From a virus, in IMG/VR virus record IMGVR_UViG_3300029849_000019, positions 1-33,303 of that record: a stretch of 33,303 nt of DNA. The stretch is one strand, 5' to 3'. This document shows, piece after piece, positions 1 through 33,303 of the stretch. Positions within the stretch are counted from its first letter, which is position 1. Every line of letters begins with the position of its first letter. The translations under genes were made by a program, and so were the position numbers. The notes beneath the pieces were generated by a model, which saw only the letters and a list, made by a program, of their open reading frames with translations, made no database searches and was not told the origin of the DNA.

Positions 1-99
1 TTCATTTTGGCGTACCATCTCATCATAGACGGGTAAATACCTCCGATGCCGCCAGCCGTGCGGAATTGATGCCCGTGCGCAAATAGCACTTTCTTTCCG
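1..99. repeat. Terminal overlap: bases 1-99 are identical to 33205-33303 (circular closure or terminal redundancy of the assembly)
   Basis: Compared base by base, 99/99 identical. Unique length is 33204 bp. Confidence 0.95.
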
Positions 100-896
100 T
101 ACACGTCGATATAAGCGAATTCACTTTCGGGGATAATGAAACTAAATTTTGTCAGCCCCATAAGTGTTAAAGTGTGTTCGATGTCCTTGTACATGAAATA
201 TTCATGGTTCATCTCGAAACCGTTGCTAAACTGCATCTTTTTTGTAGTCCTTGAATGGTTTCCGCATATGCCGATAACGGTTATCTTTTCGAGTTCCGGC
301 AATTGGTCGTGAAGGTATTTAAGCCCGGAAATAATTAGGTTCTTAACAAAGCTAACACCGCGCATCGGGGACATGCTATTCGTTTGTTCGAGTTCGGGGT
401 GGATATAGCCGCCTATCATATCGCCAATCAAACCGATAACCAAGTTGTCCACGGGTTTTTTCTTTATCATGTACGCGGCATTCGCAAAGAAATTAGTGAT
501 ACGCTTTTCTGCAATATCCTTGTTATACTCGTTTTTGCCCAATACTGTAGAAGCCTTTACTACTTCGTCAGCGTGCCAGTCAGACGCGATAAGAAACCCG
601 GTGTTGCCCTCGTCGAGTGATGTCTTTTTCTTCGGTGTGATGTGTACCAGTTCGACGGGCGGCGCGTCCTTCTTCAAACTGATAATACCCTTTAATTCTT
701 CTTCGTTGTAATAGCTTTTAAGCTCCTCTATCAAGGGGTCCGGGTCAACAATGGGCTGTTGTACCCCTACTACTGCTTTGCCCTCTCGAGTTGCCCAGTA
801 TGCCTTGTTTACCTTATTATATTTTTTCAACGGTTTTCCCGTTACCTTTGAAATTCTAACACCTTCTGCGTTTACGTATGAATCGTATTTTCCCAT
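1..896 (-). CDS. Calcineurin-like metallophosphoesterase, 5' part. The gene wraps the window ends and continues 33204->33000, for 366 aa in total.
   Basis: ATG at 896. The minus frame was checked codon by codon and is open to base 1, and it is in frame with ORF 33000..33293 through the overlap. Motifs present: DWH (DxH), GDMIGG, GNHSR, HGH. Confidence 0.75.
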   Translation of the reverse strand, partial: MGKYDSYVNAEGVRISKVTGKPLKKYNKVNKAYWATREGKAVVGVQQPIVDPDPLIEELKSYYNEEELKGIISLKKDAPPVELVHITPKKKTSLDEGNTGFLIASDWHADEVVKASTVLGKNEYNKDIAEKRITNFFANAAYMIKKKPVDNLVIGLIGDMIGGYIHPELEQTNSMSPMRGVSFVKNLIISGLKYLHDQLPELEKITVIGICGNHSRTTKKMQFSNGFEMNHEYFMYKDIEHTLTLMGLTKFSFIIPESEFAYIDVYGKKVLFAHGHQFRTAGGIGGIYPSMMRWYAKM

Positions 897-958
897 TTTT
901 GCTTTTTATTTTTGGGCGGCATTACACCGCCCATTTATTAAGCTGTTTAATTGAATTG

Positions 959-1498
959 TTAGTTGAAAAGGTCGTCGTTCTCGTCTTCAAAATCGAAATC
1001 GTCAATGCTTGTTCCGCCGTCAAGTCTTTCATCGTCTCGTGTCTTCTGAACACCGTTCAAACCTACGCCGATACCGTACTTACCGGTAAACTCATAAGGG
1101 TAAAATGATACGGCTACGTTGCCCCAAGAACCGCTATAAACCTCATTCGGGTCTGTGATGTACTGTTTCTTACCGTCGATTACGATAGGCGCTCCTTGCT
1201 TCTCTTTGCGCTTTGCGTTGATAAAGTAGCAACCTTGATACTCGGCACCGTCTTTTTCTTCGTCGCCATCTCTTAATGGGTTAGTCCATACCTTCGGGTC
1301 TTTACCGTTCAGTTTCGGGTAACGGGCTTTCAACCCCCTAAATTCTTGTTCTATAGCTTCCTTAATCTTTGGGACTTCCGGGCTATCCTTCGGAATCAAT
1401 AAGCATACACTGTAACTTGCTTCTCCTTGTCCGTTGACTTGTTGCGCTTCAAACAATCTAACATAACTCAATCTCACGTTCTTAATCATTGCTTTCAT
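959..1498 (-). CDS. Phage ssDNA-binding protein, DUF2815 family
   Basis: VRLSYVRLFE, NPLRDGDEE, YFINAKRK and SGSWGNVAVSFYPY resemble DUF2815. It has an acidic C-terminal tail DDFDFEDENDDLF and sits next to a DUF2800 nuclease. Confidence 0.8.
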   Translation of the reverse strand: MKAMIKNVRLSYVRLFEAQQVNGQGEASYSVCLLIPKDSPEVPKIKEAIEQEFRGLKARYPKLNGKDPKVWTNPLRDGDEEKDGAEYQGCYFINAKRKEKQGAPIVIDGKKQYITDPNEVYSGSWGNVAVSFYPYEFTGKYGIGVGLNGVQKTRDDERLDGGTSIDDFDFEDENDDLFN

Positions 1499-1561
1499 AT
1501 TCTACAATTTTTGTTTTTGCCCTCTAATCGGTTCAGGCGTTCCGTTTTTAATTTGGTGATG

Positions 1562-1603
1562 CAAAGATAACAAATAAATCAATAGGTTGTTTACTCTGTT
1601 AAC
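1562..1603 (-). promoter_or_regulatory. Early promoter family copy P1 (upstream of the SSB gene)
   Basis: Minus strand reads GTTAACAGAGTAAACAAC-N16-TATCTTTG. It matches the TAnnTTTG -7 box with the same N16 spacing as the other 5 copies. Confidence 0.55.
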
Positions 1604-1907
1604 CTTGTTTAACTTTAAAAGTCTTTGGTGCTATTGAAATAGCATAGTCTAAGTCTCTTTGGTCTGCCACACATACGATAAACTTCGGGTCATCTTTGTA
1701 GCATGTTCTAAAGGCATATCTATTTAACTTTTTGATGGCTTTAATCTCGTCCGCGCTGAATCCCTTTATAGCTACCAAAAGTTTTTGCATGTCTTTAGAG
1801 GTTCTTTCGAGTTCTTTCTTGCTCCAGGTACGGAATTGCTTTTTATTCCAAAACTTGGTTCTTTCTTGAATCTCTTTCTCTGTTAAAATACCGTTGTTAC
1901 TTTTCAT
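1599..1907 (-). CDS. Hypothetical protein (102 aa, basic)
   Basis: ORF with ATG directly downstream of the P2 promoter and conserved leader. Confidence 0.6.
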   Translation of the reverse strand: MKSNNGILTEKEIQERTKFWNKKQFRTWSKKELERTSKDMQKLLVAIKGFSADEIKAIKKLNRYAFRTCYKDDPKFIVCVADQRDLDYAISIAPKTFKVKQG

Positions 1908-1933
1908 ATCGTTTTGTTTTTAAATTGATAATG

Positions 1934-1975
1934 CAAATATAACGCTTTATCTGATAAGTTGGTTCTTTCGTTAAC
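1934..1975 (-). promoter_or_regulatory. Early promoter family copy P2
   Basis: Minus strand reads GTTAACGAAAGAACCAAC-N16-TATATTTG, followed by leader CAATTTAAAAACAAAACGATATG. Confidence 0.65.
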
Positions 1976-1980
1976 TTCTT

Positions 1981-3159
1981 TTATGAATTTAATTCATCGA
2001 AGTCATCAATAGTAGGGCTTATTTCTTCTCTCTTATCGCTTTCGGGGGCTAACGTTGGCAGTCCTTGCGGCTTGACTATCAGACCATCAAGAGTTGCGGC
2101 GAGCGGTTTCTTGCCTACCAAGCGTTCCAGGTCTCCGATACCTTTCAATTTGGTGTTAGTTATGTCCTCGGTAGATAACCCGATAGCCTTTAGCCGCTCT
2201 ATGGCTGTTTCCGTGTCGTTTATGACACGCGCTGACCTGCCCTCTACGAGTTTCCACCCCTTGACCTTTTCTCCCCGTGTGGCGGCTTGCATTGCGAAAG
2301 CCTTGACCGATGCCAGCCAGTCGGTGAACATATCGGACTTGCTTAGTATATCGCCTATCTCGTCAAGCGTTAGCGCCTTGGTGTCCCCGTAGGTCTCGAA
2401 CTCGCTAACCAAAGCCTCTTTCTGTGCCCTGCATTGCGCTTTGAACTTGCAGAACTTACAATGGCTACCTACTTTGGTTTCCCCTTGTCCTGCCCATGCC
2501 TTTTCGGCGGTGGGGCGGAGTACGTGTATCGCCCAGTGGGTCAAGTCCCGTGCGGACATCTCGAATACCGAGTAATTGCCTAACCGTACTTGTGCGATGT
2601 GCATACGTACCGTTTCAATCTTCGCGCGGTGCGATGGTTCCAGGGAGTTAAGCACCCCGATAGCGTACATCATTAACTGGCTATTCCCGTTGGCGTCTAC
2701 TTGTACGCCCTTACCGTATTTTAGGTCGATTATGTTTAGAACCGTGTTGCCCACTATATCACAATCGCAGCTACCGAAACACTCGGGTACGTATGTTGTT
2801 AGGTCGAACTTCCGTTCTATGCTCATTTTAGCGTCTTCCTCCAGTTCGTATATGTCACACACGTAGCAAACGTAGTCGGTTACGTAGTGCTCCATCTCTG
2901 AACTGCAGTATTTGTTGTTGCGTATCTCATCGGGTACGGGCAATTCGTCCAATAACGGTATGTATTCCCCGGCTAAATACTTTTCTATCGCGTGCTCTGC
3001 CAACTCGTGCGCTACTGTCCCTTCTTCTGCTGCCGCGCTACTCGTGCTCTCATACGGTTCTTCCAACCGTGCGGACGGTGTGCAGTTAAGCCATCGGTGC
3101 GAGCTGCTCGGAGAAAGTAGGGCGTGTGCCCTACTTGTGTGGTCTACTTGTACTTTCAT
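1981..3159 (-). CDS. PD-(D/E)XK exonuclease, DUF2800 / Cas4-like with a Cys cluster
   Basis: HRWLNCTPS, GTVAHE, CDCDIVG...IIDLKYGKG (D...DxK), NSQLMMYA and C-terminal CKFCKFKAQC. Confidence 0.8.
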   Translation of the reverse strand: MKVQVDHTSRAHALLSPSSSHRWLNCTPSARLEEPYESTSSAAAEEGTVAHELAEHAIEKYLAGEYIPLLDELPVPDEIRNNKYCSSEMEHYVTDYVCYVCDIYELEEDAKMSIERKFDLTTYVPECFGSCDCDIVGNTVLNIIDLKYGKGVQVDANGNSQLMMYAIGVLNSLEPSHRAKIETVRMHIAQVRLGNYSVFEMSARDLTHWAIHVLRPTAEKAWAGQGETKVGSHCKFCKFKAQCRAQKEALVSEFETYGDTKALTLDEIGDILSKSDMFTDWLASVKAFAMQAATRGEKVKGWKLVEGRSARVINDTETAIERLKAIGLSTEDITNTKLKGIGDLERLVGKKPLAATLDGLIVKPQGLPTLAPESDKREEISPTIDDFDELNS

Positions 3160-3164
3160 TCTTT

Positions 3165-3746
3165 TTAATCGTTATAGGTTTCAATACGTTGTTTCAATAG
3201 CTCGTACTTCTCGGGCTTGATGCGCATAAGGGATGCGCCGCCGAACTCAAGCATGATATCCGTTAATTGCGGACGGGTGATTTTCCCGGTTTTCATTAAA
3301 TCAATCATGAACGCCTGCATGTCCTTCGCCGTTAGCGGCTCCTTTGAGGCTTTTTCCGGGGCTTTCTCCTCTTCGGTGGGTGCTTGTACGGGTTCGGGGT
3401 CAATCGTCGTTTGCGGGGCTTCTTTTACAGTCTTTGGCTTTACTACCTTTTCGGGCTTTTTCATTTCCTTCTTCACTTCGGCGATAGCTTCGGTAATTGT
3501 TTCCTCTGCAATAGCTACCGCTGTGGCTTCGGGATTTGCTTCCTTCTTAAATTCTTGAACGGGTGCGGCGGTCTGTGTAGGTTCGCTAAACGCCGGTACG
3601 CTTGTACTGTTTACGGTGCTTTCTGTAGGCGCTGACACTGCATTAAGCGGCGCGCTTCCAAATAGACGGTTCATTAGGTCATTTACAAATGCTACTTCCT
3701 GCTCGTTTGTAACGTCAAAATCGATTGTTAACGGTGTAATCTTCAT
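3165..3746 (-). CDS. Hypothetical protein with a long P/E/T/A/K-rich disordered centre
   Basis: 193-aa ORF tightly packed between the nuclease gene and the upstream gene. Its composition is low complexity. Confidence 0.6.
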   Translation of the reverse strand: MKITPLTIDFDVTNEQEVAFVNDLMNRLFGSAPLNAVSAPTESTVNSTSVPAFSEPTQTAAPVQEFKKEANPEATAVAIAEETITEAIAEVKKEMKKPEKVVKPKTVKEAPQTTIDPEPVQAPTEEEKAPEKASKEPLTAKDMQAFMIDLMKTGKITRPQLTDIMLEFGGASLMRIKPEKYELLKQRIETYND

Positions 3747-3779
3747 TTTCTTCTTTTTTTTATATGGTGAATAACTAAT

Positions 3780-4057
3780 TTACGCTTCCTTGATTTGTTT
3801 GGCTTCTAGAATGGCTTGTGCGACCTTGGCTACTGTCTCGTTATAGAACTCGTCCCACTCGTCACAGTTGATATACATATCTTCAACATCTACGGGGAAT
3901 TGGGCGCCGTCCAGCCTTTGAGAATAGTAAGAGAATATAAACCCCTCGAACGTTGGCATTTCCTGCACTGCGTCAATAACTTGGTATTTGTTCTTTCTCG
4001 CGCTTGCCTGCAAATGTTTTTTTTTACTTCCTCGATAATAAACTTTTGCTCTTTCAT
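3780..4057 (-). CDS. Hypothetical acidic protein whose frame is interrupted at an A9 tract. The ATG at 4057 is out of frame with ORF 3780..4013.
   Basis: The P3 promoter, conserved leader and ATG at 4057 open a frame that stops after ~49 codons. A -1 shift on GTA AAA AAA AAC (T-run at 4017-4025 on plus) joins it to the 77-codon ORF, which otherwise has only a TTG start. Confidence 0.45.
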
Positions 4058-4082
4058 AACTTTATTTTTTAAATTGTTGGTG

Positions 4083-4124
4083 CAAATATAACGCTTTTGC
4101 TAATACGTTGGTTCATCCATTAAC
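4083..4124 (-). promoter_or_regulatory. Early promoter family copy P3
   Basis: Minus strand reads GTTAATGGATGAACCAAC-N16-TATATTTG, followed by CAATTTAAAAAATAAAGTTATG. Confidence 0.65.
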
Positions 4125-4338
4125 GTTTTTTATTATATATTGCTTCCAGCATGGGTTGCATGAAGTTGTATGATACCCCCTCGAACTGGTAGCTGTCAAA
4201 ATGCCCGTCGAAACGTACCTCTGTGAAAGGCGCGCTTTGCTCCGTGCCGTTATCATCTAAGAATATAAGGATGTGGCTTTTCATCTCGAAACCACCCTCT
4301 TTAATCGTCTCTCTGAAAATACAGTCAATCGCTTTCAT
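4120..4338 (-). CDS. Hypothetical protein (72 aa)
   Basis: ORF with ATG preceded by the A-rich leader CGATTAAAAAGTAGAACTATG. Confidence 0.55.
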   Translation of the reverse strand: MKAIDCIFRETIKEGGFEMKSHILIFLDDNGTEQSAPFTEVRFDGHFDSYQFEGVSYNFMQPMLEAIYNKKR

Positions 4339-4372
4339 AGTTCTACTTTTTAATCGTTTTATAACAGATAAA

Positions 4373-4402
4373 CGTTTGCGGTTTTAAAAGGTTCACCGCA
4401 AA
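4373..4402 (-). terminator. Candidate intrinsic terminator / stem-loop
   Basis: 9-bp stem GTTTGCGGT/ACCGCAAAC with a 12-nt loop, 28 nt after the stop at 4430. It is flanked by an A-run and by U-rich sequence. Confidence 0.45.
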
Positions 4403-4429
4403 CCTATTTTTTATCCAAATCTTTTAAAG

Positions 4430-4687
4430 TCATTCTTGTAAACCAAATAATCTCTCTCTCTCACTGAACTCCCATCCGCCATACAATCTGTCAAGATAAT
4501 TTTTAATCATTCTCATACAAGCGCCTCTCATATAATTCTTTTCCTTAAACCGCTTAAGATAAGCGTCTAATTCATCGTAATTATAAGTCCCGTCTTCATT
4601 AAAGACTTTGGAACCGTCGGTATCGAAATTTCTGATTTCGTTTATCTTCTCGTAAATACTGCTCTTAAGTTCTTCAAGTGATTTCAT
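4430..4687 (-). CDS. Hypothetical protein (85 aa), first gene of the early block
   Basis: ORF with ATG downstream of P5 and a long leader. Confidence 0.6.
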   Translation of the reverse strand: MKSLEELKSSIYEKINEIRNFDTDGSKVFNEDGTYNYDELDAYLKRFKEKNYMRGACMRMIKNYLDRLYGGWEFSERERLFGLQE

Positions 4688-4774
4688 AACTTTATCTTTT
4701 TAATCGTTTATTTCCAATTTGATGTCCTGGTGACCTCCTGCCATCCGGGAAACCCTTGTTTCCTTTTGACATTG

Positions 4775-4806
4775 CAAATATACGGCAAATAGCGATAGGT
4801 TGTATC
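4775..4806 (-). promoter_or_regulatory. Early promoter family copy P5 (leading promoter of the early block)
   Basis: Minus strand reads GATACAAC-N16-TATATTTGCAATGTCAAAAGGAAA, near-identical to P6. It is followed by a ~80-nt leader containing the hairpin GGAAAC-CCTT-GTTTCC (4748-4763). Confidence 0.6.
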
Positions 4807-4896
4807 TCTTTTTGTGCTAATAAACCTTAATCAAAAGTGAAAAGATGTAAAGAAATAGCCGGCGCAAGCTAAAGTGCTGATTTCCAATGGCGTAGA

Positions 4897-5116
4897 CTGC
4901 ACTGCACAGAAACACACCTAAATTCCTAAACTTTAATATAGGATATGGTGGTTTATACAGCTCGTTCTATAGTGGTAAATGGTATTTTCTCCAGGATAAT
5001 GTTTTACCCCCTTTTTACTGTGCATACTGTGCATTTACATATAATATATTATAATATAGAGAGTTAGAGTGCACAGAGACCTGCACAGACCCACTTTTCT
5101 ACTGTGCAGGCTGTGG
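4897..5116. repeat. Twin intergenic element, copy A: TGCACAG/CTGTGCA heptamer array around an AT-rich palindrome
   Basis: It aligns with 21618-21826 in the same orientation, with a core of ~135 bp that is highly similar. Heptamers start at 4903, 5018, 5027, 5070, 5082 and 5102. The palindrome ATAATATATTAT is at 5041-5052. Confidence 0.85.
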
Positions 5117-5129
5117 TTAAGGGATGTTA

Positions 5130-5163
5130 ACGAAAAATGGAGAACTGTTAACAGCCCTCCATT
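5130..5163 (-). terminator. Candidate terminator ending the late block
   Basis: Stem AATGGAG/CTCCATT encloses the palindrome CTGTTAACAG. It lies 7 nt after the stop at 5170 and is followed on the minus strand by TTTTCG. Confidence 0.5.
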
Positions 5164-5169
5164 CCCTAA

Positions 5170-5763
5170 TTATTTTAGCCTTACCGCTATGTCTATATCT
5201 ATCTTTGATTTGGGGTTTTTGTTTGATATGTCGTGCTCTATAGCCTTGACCCCCCATCTGAAAAACAAGAATCTTTTCTTCCGGACTGTGATAACACCCG
5301 TTATCGTGTCCCTACCTTGGTAGCTTAATTCCGTGCTATCCCGTTTAACCCTCGCTTGTATCGTGTTCCATGCGTCCCGGTATTCGGCTATCAACTCGCC
5401 GGCTATCAACTCGCCGGCTACCGTATCGGTACGCACAACTTCCTTTATTACTGTCTTGGTAACGGTACGGGTTGCAGAAAGCGCATCTTTTACCCGGACA
5501 TTAAGCGCGTCCACCTCTTTATATAGGTCTGCGTTCGTCTTCTTTAGCTCCTTGTGCGACATCTCTAAAGCTTTACGCTTCACCGCCGCATCCCCGAGCT
5601 TGGTTTTGTACCCTATCTGAGCATCGTTCATCGCCTCAACGTTACGTTCTAAACGTCCTATTTCGGCTCTTTGCTTCCTTATGGTGTCTACCATCTTGGT
5701 TATTGCACCAAATAGCACCATAAGGACTGCAAAGCCTATAATTATCTTTTGTAGTTTATTCAT
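5170..5763 (-). CDS. Membrane-anchored coiled-coil protein, candidate lysis accessory (i-spanin-like)
   Basis: N-terminal TM segment IIIGFAVLMVLFGAI, then a long coiled coil. It is the last gene after holin and endolysin. Start chosen at ATGAATAA, which overlaps the endolysin stop. It contains an internal 15-bp tandem duplication (AGELIAGELIA). Confidence 0.5.
   Translation of the reverse strand: MNKLQKIIIGFAVLMVLFGAITKMVDTIRKQRAEIGRLERNVEAMNDAQIGYKTKLGDAAVKRKALEMSHKELKKTNADLYKEVDALNVRVKDALSATRTVTKTVIKEVVRTDTVAGELIAGELIAEYRDAWNTIQARVKRDSTELSYQGRDTITGVITVRKKRFLFFRWGVKAIEHDISNKNPKSKIDIDIAVRLK
5386..5420. repeat. 15-bp tandem duplication (GGCTATCAACTCGCC x2.3) inside the CDS
   Basis: Read directly; it encodes the repeated GELIA. 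Confidence 0.8.
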
Positions 5764-6271
5764 AGCGTATCGCATTAATACGGTTCATCCACCCCTTGCG
5801 GTATTTCTCGTTTTTGGGTCTCGCCTTGCATATCTCATCTATGAACTTTGCTCTATCGTCTTTAATCATTTTAAAGAGCGTAGCCGCGTCCATAGCATTA
5901 ACGGCTGCAATTGTCTGTTTGCCTACGATACCGTCCGCCTTGACGCCTAAAAGACGTTGTGGGCGCTTTATACCGTGCGAACCAGAAGCCCACACCCAGT
6001 CTACTACGATATTGGCTACCGCCTGGCTGATGATGTCATCAGCTTTCCACCTATCCCAATACAACGACTTGAATACGTCGTGCCATTCGGCATCGGATAT
6101 GTTTTTCAAGTCCTCGACGGTTGGGGCTTTTTGCCCCTTCCGCTTCTTGTATTCGGTGAATGCGCCTATAGTGATACCTTTGTTCGTTGCACCCCCCAGG
6201 TCGTCCGGGTCGTTAACGAAACCGCCTTCCCACTGTAGGATGAACGGTACTAATTTACTGCTGTTCGCCAT
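5756..6271 (-). CDS. Endolysin, GH108 lysozyme-like N-terminal domain with a C-terminal peptidoglycan-binding-like domain
   Basis: FILQWEGGFVNDPDDLGGATNKGIT matches the GH108 signature EGGyxxDPxDxGGxTxxGI. Confidence 0.85.
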   Translation of the reverse strand: MANSSKLVPFILQWEGGFVNDPDDLGGATNKGITIGAFTEYKKRKGQKAPTVEDLKNISDAEWHDVFKSLYWDRWKADDIISQAVANIVVDWVWASGSHGIKRPQRLLGVKADGIVGKQTIAAVNAMDAATLFKMIKDDRAKFIDEICKARPKNEKYRKGWMNRINAIRYE

Positions 6272-6770
6272 CTTCTTTCTCCTTTTCTTCTAAGGGTATT
6301 TCAAATTCGCCGTCCTTAATTTTTTTCTTAAGTTGGAAATACTTGCTATTTACTATACTATTTAGCACTTTCACAAATTCATTTCCCGGCTGCACTACCC
6401 TAAGGTTTCTTGTTATGTTACGCGCGTATATAATAAGGAATATACCTGTGAGCACCTTTACTAAAAGCTTGTAATCTATTCCAGGCTCCAGCATGTTGCA
6501 CGTGAGGGCCACAAGGAACAGAATTGCATTGGTTAAAAACAATTCCTTAACCGCTTGCATGGTCTTTTTGTGCTTATAAGGCTTTCCTTTTGTCCTATCT
6601 GCCGAATAGCCGGCTAACCAGTTCAACACGGTAACGATAACCACTAAAAATATAAAGTCCCGTATATCCGTAACTACTGTCAGAACGGTAACAGCAAAGA
6701 ACGTGCGGAAATAGGTCTCTAATTGTTCTATCACTTGATTAACCCTATACGGGTGTTCGATACTGTACAT
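6255..6770 (-). CDS. Holin-like membrane protein (3-4 TM segments, charged C-terminus)
   Basis: Hydrophobic segments FFAVTVLTVV, FIFLVVIVTVLNWLAGY, AILFLVALTC and LTGIFLIIY, with a KE-rich tail. It lies directly upstream of the endolysin. Start taken at ATG 6770, because the track start at 6803 is a TTG. Confidence 0.55.
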   Translation of the reverse strand: MYSIEHPYRVNQVIEQLETYFRTFFAVTVLTVVTDIRDFIFLVVIVTVLNWLAGYSADRTKGKPYKHKKTMQAVKELFLTNAILFLVALTCNMLEPGIDYKLLVKVLTGIFLIIYARNITRNLRVVQPGNEFVKVLNSIVNSKYFQLKKKIKDGEFEIPLEEKEKEDGEQQ

Positions 6771-7162
6771 GCCTTTATAAACCCGTCCGCCTTCATTTGG
6801 CAAATCAACGGCTCTATAAAAAGGTCTGCCTTGCCCCGTTCGGCCTCAAACCTTTTAACCTTGCTTGTATCGGGAACTACTACCGAGCCGCCGTATGTCT
6901 GAATCTTCATACCCGTGCTCGTACTGTTTTGGTCTGCTATCTGCAAATACCGCGCAAACGCGTAGTAGCAAATAACCTTTTCAAGCCCTGCGAAGTTAGA
7001 CCCGTCCGGGATATACTGCCCCGGAACAGCTTCGTACATGCTGTCAATCTGCGGCAATATATCGAGTAGGTCTGCCTCGAAGAACGCTTTTTCTATTTTG
7101 TTGTCTTTAACGTCCGTTGCTATTTCGAACAACTGGCGGAACAACGCTATCGGGTATGCCAT
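6731..7162 (-). CDS. Hypothetical virion protein (possible head-tail adaptor)
   Basis: ORF directly after the putative portal. Start taken at ATG 7162, because the track start at 7174 is a TTG. The function is a guess based only on position. Confidence 0.4.
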   Translation of the reverse strand: MAYPIALFRQLFEIATDVKDNKIEKAFFEADLLDILPQIDSMYEAVPGQYIPDGSNFAGLEKVICYYAFARYLQIADQNSTSTGMKIQTYGGSVVVPDTSKVKRFEAERGKADLFIEPLICQMKADGFIKACTVSNTRIGLIK

Positions 7163-8285
7163 CTTCTTCCTCAAATTTATTGTTAATTTCTGTTATTGAC
7201 GGGTCAACCCCGAAAACTTGGTACAACTCGCGCGAAATGCGTTGACGTATCTTTTGCAAGCTATTGCGATAGACCTTTTGCAACTCCTTTATAACCTCGC
7301 CCGAAGCGTTAGAATAGGTCATTAGCGAGCTATCAATAAGGGGTAACGGAATGTTATAGGCAGCTATCGCGATATCCTTTCGTAACGGTTCTACATATGC
7401 CTTGTAAAGCTCCCTATCTATAGGACTGCCTAACTGGTCTACCTTGATAAACGGTTTGTCCGTGGCTACGTTCTCGTCTCTTACAGTAAGAACTGAGCCA
7501 GCGTTCTCGCTTCCCATCATATCAGCCAGCGTATCACGGAACTCCTGCTGCGCCTGCTCGGTCTCGAAATCACCGTGCGACACAATACTACACATGTGGA
7601 ATCCTCTGCCCAAAGTACGGTTAACATACTTGCCGTTCTTGTCCTCCGCGCCCATCTCGTTTCGTACCGAGTGGAACGTGCTAAGGGGATATGGGCGCGT
7701 TGTACCAAGGTTCACATATAATAGCTGCCCTTTGTGGTTCTCAATACCGCCGCATTCCTCAACTTCCGAAGCGAAGTTTTCCGGGTCAAAGGTCGGGTAT
7801 ACTGTGGAGTTCTGCGCACTGCTTGTTGCTTTGACGTTCTGTCTATCCCAGTTATTGAAAACGCGCCATCTCTTTATGCTGGGGTCCTTCAAATAGTTGT
7901 CGCTCATCTCGGCACGGACATATTCAAACGGAACGTTGTACACGTTTCGGGGCTTGTAGCCTTCGGGCGTCAGCCCATACTGTACTATCCAAGCCCAGCC
8001 CCTAAAACGTGCAACATCGTTCGCTGTAGCCTCTAAAATATCGTCCATGTTACAGCCGTTCCCGTTTGTTATCGCCGCGAAATCCTTGTTTTTGAACCCT
8101 TCACAAATGATGTTCTCGGTCATCTTTTCAACTGCGGCCGTCGCTGTCTTCGAGGCATATATAAGCTCGGCTATTTCCTGCGGATATAAGTTGCCGTCTC
8201 CGTAGTTAATAATCTTATCGCCCGTATTAGCGGACAACTTAAGCGCTTTTTCGACAACAAGCGCGAAACGTCTGTAACCTATCAT
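7107..8285 (-). CDS. Putative portal protein
   Basis: 392 aa. The N-terminal pattern NLYPQEIAELIYASKTATAAVEKMTENIICEGF resembles portal family N-termini. No other portal candidate is present in the genome. Confidence 0.5.
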   Translation of the reverse strand: MIGYRRFALVVEKALKLSANTGDKIINYGDGNLYPQEIAELIYASKTATAAVEKMTENIICEGFKNKDFAAITNGNGCNMDDILEATANDVARFRGWAWIVQYGLTPEGYKPRNVYNVPFEYVRAEMSDNYLKDPSIKRWRVFNNWDRQNVKATSSAQNSTVYPTFDPENFASEVEECGGIENHKGQLLYVNLGTTRPYPLSTFHSVRNEMGAEDKNGKYVNRTLGRGFHMCSIVSHGDFETEQAQQEFRDTLADMMGSENAGSVLTVRDENVATDKPFIKVDQLGSPIDRELYKAYVEPLRKDIAIAAYNIPLPLIDSSLMTYSNASGEVIKELQKVYRNSLQKIRQRISRELYQVFGVDPSITEINNKFEEEDGIPDSVVPPVVRNSNGR

Positions 8286-8287
8286 TT

Positions 8288-8644
8288 TTAAACCTCCTCT
8301 TTATTGACTTCTACGAAGCATTCCGCATATGCCGGGTTTTCAGTCATGAGGCGTTCCGCGATTTTGTCTGTCATGTTCGCGCTCTTATACACGACACCAT
8401 CGACGTAATGCACGATACGCGCCCCTGGCTTCATCGCCCATCTGAAAACTACCTTAGTTAAATACTTCGTTTCATACCACAAAGATAAATATTCCATATC
8501 TATGTGGCAATTAGGGTCAAGTTTTAGACCTGTCATTGTGTAATACGCATCTAACTTTTCCTGTAATGTTGCAACCTTCGGTTCAACAACTACGGGTGCA
8601 GTGCTTTCGCCCTGCCCCGTAGTATTTGTTTTTTCTTCTGCCAT
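8288..8644 (-). CDS. Hypothetical protein (118 aa)
   Basis: ORF tightly packed in the structural operon. Confidence 0.55.
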   Translation of the reverse strand: MAEEKTNTTGQGESTAPVVVEPKVATLQEKLDAYYTMTGLKLDPNCHIDMEYLSLWYETKYLTKVVFRWAMKPGARIVHYVDGVVYKSANMTDKIAERLMTENPAYAECFVEVNKEEV

Positions 8645-8659
8645 TTTCTTTTTTTTTAA

Positions 8660-9220
8660 TTAAGTTGCTGGTGTACTCAATGCGTCATAATCTTCCTTTG
8701 ATATCCAATGAATGGTCGTCCCTGCTTGCCAATCATCAACACCGTAGGTTGCTGTTACATACCCGTCTTCTGTCGAATCCATATTATACTCAAGACAGAC
8801 AAGCGGTGCGCCAAGACCGTAAACACGGTAAACACCATTTCCGTGGTCTACTGCTACAACAAGCTCCAGCCGGGCAAAATTGCTTATTACCCCCATAGGG
8901 GAATTAGCAGAAGTCATACCGCGCAAACCGTCGCTCGTGTTAAATAGTTTAAAACCTATTGTTACATCGAACGCACCGGGCATAATGTCCTGCGATTTCA
9001 TAGCGACGCTTAGCGTTAGGGCATTGTTTACGACTGATACGTCATAACCCACTTTTGAGGCTACGCGCGTTATGGTTGCCTCCCCCGAAGACCCAGATAC
9101 TGTAAAACTCGCTATATCTGCTGCGTTGATTAGCTTTGCCCCTTGTATGCGGTTAAAAGCCGGCGATGGTGTTCCGCACACCATCGCCAAACTTCCGCTT
9201 ATACGTCCAATACATGCCAT
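8660..9220 (-). CDS. Structural paralog 3 of 3 (186 aa), MAC-N-terminus family
   Basis: Aligns with 9254..9808 (MACIxxxxxxxAxxC, INxADIASFTV, xEDYDAL C-terminus) and more weakly with 9811..10332. Confidence 0.6.
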   Translation of the reverse strand: MACIGRISGSLAMVCGTPSPAFNRIQGAKLINAADIASFTVSGSSGEATITRVASKVGYDVSVVNNALTLSVAMKSQDIMPGAFDVTIGFKLFNTSDGLRGMTSANSPMGVISNFARLELVVAVDHGNGVYRVYGLGAPLVCLEYNMDSTEDGYVTATYGVDDWQAGTTIHWISKEDYDALSTPAT

Positions 9221-9253
9221 ATTATTTTTTCCTTTCTTTTTTTTAGTTAATTA

Positions 9254-9808
9254 CTACCCTACTGCTGCCGCATAAAGGGCGTCGTAGTCTTCTCCTGTAA
9301 TAGCAAGAAGGTCTTCACCAATAACGTTTTCGGGGGTTTCAAATGTATATGTAGCCCAAGCACCGTTATCGTGTGAGTTTTGTTCCACTGCTGTAGCCGA
9401 CATACCGTAGTACAGACCATATACACGCGGATCTGCGGCCTTAAGCGTCGGAACCGTAGGCGCCTTAGCCATAATCACGAAAGACCCGTTAGAAAATGCC
9501 GACGCAACCGCACGCATTTCTGCATCCATCTCTCCGGTACATACCAACGTGGCGGAATGCGAGTAAGCGTTCGGTGCGCCGTCGTTAACCTTTAGCGCGG
9601 AAGATAAAACGAGTGAACGCTTAACGGTGTCGATTTTATATGCCTTAGCTCCGGAAACCAGGGTAACTCCGGAAACGGTACCAGTTGATTTATCAACTGT
9701 AAAACTTGCAATATCCGCCCTATTAATAATAATTGCGCTATGCAAACCCACTAATCCGGTGTCGCAATCATAGGCAATTGCGCTTGCCAATTTTGAAATA
9801 CATGCCAT
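9254..9808 (-). CDS. Structural paralog 2 of 3 (184 aa)
   Basis: Shares the N-terminal MAC..C motif, ADIASFTV and the C-terminal GEDYDAL with its neighbour. Confidence 0.6.
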   Translation of the reverse strand: MACISKLASAIAYDCDTGLVGLHSAIIINRADIASFTVDKSTGTVSGVTLVSGAKAYKIDTVKRSLVLSSALKVNDGAPNAYSHSATLVCTGEMDAEMRAVASAFSNGSFVIMAKAPTVPTLKAADPRVYGLYYGMSATAVEQNSHDNGAWATYTFETPENVIGEDLLAITGEDYDALYAAAVG

Positions 9809-9810
9809 AA

Positions 9811-10332
9811 TTAAACTGATTTAAGGATTATTGTATTTTTCGCTGTCTCAGACATCTCGAATTGATAATCGCCCGGTGAACCTTCCGGCGCGGTCAGTGT
9901 AATAGTAAACATACCGCCTGCCGCGTTTGAATCGCTTTCTATAGCCGAGCATTCCAGCGGGCATGTCCTACCGAGCAAGATAGCAAAGCCCGAAAGGTAT
10001 TCAACCATAACGAAGAATCTACCCGCAGAGAAAGCGCGTAACGGCAACGTGGACCCGCGCGGTATCTTGAACATTAACGAATAGCCGAGCCGCAAAGAGG
10101 CGTCCGTAGTCCTCGCTGCCGTGGTTAACTGAATGTTCTGTTTGTACCCCTCTACTAAGTACGATTTAGCAGCCTCTGCGAACGATACGTAAGCTACGTG
10201 TCCAGTATTGGAATCTAATGAAAGCGTAACATCTTCCGGGTACATCAAATATATATTCTTGATGCCGTTCTGCGTAATCGTGCATCCCTGCCGAATGCTA
10301 CCCGAAAGTTTATTTAAACATGCTCTTGCCAT
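9811..10332 (-). CDS. Structural paralog 1 of 3 (173 aa)
   Basis: The N-terminus MARACLNKLSGSIRQGC aligns with the MAC..C pattern of the two downstream paralogs. Confidence 0.55.
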   Translation of the reverse strand: MARACLNKLSGSIRQGCTITQNGIKNIYLMYPEDVTLSLDSNTGHVAYVSFAEAAKSYLVEGYKQNIQLTTAARTTDASLRLGYSLMFKIPRGSTLPLRAFSAGRFFVMVEYLSGFAILLGRTCPLECSAIESDSNAAGGMFTITLTAPEGSPGDYQFEMSETAKNTIILKSV

Positions 10333-10342
10333 ATTGTTATAA

Positions 10343-10381
10343 ATGAAAAAAAAAGGGTTGGGTTAATATCCCAACCCTTTT
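10343..10381 (-). terminator. Rho-independent terminator after the major capsid gene
   Basis: 11-bp stem AAAGGGTTGGG/CCCAACCCTTT with a 7-nt loop, followed on the minus strand by T9. It lies 18 nt after the stop at 10399. Confidence 0.8.
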
Positions 10382-10398
10382 ATTGTTAATACTAATTT

Positions 10399-11346
10399 TC
10401 ATCGCCCGGACTCGCGTACCCACATTTGCATCTTCTCGGGTGCTACCAACATAGCATCAGCCGCGAACAGAGTCTGTGAGTAGTAGTTACGGCTCTTTGC
10501 GTCCTGGATGAACGGAGCGATGTTAATAGAACTACCTTCCAGGGCAAGCTGAATGTTGTCCTTCGGTGTGAATACTACGAAAGCATCCGTCATACCTTCA
10601 GCCAAGGCAGCATTAGACACGTGGCGAAGCTCGTTAATCTTATACCCCTCGAAGAAGTAAACGGGTCTGCCATCTACAATGTCACTTTGTGCAACACTGT
10701 TATTGCGGTCTTGCAAAATGTTCTTATAAAGGCGCATAACGTTAGACGTTACGAAGAACTCCGAGGTATCGAGTGTATCGGGGCGCTGTGCGTCGATAGC
10801 CCCACGGAATGCAGCAAGAACGCCGTCTGTGGTGAGCTCCAGAGTTTTTTCTTCATTTTTGCTTTCCTTGAATTGCTTGATGATACCACCGTGTGTAAAG
10901 ATATCGTAGCCAGCAGTCCCTGGCTTAACATCACCGTCCAACCAAGCGAGACGCAGCAAGTCAGCTTCCAATACTTTCAATACTTCGGACTGAATGAAAC
11001 CAGCCAAATCGGTTGTGGAAAAATCGTCCTCGAGGTTAATACCGCGTGCCACCATTTTGCCCCACAAAGTTTGCAAACAGACTTCGATAGGCAGTTCAAT
11101 AGGTGCGTGTGTGTAATACTTAACCTTGTCGGTTATTTCACCGTAGAGGTAAGTGCTACCGCATCCTGCTGATCTGCGCAATGCCTTGTCGGCTGCTGTA
11201 AGGGAAACAACGGGCGTGTTGTTAGCGATACCATTAAGCACGGTAATGCCGTTAGAAATCTCACCAGCCAAACCGACGGTCAAAGAGATAACTTCATCCA
11301 AACTGTTAATATTCAGTTTGTTAAGCGCTGTAAATGTAATTGCCAT
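10399..11346 (-). CDS. Major capsid protein (HK97-fold type, putative)
   Basis: 315 aa. It follows a protease/scaffold gene and is followed by the strongest terminator in the genome. Size and position are typical. Confidence 0.6.
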   Translation of the reverse strand: MAITFTALNKLNINSLDEVISLTVGLAGEISNGITVLNGIANNTPVVSLTAADKALRRSAGCGSTYLYGEITDKVKYYTHAPIELPIEVCLQTLWGKMVARGINLEDDFSTTDLAGFIQSEVLKVLEADLLRLAWLDGDVKPGTAGYDIFTHGGIIKQFKESKNEEKTLELTTDGVLAAFRGAIDAQRPDTLDTSEFFVTSNVMRLYKNILQDRNNSVAQSDIVDGRPVYFFEGYKINELRHVSNAALAEGMTDAFVVFTPKDNIQLALEGSSINIAPFIQDAKSRNYYSQTLFAADAMLVAPEKMQMWVRESGR

Positions 11347-11377
11347 AATTTCTTAATTTTTTTTGTTTGTTCAAATG

Positions 11378-12370
11378 TTATTTTTTGTAAAATCTCTTTG
11401 CCGCTTCGGCTACCGCGTCTCGGCTAAGGGCTGCTTCTTTCTTCTTGTCCTTTGGAATGCCTACCAGAGGGACACCGGGTTTCGCTGTTGCACGGCTAAA
11501 CTGTGCGGTCATCGCTGCCATTGACTCTGTAAGCGTTTCGATAGATGCTTCAAGCGCTGCGACAGATGTTTCAAGCGCTGCGATGCGGTTTGCGAATTCT
11601 TCGGGTACAGCTGCGGTTTCGGGTTCTTCTACCTCTCCCTCGGGTTCTTCTGCCTCATAGGGCTTAACCTCGGTAATCACACCGTCTTCGATAGTGATAA
11701 CCAAAATACCTTCTTCGACTTGAATCTGTACTTCACCATCCGGGTGAACGTTGCCTTCGCTATCAAAGACCTTATCGCCGATAGCCATCACCTCACCAGC
11801 CGCCTCGATAGTAACGCTACTACCGTCCACGGTTTCTACTGTCTCCGTTGCAAACTGCGTCTTTTGGAATAGATTTGCAAACGAGCTGAAAAATTTGTTC
11901 ATTTTTTTCTCTGTTTTATCGTTATTAAAAAGGCTTTCCGTGGCGGCTGGAAGCCCCACTAAATCACATGAATACAATTCCACAAACTCGGTAACGTCAA
12001 GAATACCGTCATTCAATTCTACCGAATTGCAACCAACCACCGAAACGCCCAGCATATCGGACTCTTTTTCTATCATGGTTGCGATAAACTTCGCTTCATT
12101 GGGGTAGGCTGTCTCAAGTGCTTCGGACATCTCGAAATCGGCAAAAGCCGCGCCATTCTCGTAAACGAAATTCGTAAACTTACCCAGGTAGCCGTCCAGC
12201 ATATCTCTACCGTTATGGGTACGCCTGCAATGAATAGGCTTTAGGTTGCCGAGCGCTACAACGCTTTTAACTGCCGCGTCCGTAATCGAAATGGGGTATT
12301 CCCCGCCCTCGTACACCCCAAAGTTGGTCGTTAACCCGGCTTGAATAATTCTAAGCTTTTTAAATTTCAT
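11378..12370 (-). CDS. Putative prohead protease / scaffold fusion
   Basis: Start at ATG 12370, downstream of the TATCTTTG promoter; the upstream part of the track ORF is untranslated leader. The N-terminal domain carries H and GVSVVG-type motifs. The centre is acidic and the C-terminus is a coiled coil (IAALETSVAALEASIETL). Confidence 0.45.
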   Translation of the reverse strand: MKFKKLRIIQAGLTTNFGVYEGGEYPISITDAAVKSVVALGNLKPIHCRRTHNGRDMLDGYLGKFTNFVYENGAAFADFEMSEALETAYPNEAKFIATMIEKESDMLGVSVVGCNSVELNDGILDVTEFVELYSCDLVGLPAATESLFNNDKTEKKMNKFFSSFANLFQKTQFATETVETVDGSSVTIEAAGEVMAIGDKVFDSEGNVHPDGEVQIQVEEGILVITIEDGVITEVKPYEAEEPEGEVEEPETAAVPEEFANRIAALETSVAALEASIETLTESMAAMTAQFSRATAKPGVPLVGIPKDKKKEAALSRDAVAEAAKRFYKK

Positions 12371-12397
12371 AAAAAATTGTTTTTGTTGTAACACGTG

Positions 12398-12432
12398 CAA
12401 AGATAGCGCCTTTTGTCGTATGCACCATCTCT
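12398..12432 (-). promoter_or_regulatory. Internal promoter for the head gene cluster
   Basis: Minus strand reads GCGCTATCTTTGCACG (TAnnTTTG), 28 nt upstream of ATG 12370. Confidence 0.5.
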
Positions 12433-12449
12433 GCACGAGTTGATTAATA

Positions 12450-14957
12450 TTAGAAAGCCGCGAAGCCCTTGACTACCGCCACGTCATTTTGTCCGGCATT
12501 GATGTCCTGCACCGATACAACCGGGTTAGGCATGCTCATCACCGCATCGATGACTACCCCCGCGAGCTGGTTAATGCTTTCGCTTGATAGCTTCATGCTC
12601 TCCGCTTGCTTCACTACCCGGTTTGCCTCGTGAAGCCCGGAAACCATACCACCATCAGCGAACTTGTAAAGCCCCGACGTACCGAACGAATTGCCGCCGT
12701 GTGCCTCGTTGAGCGCGGATAGTGCGTTAATCTCGGCGCTCGCTGTCTTCTTCATAATATAGACGTTTTCACCGCCTTCTGCCTCGAACACCTGCCCGTT
12801 ATCGCCCCGGAACGTTACACCGCCTTGTGCATGGGAACGCCCGTATATCATACCCCCCTTTGCATATTTCTTGACTGACGTGTTAATTTTCACATCGGGG
12901 TCTTTCTGTTTTGCAATCGTAGCGACTTGTTTCATACCGAATGCTATAACAATTGCGGCTTGCGCAATACCTAATATACCACCCGTGGCAAGAGCTTTTG
13001 TTGCGCCTAAGTAGGTATTTATTGTAGCTTGAACAACGCCAAATGCCTTACCTATAGCACTTTGCTCCCCTAACAGTGTTGACATTTGCCCTGCCAGTCC
13101 TGCGGCCATCGTCAGTTCTGCGTTAACGCGCGCTCTGGTGTTCTCCTCTTTCGCCTTCTCATATTTGGACTGTATCAACGCGGTGTCCGCGCCTATCTTC
13201 TCGGCTGCTGCAATCTCCTGCGCATATTGCGCGTCAAGTTGCGCTTGCCTTAGGTCGTACTCGTTTGTTATTTCTGCCATCTTAAGTTCGTGCAAGTTCG
13301 CCGCGTCCATCGCTTCGCGCTCCCTCATTAAAGCGTCTTGTTCCTCTTTACGTTGCATCTCCAACTGCTGTATGCCCAAATTAAATTCGGCTTCCTTGTT
13401 GGCGTATTCTTGCTGCGTAATGAGACCTTGTTCTAACCTGTACTTTTCAAGCTTTAGACTTTCCTCGACGTATGCCTTTTCGTTTTCTAACTTCGTTCCG
13501 ATTGTATTGTTTTCCAGTTCTTTAGCTTGCATCGAAAGGTTAAGAGCCGTTAACGCTGTTTCCATCTGCTTTATTGTCTCGGCCTGTAATGCACGCTTTT
13601 GGTTCTCCGCGTCCTGCGCTGCCTTTATCGCGGCTTGCGCCTTTGCTGCCTCAGCTGCCTTGTAGGCTGCCTCATTAGCTGCTATCTGCGCCTTTACAAT
13701 GCCGCTCGCTTGGTTTTCCAGCTCTTTACGCTGCGCGACATAATCGGCTTGGCGTGCCTGTAGGTCTGCGAGTGCTTGCATCTCTGCGCGTCTGTCTTCC
13801 TTACTGGTGTAACTCAATTCGTTTTGCGCCTTGATTTGGTTGTACTTCTGCTGTAGTACGTCTATCTCGGCTTTTTCCATCTGCTTGGAAATCGCGATAG
13901 CCTTTTGCGCTGCTGCGTTTCGCTCCTCCGCGGTCTTTAGTTGGTCTCCTACAATGGTACGTTGTGCCTCGAGTTCCCTGCGCATCGCCGACAACGTTAC
14001 AAGGTTGTTTGTTTCCGCCTCGTATATTGCAAGTTCTTGCTTGGTGAGCGCTTTGGCTGCGTTCGCTGCCTTAGTGGTCTCCTCGGTAATGAGACCGATA
14101 GACGAAAGTAAGTTAACGACCTTCTCCGTTATCCACTCGAAAGCCTTTGCCACACCCCCGAGAAGCTCGGTTATGCCGTCCAGAATACGCGAGAAAATAG
14201 CCTCAAACGGAGCGAATGCCGCCTTTAGGTTTGCTGCCATCTCGCTATTGCGTTTCATCAGTTTTTCAACCGTTGACACGAGAACAAGGATAACCGACAC
14301 AACCGCCAATATTGGGTTGGCTCTCAACGTAGCATTAAACACCTTTAGGATGTTCACGCCCCCGGATAGAGACGTAGCCATAGCCGCCGTTGCCCCGGAA
14401 AGCCCCTTCGTGCTGCTCATGGCTTCCTGGATGCTTTCCGCATAGTTACCTACGTTCCTACGGTTATCGCCTACAGCCTTTTCCATGTCCTTAAGGCGGT
14501 CGCTTATTTCCTTTGTCTCGGTGACAAGCTTCTGCCCCTCATCCGTGTTGTTGCGCGTCGCTGCGCTCATCGCGTTTAGCTCCTTGGTATTCTTTGCCAG
14601 TTGGGCGCGCAAGGCGTCCACGCTATCCTCTTGGCTGTTTAGGAGCGTCGTGTTCGTCTTTATCTCGCGGTTGTTGTCGGAGATTGAGGCGTTAACGTCC
14701 AACAACTGCTTTCTCAATTCGATTTGTGTCTTTGCCGCATCGCCTACCGCCTTTTTATACTCGTCTTGTCCGATTGTCCCAGCCTTGTACGCCTTGCCTG
14801 CCTCGTCCAACTGCTTCTTCTCGTCCTTAAGTGCCGCCATTAGCTGGCTCTTTGTTTCTGCCAGCTCTACGGACTTCGCTATAAGAGCGTCCAACCCGTC
14901 AAGGGCTGATGACGTATCGAACGAAAGGTCTAATAGAGTAACTTTTTCTGTTGCCAT
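12450..14957 (-). CDS. Tape-measure-like protein (835 aa)
   Basis: Very long A/E/K/Q-rich coiled coil, hydrophobic segments (ILAVVSVILVLVS, GILGIAQAAIVIAFG) and a Gly-rich C-terminal domain (YAKGGMIYGRSHAQGGVTF...FADGGMVSG). Confidence 0.5.
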   Translation of the reverse strand: MATEKVTLLDLSFDTSSALDGLDALIAKSVELAETKSQLMAALKDEKKQLDEAGKAYKAGTIGQDEYKKAVGDAAKTQIELRKQLLDVNASISDNNREIKTNTTLLNSQEDSVDALRAQLAKNTKELNAMSAATRNNTDEGQKLVTETKEISDRLKDMEKAVGDNRRNVGNYAESIQEAMSSTKGLSGATAAMATSLSGGVNILKVFNATLRANPILAVVSVILVLVSTVEKLMKRNSEMAANLKAAFAPFEAIFSRILDGITELLGGVAKAFEWITEKVVNLLSSIGLITEETTKAANAAKALTKQELAIYEAETNNLVTLSAMRRELEAQRTIVGDQLKTAEERNAAAQKAIAISKQMEKAEIDVLQQKYNQIKAQNELSYTSKEDRRAEMQALADLQARQADYVAQRKELENQASGIVKAQIAANEAAYKAAEAAKAQAAIKAAQDAENQKRALQAETIKQMETALTALNLSMQAKELENNTIGTKLENEKAYVEESLKLEKYRLEQGLITQQEYANKEAEFNLGIQQLEMQRKEEQDALMREREAMDAANLHELKMAEITNEYDLRQAQLDAQYAQEIAAAEKIGADTALIQSKYEKAKEENTRARVNAELTMAAGLAGQMSTLLGEQSAIGKAFGVVQATINTYLGATKALATGGILGIAQAAIVIAFGMKQVATIAKQKDPDVKINTSVKKYAKGGMIYGRSHAQGGVTFRGDNGQVFEAEGGENVYIMKKTASAEINALSALNEAHGGNSFGTSGLYKFADGGMVSGLHEANRVVKQAESMKLSSESINQLAGVVIDAVMSMPNPVVSVQDINAGQNDVAVVKGFAAF

Positions 14958-14968
14958 AATCCAGATTA

Positions 14969-16573
14969 TTAATTATTAACTGCGATTAACGTAACGTTCG
15001 CATTTCCTGTTGATGGGTCCCAATTGCTTATCGTTCGGAGGTAAAACCAGTAGTTAAGCTCACCTACGAAGTAAAGCGCGTCGGACTTCATTTTCTGTAT
15101 ATCAAAATACGATAGGTTCATTTTTGCCGTCACCTGCCACCCGGGGGAGAAACGGTAGTAGTGCCCTGCTATCGTTGCACGGTAACCGCTCGCACGGTTG
15201 AAATAGTTATCGGGTACGTACGAGCCTGCCAACCTAATCATAGAGGCATATGGTCTAGGTGCACCGGGGTCTACCGGGAACGCGCTCTCGCCTACTGTCT
15301 CCTGCACAGATATGGCACCGCCGTAACCGCCTACCGTCTGTTTGATTGAGCCTACCTGCACCGCGTATGTCCTTGCCGCGCCGGGGGTTTCCGATACTTC
15401 AATGCTTGATTTGTCAATTTTCCCCGTCCAGTCGACCCGGTACGTAGAACTCGAAGACGGGTTGATAAATGGCTTGAGCTTCAGCGCAAACGGTTTGGAC
15501 TTGAATTCATACGTCCAGCAAAACGCTTTGCAGAACGCCTGCACAATCCCGAAAGGTGTATCTATGCCCATTGTCTCTACTAAATCCCAAGCATACTTCG
15601 GGGCTGTAGCCGAATTAATCTTGAACGAGATGTAATACGCTTCTGCATTCGGCACGGTGGAAATTGGCGTTATCGAATATACCGTAGACGAAGCGGAGGT
15701 AGTGAAGCCGAAGTTCAAATCGCGTGTCGGTCTTGGCGTAACCAAACAAGACGTAGAACCCGGGCTTACCGGGCTGTACTTGTAGTTGCCATCGGGTCTT
15801 ACCGCGCCGCGCTGAAACGGCAAAGTGAATGTACCGCCGTTGCTTCTAAGATAAACCGTAGCAGGAGCAGAAGGTGGGAGAACTATAAACGAATCGTCGG
15901 TAAACCTTAAATCGAATTTCGAACCAGTCATGTAGGTAAAACACGTGGCTACCTCGTTGTTCTCCGCTATCATGTAGTTGGCTGCATATACGGAGCCGTC
16001 CAGTCCGTCGTGCGCGCCTTTAAAAACTAATTGGCTCTCCGCGTCCTTGTAGTCCCCCGCCGTTTTAGTTACCCGGTCTGCGATGTATGACATAAGCAAG
16101 GGCGTTGACCCGTTCGCCGCGTATATCGTAGGTATAGTAACGCCGTTCGGGTACGCGTAATTAAGGCTATCTATATACGTTGAAAACTGATATGCTGGTG
16201 TTTCCAATTTAGGTAGGGCAACCACCGGGGCGCGCAATGTCGAAAGCTTCGATATGTTTTCTATCAGTTCGAGGCTATACCCGTCCTCATCTGCCGTTAC
16301 CCGTACACGGAACAAACCGCTACCGAACGGAATATTGAAGCCCCCGAAATGCAACTCTGCACGGTACGGGGATGTCCTTATGAACTTCCCCGGGAAACGC
16401 TCGGAACGGAATACCCGGTCATTAACTTCTGAACGCGGTATGTTGATTGCCCCGGAGTAACTGACCGTTTGCTCCGTGAACTTCAAAGGGTCCGGGTTGT
16501 TGATAGTCAGCTTCACCGAGTTAGCGGTTACACCGTCTATCACTTCGCCATTAATTCGTATTGTTAAATCCAT
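14969..16573 (-). CDS. Tail / baseplate-like structural protein (534 aa)
   Basis: Large beta-rich ORF adjacent to the tape-measure-like gene. The N-terminus LTIRINGEVIDG is reminiscent of distal tail proteins. Confidence 0.4.
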   Translation of the reverse strand: MDLTIRINGEVIDGVTANSVKLTINNPDPLKFTEQTVSYSGAINIPRSEVNDRVFRSERFPGKFIRTSPYRAELHFGGFNIPFGSGLFRVRVTADEDGYSLELIENISKLSTLRAPVVALPKLETPAYQFSTYIDSLNYAYPNGVTIPTIYAANGSTPLLMSYIADRVTKTAGDYKDAESQLVFKGAHDGLDGSVYAANYMIAENNEVATCFTYMTGSKFDLRFTDDSFIVLPPSAPATVYLRSNGGTFTLPFQRGAVRPDGNYKYSPVSPGSTSCLVTPRPTRDLNFGFTTSASSTVYSITPISTVPNAEAYYISFKINSATAPKYAWDLVETMGIDTPFGIVQAFCKAFCWTYEFKSKPFALKLKPFINPSSSSTYRVDWTGKIDKSSIEVSETPGAARTYAVQVGSIKQTVGGYGGAISVQETVGESAFPVDPGAPRPYASMIRLAGSYVPDNYFNRASGYRATIAGHYYRFSPGWQVTAKMNLSYFDIQKMKSDALYFVGELNYWFYLRTISNWDPSTGNANVTLIAVNN

Positions 16574-16577
16574 ATTG

Positions 16578-17597
16578 TTAAGGTTCTATAATTTCAAACT
16601 TGCATTTAAACGCTGCTACTCGTCCCGTCGCACCGCCTTGTATGTTCAGAGCGTTTGGGTTCTGTATTGTAACGCGTGCCCACTGGTTAGTAGCTAAAGG
16701 GAATACTCCGGCAACCTCGCCCGAACGTGAAAGCCAGTACAGCGCGTTTTGGTTATCATCCGTTACTACTACGTTTATCGTAACGTCGTAGGATAGCACG
16801 CGGTTGCCTCCTGTGAAGTTAACCAAGTAAGTAGGCACAATGCGGTATTGGTCAAAATACATCGTATCATACGCCCCTTTGCTGTTAAGCCATCGAAGCG
16901 TTACCCGTTTTTTAGGGTCTGGGCAATACGGGTATTTACGTTCAAAACGTGCGTAGCCCCATACGTTGGCATCGTTTGAGGTTCTAAACTCTATGGTTGG
17001 TATGTTTCCGCCATTCCAGACTGTAGTCATCGCCCAAGCATAGGATTTTTCAGCGCCACCATTCCTGGCCCGTAGTCTACCGTCCGCGTTTGCCGTAAGC
17101 TGTCCGTATCTCAAGGCAAAGTTAAACGGTGTGCCCGTTAACGGGCTGTTAAGGAACGAGGCACAACTAAAGTCCAATTGGTTAAACAGCCCGTTTCTGT
17201 AGTCCGATAGGTTGCGCGTGTTCGCCTGCGATGCAAACCGTCCATCCGCTACGGGGGATTGAATTACTCGCATAGCGATAGATTTCAATGTACCCTCCAC
17301 GTATTGTATTCGCACCATGTCCACGAAATCAATAAACCCCAAGCCTGCGTTGATGCTCTCCATTATACTCGGTGTGGCTGCTGCCATCAGCGACATATCC
17401 AATACCGCGCCCTCGTATGGGGTAACAACAGCCGCTGTCTTTGCGGCCCCATTACGTGAAAAGATTAGGGCTATACTCGTAACCGAGGCGACCTGCTCCA
17501 GGCGTATAGGGCGATAGAGACCTGCGCCGATGCCGCCGATGTAGATCATTCCGTCTTCCGTTGCCGTTTGGCCGGTTAATAGATTTCGTATAATCAT
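16578..17597 (-). CDS. Tail structural protein (339 aa)
   Basis: ORF with an ATGA overlap to its upstream neighbour, beta-rich composition and a structural context. Confidence 0.4.
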   Translation of the reverse strand: MIIRNLLTGQTATEDGMIYIGGIGAGLYRPIRLEQVASVTSIALIFSRNGAAKTAAVVTPYEGAVLDMSLMAAATPSIMESINAGLGFIDFVDMVRIQYVEGTLKSIAMRVIQSPVADGRFASQANTRNLSDYRNGLFNQLDFSCASFLNSPLTGTPFNFALRYGQLTANADGRLRARNGGAEKSYAWAMTTVWNGGNIPTIEFRTSNDANVWGYARFERKYPYCPDPKKRVTLRWLNSKGAYDTMYFDQYRIVPTYLVNFTGGNRVLSYDVTINVVVTDDNQNALYWLSRSGEVAGVFPLATNQWARVTIQNPNALNIQGGATGRVAAFKCKFEIIEP

Positions 17598-18034
17598 TGC
17601 TTTTTAGTTAAAATGGTTAATATTTCCGCCCTTACTATCCGGGACACCTCTACTGTGATACGCTGCACCATCTCGGGGGTTAGTATAGAGCTTGCTACGC
17701 CGCCTTCGTTGTGCTCGTTGGGTACTTTAATACCGTCGCGCTTGATAACGTATGCTATCGCGTATGCCGCTTCTTCGGGTATGTCCGTACCGGCGTTCGC
17801 GTTCTTGTCTTTTATCCATTGCTTAATGGCAGAAACGGGTGGGAAGCTACCCGCCGCCCTTCCGTCTTCCATCTGATAGATGTATGCCGGGCTTTCTATC
17901 TTAACGCCGCCTGCATACTCTACCACTTCTGTTTCTCTGTCGAAGCGACCCGAGGCATTAAGTCTCATGCGATAGTAGTTAGCTACTATCTCGTCGCGTA
18001 TCTGCCTAACTAATTGGGTAACTTCCTTGTTCAT
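17594..18034 (-). CDS. Putative neck / head-tail joining protein (146 aa)
   Basis: Size and position. There is a weak resemblance to gp10-like proteins (AYIYQMEDGR). Confidence 0.35.
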   Translation of the reverse strand: MNKEVTQLVRQIRDEIVANYYRMRLNASGRFDRETEVVEYAGGVKIESPAYIYQMEDGRAAGSFPPVSAIKQWIKDKNANAGTDIPEEAAYAIAYVIKRDGIKVPNEHNEGGVASSILTPEMVQRITVEVSRIVRAEILTILTKKQ

Positions 18035-18036
18035 AG

Positions 18037-18384
18037 TTAAATATACTTAAACCAGCTAAAATGTTTCCTTGTCTTTGGGTATTCCACATCGTGCTCGTTG
18101 CCGTAGGCTTCCCTCTCAAAACTCATGCGGTCGTATGGCTTATCGTTCGGGTAAAACGGATTCTTCTTCTCAAAGCTCCAGCCGATGAATTTAATGAAGT
18201 ACTCAATACCATACCACAAGTAAAACGGCACGTACAGCATCTCGCGCATTTGCATCGTGTGGATGTGCTCGTGTCTTAACGTCTTTTCGCTAATTACCGC
18301 GTTACCACGTACGAAGAGAACTCCGAATAGGTTAATAGCCTTGAAGCCCTTAACAGGGATAAAGTTGTTTCTGATGATTTTCAT
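18037..18384 (-). CDS. Small HExxH zinc-metallopeptidase-like protein (115 aa), moron-like insert
   Basis: Motif LRHEHIHTMQMRE (HExxH) preceded by FGVLFVRGNAVIS, which is DUF4157-like. It has an aromatic hydrophobic stretch and its own TAnnTTTG promoter inside the structural operon. Confidence 0.55.
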   Translation of the reverse strand: MKIIRNNFIPVKGFKAINLFGVLFVRGNAVISEKTLRHEHIHTMQMREMLYVPFYLWYGIEYFIKFIGWSFEKKNPFYPNDKPYDRMSFEREAYGNEHDVEYPKTRKHFSWFKYI

Positions 18385-18408
18385 GTTCTTTGGCTTTTAA
18401 ACAGTGCA

Positions 18409-18445
18409 CAAAAGTACGAAGTAAACCACGAGAAAACAAACGGTA
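18409..18445 (-). promoter_or_regulatory. Promoter of the HExxH gene
   Basis: Minus strand reads GTTTG-N20-TACTTTTG. This fits the Bacteroides -33 TTTG / -7 TAnnTTTG arrangement, 24 nt upstream of ATG 18384. Confidence 0.55.
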
Positions 18446-18451
18446 TTAAGT

Positions 18452-18856
18452 TCACACCCCGTACTTGTACGCATCAAACGTTGCCTCCCATCCCGATTTA
18501 ATAGTGTCGTACTGGTTCTGCACTTTAGCGATGCGCAGCGAGCCAATCTCGTATCCGCATATGAAGCTCTTGAGCATCTCGTGCAAAAGCAGGTCTGTGC
18601 GTATCAGAGTGGCTATCTCTACTGCGTCGTCTCGCATATAAGCCGATGTACCCATGCAGCGAATGACAACCGTGTATGCGCTTGACCCCGGCACGTTCGT
18701 ATCCGTATAGCTTCCAGTCGTTACGTCAAGCGTAAAAAAGTCGTCACTCAATTCGTTAGCCGCTACATTCTGTACGGCGGTATCTCCGAATACCAGCGTT
18801 TTGCCCAGTGCCGTAGCCCGGGCGTTCGCTGTGTTAATTATTGTCTCAAAAGTCAT
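18452..18856 (-). CDS. Hypothetical virion protein (134 aa)
   Basis: ORF packed within the structural operon. Confidence 0.5.
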   Translation of the reverse strand: MTFETIINTANARATALGKTLVFGDTAVQNVAANELSDDFFTLDVTTGSYTDTNVPGSSAYTVVIRCMGTSAYMRDDAVEIATLIRTDLLLHEMLKSFICGYEIGSLRIAKVQNQYDTIKSGWEATFDAYKYGV

Positions 18857-18858
18857 AG

Positions 18859-19470
18859 CTATCTGTTTTTCATTTGTTGTTTCTTCATTTCTCGCTTCTC
18901 CTTCTCTATCTCGTCGTTACGTTTGGCGATAGCCAGCATAGCGTCTGAATAGTTGATTTGCTTTGCATCCTCAAAGCTACAGTGGAAAAGCTCGGCGGTA
19001 ATCTGCACAAGTCCGAGTAGGTTCTTTGCCTGCTTAATGTTCTCGTCACCCGTCAATGCGCTTTCGCCCGTCTGCTTCATGTTCTGAAACACGATTTGTT
19101 CGAGGCCGTCCGCGATTTCCATTTGCGACACGATGAACTTATCGAGCTTCGCAGCGTCGAGAATTGTCTCGGCTTCATAGTTGTCATCAGTCCACGCCTT
19201 GATACGCCCGTTTGCGTCCTCCGCACGGCGCGTTTCAAGCATAGACCATAGAGTTATACCCTCGACGTCTCTAAGTCTGTACACGGCTTTCCCGTTGCGC
19301 GTAGCGACTTGTGAAGGTCTACAGTACTTTATCATATCTTTGAGTAGCTTCTCCTCGTCCTTGGTAATTCGGACGGTTCCGTTTGCCGGTAGGTTAGCGA
19401 CTCGTAATAAAACCTTCCGGTTGTTAATCGCTGATATGCGATATATCCACTTCAAAATAAACTTTTTCAT
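18859..19470 (-). CDS. Hypothetical protein (203 aa) directly after terL
   Basis: Its ATG shares one base with the terL stop (TAATG). The C-terminus is a K/E-rich helix. Confidence 0.5.
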   Translation of the reverse strand: MKKFILKWIYRISAINNRKVLLRVANLPANGTVRITKDEEKLLKDMIKYCRPSQVATRNGKAVYRLRDVEGITLWSMLETRRAEDANGRIKAWTDDNYEAETILDAAKLDKFIVSQMEIADGLEQIVFQNMKQTGESALTGDENIKQAKNLLGLVQITAELFHCSFEDAKQINYSDAMLAIAKRNDEIEKEKREMKKQQMKNR

Positions 19471-20615
19471 TATTTGGGTCTGTATTTACGTATCAAGAAG
19501 TCCACACCGTAACGGAGCGCGTCGAGCGCGTGGTTCCACGCGTCTATGGCTTCGTTGGTGTATGTGTCCGATACTTCGTCCTTAATCCATTTGTAATTAT
19601 CCAACTCGTCAAGCAGCTTAACGGAACGCTTTGTTACGTGCAGCTTGAACTGCTTCACCTGGGCGATGCCAGCTGCCACAGAGCCGCGCCCCTTGACACA
19701 CGGTATTGCCTTGATACGCTTCTGCTGTAGCTCCACGATGCTCTTTTGCTCTGCACTATCGCACACCGTTATCACGCGGTTCAGTGCGTTGGCGTTCAAG
19801 TAGTCCGCTATATGGCTGTTAAGCAAGCCTTGTTCATAGCAAAGTAGGTCTACGTATAAGTCCCAGCCTTCCATACGTATGTCGACAATCGCGGTGGGGT
19901 CATTCACGAAACCGAAGTCAAGCCCCAGGCACCTACCCGTAAACGTCTCGGGCATGTCTTCGATAACTTCATACTCGGGGTAAACGTTACCCTCTACGCC
20001 GCCCGTCAAGCCCTCACCGTACACGCGCCACCAATTGGCATCGTCCTTGTTCTTCTCGATGGCTGCGACTTGCTCGGGGGTCAAGTACGGGTTATCCTTG
20101 TACGTCGAATGTATCGTGGTGTATCTGTCACCTACGAACTCGGTCTCGCCCCAAAACTTCCGTACCGGGTTATAATCGATAATAACCTTTTTACGGGTAC
20201 GGATATCGAGTTGCCTAAAGATTTCCCGGGGTATGCCTTGTGCCTCGTTTACGAAAAGGATATCACGTGCCGGGCCGTGCACCTTCCCGGCGTTATCACA
20301 CGAGAAGAACTCTATTATTGTGCCGTTCGGGTATTCGTATGTACTTTCCGTTTTATTAAATCGGCTCTCGTCCCAATACCCCTCGGCTGCCACCATGGCT
20401 TTAAAGTCACGTAGCATACCGCGCTTAACCATAGGGAACGTAGCCGCTACGCACGAGATAACGAGCGGTTGTGGATTGCTTAATGCCAGTATGTGCAACA
20501 TCTGTAGGGTTGCCCATGTCTTACCGCTACGTGTACCGCCTTTAGAGGCGACACCGCGTATCTTCGGGTCTATGAAAGCTGCCAGTAGCTTTTCAAAAGT
20601 AAATGTAACGTTCAT
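19470..20615 (-). CDS. terL: Terminase large subunit
   Basis: Walker A GGTRSGKTWATLQ, a size and layout typical of small PBSX/Terminase_3-type TerL, and a position directly after terS. Confidence 0.85.
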   Translation of the reverse strand: MNVTFTFEKLLAAFIDPKIRGVASKGGTRSGKTWATLQMLHILALSNPQPLVISCVAATFPMVKRGMLRDFKAMVAAEGYWDESRFNKTESTYEYPNGTIIEFFSCDNAGKVHGPARDILFVNEAQGIPREIFRQLDIRTRKKVIIDYNPVRKFWGETEFVGDRYTTIHSTYKDNPYLTPEQVAAIEKNKDDANWWRVYGEGLTGGVEGNVYPEYEVIEDMPETFTGRCLGLDFGFVNDPTAIVDIRMEGWDLYVDLLCYEQGLLNSHIADYLNANALNRVITVCDSAEQKSIVELQQKRIKAIPCVKGRGSVAAGIAQVKQFKLHVTKRSVKLLDELDNYKWIKDEVSDTYTNEAIDAWNHALDALRYGVDFLIRKYRPK

Positions 20616-20618
20616 GCT

Positions 20619-21245
20619 CTAAATGCCTCCTAACTTTTGTAGGTTCTTCACCGCATCCTCGGAAAGTACGTTTACCTGCATAGCCTTTGTGCCGGCTTCC
20701 TTACCGTTGCTTGTAACGTCTTTAAGGTCTCGTAGTCCTCGAAGCCTCGCCATGTAATTGGCATCTACCACACCGGCAAGCGCGCTTTCGTCCATATCGG
20801 TTGCTATGAGTTCGGCGATAAGAGCGTACCCGGTCAAGAGGTTGGCCGCGTCTTCGTTCCCATCGTCTGCCAGCTTTTCGAGTCGTGCGCCATTCTTCTT
20901 GAACGCTTGCAAAGTCCACCCGATGAAAAGGCAGAAGCCGCCAAGCGATGGTGCGCGTTTCTTTTCTATAGGTACCTTTTGCCCGGCTGCGTTCCCACCC
21001 TTTAGGACTTCATAAATAATGAACGGGTTTTGCGCGCAAAAGTTCATGTACTCGGCTACGTAATCTACACACTCCTCGACGGTAGACAACGTAGCGCCTT
21101 TACAACCGCGCGTCTGCACGATTTCATAAAGTTCTTTGCACTTCTTCAAATCGTCTTTGGGGACCGGGGCTTTGCCCGTCGCTTGTCCCTTGGTAATTGC
21201 CGCTTTCGTATCGGGGGCGGCTTCCTTCTTTGCTCTTCCTGCCAT
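20619..21245 (-). CDS. terS: Terminase small subunit
   Basis: K-rich N-terminus. APSLGGFCLFIGWTLQAF resembles the helix-turn-helix core of small terminases (PtxxGlalxLG). It lies immediately upstream of terL. Confidence 0.7.
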   Translation of the reverse strand: MAGRAKKEAAPDTKAAITKGQATGKAPVPKDDLKKCKELYEIVQTRGCKGATLSTVEECVDYVAEYMNFCAQNPFIIYEVLKGGNAAGQKVPIEKKRAPSLGGFCLFIGWTLQAFKKNGARLEKLADDGNEDAANLLTGYALIAELIATDMDESALAGVVDANYMARLRGLRDLKDVTSNGKEAGTKAMQVNVLSEDAVKNLQKLGGI

Positions 21246-21274
21246 AGTCTGTTTGTTATTTGGTAATAGGGTAT

Positions 21275-21314
21275 CGCGCGTGTGCGCTCGCGGTCTCTTA
21301 AAGAGATGCGCGAG
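21275..21314. promoter_or_regulatory. GC-rich double hairpin block between the iterons and terS
   Basis: GCGC-GTGT-GCGC (21276-21287), then CTCGCG-G-TCTCTT-A-AAGAGA-TG-CGCGAG (21287-21314). The block stands out in an otherwise AT-rich spacer. Confidence 0.6.
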
Positions 21315-21324
21315 TAGTATTCGG

Positions 21325-21429
21325 ACTATCCCAGTATTGGGACGGCTCGGACTTCACGGACTATCCCAGTATTGGGACGGCTCGGACTTCACGGACTATC
21401 CCAGTATTGGGACGGCTCGGACTTCACGG
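21325..21429. repeat. Three perfect tandem 35-bp iterons (ACTATCCCAGTATTGGGACGGCTCGGACTTCACGG)
   Basis: Copies at 21325, 21360 and 21395 are identical base for base, with partial degenerate copies at both ends. Each contains the TCCCA-GTAT-TGGGA mini-palindrome. Confidence 0.95.
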
Positions 21430-21456
21430 ACGATACCTCGCAGTTCGTATCAACTG

Positions 21457-21520
21457 CTTTGGTTCTTTTCAATCATGGCACAAAGGTAGGCAACAAATCA
21501 CATCAGACCAACCTACGGTC
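21457..21520 (-). promoter_or_regulatory. Putative late-block promoter with an early-box copy just downstream
   Basis: Minus strand reads GCCTACCTTTGTGCC (TAnnTTTG at 21481-21488), then 10 nt later GAAAAGAACCAAAG (21457-21470). Confidence 0.45.
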
Positions 21521-21617
21521 AGTTAGGCCTTTTTCTACAAATAAAGTTTACAAATAAATTATATTTACATTATTTCTTATGTGTACACAGCAACTACCTG
21601 TCTCACTGAACGTTACA

Positions 21618-21826
21618 AGCACCTGCACAGACACACACTTTTTTTTCTAAACTTATATTTAGAGAATAGTATATTTTGTATCCTCCAAAATACACTTTTC
21701 TCAAAAATAATGTTTTACCCTCTTTTTACTGTGCATCTGTGTATTTACATATAATATATTATAATATAAGGAGTTAGACTGCACAGTAACCTGCACAGTA
21801 GTGATTTTTTACTGTGCAGCTGTGCA
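21618..21826. repeat. Twin intergenic element, copy B
   Basis: Aligns with 4897-5116. Heptamers start at 21624, 21729, 21737 (degenerate), 21780, 21792, 21812 and 21820. The palindrome ATAATATATTAT is at 21751-21762. Confidence 0.85.
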
Positions 21827-21859
21827 TAAAATATGTTAATTTTAGGGCCTCTTTTTTTC

Positions 21860-21909
21860 TGAATATAAACAAAAGCCCAAATCTGACATTTTGTAATCAG
21901 ATTTGGGCT
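21860..21909 (-). terminator. Rho-independent terminator ending the early block
   Basis: 13-bp stem AGCCCAAATCTGA/TCAGATTTGGGCT with a 10-nt loop, followed on the minus strand by TTTTGTTTATATT. Confidence 0.75.
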
Positions 21910-21990
21910 AATCGCTATCATTTGGTTTGTCCATAGGCTTTCGTAGAGGGCACTATCATACTGCTAACTCCTATAGGTAAACCGCTTTCA

Positions 21991-22386
21991 TTATGTCAAT
22001 TTCCACCCGAGCGAAGACCTATACCAATACCACGTTTGAACCGTTCCATTCTTGAACGTAGACACCCTTTTTATTCTTCCCCGGGCGTCTATTCCGTAGG
22101 TTCTCGTTATGTCCTGCTCGTTTCTTTTCTCCTCTGCGAGGCGTGCCTCATCTCTGATAAGATACTGCCTTTTATTTATGGGCTGCTTATACGTGAAGTC
22201 TTGGGCTGCTACATACTTTGCCAGCTTATCAATCCATCCGTTGCAAAGCTGGGCTTCCACATAACCGCGCCCGTACTTATCCTTTGTCACCCCGGCGGTA
22301 TATCCGTACCTCCGTATGAATTCCCATATAATGAAGGCATGGCAGTTGAGGCATACCGCTATATCCATAAAACTAACTTTCTTCAT
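21991..22386 (-). CDS. Hypothetical protein (131 aa), last gene of the early block
   Basis: ORF that is W/Y/R-rich. The start is uncertain (22386 or 22368). Confidence 0.5.
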   Translation of the reverse strand: MKKVSFMDIAVCLNCHAFIIWEFIRRYGYTAGVTKDKYGRGYVEAQLCNGWIDKLAKYVAAQDFTYKQPINKRQYLIRDEARLAEEKRNEQDITRTYGIDARGRIKRVSTFKNGTVQTWYWYRSSLGWKLT

Positions 22387-22657
22387 GTACGATGTCTTTA
22401 AGTCTTATATACTTGTAATATGCCCCGGCTCGTGGCTTCTTCATAAACACGTCTCCACTGCCCGCGCTCTTTGAGTCTTCGGGCATGCTCCATGCGCTCA
22501 CCCCGTACGCCACACTTTCATGCACTTCGGCTATAATCACGTCTTTTAAGCTCGTGTAACCCACTAATCTAATACCGATAAGGTATCCCACCTCATCGAC
22601 CACTGCGGCTGTCCTGTCGCCCCATTTAAGCTTATGGGGTAACTTTGGCTCCTTCAT
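22373..22657 (-). CDS. Hypothetical protein (94 aa)
   Basis: ORF with an ATG. Confidence 0.5.
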   Translation of the reverse strand: MKEPKLPHKLKWGDRTAAVVDEVGYLIGIRLVGYTSLKDVIIAEVHESVAYGVSAWSMPEDSKSAGSGDVFMKKPRAGAYYKYIRLKDIVHEES

Positions 22658-22686
22658 ATCGAACTAATTTTTTGTTAAACACTCCA

Positions 22687-22800
22687 TTACTCGTCGTACT
22701 CCCCATCTATATTACGGGCTGCAAATTTAGCCACAAACCACAAACCAGTTACCAAACCGGCACCTATTGCTATTCCGAATAAACACATTAATGCTTCCAT
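22687..22800 (-). CDS. Small single-pass membrane peptide (37 aa)
   Basis: Hand translation gives MEALMCLFGIAIGAGLVTGLWFVAKFAARNIDGEYDE. It fills an otherwise empty gap between genes. Confidence 0.3.
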   Translation of the reverse strand: MEALMCLFGIAIGAGLVTGLWFVAKFAARNIDGEYDE

Positions 22801-22805
22801 ATATT

Positions 22806-23240
22806 TTAAATTTTTGATGATACATTTTCCAAACCGTCTCCCATGCTTACAAGCTTCATACCGCCGTGCTTACCACGGATATAAGCGGCTTGCACATTGC
22901 CGTTCTCGTCCGTCGAGAATTGGATACCTCGCACGCCCTCGTGCTCCTTGATAAGCTCGCCTATCGTTCTGGGCCTCGGGTCTACCGGCTCGGGCATCCC
23001 CAACGGCTCCTCCAGCGGCTCCTCCAACGTCCCGGCGTTTCGGTATTCGTACGATGTGAACTCATCCTCCGATACGCCTATATCGTTAGCGCCCCAGCTC
23101 TGCCAGCCGTCCGCATGGTCAACTCCCATTATCACGCCGTGCATATCGTTCCAGCCGACTACCACACCGGCATACTCACCGTTCTTGTTAAATACTGCAC
23201 GCCCTGCATACAGCAATGCAAAATCTTTGTTTCTAATCAT
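22806..23240 (-). CDS. Hypothetical protein (144 aa), paralogous N-domain with 23247..23513
   Basis: Shared pattern YxGR..GE...VVG[WY]....[IV]xVDxxxxDGW. It contains an internal LEEPLEEPL repeat. Confidence 0.55.
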   Translation of the reverse strand: MIRNKDFALLYAGRAVFNKNGEYAGVVVGWNDMHGVIMGVDHADGWQSWGANDIGVSEDEFTSYEYRNAGTLEEPLEEPLGMPEPVDPRPRTIGELIKEHEGVRGIQFSTDENGNVQAAYIRGKHGGMKLVSMGDGLENVSSKI

Positions 23241-23246
23241 AATCTT

Positions 23247-23529
23247 CTAATCTATTAAATTGTCGGTATATACGTAATAATACTTTTCACAATTTTTAAA
23301 TACCACGTCGAAAGGCATCAGTTCTGACGCTGGCCAGCCATCGGTTTGCGATGCATCTACTATCAGCAAGGGTTCGTCAGCCAGGTCATTGTGGCTATAG
23401 CCTACTACCTCCAATTGCTCACCTTCATAGTTAGCAAATCGCCCTATGTACTTTTCCAACGGGTGGACTTCTCTCTCTCTGATTAAACTGCGAGTACATC
23501 TCACTAACTGCACTTAAATACTTTTCCAT
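23247..23529 (-). CDS. Hypothetical protein whose canonical ATG (23529) is out of frame with the long ORF (23247..23513, GTG start). An (AG)5 tract lies between them.
   Basis: The P7 promoter, leader and ATG give a 32-codon frame. The long ORF is in the +1 frame. The CAGAGAGAGAGAA tract (23470-23480 on plus) could bridge the two by a 2-nt slip. Confidence 0.45.
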
Positions 23530-23555
23530 AATCTTCTGTTTTTAAATCGTTGATA

Positions 23556-23597
23556 CAAATATAACGCTTTTCCCATTATGTTGGTTCTTTCGTTAAC
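23556..23597 (-). promoter_or_regulatory. Early promoter family copy P7
   Basis: Minus strand reads GTTAACGAAAGAACCAAC-N16-TATATTTG, followed by CGATTTAAAAACAGAAGATTATG. Confidence 0.65.
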
Positions 23598-23659
23598 ACT
23601 ATTTAAGTATTAAACTATCTTTCAGCGATAGCCCGTACTCTAATTGCTGTAGCTTGAAA

Positions 23660-23746
23660 TTACGTTGTATGCTGTCCGCTGCGTTCTGTACTACGGTGCA
23701 GCCTCAATAGGAGTAGGACTGCGATAACTGTTATTAGCTTTTTCAT
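23660..23746 (-). CDS. Possible small hydrophobic peptide (28 aa)
   Basis: Its ATG overlaps the SNF2 stop (ATGA). Sequence is MKKLITVIAVLLLLRLHRSTERSGQHTT. It is very short and therefore speculative. Confidence 0.25.
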   Translation of the reverse strand: MKKLITVIAVLLLLRLHRSTERSGQHTT

Positions 23747-25131
23747 TTCTTACTGTAGAATTCCATAAGTTCTTTAATACTCTGCATAAGCCCGTCTTGC
23801 GTCTGTTTCTTGCCTTCTAGGGCTTTTATTATCTTCTCGTCTACCGTTCCCGTGGTTAAGATGTGATGAACGGTTACGGGGTACGTTTGCCCCTGACGAT
23901 ACAACCGGGCGTTGAACTGCATATATAACTCCAGGCTCCAGGTGTTACCGAACCATATAAGCGTATGCCCACCTTTTTGTAGGTTAAGCCCGTGTCCTGT
24001 GCTTGCCGGGTGCGTTACCAGCACTTTAATCTTTCCGGCATTCCACTCGGCTATCTGCTCGGGCTTCTCCAATTTTACGGGCTTGTACGCCTTTAGCTTC
24101 TGCATTATACGGTCGAGGTCGTGCTTGTATGAGTAGGCAACCAATACGGGCGAACCGTTCGCGGCCTCTACGAGTTCCTCAAGCTTCTCTAACTTCTCGT
24201 CGTGCAGTTCGATAACCTTTCGGTCGGCATCGTATATTGCACCGTTTGCGAATTGCTGTAGCTTATTAGAAAGAGCTGCCGCACTGGCTGCGCTTATAGG
24301 CTCGTCCGAGTTGATAAGCTCCAATACTTGTTCCTTCTCGAACTCCTTATATTGTGCCAGCACTTTCGGGGATAGCTCTACGCGGTCGTATATGTTAATG
24401 CGGTCGGGCATCTTCAAATAGTCCTCGGCGGTCATTGATATGGTTATGTCGCTAATAAGGTCGCTTATTTGCTTCTCTGTTTCCTCCTGTGGGCTTTTCA
24501 GTGCATAACTGAACACTATATCGCCGTTTCGTTTATCGGGCTTAAAAAACCTATCTCTGTATGCTGTGATTGATTTGCCAAGACGTTCACCCTGGTCTAT
24601 CAAATACATTTGGGCGAATAGGTCTATTAGTCCGTTTGGCGATGGTGTACCCGTCAAGCCTACTACCCGGGGAATAAACTTTCGCACCTTTCTAAGGGCT
24701 TTAAAACGCTTTGAGGCGTAGTTCTTAAAACTGCTCAGCTCATCGATAACAACCATGTCATAGGGAAGTTTAATACCTCCGTACTCCATTACAAGCCAAA
24801 CAATGTTATCACGGCTAATTGCGTATATGTCTGCTTGCCTCTCGTAGGCTTCCCGGCGTTGTTTAACCGTACCGTCGATAACTGAAATCGTCAAGTCCTT
24901 AAGGTGTGCCCATGACTTAATCTCATCGCTCCATGTAACCTGTGTTACTTTCTTTGGGGCAATTACCAAGCAATTAGATATGATGCAATTATCCAAAAGG
25001 TCTTTGATGGCGGTTAGTGTTGTTACTGTTTTGCCCAAACCCATATCAAGGAACAACGCGCAAAACTCGTTGTCTATGATGTGCTGCACTCCCTTTACTT
25101 GGTATTCATGTAATTGCTTTCTTTCTAACAT
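23743..25131 (-). CDS. SNF2-family helicase / DNA-dependent ATPase
   Basis: Motif I LDMGLGKT, motif II VIDELS, and a C-terminal helicase domain (LNLQKGGHTLIWF, RLYRQGQ). Confidence 0.85.
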   Translation of the reverse strand: MLERKQLHEYQVKGVQHIIDNEFCALFLDMGLGKTVTTLTAIKDLLDNCIISNCLVIAPKKVTQVTWSDEIKSWAHLKDLTISVIDGTVKQRREAYERQADIYAISRDNIVWLVMEYGGIKLPYDMVVIDELSSFKNYASKRFKALRKVRKFIPRVVGLTGTPSPNGLIDLFAQMYLIDQGERLGKSITAYRDRFFKPDKRNGDIVFSYALKSPQEETEKQISDLISDITISMTAEDYLKMPDRINIYDRVELSPKVLAQYKEFEKEQVLELINSDEPISAASAAALSNKLQQFANGAIYDADRKVIELHDEKLEKLEELVEAANGSPVLVAYSYKHDLDRIMQKLKAYKPVKLEKPEQIAEWNAGKIKVLVTHPASTGHGLNLQKGGHTLIWFGNTWSLELYMQFNARLYRQGQTYPVTVHHILTTGTVDEKIIKALEGKKQTQDGLMQSIKELMEFYSKK

Positions 25132-25301
25132 AACATTGCTTTTATCATTGATAACTGGGCACTGAACTCATGGAGGGCTGCCGGGGTTATGCACCCTAAT
25201 ACTCTGTCGTAATCGGCGGCGCACTTAATGCGCTGACCGTTCATTACTATTTCGGTGTGTCCTGCGGTACACTTTAACTTTAAATCTATATAGTTTACCA
25301 T
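25125..25301 (-). CDS. Small hypothetical protein (58 aa)
   Basis: Hand-translated ORF MVNYIDLKLKCTAGH.... Its stop overlaps the SNF2 start, and it falls just under the track length cutoff. Confidence 0.4.
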   Translation of the reverse strand: MVNYIDLKLKCTAGHTEIVMNGQRIKCAADYDRVLGCITPAALHEFSAQLSMIKAMLC

Positions 25302-25308
25302 AGCTTTA

Positions 25309-25551
25309 TTACTTCATTAATTTTGTTTTATAGAATACGCAAATGCTTTTGAAGTCCTGCTCATCCGATATGTATCCCAGTGTTTTACGCGAAAGGAAAT
25401 TAACGTCTCGGGTAATATCGCGTTGCAAATGGTTTAGAATTTCCTCGGTGTTACCGAACTTATTATCACGGACATACAGCGCGCCCGACTTGATACCAAA
25501 GTACATACCCAAACGGTATTCAATTTCTTCTTTTAAACTTCTCTTCTTCAT
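25309..25551 (-). CDS. Hypothetical protein (80 aa)
   Basis: ORF with an ATG and an A-rich leader. Confidence 0.55.
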   Translation of the reverse strand: MKKRSLKEEIEYRLGMYFGIKSGALYVRDNKFGNTEEILNHLQRDITRDVNFLSRKTLGYISDEQDFKSICVFYKTKLMK

Positions 25552-25561
25552 GATTTCTATT

Positions 25562-25950
25562 TTAAAATTGTCCTTTATAAATAAATAATTTCTCGGTAGT
25601 TTTTCTTTTATCGGAGCTCATGTTATTTTGTAATGGCTTCTCCCAAATTTTTACAAAGTCTTCCGGAGCTTGGTATTCGGAGATGTAGACCTTGCCCGGA
25701 AGCAGCTCTTAACGTCGTTGTACAGTTCGGGGTCTATTTGCTCGGGGTATTTCTTCCCGGACGCTAAGCCCTCAAACATAGCTATCAGATACTCGTTGCT
25801 ATCGTTTGCTATCCTGTTTCCTAATACTTGGGCGGTCACGTTACACCCACCGCAAAATGGTTCTACAAAATATTGCCCTTCTTTTCTGTCTGCCAAAATT
25901 ATAGGCAAAATTTCTTTTGCTATTCTTGTCTTGCTCCCTAAATAAATCAT
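25562..25950 (-). pseudogene. Decayed Dam-like (D12 class) N6-adenine DNA methyltransferase: the N-terminal ~80 aa and C-terminal ~50 aa sit in different frames and the catalytic middle is missing
   Basis: The N-terminus IYLGSKTRIAKEILPII...YFVEPFCGGCNV is the AdoMet motif I. After YNDVK the frame runs into junk and stops. The +1 frame reads ELLPGKVYISEYQAPEDFVKIWEKP...EKLFIYK, a typical Dam C-terminus. No DPPY motif appears in any frame. Confidence 0.6.
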
Positions 25951-25977
25951 ACTTAATTATGTTTTTTTAATTTGATA

Positions 25978-26316
25978 TTACAAAGATAACCCTCTTCCCG
26001 GTACGTTGTTTATTTCCTTAACATTGTTTAAGAAGAAACTTATTGCGGCGTCCCTGCTTTCCAAATCGTCGATGACAAATACTTTGAAGCCCAAAGCCTC
26101 TAACTTGCTATGTATTAGTAATTGTATCTTGGTTGGTTTCTTACCCGTGGTCTTTATCTCGGCAAAGCCTACATACCCACCCTGGCAAAGTATCATTCTA
26201 TCTGGCAAGCCTTTTATAAAGGTGGATAATAGTTTTATTACCCACACTTTTTTTGTTCGGTTAAGCTTCTCGGAGAATGTACGCTCTAAATATTTTTCAC
26301 TTATTATATCCTCCAT
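25978..26316 (-). CDS. VRR-NUC domain nuclease
   Basis: GLPDRMIL...GFAEIKTTGKKPTKIQ matches the PD...ExK...Q core of VRR-NUC. Its neighbourhood with SNF2 is the usual one. Confidence 0.75.
   Translation of the reverse strand: MEDIISEKYLERTFSEKLNRTKKVWVIKLLSTFIKGLPDRMILCQGGYVGFAEIKTTGKKPTKIQLLIHSKLEALGFKVFVIDDLESRDAAISFFLNNVKEINNVPGRGLSL
25981..26012 (-). promoter_or_regulatory. Promoter upstream of the methyltransferase remnant
   Basis: Minus strand reads GGGTTATCTTTGTAAT (TAnnTTTG), 30 nt upstream of ATG 25950. Confidence 0.45.
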
Positions 26317-26482
26317 TTCTCAATTTGTTTTCAAATACCACCGTCCCGGTAAATTCCCCGGCATCGTGGTCTACTGTAGTTGTATAGATGTGCCCATTAT
26401 AATAGCCCCTATACTTTAAAACCTCTCCGTTATGTACTATCTCGTCTCCGATACCGTACGCGTATTCTTGGTTGCTTATCAT
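26297..26482 (-). CDS. Hypothetical protein (61 aa)
   Basis: ORF overlapping both neighbours by a few codons. Confidence 0.45.
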   Translation of the reverse strand: MISNQEYAYGIGDEIVHNGEVLKYRGYYNGHIYTTTVDHDAGEFTGTVVFENKLRNGGYNK

Positions 26483-27225
26483 AATGTGAATTGAATTGCT
26501 TTGTTTTCTAACTTAACATTGCTTAAGAACTCGGGGTACGTCCCATCCGCACGCTTTGCCGACATGTTACGATAGGAAAACTTGTTCCCTTCCATACCGA
26601 AGTAACGGAGCAACCTACCCGCAAACGTTATTATATAATCGTGCTTCTCGTAGTTCTTGCCTTCGTACCCTATCTTTAGCGAGCTTCTGTGATTGTCTGA
26701 AGATATACCACCCCCTAGCCTTATCACATTGGGCGGTAGGTGCATTTCGTGTACGCGGCCCCAAAGCTTTTGCCCCAAAAGGCCTGCATACAAGTGGTTT
26801 CCATATGCGTCTACACCCAAATACATATAGGGTACGCTACCAACCATAAACACCGAGTAACCGACATACTTACCGTTCCACTTCCTGCCCTCTGTATAGA
26901 ACATTGGTGGCTTCATTGTCTCGTCCATGCAAAATACCGTCGTATCGTCGCTTTCCTCGTCCTCTACGGGCTTTTCTGCCTCGGCTGGTGCAGCTACCTT
27001 GGTTTCCTTAGAAAGCTCCGCAATGCGATATTTGCATATGTGGATAATCTTTTCGTAGTCAAGCGTCCGCGCCTCTTCTTCTTTGGTGCGGAGAACACGT
27101 TTCACTATATCGGCGTCCCAGGGGTTAAGGTTATATTCTTTCCAAATATCCCATGGTTGTATGGCGTGCTTTGCATAATCAGACTTTCCCACATTGTAAC
27201 TCTGTACGTTTTCATTTGCTGACAT
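26479..27225 (-). CDS. Two-domain hypothetical protein with a DUF3310-like N-terminal domain
   Basis: DYAKHAIQPWDIWKEYNLNPWDADIVKRVLRTK resembles the DUF3310 core (..KYl.R..K). An acidic linker and an unknown 150-aa C-domain follow. Confidence 0.5.
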   Translation of the reverse strand: MSANENVQSYNVGKSDYAKHAIQPWDIWKEYNLNPWDADIVKRVLRTKEEEARTLDYEKIIHICKYRIAELSKETKVAAPAEAEKPVEDEESDDTTVFCMDETMKPPMFYTEGRKWNGKYVGYSVFMVGSVPYMYLGVDAYGNHLYAGLLGQKLWGRVHEMHLPPNVIRLGGGISSDNHRSSLKIGYEGKNYEKHDYIITFAGRLLRYFGMEGNKFSYRNMSAKRADGTYPEFLSNVKLENKAIQFTL

Positions 27226-27373
27226 AACACAATATTATTTTATTTGTTTTGAACTCACTTTTATAAAACTCCCGTGCCATCTCCACGGTTGGAAACACCC
27301 CATCTCCGGGGGTAGGATAATAAGAGGTACGCTCCCCCTCGTTTACTGCGATAACTTTTAAGATAGTAACCAT
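27212..27373 (-). CDS. Small hypothetical protein (53 aa)
   Basis: Hand-translated ORF MVTILKVIAVNEGERTSYY.... It fills the gap exactly and overlaps the next start. Confidence 0.4.
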   Translation of the reverse strand: MVTILKVIAVNEGERTSYYPTPGDGVFPTVEMAREFYKSEFKTNKIILCYVSK

Positions 27374-27374
27374 T

Positions 27375-27578
27375 TTAATTGTTTTCTACGCTAATGAACT
27401 CCGTTAAATCCTTCATGCTCTTTTCTGTAAGTTGGCGCGTGTAGGTCTGTCCCAGCATACCAATAAACGGTTTGCCTTCCACGTGCATAATGCGCGATAC
27501 ATGTTCAACGTTGATAAACTCCACTTGTAATTCACCTTTAACTATGAATTCCAGTCTGATAAAATTTCCACTTTTCAT
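27375..27578 (-). CDS. Hypothetical protein (67 aa)
   Basis: ORF with an ATG and the leader CAATTTTAAAAAGAAAAGATTATG. Confidence 0.5.
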   Translation of the reverse strand: MKSGNFIRLEFIVKGELQVEFINVEHVSRIMHVEGKPFIGMLGQTYTRQLTEKSMKDLTEFISVENN

Positions 27579-27627
27579 AATCTTTTCTTTTTAAAATTGT
27601 ATATACTATAATAACAAAAACACTTCT

Positions 27628-28038
27628 TTAATTCTCCAATGCTTCAGCCATTTTCCTAAGCTCTCCGCGGCTTACGGCTATGCTGAAAGCCTCCGTTAAC
27701 TTCTCCGTGATTATCCAGGAGCCAGTAAGCTTTTGGAAATACGCCTCATTGTTGCTCGGGTTGTTTAGGTTGACCGTCTCACCCTTACCGGGCTTGTATT
27801 CTGCAAGGCTTGCAAGCGTTACCGCAGCTTCCTCGGGTGCGCCCAGATGGACTTTCATTATATACCTTTCGGTCTCACGCGTTATCGCCTCAATGGTTAT
27901 TTCCCCATTGGTATCAACCAATTTGCAAACGCCCATACGGAACGATTTCAGTACATCGGGCTTACCTTGACTTGTAATCTGCGAAAACATTGATGCACTC
28001 GTAAGAATTAACACTGCTAATACTACTAACTTTTTCAT
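27628..28038 (-). CDS. Secreted / periplasmic hypothetical protein with an N-terminal signal peptide
   Basis: MKKLVVLAVLILTSASMFSQ is a typical Sec signal peptide with no lipobox Cys. Confidence 0.6.
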   Translation of the reverse strand: MKKLVVLAVLILTSASMFSQITSQGKPDVLKSFRMGVCKLVDTNGEITIEAITRETERYIMKVHLGAPEEAAVTLASLAEYKPGKGETVNLNNPSNNEAYFQKLTGSWIITEKLTEAFSIAVSRGELRKMAEALEN

Positions 28039-28117
28039 AACTTTTTGTTTTTAAATTGTTGTACGATATAAACAACGGAAGCTTTTGGAAGGTTCACCGT
28101 TATTGCCTTATTAACTT

Positions 28118-28258
28118 TTATTTGTTTATCTCTGTAATCCATTGAATGCCCAACCAGTCGTTAAGGTCTGTACTCTTTTGCAATCTTGCATTTTCTTTTT
28201 TAATCTCGTTGGCTTCTTGCTTTGAAATCTGCTTTCCGTTTACATAATACTTAGTCAT
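28118..28258 (-). CDS. Small hypothetical protein (46 aa)
   Basis: Canonical P6 promoter, leader and ATG. Sequence is MTKYYVNGKQISKQEANEIKKENARLQKSTDLNDWLGIQWITEINK. Confidence 0.45.
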   Translation of the reverse strand: MTKYYVNGKQISKQEANEIKKENARLQKSTDLNDWLGIQWITEINK

Positions 28259-28300
28259 AATCTTTTGTTTTTAAATTGTTATTATTTCCTTTTGACATTA

Positions 28301-28342
28301 CAAATATACGGCAAATACTGATAGGTTGTATATTTCATTAAC
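28301..28342 (-). promoter_or_regulatory. Early promoter family copy P6
   Basis: Minus strand reads GTTAATGAAATATACAAC-N16-TATATTTGTAATGTCAAAAGGAAA, near-identical to P5. Confidence 0.65.
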
Positions 28343-28422
28343 ACCATTTAAGAAATAAATCTCATTTAGTTATTCTGTTAACAGTTAGTTAACATTTGGG
28401 GGCCTTTACACCCCCTCTGTTA

Positions 28423-30861
28423 TCACTCGTTAACAATACGTTCATATCCTCGTACGCGTCCGAGGCCCATAACGGTTTTACCGTTCGCCGCTCGCTGCCA
28501 CCCTTGTACTTTAGACATGATAGCGGCTATCTCTCTGCTCTCTTTAGCGGTTACGCGCCCTACTTCCATCTCGAACACGTCCGTGGCTATTTGCATAACC
28601 GAAACGAAGTCCATTTTTTCCAGTGTAAAATCTTCCGGGTCTATCTTCGACGCGTCGTACTCCCTAAAGTACATGCGCCTTTCATTCACATACATACGTC
28701 TCCAATCTGCCGGCACAAGCATATTCAAATACGCTTCTACTGATGCCGTACGGGGGTCTGCCTCGAAATGCTCTTCTCGTCCTTTCTCGGCGATTTCCTC
28801 GGCTTCACGGGATAACAAAGTACTCACTTTTCGGAAATACATTTGTACGGCTTCCGCCCATAACTGGTCTACGTAATCGTCGAAGTCCTTCTCAAAGATA
28901 AGATGCGTATTGGCGTTCGCCTTAACCTTCACGGGCAAAAAGCGTCTGCCGCCCGTATCGTCCTTTAGAAATTCGTCCCGGTTAGTCGTACCTATAAAGA
29001 TACATTGCCTGGGGAAGTTCTTAGTAACACGCCCGTATGCTGGTCTAAAGCTGTCCTCGGTTTTAGAAATGAAGTTTTTCACGCCCTCAACCTCTGAACG
29101 TCTCATTGCTGACAACTCGGCTACCTCCAATATCCAATTACCTTGCAATTGTTCAAACGCGCTTTTCCCGTCCATACTCGAAAGACTATCCGAAAACCAA
29201 TGTTTGCCAAGCATCCGAATAAATGTGCTCTTTCCCGCGCCCTGCTCGGACTGTAACACTAACATACTGTCGAACTTGCAGCCCTTTTGAAAGATACGCT
29301 TAACCGCTCCTACCATCATAATTCGGAATGCCTCGCGGGTGTATACGTTATCTTCGGCACCCATGATGTGTATTAAGGTCTTATCTACACGTTCGATACC
29401 GTCCCATTTAAGTTTAGTTAAATACTCCTGCACTGGGTGGAAAGAATTCATTTCTGCGGACAAGGCTATAGCATCGTCAATCTTCGCACTGTTGGATATG
29501 CCGTAAACGTCCTCGATGTGCTTACGTACGCCCGAATAATCTACGTCCTGAAAGTCCAAAGAACTATCCTTTGCGCGCCAAAGAGGTACACGGGTAACAA
29601 CCCGGCGTTCTTTAAATAGGTCTCGCGCGATAAGCCCCTTTAGGTTCGGGTCGTACTTCATTATCAACCCTAAATTCTTTGCAGATGGGAGGTAAGCGCC
29701 GCGCTTATCGGTTTCCAACTTCGCCATTGCGTCCTCATACGTTGTTGCTACATCGCTGTCTGTTGCCTCCTCTACTTCTATAACGTCGTCGAAATCGTCC
29801 ATGATTTCACCAGCCTTAACCGCAAGCATCCGGGCACGCGCCGCAGCTACCTTTGCATCCTTGTTTACAAGTTCGTTCATGGCTTCGGTCGAGTTCTTCC
29901 TATCGGTGCCCTTATCCAGCTTACCGAACTTGTGTACACGTACAAGGTCGTAGGCGTTGAACACGTGGTTGCCTTGTATCGGGTCATTGTTATGGAACGA
30001 GTAGGCGAACATATCATTAAAGGTAAGCATACCGCCCGATGTGGAACCGCCCGTGTAAGTCCATCGGTCCTCCTGGTCGGTCGGTTCGTACACGTCCGAT
30101 AGGTATTCCGAGATAGCCTCGCTAATCGTGTAGGCCCTGCAAAAGTCGCCTACATTACCCTCTTTTAGTGTGGGGTCTTGTTGTTCTTTAGCAAGCGTCC
30201 GGGCTTCGCCCTTCTCGTCCTTGTGGTATGCCCATTCGGTTGTATCACTCCAATCGTCGTACATGCCCAGATACTTTTGCACATCCAAAGGGCTTTCGTT
30301 AAACGCCGAGTAATCTATAAACTCGTAGTCCACATCCCGGGAAACAGAGGGAAAAAACATGCAGCGCTCGGGTTGAAAGGTGGTGCGGTCGTACAAGTCT
30401 ATTCCTGTTAATTCTGCAACCTTTCGGGCGATGGCTTCGTATTGTTCCCCGTCCACTGGTTCGGACAACGGAATGATAACACGGTAGCGAAATGTATTTG
30501 CCTTCGGGTTATGCTTGTGCGTCCCATGAATGATACACGCGCAATTGATAACCGAGTAGAACGCTTCCGGGAAGTTCTTTTCTCCGTAGTCAATATCAAG
30601 CGCCAAAATAGAGCGCTCACCGACATTGTTTTTGTTTCTACGGCTACCGAACAACTCGCCGCCCATGAAGGCGCCTACGTCTTTAATATTACCCTGCTCG
30701 GCTTTGCTCGCGCTTATAAACTCCCGGTACGTCTCATCCGTAACGGTTGCCTTTGTCAACTTCTCGGTTAACTCGTCCCATGAGTAGGAGCGGTTTTTCC
30801 ATGAAGTAGACTTTGCGCTGCTCGCTGTAGCAATTTTAAAAACCATTTTTCTCAATTCCAT
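28423..30861 (-). CDS. DNA primase-helicase: VirE_N/BT4734-like prim-pol domain plus a VirE/D5-type P-loop NTPase
   Basis: ILALDIDYG, HGTHKH and RYRVIIPL in the N-domain, and Walker A SEQGAGKSTF in the C-terminal half. Length is 812 aa. Confidence 0.85.
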   Translation of the reverse strand: MELRKMVFKIATASSAKSTSWKNRSYSWDELTEKLTKATVTDETYREFISASKAEQGNIKDVGAFMGGELFGSRRNKNNVGERSILALDIDYGEKNFPEAFYSVINCACIIHGTHKHNPKANTFRYRVIIPLSEPVDGEQYEAIARKVAELTGIDLYDRTTFQPERCMFFPSVSRDVDYEFIDYSAFNESPLDVQKYLGMYDDWSDTTEWAYHKDEKGEARTLAKEQQDPTLKEGNVGDFCRAYTISEAISEYLSDVYEPTDQEDRWTYTGGSTSGGMLTFNDMFAYSFHNNDPIQGNHVFNAYDLVRVHKFGKLDKGTDRKNSTEAMNELVNKDAKVAAARARMLAVKAGEIMDDFDDVIEVEEATDSDVATTYEDAMAKLETDKRGAYLPSAKNLGLIMKYDPNLKGLIARDLFKERRVVTRVPLWRAKDSSLDFQDVDYSGVRKHIEDVYGISNSAKIDDAIALSAEMNSFHPVQEYLTKLKWDGIERVDKTLIHIMGAEDNVYTREAFRIMMVGAVKRIFQKGCKFDSMLVLQSEQGAGKSTFIRMLGKHWFSDSLSSMDGKSAFEQLQGNWILEVAELSAMRRSEVEGVKNFISKTEDSFRPAYGRVTKNFPRQCIFIGTTNRDEFLKDDTGGRRFLPVKVKANANTHLIFEKDFDDYVDQLWAEAVQMYFRKVSTLLSREAEEIAEKGREEHFEADPRTASVEAYLNMLVPADWRRMYVNERRMYFREYDASKIDPEDFTLEKMDFVSVMQIATDVFEMEVGRVTAKESREIAAIMSKVQGWQRAANGKTVMGLGRVRGYERIVNE

Positions 30862-30864
30862 AAT

Positions 30865-32883
30865 TTAATCTTTTTTGTAATATTCAGTAATATATCCTGC
30901 TGCTCTTAACGGTATGCCTTTCGCCCAACTCGGGGCCTTGCACATGGCATCACTCATTATTTGCAGCGTCTTTTCTTCGTTTCCGTCCTTCGGTATCTCG
31001 GCGGCTATCTCATCGTGCACATGCAACACGATATTAAAGCCTAAATCAAAAACCTTGAAAATCGCATTTGCCAGTAAGTCTCGGGCTATCGCTTGCACAA
31101 CGTTCTCGGTTAGCTTGCCTCCGTAGGTGTTTAGCTTAACCCATTTCCCAGAGGTTTGGTCTTGACCCATGTAAGAGATATCCTCAACCTCAAACGAACC
31201 GTTAACGCCCTCGATTGTGCGTTTCCCCATTCTTGCCGATGGGTAGAACAACTTCCTACCGCTCGGTATCTCAATAGTCATTGCGCCGCTCTCGTATCGG
31301 AATATAATACTTGAAACATCGTCTATTCTGTAGACCTGCTCGCGTCTCGTTCCGATACATCTTTTTGCACTATCCTCTAACGAACGCCACAAAGATACTA
31401 TTCTTTTATTAGCTTCTCTCCATTTTGACAATATTTGAGGTTTTTCTTCGTCTTTTAACGCTTTTTTAGTGTCCATTGTAGTAAGAGCGTTTACTCCGCC
31501 CCCATACCCCAATGCAAGCTCTGCAACCTTTCCGCGCTGCCTTAAGTCGTCGCCTTTGTGTACCGGGACACCGAACATTTTAGATGCCGAGGCGCAATAT
31601 ATATCAGCCTTCGGGTCGTTAAATAAGTCTAAACGCCATTGCTCATTAGCAACCCATGCAATTACCCGGGCTTCAATCGCCGAGAAGTCAGCCACAGCGA
31701 ACGTGTACCCCTCGGGGGCGATAAACGCGGTGCGTATAAGCTGCGAAAGTATATGTGTAGGCTTGTCATATATAACTTCCATCATATCCAGGTCGTGCAT
31801 CTTTGCCAAGTCTCTCGCCCCGTCCAGGTCTTCGATGTGGTTCTGTGGTAAGTTCTGTAGTTGAACCAGGCGCCCAGCCCATCGCCCGGTACGGTTCGCA
31901 CCGTAGTAACGGAACAAGCCCCTAATACGGTTGCCTCTCCCGGCGCTCGCCAGTATGGCGGTGTATTTGGCATTCGACGTTTTGCCTATCTCCCTACGTA
32001 GGTCAATAACGTCTAACACTGCTTGCTTATCCTCGTCAGTAACATTTTTAAGGCTCGTTATGGTCTTTATCACCCCCTCAATGTTATTCTTATTGAGTGA
32101 ATTGATAGCCAAGCCTGTACGCTCTTTAATGAAGCCCTTAAGCTGGGGCATGGACTTTAGAGAACTCAACCCGAATTCCTTTTCGGCTTTCTCGGTAATA
32201 CGCGCTTTATATTCTTCGTCCATATCCTGCGCGGCGTGTGCCAGCTCAAGGTCTGCCAATATACCGTAATCGTTTATACGCTGGTCTGCTGCGTAAATTC
32301 GTTGCTCTTCTTCCGGGAATTCAAACCGGGATAGCTTACCGAATATCTCCTTTTCCGATAGCACATCATAACGTAGGTAATCTATGAATTCTTTCCAGTC
32401 CTCGGGGGCGTGTTCCGGTAGGTTACGTGTGCGGCCTCCGTTTGTTTTAGTAGGCTTGCACGGAATAGAAAAGTAACGGATAAGGTTTTTGCCCGTGCCC
32501 TTCTTCTTGTCGTCAAGGTTTAGAATATTAGATACCTCTTCCAATGATGCGGGCATACCGCAATATAACGACATGTTAGCCGTACAGAAAAAACGCATAG
32601 GGCTTATGTCGAACCCGTACTCGCGCAAACATATACGCTCAAACGTAGCGTTGTGTGCTACTATTACAATGTCCTCGTTGTTCTTTACATACTCGAACAA
32701 ATCGTAAAACTCGGTCAGCCCCCCGGGCTTCGTTAAGTCGATAATTGTAACGTCCGTATCGGTGTCCCACATGTAACCGCAAAGGAGTATCTCGAAATTC
32801 TCGTCCTCACAGTATTTATAGTTACCGGCGCTTTTAATGTCCGCTTCGGAATACGTTTCAAAGTCAATAAACAGATGTCTCAT
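30865..32883 (-). CDS. Family A DNA polymerase with a 3'-5' exonuclease domain
   Basis: Exo I FIDFETYS. Pol motif A VADFSAIEARV, motif B RQRGKVAELALGYGGG and motif C LHVHDEI. Confidence 0.9.
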   Translation of the reverse strand: MRHLFIDFETYSEADIKSAGNYKYCEDENFEILLCGYMWDTDTDVTIIDLTKPGGLTEFYDLFEYVKNNEDIVIVAHNATFERICLREYGFDISPMRFFCTANMSLYCGMPASLEEVSNILNLDDKKKGTGKNLIRYFSIPCKPTKTNGGRTRNLPEHAPEDWKEFIDYLRYDVLSEKEIFGKLSRFEFPEEEQRIYAADQRINDYGILADLELAHAAQDMDEEYKARITEKAEKEFGLSSLKSMPQLKGFIKERTGLAINSLNKNNIEGVIKTITSLKNVTDEDKQAVLDVIDLRREIGKTSNAKYTAILASAGRGNRIRGLFRYYGANRTGRWAGRLVQLQNLPQNHIEDLDGARDLAKMHDLDMMEVIYDKPTHILSQLIRTAFIAPEGYTFAVADFSAIEARVIAWVANEQWRLDLFNDPKADIYCASASKMFGVPVHKGDDLRQRGKVAELALGYGGGVNALTTMDTKKALKDEEKPQILSKWREANKRIVSLWRSLEDSAKRCIGTRREQVYRIDDVSSIIFRYESGAMTIEIPSGRKLFYPSARMGKRTIEGVNGSFEVEDISYMGQDQTSGKWVKLNTYGGKLTENVVQAIARDLLANAIFKVFDLGFNIVLHVHDEIAAEIPKDGNEEKTLQIMSDAMCKAPSWAKGIPLRAAGYITEYYKKD

Positions 32884-32919
32884 AACTCATTGTTTTAATT
32901 GTTAATACTATTATAACGG

Positions 32920-32950
32920 CAAAGGTACGACAATGTTTTTAATAAACAAG
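32920..32950 (-). promoter_or_regulatory. Promoter of the polymerase gene
   Basis: Minus strand reads CTTG-N19-TACCTTTG, 36 nt upstream of ATG 32883 and just after the terminator hairpin. Confidence 0.5.
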
Positions 32951-32994
32951 AAGAAAGGCTACTAATTGCATTTATTTAACAATTAGTAGCCTTT
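32941..32994 (-). terminator. Rho-independent terminator after the metallophosphoesterase gene
   Basis: Perfect 15-bp stem AAAGGCTACTAATTG/CAATTAGTAGCCTTT with an 11-nt loop. It begins 6 nt after the stop at 33000 and is followed by T-rich sequence. Confidence 0.75.
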
Positions 32995-32999
32995 TTAAC

Positions 33000-33303
33000 T
33001 TAATCGGCAAAAATAGGTGAGTAGAAAATAAAACCTCGCTTCTCGTTAAGAATGACGTATGTTTGCTGTGGTTCCTCGTATGCCAACCCGTGACCCATTG
33101 CGAACGCGTCGAAACCTTTTAGAGAACCGTTAACACAAACCTCTTTAGTATATACCATTTGGTGATAATGTCCCAAAAAGGCTTTATCAATTTGTATTGT
33201 TTGGTTCATTTTGGCGTACCATCTCATCATAGACGGGTAAATACCTCCGATGCCGCCAGCCGTGCGGAATTGATGCCCGTGCGCAAATAGCACTTTCTTT
33301 CCG
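33000..33303 (-). CDS. Calcineurin-like metallophosphoesterase, 3' part (33205-33303 duplicates 1-99)
   Basis: Same frame as 1..896 through the overlap. It contains the HGH motif. The M shown at 33293 in the track is an internal GTG. Confidence 0.75.
   Translation of the reverse strand, partial: GKKVLFAHGHQFRTAGGIGGIYPSMMRWYAKMNQTIQIDKAFLGHYHQMVYTKEVCVNGSLKGFDAFAMGHGLAYEEPQQTYVILNEKRGFIFYSPIFAD

Follow-up and report, generated by a model that had tools for sequence, protein, structure and literature searches.

The alpha protein of the satellite phage P4 combines primase, helicase and a C-terminal sequence-specific DNA-binding domain in one polypeptide, and it binds the iteron TGTTCACC at two separate loci, ori and crr, which differ in structure, lie ~4.5 kb apart and are both required. 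SV40 large T antigen and papillomavirus E1 are SF3 helicases with an origin-binding domain of their own, and they assemble as two hexamers. The Reps of SaPIs (Staphylococcus aureus pathogenicity islands) are self-loading helicases that double as the initiator, and a winged-helix domain within their C-terminal domain recognises short iterons (PMC9371898). SaPI origins contain 6-12 short iterons and a central AT-rich region, with at least 2 iterons per side running in opposite directions; in the SaPI Rep structures only single-stranded DNA is resolved, and the contact between the winged helix and double-stranded DNA was not visualised (PMC9371898). SPP1, a Bacillus siphophage of the pac type, has two origins, oriL and oriR, which consist of repeats and an AT-rich unwinding element, lie ~13 kb apart and share one initiator, gp38 (PMC6316719). 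One of the two is situated in the late region between transcription signals, and it has been proposed that forks stall at initiator bound to the second origin, which would trigger concatemer synthesis (PMC6316719).

The DNA considered here (the window, that is, the whole stretch of 33,303 nucleotides in IMG/VR record IMGVR_UViG_3300029849_000019) is a phage genome, circular and 33,204 bp long. Bases 1-99 recur identically at 33205-33303, and this 99-nt end repeat is the assembly overlap of a circular or circularly permuted genome. The genome is ~80% identical to lytic Bacteroides uniformis siphophages, including EMB1/EMB2, BU1-1 to BU3-1, BU730P1 and C2_18_80S2P. Every one of its long ORFs is on the minus strand, and because all genes share that strand, the element described below is best read on it (the coding strand), while the GC skew of the whole genome, which is monotonic and carries no origin signal, is uninformative. 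A tRNA/tmRNA scan of the window found nothing. The features that place the element in the genome are as follows.

4897-5116, minus strand: twin element copy A (candidate origin A), from the sequence and its presence at this position in all covered relatives
21620-21826, minus strand: twin element copy B (candidate origin B), from the sequence and its alignment to copy A
21874-21909, minus strand: terminator-like hairpin with a T-run, closing the early block just upstream of copy B, from a terminator scan
5133-5165, minus strand: hairpin AATGGAG(14 nt)CTCCATT with TTTT behind it, downstream of the last late gene, found by eye

The two copies align over ~215 nt and have the same orientation relative to transcription. 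Copy A lies after the lysis genes, behind the endolysin gene and a DUF6549 gene, and precedes the first early-type promoter module. Copy B comes after the early block, whose final gene and terminator-like hairpin precede it, and has a 3 x 35-nt tandem repeat and the gene for the small terminase on its other side. The twins thus stand at both junctions of the early (replication) block with the late (structural, lysis) block, 16.7 kb apart on a 33.2-kb circle, a spacing of about half a genome. The terminator scan confirmed only the hairpin at 21874-21909; the one at 5133-5165 was not called, its loop being above the limit of the tool.

Other repeats are found in the same genome. Repeated modules of ~50-90 nt (1543-1615, 1901-1992, 4050-4141, 4756-4805, 23523-23614, 25948-26039, 26501-26529 and 28268-28359) lie directly upstream of small early genes and carry on the coding strand a Bacteroidetes-type -7 motif (e.g. 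TATATTTG) and boxes with TTAAC; they are confined to the early half, with none in the late block, and from their sequence they look like an early promoter set with a shared upstream element. The tandem repeat between copy B and the small terminase gene is a perfect 3 x 35-nt array (CGGACTATCCCAGTATTGGGACGGCTCGGACTTCA, 21322-21437), which could be a pac or TerS-binding site or a late promoter region. Between the element core and terS, relatives have 343 to 635 nt, a spread that suggests a variable number of 35-nt repeats. Three tandem 15-nt units (CAACTCGCCGGCTAT-like, 5377-5430) lie inside the 201-aa DUF6549 gene (5170-5775, minus strand), where they encode a short in-frame peptide repeat.

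The word TGCACAG, together with its complement CTGTGCA, matches the window 13 times, against 2.53 +/- 1.67 matches expected from 100 dinucleotide shuffles, whose maximum was 7 matches, so that 0/100 shuffles reached the observed number. The enrichment claimed by the first-pass annotation thus stands up to a genome-wide count, although the chance expectation, which it had put at ~4, is ~2.5 by shuffling. Twelve of the 13 heptamers are inside the twin elements, six in 4903-5108 and six in 21624-21826; the single one outside starts at 15303. In copy A, the heptamers lie exactly where they had been placed (TGCACAG on the plus strand at 4903, 5070 and 5082; the complement at 5018, 5027 and 5102), whereas the seven claimed for the second copy are six exact words and a degenerate seventh (CTGTGTA, 21737). 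The 12-bp palindrome reported in copy A (ATAATATATTAT, 5041-5052) is present and extends to 14 nt (TATAATATATTATA, 5040-5053), but the pure A/T block around it, said to be 30 bp long, measures 20 nt. The 9-bp inverted pair CCTGCACAG (5080-5088) and CTGTGCAGG (5102-5110), with 13 bp between its arms, is also as described, including the spacer of copy B, which is 13 nt long as in copy A and different in sequence.

On the coding strand, the element runs from s0 and s1 (both forward) through a 13-nt spacer to s2 (reverse), 4-5 nt, s3 (reverse) and 11 nt to the AT core, after which come s4 (forward), 2 nt, s5 (forward), an invariant block (AAAAAGGGGGTAAAACATTAT), ~100 nt and s6 (reverse). The sites flanking the core therefore oppose each other, with s2 and s3 in reverse on one side and s4 and s5 forward on the other, and this is the case in both copies and in all relatives. 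Of the outer sites, s0 and s1 are forward on one side, in copy A with their coding-strand direction towards the core, and s6 is reversed ~105 bp away on the other side. About 120 bp of each element are not iterons, namely the invariant block and the stretch up to s6. The parts of the two copies are listed below.

5102-5116, no strand assigned: copy A s1 (CTGTGCAG on the plus strand, 5102-5109) and a degenerate s0 (5111-5116)
5089-5101, no strand assigned: copy A spacer between s1 and s2, 13 bp, from the comparison of copies
5069-5088, no strand assigned: copy A s2 (5081-5088) and s3 (5070-5076), in the same orientation on one side of the core
5039-5058, no strand assigned: copy A AT core, 20 nt of pure A/T holding the 14-nt palindrome at 5040-5053
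5018-5033, no strand assigned: copy A s4 (5027-5033) and s5 (5018-5024), in the opposite orientation to s2/s3
4996-5017, minus strand: copy A invariant non-iteron block, TAAAAAGGGGGTAAAACATTAT on the coding strand, from the comparison of copies
4897-4910, no strand assigned: copy A distal s6 (4902-4909) and a partial repeat (4897-4901)
21812-21826, no strand assigned: copy B s1 (21812-21819) and s0 (21820-21826)
21779-21798, no strand assigned: copy B s2 (21791-21798) and s3 (21780-21786)
21749-21769, no strand assigned: copy B AT core, 21 nt of pure A/T
21729-21743, no strand assigned: copy B s5 (21729-21735) and a degenerate s4 (CTGTGTA, 21737-21743)
21623-21630, no strand assigned: copy B distal s6

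The AT core of copy A is a candidate DNA-unwinding element. The core is nearly invariant among the 24 copies compared, and the two longest pure A/T runs of the genome are the two AT cores, that of copy B being the longest and that of copy A the second. Across copies, the spacer between s1 and s2 keeps its length (13-14 bp) and is free in sequence. The block adjoining s5 (4996-5017, and 21707-21728 in copy B) is almost invariant over ~90 copies, and distant relatives with wholly different iterons partly keep it (ACAGTAAAAGGGGGTA); it might serve for priming, for the binding of a host factor or as a signal in transcription.

The element is found at two places in each of 13 GenBank relatives, whose records carry no annotation on the matching regions. 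Our comparison set consisted of 11 GenBank relatives in full and of IMG/VR loci for which TerS, the SNF2 helicase and the DUF2800 exonuclease served as anchors. In every covered genome (12 isolates and dozens of IMG/VR contigs), a single copy stands behind the lysis genes and a single copy in front of terS. Copies were assigned to A or B by genomic context; sorting them by sequence failed, as some copies in the A position are B-like. There is hardly any variation in the scaffold, which comprises the AT core and the invariant block. The word differs by lineage, with TGCACAG in 44 genomes, TTACACAG in 7, TGACACAG in 2, TGACCAG in 4 and a few genomes mixed, and within a genome all sites of both copies switch together. 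TGACCAG-type genomes have GCCCAG at s0, s2 and s6. Distant relatives, in which TerS identity is 60-78%, share the design in twin elements or in elements near terS, with TGGCACAG or GGAACAC as the word. Words are mixed in some elements (021824, 031785, 024297 and copy B of BU1-1/BU3-1), so the code is not strictly one word per protein. The alignment of relatives, which had been suggested earlier as a check, thus reveals half-site words that change together between lineages on a kept scaffold, as expected of recognition sites co-evolving with the protein that binds them. The earlier reading had been either a replication origin or a multi-operator regulatory region, and it is the origin that these comparative data favour.

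Individual relatives offer further observations. In IMG/VR contig 3300045988_024297, copy A is a hybrid with TGCACAG at s1/s2 and the TTACACAG type at s4/s6, copy B is of the TTACACAG type, and the helicase wing, KRSADAKS, is that of the TTACACAG type; judged by its sequence, the contig looks like a recombinant caught between two specificities. The spacers of copies A and B are identical within the genome in BU1-1, BU3-1, BU2-1 and BU183P1, which suggests exchange between the two copies. The BU2-2 record (PQ571282.1) begins and ends inside copy A (1-190 and 34336-34537), with ~140 nt present at both ends. We considered from this that copy A might be the genome end, and rejected the idea because the ~140-nt terminal overlap indicates an assembly junction and EMB2 is reported to be circularly permuted. 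Apparently, the BU2-2 assembly was broken at the repeated element, and the deposited 'complete genome' is terminally redundant as a result.

If the words are recognition sites, a phage protein might be expected to vary with them. ORFs were called in all typed genomes and clustered, and each variable column was scored for association with word type, controlled by permuting the labels. Among the 5,853 variable columns of 41 families, the ten with the strongest association belong without exception to the 812-aa primase-helicase, with the reservation that the permutation control ignores phylogeny and that independent switches of word and wing are modest in number, roughly 8-10 classes. These columns (478, 549, 721, 724, 756, 767, 789, 793, 794 and 796) are centred on residues 789-796.

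28423-30861, minus strand: 812-aa primase-helicase, the proposed initiator, from domain matches and co-variation
28474-28497, minus strand: codons for residues 789-796 (QRAANGKT), the modelled tip of the wing hairpin, from co-variation and the model

In contrast, no word-diagnostic residues were seen in TerS, in the 131-aa protein beside copy B or in the 201-aa protein beside copy A, and neither these three nor any other family had type-diagnostic alleles or allelic replacements. Two candidate binders had been named at the outset, the primase-helicase and the 131-aa protein; residues of the former track the word switch, and the latter shows no association. Mean protein identity within types versus between types was too blunt a measure to discriminate.

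The motif at 789-796 maps almost one-to-one onto word type, and we propose these residues as the specificity determinant for the iteron word. The pairs of wing and word are the following.

Wing QRAANGKT (NG at 793-794): pure TGCACAG
Wing with K/R789, D/E793 and A794: TTACACAG (7/7)
Wing with G793 and R794: TGACCAG family (4/4)
Wing with N793 and A794: GACACAG (3/3)
Wing with G793 and Q794: TGCACAG plus ACTCAG variants (BU1-1, BU3-1)

The combination of K/R789 and D/E793 occurs in three divergent lineages of the C-terminal domain, all of them with TTACACAG. Further wing-word pairs come from independent lineages, and the tracking extends to at least 8 classes. In a blind check on contig 030341, which was outside the typing set, the wing KRSADAKS was accompanied by the words CTGTGTA(A), as predicted. 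The association is not a matter of clonal ancestry, given that over residues 1-470 the nearest neighbour of a non-TGCACAG genome was of the same type in only 3/12 cases. The C-terminal domains of the TGACCAG type are 99% identical to one another and at most 88% to the rest, and yet they sit on backgrounds 98% like those of TGCACAG genomes. Such type-specific domains on mixed backgrounds indicate that the C-terminal domain and the iterons travel together while the remainder is shuffled, even though the primase-helicase gene is 6.6 kb from the nearest element. As a separate observation, the C-terminal domain (690-812; window 28426-28794) is by far the most variable part of a protein that is elsewhere 96-99% conserved. 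Its identity between specificity classes is 87-92%, and the variation is concentrated at the wing tip and not in the usual position of a recognition helix.

The domain composition of the protein fits an initiator of known kind. Residues 7-438 match PHROG primase families (phrog_9765, E = 1e-96), so that the N-terminal region is putatively primase-like; residues 481-698 form a VapE-like SF3 helicase domain (Pfam PF05272, E = 4.2e-80), and residues 699-812 make up the C-terminal domain. The only solved sequence relative found by phmmer was the SaPI1 Rep-DNA complex, PDB 7PDS (E = 5.4e-80, residues 393-731). Homologues for the analysis were taken full-length; the C-terminal 182 aa alone gave only 6 matches. 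An AlphaFold2 model of residues 690-812, built on a 53-sequence alignment (pLDDT 89.7), has a helix at 772-784 followed by a beta-hairpin with strands at 788-790 and 795-797 and a turn at 791-794, which makes the co-varying motif the predicted tip of the wing, since residues 789-796 form the modelled hairpin after the long helix. Compared with the PDB by Foldseek, the model significantly matched chains A-F of 7PDS only (E = 4e-5 to 7e-4, TMq 0.69-0.73); weaker matches were to the winged-helix domains of Fur, FoxO and IRF. The model thus predicts that the C-terminal domain contains a winged-helix-like DNA-binding module.

From this computational evidence, namely the anatomy, the conservation at two positions, the concerted switching, the tracking of the word by the wing and a predicted fold like that of SaPI Rep, each twin is probably an iteron-type origin, with the 7-8-bp words serving as binding sites for the winged-helix-like C-terminal domain of the primase-helicase. 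We infer that the protein binds at these sites, that the core melts and that replication starts at the elements. By analogy with SaPI Rep and other SF3-type initiator-helicases, the primase-helicase would need no separate loader: once bound to the iterons, it would assemble to either side of the AT core and melt it, and its own primase domain would then prime synthesis. The genome would have two such origins, about half the circle apart and at the boundaries of the early and late blocks; one copy could instead serve as an auxiliary site, as crr does in P4, or as a barrier to forks in the manner of SPP1 oriR.

The position of the elements would also suit a multi-operator or promoter module heading each temporal block, to which a phage regulator would bind and so set the timing of early and late expression. 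Each copy closely follows a terminator-like hairpin and comes before the gene that opens a block, in the same orientation to transcription; the late block is without Bacteroidetes-type promoter modules, so a late promoter must lie somewhere near copy B; and one invariant block of the element is not an iteron. We nevertheless consider such a module unlikely, as no small protein or regulator co-varies with the words and the primase-helicase alone does. In addition, no TAnnTTTG-type Bacteroidetes promoter is visible by eye in the conserved part, sigma-70-type matches are at chance level (under a sigma-70 model that is ill-suited to Bacteroidetes), and copy A would send a 'late' element into early genes that have promoters of their own. 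A transcriptional role could, on the other hand, be a second function on top of origin activity. Less likely again, to the point of being very improbable, is a structured RNA or single-stranded DNA element in which the inverted words are conserved for pairing, either in the stems of a transcribed regulatory RNA, attenuator or terminator or as a cruciform, an option akin to the selection on a stem that the first-pass annotation had allowed for. Copies A and B do fold better than shuffled controls (z = -2.9 and -6.8, respectively), s1:s2 is the best-kept pairing, fully pairable in 47/63 informative copies, and the spacer varies in sequence with its length kept. However, the best folds of A and B pair different sites, and no particular pairing scheme is specifically preserved among the copies: s1:s2 is mismatched in TGACCAG-type and mixed TTACACAG-type copies, and in copy B of BU1-1 and BU3-1 the changes are at s2 and s4, for which no helix nested with s3:s5 is possible. 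The direct repeats s4 and s5 switch word too, yet cannot pair with each other, and pairing would explain neither the shared type of copies 16.7 kb apart nor the co-variation with the wing. The window also has no Rfam 15 match at E <= 1 anywhere.

The proximity of copy B to the small terminase gene (~375 bp upstream of it), together with the assignment of EMB2 to headful (pac) packaging by PhageTerm (PMC9584325), might point to recognition sites of the pac type for the small terminase. This we regard as highly improbable, because no TerS residue tracks word type, a complete second copy lies half a genome away beside the lysis genes, and the separate 3 x 35-nt repeat (21322-21437) is nearer to terS and at least an equal pac candidate. 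We give even less credence to the twins being a mobile or recombination element, as a MITE-like repeat with terminal inverted words or as a pair of sites for a site-specific recombinase. Although the element begins with CTGCACAG and ends with CTGTGCAG on the coding strand, occurs as two direct copies and has 5' halves that appear homogenised between A and B within genomes, all relatives, the distant ones too, have exactly two copies in fixed positions, with no extras elsewhere, and no transposase or recombinase is found among the scanned ORFs or in the annotations of relatives.

Returning to the iteron origins, a more specific version of this reading is tentative, and we rate it as possible but doubtful: the antipodal elements may be a coupled pair rather than redundant origins, and wing-tip residues 789, 793, 794 and 796 may act as a portable word code. 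Both elements would then be loaded by the same self-loading primase-helicase, and the second element would either fire as well or act as a programmed fork barrier, producing the switch from theta replication to concatemers for headful packaging, while two to four wing-tip residues would set which 7-8-bp word the initiator reads. Concatemers are called for because EMB2 is reported to package by the headful (pac) mechanism, as determined by PhageTerm, and to be circularly permuted (PMC9584325). The phage has genes for recombination and restart, namely those for a DUF2800 nuclease, a DUF2815 SSB, an Mre11-like nuclease, VRR-NUC and an SNF2 helicase. If the coupled pair and the code were true, origin specificity, and hence the replication incompatibility of co-infecting gut phages, would be predictable and re-engineerable.

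The published genome papers on these phages make no mention of an origin or of these repeats. For this group of lytic Bacteroides gut phages, which is widespread, the elements provide a first origin location that can be tested. The word-wing pairs, at least 8 in number, are natural co-variation data on how a winged helix of SF3-type self-loading initiator-helicases reads double-stranded iterons. A known origin with its specificity determinant would aid the design of shuttle and replicon tools for Bacteroides phages, and would help to predict which related phages can use each other's replication machinery.

The kind of system is already known from SaPI Rep/ori, P4 ori/crr and SPP1 oriL/oriR; what appears notable here, from comparison of the sequences, is the full duplication at the boundaries of gene blocks and a clear natural code between wing and iteron. 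The origins of SV40 and the papillomaviruses resemble the twins in having inverted short words beside AT-rich or easily melted DNA, but the origin-binding domains of T antigen and E1 have an unrelated fold and are N-terminal to the helicase, there is no primase fusion, and each genome has one origin. SPP1 is similar in its two similarly organised elements of repeats and AT-rich DNA, which is an analogy, the initiator types being unrelated: gp38 is not itself a helicase and depends on a loader, gp39, and on gp40, a helicase of the DnaB type, the SPP1 repeats are direct, and oriL is inside gene 38. Like P4 alpha, the present protein has a primase-like region, a helicase and a C-terminal domain in one polypeptide (here from sequence and model), although a Foldseek search with the C-terminal-domain model gave no significant match to the DNA-binding domain of P4 alpha. 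As in P4, two separate loci carry the same word type in every genome, whereas here, unlike in P4, they are near-identical complete units.

A close parallel is with the SaPIs, from which the present system differs in several respects. It belongs to a lytic Bacteroides siphophage and not to a Gram-positive satellite, its words are 7-8 bp instead of 5-6 bp, and it has two full copies 16.7 kb apart where a SaPI has one. The SaPI origin is immediately downstream of rep, whereas here the elements are 6.6 kb downstream and, around the circle, ~7.5 kb upstream; extra outer sites and the invariant non-iteron block are also particular to the phage elements, and the identity of the C-terminal domain to that of SaPI Rep1 is only ~15%. 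Nevertheless, the initiator is in both cases a VapE-like SF3 helicase, in the SaPI5 version also fused to a primase (PMC9371898), with what is predicted here to be the same C-terminal fold. In both, iterons surround an AT-rich core with at least two opposed iterons per side, and specificity differs between related elements. In both, too, the iteron word is matched to its cognate C-terminal domain, a correspondence that is here an association seen in natural co-variation.

Follow-up and report, generated by a model that had tools for sequence, protein, structure and literature searches.

Twin iteron elements at both module boundaries of a Bacteroides uniformis siphophage are probable replication origins, putatively recognised by the phage primase-helicase

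Two closely similar intergenic elements, designated copy A and copy B, are situated almost opposite each other on the circular genome of a siphophage of Bacteroides uniformis, which raises the question of what function this twin arrangement fulfils. A first-pass annotation made from the nucleotide sequence had suggested three roles: a shared upstream control region of the two leading promoters, a pair of replication origins (or an origin and a terminus), and sites by which recombination could resolve the genome into two circles. On the basis of sequence comparisons, structural models and analogy to known origins, we think it probable that the elements are paralogous copies of a replication-origin module, in which iterons recognised by the phage primase-helicase (PriRep) are arranged around an AT-rich core. 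They are read in this way because both are iteron arrays that PriRep probably binds, showing the anatomy of the origins used by homologous initiators.

The window, i.e., the whole stretch of 33,303 nucleotides that was analysed, has identical ends (positions 1-99 and 33205-33303) and thus represents a circle of 33,204 bp. It is the circular genome (approximately 33.2 kb) of a B. uniformis siphophage. Its TerL protein is 96-98% identical to those of other B. uniformis siphophages, e.g., EMB1, EMB2, BU241P1 and BU1-1, and the identity falls to 55% in comparison with the ARB25/SJC phages of B. thetaiotaomicron and with BF1-2 of B. fragilis. For this family, whose members include ARB25 and the SJC phages, the name "Bacteroiduroviridae" has recently been proposed. 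Among the phages of gut Bacteroidales, it is one of the groups isolated most often, and relatives of the phage studied here appear to use headful packaging.

All substantial open reading frames (ORFs) of the phage are carried by the minus strand. In the direction of transcription, copy A is followed by a short early block encoding an exonuclease and a Gp2.5-like single-stranded DNA (ssDNA)-binding protein, then by the genes for a metallophosphatase, a family A polymerase and the 812-aa PriRep, and thereafter by small early genes, an SNF2 helicase gene, a VRR-NUC nuclease gene, a terminator and copy B. Beyond copy B, the genes terS and terL, the structural genes, the lysis genes and a further terminator lead back to copy A. 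Profiles of GC and AT skew were monotonic and contained no origin or terminus signal. Since all genes reside on one strand, the skew is uninformative on origins in this genome.

The coordinates of the elements and of the features relevant to them are compiled in Table 1. Copies A and B are about 81% identical when aligned over a core of approximately 210 bp. Each of them contains seven to eight iterons in both orientations (sites with one mismatch included), with the core CTGTGCA and an extended sequence of approximately ACTGTGCAG. Twelve out of the 13 exact CTGTGCA sites of the window fall inside the two copies. In shuffled sequences the motif occurred 2.6 +/- 1.5 times, and not one of 100 shuffles reached the number of 13. 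Read on the minus strand from position 21826 to 21618, copy B consists of TGCACAG-C-TGCACAG, 13 nucleotides, CTGTGCA-N5-CTGTGCA, the AT-rich core and TACACAG-A-TGCACAG, followed by a spacer of about 100 bp and a final CTGTGCA. Our reading of the sequence confirmed this order of motifs, which the first-pass annotation had already described. The AT-rich palindromic core is flanked by iteron pairs running in opposite directions, i3/i4 (CTGTGCA twice) on one side and i5/i6 (TGCACAG twice) on the other. The palindrome itself had been placed at 21751-21762; it is indeed present, but these positions are only the inner 12 bp of a palindrome of 14 bp. A further degenerate iteron of copy B was detected at 21584-21590. 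The distal spacer differs between the copies and includes a 10-bp indel.

Table 1. Positions of the twin elements, their parts and associated genes and signals in the window
Feature	Position	Strand	Remarks
Twin element copy A	4898..5110	-	Paralogous iteron array and AT-rich core; between lysis genes and promoter P5
Copy A iterons i2, i3, i4	5102-5108, 5082-5088, 5070-5076 (span 5070..5108)	-	
Copy A 14-bp palindrome TATAATATATTATA	5040..5053	.	Within 88% A+T core
Copy A iterons i5, i6	5027-5033, 5018-5024 (span 5018..5033)	-	
Copy A distal iteron i7	4903-4909 (span 4898..4909)	-	Overlaps one-mismatch iteron 4898-4904
Terminator-like hairpin and U-run	5130..5163	-	Closes late (lysis) block just upstream of copy A; folding
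-7 box TATATTTG of promoter P5	4775..4782	-	121 bp beyond last iteron of copy A
Twin element copy B	21618..21826	-	Iteron array and AT-rich core; between early-block terminator and late promoter
Copy B iterons i1 and i2 (TGCACAG-C-TGCACAG)	21812..21826	-	
Copy B iterons i3 and i4 (CTGTGCA-N5-CTGTGCA)	21780..21798	-	Directed at AT core
Copy B 14-bp palindrome TATAATATATTATA	21750..21763	.	Within 82% A+T core 21737-21775; candidate DNA-unwinding element
Copy B iterons i5 and i6 (TACACAG-A-TGCACAG)	21729..21743	-	Far side of AT core; orientation opposite to i3/i4
Copy B distal iteron i7 (CTGTGCA)	21624..21630	-	Beyond AT-rich spacer of about 100 bp
Intrinsic terminator	21874..21909	-	Closes early block just upstream of copy B; 14-bp stem, scanner call
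-7 box TACCTTTG of putative late promoter	21481..21488	-	Bacteroides-type; 136 bp beyond last iteron of copy B
PriRep (812 aa)	28423..30861	-	AEP primase-polymerase domain, VapE-type SF3 helicase and C-terminal winged helix; putative iteron-binding initiator
Codons for PriRep residues 793-796 (NGKT)	28474..28485	-	Tip of winged-helix beta-hairpin (model); putative determinant of iteron specificity
Family A DNA polymerase	30865..32883	-	Likely replicase partner of PriRep
Gp2.5/Enc34-type ssDNA-binding and annealing protein	959..1498	-	Domain and profile searches

The palindrome centres are separated by 16,710 bp on one arc of the 33,204-bp circle and by 16,494 bp on the other, so that the nearly antipodal spacing reported previously is correct. 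A similar placement recurs in relatives, where the circle is split at approximately 44-50%, because the size of the late module is nearly constant. The two copies occupy the largest intergenic gaps of the genome (482 and 745 bp), but these are not the only large ones, as had been stated, since a third gap of 384 bp exists at 28039-28422. This gap, which lies just after priRep, does not contain iterons. Copies A and B are situated in the two terminator-to-promoter gaps by which the early and late modules are bounded. A terminator had been postulated in front of each copy. The one preceding copy B was confirmed by the terminator scanner, whereas the hairpin preceding copy A (5163-5130), although it has a good folding energy (-19.9 kcal/mol, z -4.4) and a U-run behind it, fails the rules of the scanner. 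The -7 boxes TATATTTG and TACCTTTG both match TAnnTTTG, the consensus of the Bacteroides -7 box, and the distances of 121 and 136 bp determined here agree with the 120 to 135 bp given for them before. A scan with a sigma-70 promoter model yielded matches at chance level and was not used, as this model is unsuited to Bacteroides promoters.

The location of each copy directly behind a terminator and 121-136 bp in front of a -7 box, conserved at both module boundaries across the family, is also what would be seen if the repeats were operators by which PriRep or another protein switches P5 and the late promoter, without any function as origin. P5, however, is a member of a repeated early-promoter cassette family (D2) comprising at least seven cassettes, and a twin-type element was not found upstream of any of the others. 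Moreover, searches of the early proteins with Pfam, PHROGs and NCBIfam did not reveal a transcription factor. The first gene after copy A (4430-4687) was considered as a regulator and dismissed, because it was found in only one relative and is thus not a conserved partner.

The distribution of the element was studied by database searches. In a phage collection, copy B matched only 13 GenBank relatives, in each of them at two places. The 26-nt core of the element gave no match in 185,579 species genomes, and the single match of the iteron-triplet pattern in these genomes turned out to be a mis-binned fragment of a related phage. The search for a common mobile repeat residing in unrelated genomes, a finding that would have spoken against the first-pass interpretation, was therefore negative, and a MITE-like repeat, which should occur in many copies scattered over unrelated genomes and be bordered by terminal inverted repeats and target duplications, was rejected. 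That the copies are direct repeats with the similarity described above would suit recombination sites splitting the genome into two circles of about 16.6 kb, or a miniature mobile repeat. Against this, the element is always found at the same two junctions, each of the product circles would lack essential genes, and neither a recombinase nor a transposase was recognised among the 20 early and terS proteins scanned. We regard these possibilities as extremely unlikely. Among the roles proposed initially, that of recombination sites finds little favour; the one supported by the evidence is that of origins.

Ten genomes spanning the family were fetched, and each was compared with itself. Nine of them exhibited the twin layout, one element following the lysis genes and the other preceding terS, at the junctions corresponding to those of the window, down to a TerL identity of 55%. 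The exception was the Parabacteroides phage PM21P1, in which the twin similarity was patchy and clear iterons were not discernible. The iteron varied by lineage: CTGTGCA was found in the B. uniformis phages, TGGAACA in the Phocaeicola phages BM127P1 and BV57P1, TTTGACA in BO668P1, GATAGAT in ARB25, TCTATGC in BF1-2 and ATGACAT in BC669P1. Common to the relatives was the architecture, in which iteron pairs are followed by a box resembling CTTAACT and by an AT-rich stretch; an inverted pair of iterons comes next, and distal iterons stand behind a long spacer rich in AT. In every lineage both copies retained the full iteron set and the AT palindrome. Within a genome the copies were 70-89% identical, whereas between lineages the identity was approximately 58%, which equals the background of shuffled sequences. 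These values indicate that the two copies evolve in concert and are kept matched. Furthermore, the combination of a fixed design and a changing motif points to a DNA-binding protein that co-evolves with the elements. In a distant relative (L088), whose PriRep is 41% identical, we identified an array of 12 iterons built in the same way. It immediately follows priRep, which is the position of the origin on staphylococcal pathogenicity islands (SaPIs). Contigs of another type (L036) were discarded as evidence, as they carry a 24-bp tandem array, which is a repeat of another kind.

The same comparison bears on the question of whether the elements act as structured RNA or as part of a 3′ UTR, the inverted repeats forming hairpins in the transcript. 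The sequence TGCACAG-N13-CTGTGCA could form a 7-bp hairpin, and changes of the motif leave the inverted repeat intact. The direct repeats, however, change identically to the inverted ones, which is not required by base-pairing. In addition, both copies are located after terminators, and a scan of the whole window against Rfam 15 gave no match at the gathering score. A role as RNA element is therefore highly improbable.

As candidate for the DNA-binding protein, PriRep was analysed in detail. A VapE-like domain was identified by Pfam (E 4.2e-80), while NCBIfam gave no match for this protein. A profile built from ten family members aligned with Rep1 of SaPI1 (PDB 7PDS; E 4.6e-112) over the profile positions 377-791, i.e., from the helicase through the C-terminal domain (CTD). 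The model of the CTD (aa 668-812, pLDDT 86.6) predicts a helix at residues 772-784 followed by a beta-hairpin at 788-797, and its best structural matches were chains of 7PDS (prob 1.0, TM 0.67); these were followed by weak matches to winged helices of the forkhead, IRF and GntR types. The N-terminal 370 residues were modelled (pLDDT 89) as an AEP primase-polymerase, resembling the PrimPol of cyanophage S-2L (prob 1.0) and RepB' of RSF1010 (prob 0.99).

Close relatives were taken from IMG/VR loci centred on PriRep and on TerL, many of the contigs coming from one metagenome data set. Among phages whose PriRep proteins were 94-97% identical to that of the window, all iteron positions of both copies switched together, while the spacers between the iterons remained unchanged. 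The iterons had become TGACCAG in two genomes (L017, L019), TACACAG in two (L018, L119), GACACAG in three (L123, L126, L128) and mixtures of TGTACAG and TACACAG in two others (L013, L016). In the genomes with switched iterons, the PriRep substitutions clustered within the last 110 residues, especially at positions 793-796, which the model places at the tip of the wing. All 16 genomes with NGKT at these positions retained the core GTGCA at 67-100% of the iteron positions. In the ten genomes with another wing patch (GRRA, GRKA, EARP, DAKS, NAKP, NARV, GAKA, KAKP or RQIA) this core was present at 0-75% of the positions, and in seven of the ten at none. The difference was significant when the kinship of the genomes was ignored (Mann-Whitney P 2e-5). 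One exception was BX788P2, which possesses the altered wing RQIA and yet has GTGCA cores at 75% of the positions.

When 39 ORFs, among them TerS and the structural genes, were screened by alignment column, only three positions reached a score of 1.0 for association with the iteron type, namely N793, G794 and T796 of PriRep. The runner-up column scored 0.73. This result is also relevant to the idea that the elements are pac signals recognised by the small terminase TerS, for which the location of copy B about 370 bp upstream of terS and the apparent headful packaging of the relatives could be adduced. The best TerS column, however, scored only 0.54; besides, copy A is 16.5 kb away from terS, and it would be unusual for two pac sites to be separated by half a genome. 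Thus, we consider pac signals very unlikely.

With regard to the operator hypothesis introduced above, the only protein tracking the iteron type is an initiator-helicase. Moreover, the array of the distant relative adjoins priRep, and the anatomy of the elements fits origins bound by homologous Rep proteins. Transcriptional control as the sole function is for these reasons improbable, but PriRep bound approximately 120-135 bp upstream of both lead promoters could also affect them as a second function. As far as can be judged from sequences, the co-variation of wing and iterons points to an interaction of PriRep with the iterons, not to the purpose of this interaction.

Taken as origins, the elements would function as follows. 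PriRep would bind the iterons by means of the wing in its C-terminal winged helix. In analogy to the SaPI Rep proteins, hexamers would then assemble on both sides of the AT-rich region and melt it, and PriRep would thread onto the single strands as the replicative helicase. Its primase domain would lay down primers, which the family A polymerase of the phage would extend, so that replication would probably start at the twin elements. The SaPI-type anatomy, the Rep homologue and the co-variation of its wing with both copies favour this role, which the first-pass annotation had listed as a pair of origins or an origin and a terminus.

Whether both copies would be used equally is a separate matter. 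It is possible, though somewhat doubtful, that only one copy serves as origin and that the second one, likewise bound by PriRep, is an accessory site, either enhancing initiation by looping, like crr of phage P4, or stalling the fork for a switch from theta to concatemeric replication, like oriR of phage SPP1. SPP1 provides a precedent, as its two similar origins are both bound by gp38 and oriR has been proposed to be a fork barrier. The required recombination functions are encoded by our phage (exonuclease, Gp2.5-like annealing protein and VRR-NUC nuclease), and the divergent distal spacers would also be compatible with unequal roles. However, the complete set of iterons and the palindrome in both copies of every lineage, together with the joint switching of specificity, argue against this division, neither copy being degenerate. 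Such an accessory site is a refinement of the preferred explanation and not an alternative to binding by PriRep.

More tentatively, we suggest that the twin origins are no redundant duplicate but form a coordinated pair, in which one PriRep-bound copy heads each transcription module and initiation or fork arrest is coupled to the switch from early to late expression and to the change from circles to concatemers. The rapid joint diversification of wing and iterons, seen in co-circulating B. uniformis phages that are otherwise 95-97% identical, may then be due to selection for replicon exclusivity. If this holds true, exclusivity could avoid cross-activation or parasitism by co-infecting relatives or satellites. 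The variants would furthermore constitute a natural, readable recognition code, in which, for example, G, A or R at residue 794 go along with TGC, TAC/GAC or TGAC iterons, respectively.

In the literature on these phages, including B124-14 and B40-8, a previous description of the element, of origins or of the initiation of replication was not found. An origin consisting of iterons recognised by a Rep protein is already known as a kind of system. New are its assignment, with the probability given above, to this large family of gut phages, a duplication that has been conserved at the two module boundaries, remote from the rep gene, the way in which copies A and B evolve in concert, and a compact patch in the wing that apparently governs iteron specificity and for which natural switch variants exist. 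By locating candidate origins, naming a putative initiator and pinpointing four residues as the probable specificity patch, the analysis provides defined targets for experiments. Defined origins would be useful for phage and shuttle-vector tools in Bacteroides as well as for reading coverage-based activity in viromes. The paired copies offer a tractable case of co-evolution between a protein and its DNA target, and they are relevant to the reason for which two origins are maintained in some phages, which has been a question since SPP1.

The closest counterpart of the elements is the origin of the SaPIs. SaPI Reps are self-loading initiator-helicases whose C-terminal winged helix recognises iterons of five or six nucleotides (PMC9371898). 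In their origins, 6-12 iterons are present, of which at least two stand on either side of an AT-rich centre and point in opposite directions, and in PriRep5 of SaPI5 a primase is fused to the Rep protein (PMC9371898). The phage replicon encodes a homologous initiator, in which a VapE-type SF3 helicase is combined with a winged helix at the C-terminus, and PriRep, like PriRep5, is a fusion of primase and Rep. The number of iterons (7-8 per copy) lies within the range of the SaPI origins, and both copies have the AT-rich centre with at least two opposed iterons on each side. Furthermore, iteron specificity varies between SaPIs as it does among the phages studied here. Origins of the SaPI type are also characterised by specific binding of the Rep CTD to its own iterons, by ATP-independent melting and by support of replication in vivo; for the phage, specific binding is suggested indirectly by the wing residues 793, 794 and 796. 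There are, however, clear differences. The phage genome harbors two full copies, whereas a SaPI has one. The SaPI origin is located immediately downstream of rep, while in the phage the distances to priRep are about 6.6 kb for the copy downstream of it and 7.3 kb for the one upstream; only the array of the distant relative occupies the SaPI position. The phage iterons are longer (7-9 nt with a core of 7, compared to 5-6 nt), and the replicon belongs to a virulent phage infecting Bacteroidota, which is equipped with a polymerase of its own, instead of to a Gram-positive satellite island.

Among the eukaryotic DNA viruses, the large T antigen of SV40 and E1 of papillomavirus are likewise initiators that serve as the SF3 replicative helicase themselves and load as two hexamers, and in the origins of these viruses the AT-rich or melting region lies between short inverted repeats. 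Their origin-binding domain, however, has another fold and is N-terminal to the helicase, and there is only one origin per genome.

In the alpha protein of the satellite phage P4, a primase, which is not of the AEP type, is joined to an SF3-type helicase and to an origin-binding domain at the C-terminus. The short iterons of alpha are found at ori and at crr, which are several kb apart, crr being an accessory site made up of two 120-bp direct repeats with ori iterons. P4 thus resembles our phage in having one primase-helicase with a C-terminal origin-binding domain and iterons at two separate cis sites. P4 differs in that crr consists of accessory repeats, whereas each phage copy is a single, full origin-like module of equal content.

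The genome of Bacillus phage SPP1 contains two origins of similar construction, oriL and oriR, each made up of repeats and an AT-rich unwinding element; they are widely separated in the circular form of the genome and are both bound by gp38. Of these, oriR occupies an intergenic segment with transcription signals on either side and is the proposed fork barrier that triggers the switch to concatemeric replication. The similarities are as follows: two elements of this kind at distant positions (about 81% identical and 16.5/16.7 kb apart in our phage), one initiator that serves both, as is suggested for PriRep by the iterons of both copies switching with its wing, intergenic gaps between transcription signals as in the case of oriR, genes all on one strand, and headful packaging. 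In SPP1, on the other hand, oriL is situated inside gene 38, the origins are approximately 13 kb apart in a genome of 44 kb and not at both module junctions, and the repeats are direct repeats. Moreover, gp38 is unrelated to the PrimPol-SF3 fusion of our phage and works together with gp39 as a separate loader, gp40 as a DnaB-type helicase, and the polymerases of the host. As the initiators are unrelated, the resemblance to SPP1 is functional and not based on homology. The earlier statement that no phage element with such a layout had been described was nevertheless too strong, since SPP1 possesses two similar origins bound by one protein and P4 possesses ori and crr.

In phage BX788P2, copy A and copy B of the twin element exhibited a similarity of 0.89 to each other, while each of them reached only 0.82-0.86 with its counterpart in the window. 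Since the two copies are thus closer to each other than to their window counterparts, the comparison suggests a recent gene conversion between copy A and copy B of this phage. Copy A was also detected on a 5.4-kb contig filed under an 'Acholeplasmataceae' MAG (CAZYSQ010000071.1), which is collinear with window positions 2893-8440 at 84-89% identity and is a mis-binned fragment from a related phage. The two junction gaps of Parabacteroides phage PM21P1 (17398-17976 and 34540-34911) shared only short patches of sequence, TGTATAATAACTTT, GCAGCACACA and ATATACGAAAT, and a clear iteron array was found in neither of them. The PM21P1 lineage may have a degenerate twin element or one of a different build.

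At ~15251-15550 of the window, five iteron-like sites with at most one mismatch were identified, one of them being the single exact copy of CTGTGCA that lies outside the twin elements. These sites are probably due to chance. All of them reside within the 534-aa tail gene.

Further repeats were detected in the window. The cassettes of the repeat families D1 and D2 have a TAnnTTTG -7 box and a leader in common, and they look like a repeated module composed of an early promoter and a 5'-UTR. P5, the early promoter that follows copy A, belongs to these cassettes. The first gene past copy A encodes an 85-aa product for which no family match was obtained; this gene was present in just one of the close relatives compared, and its position directly downstream of copy A looks like a variable gene slot. 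Past copy B, a perfect tandem repeat of 3.1 copies with the 35-bp unit CGGACTATCCCAGTATTGGGACGGCTCGGACTTCA occupies part of the leader that separates the putative late promoter from terS. Because five relatives harbor a single copy of this unit and the others lack it, the repeat looks like a recent local amplification in the window. It may have a connection with packaging or with the leader of terS.

Features of the window and their positions
Feature	Position	Description
D1 and D2 cassettes	1543-1592, 1901-1992, 4050-4141, 4756-4805, 23523-23614, 25948-26039, 28268-28359	conserved, 50-92 nt, upstream of early genes
85-aa ORF	4430-4687	
Iteron-like sites	~15251-15550	exact CTGTGCA at 15303-15309
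35-bp tandem repeat	21322-21431	
99-aa ORF	25651-25950	
Metallophosphatase-like ORF	33000-33293	continues over end junction
Identical ends	1-99, 33205-33303	99 bp

The match of the 99-aa ORF was limited to the N-terminal part of the DNA adenine methyltransferase family phrog_56, and BX788P2 possesses two full-length Dam genes at the same position. This ORF is likely a truncated Dam remnant. The identical ends are an assembly overlap of a genome that is circular or circularly permuted.

Repeat arrays downstream of the gene of the primase-helicase PriRep were also found on other contigs. Contig L036 contains at least ~15 copies of the 24-bp tandem repeat AATGCCACAGTAGAAGCATGCGGT (16350-16760), and similar arrays are present in L044, L053, L055 and L060. 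On these ~50-kb contigs they lie 4 kb downstream of PriRep. They are a repeat type other than iteron arrays. The 53-kb contig L088, which stems from a distant relative with a PriRep that is 41% identical, harbors 12 GGAAACA iterons (12383-12669) arranged as inverted pairs with an AT-rich stretch of ~100 bp between them. This array resides directly downstream of priRep. Only three more copies of GGAAACA were found elsewhere in the 22-kb locus of L088. Judged by this distribution, the array is consistent with a single origin similar to that of the Staphylococcus aureus pathogenicity islands, in which one iteron array directly follows the rep gene.
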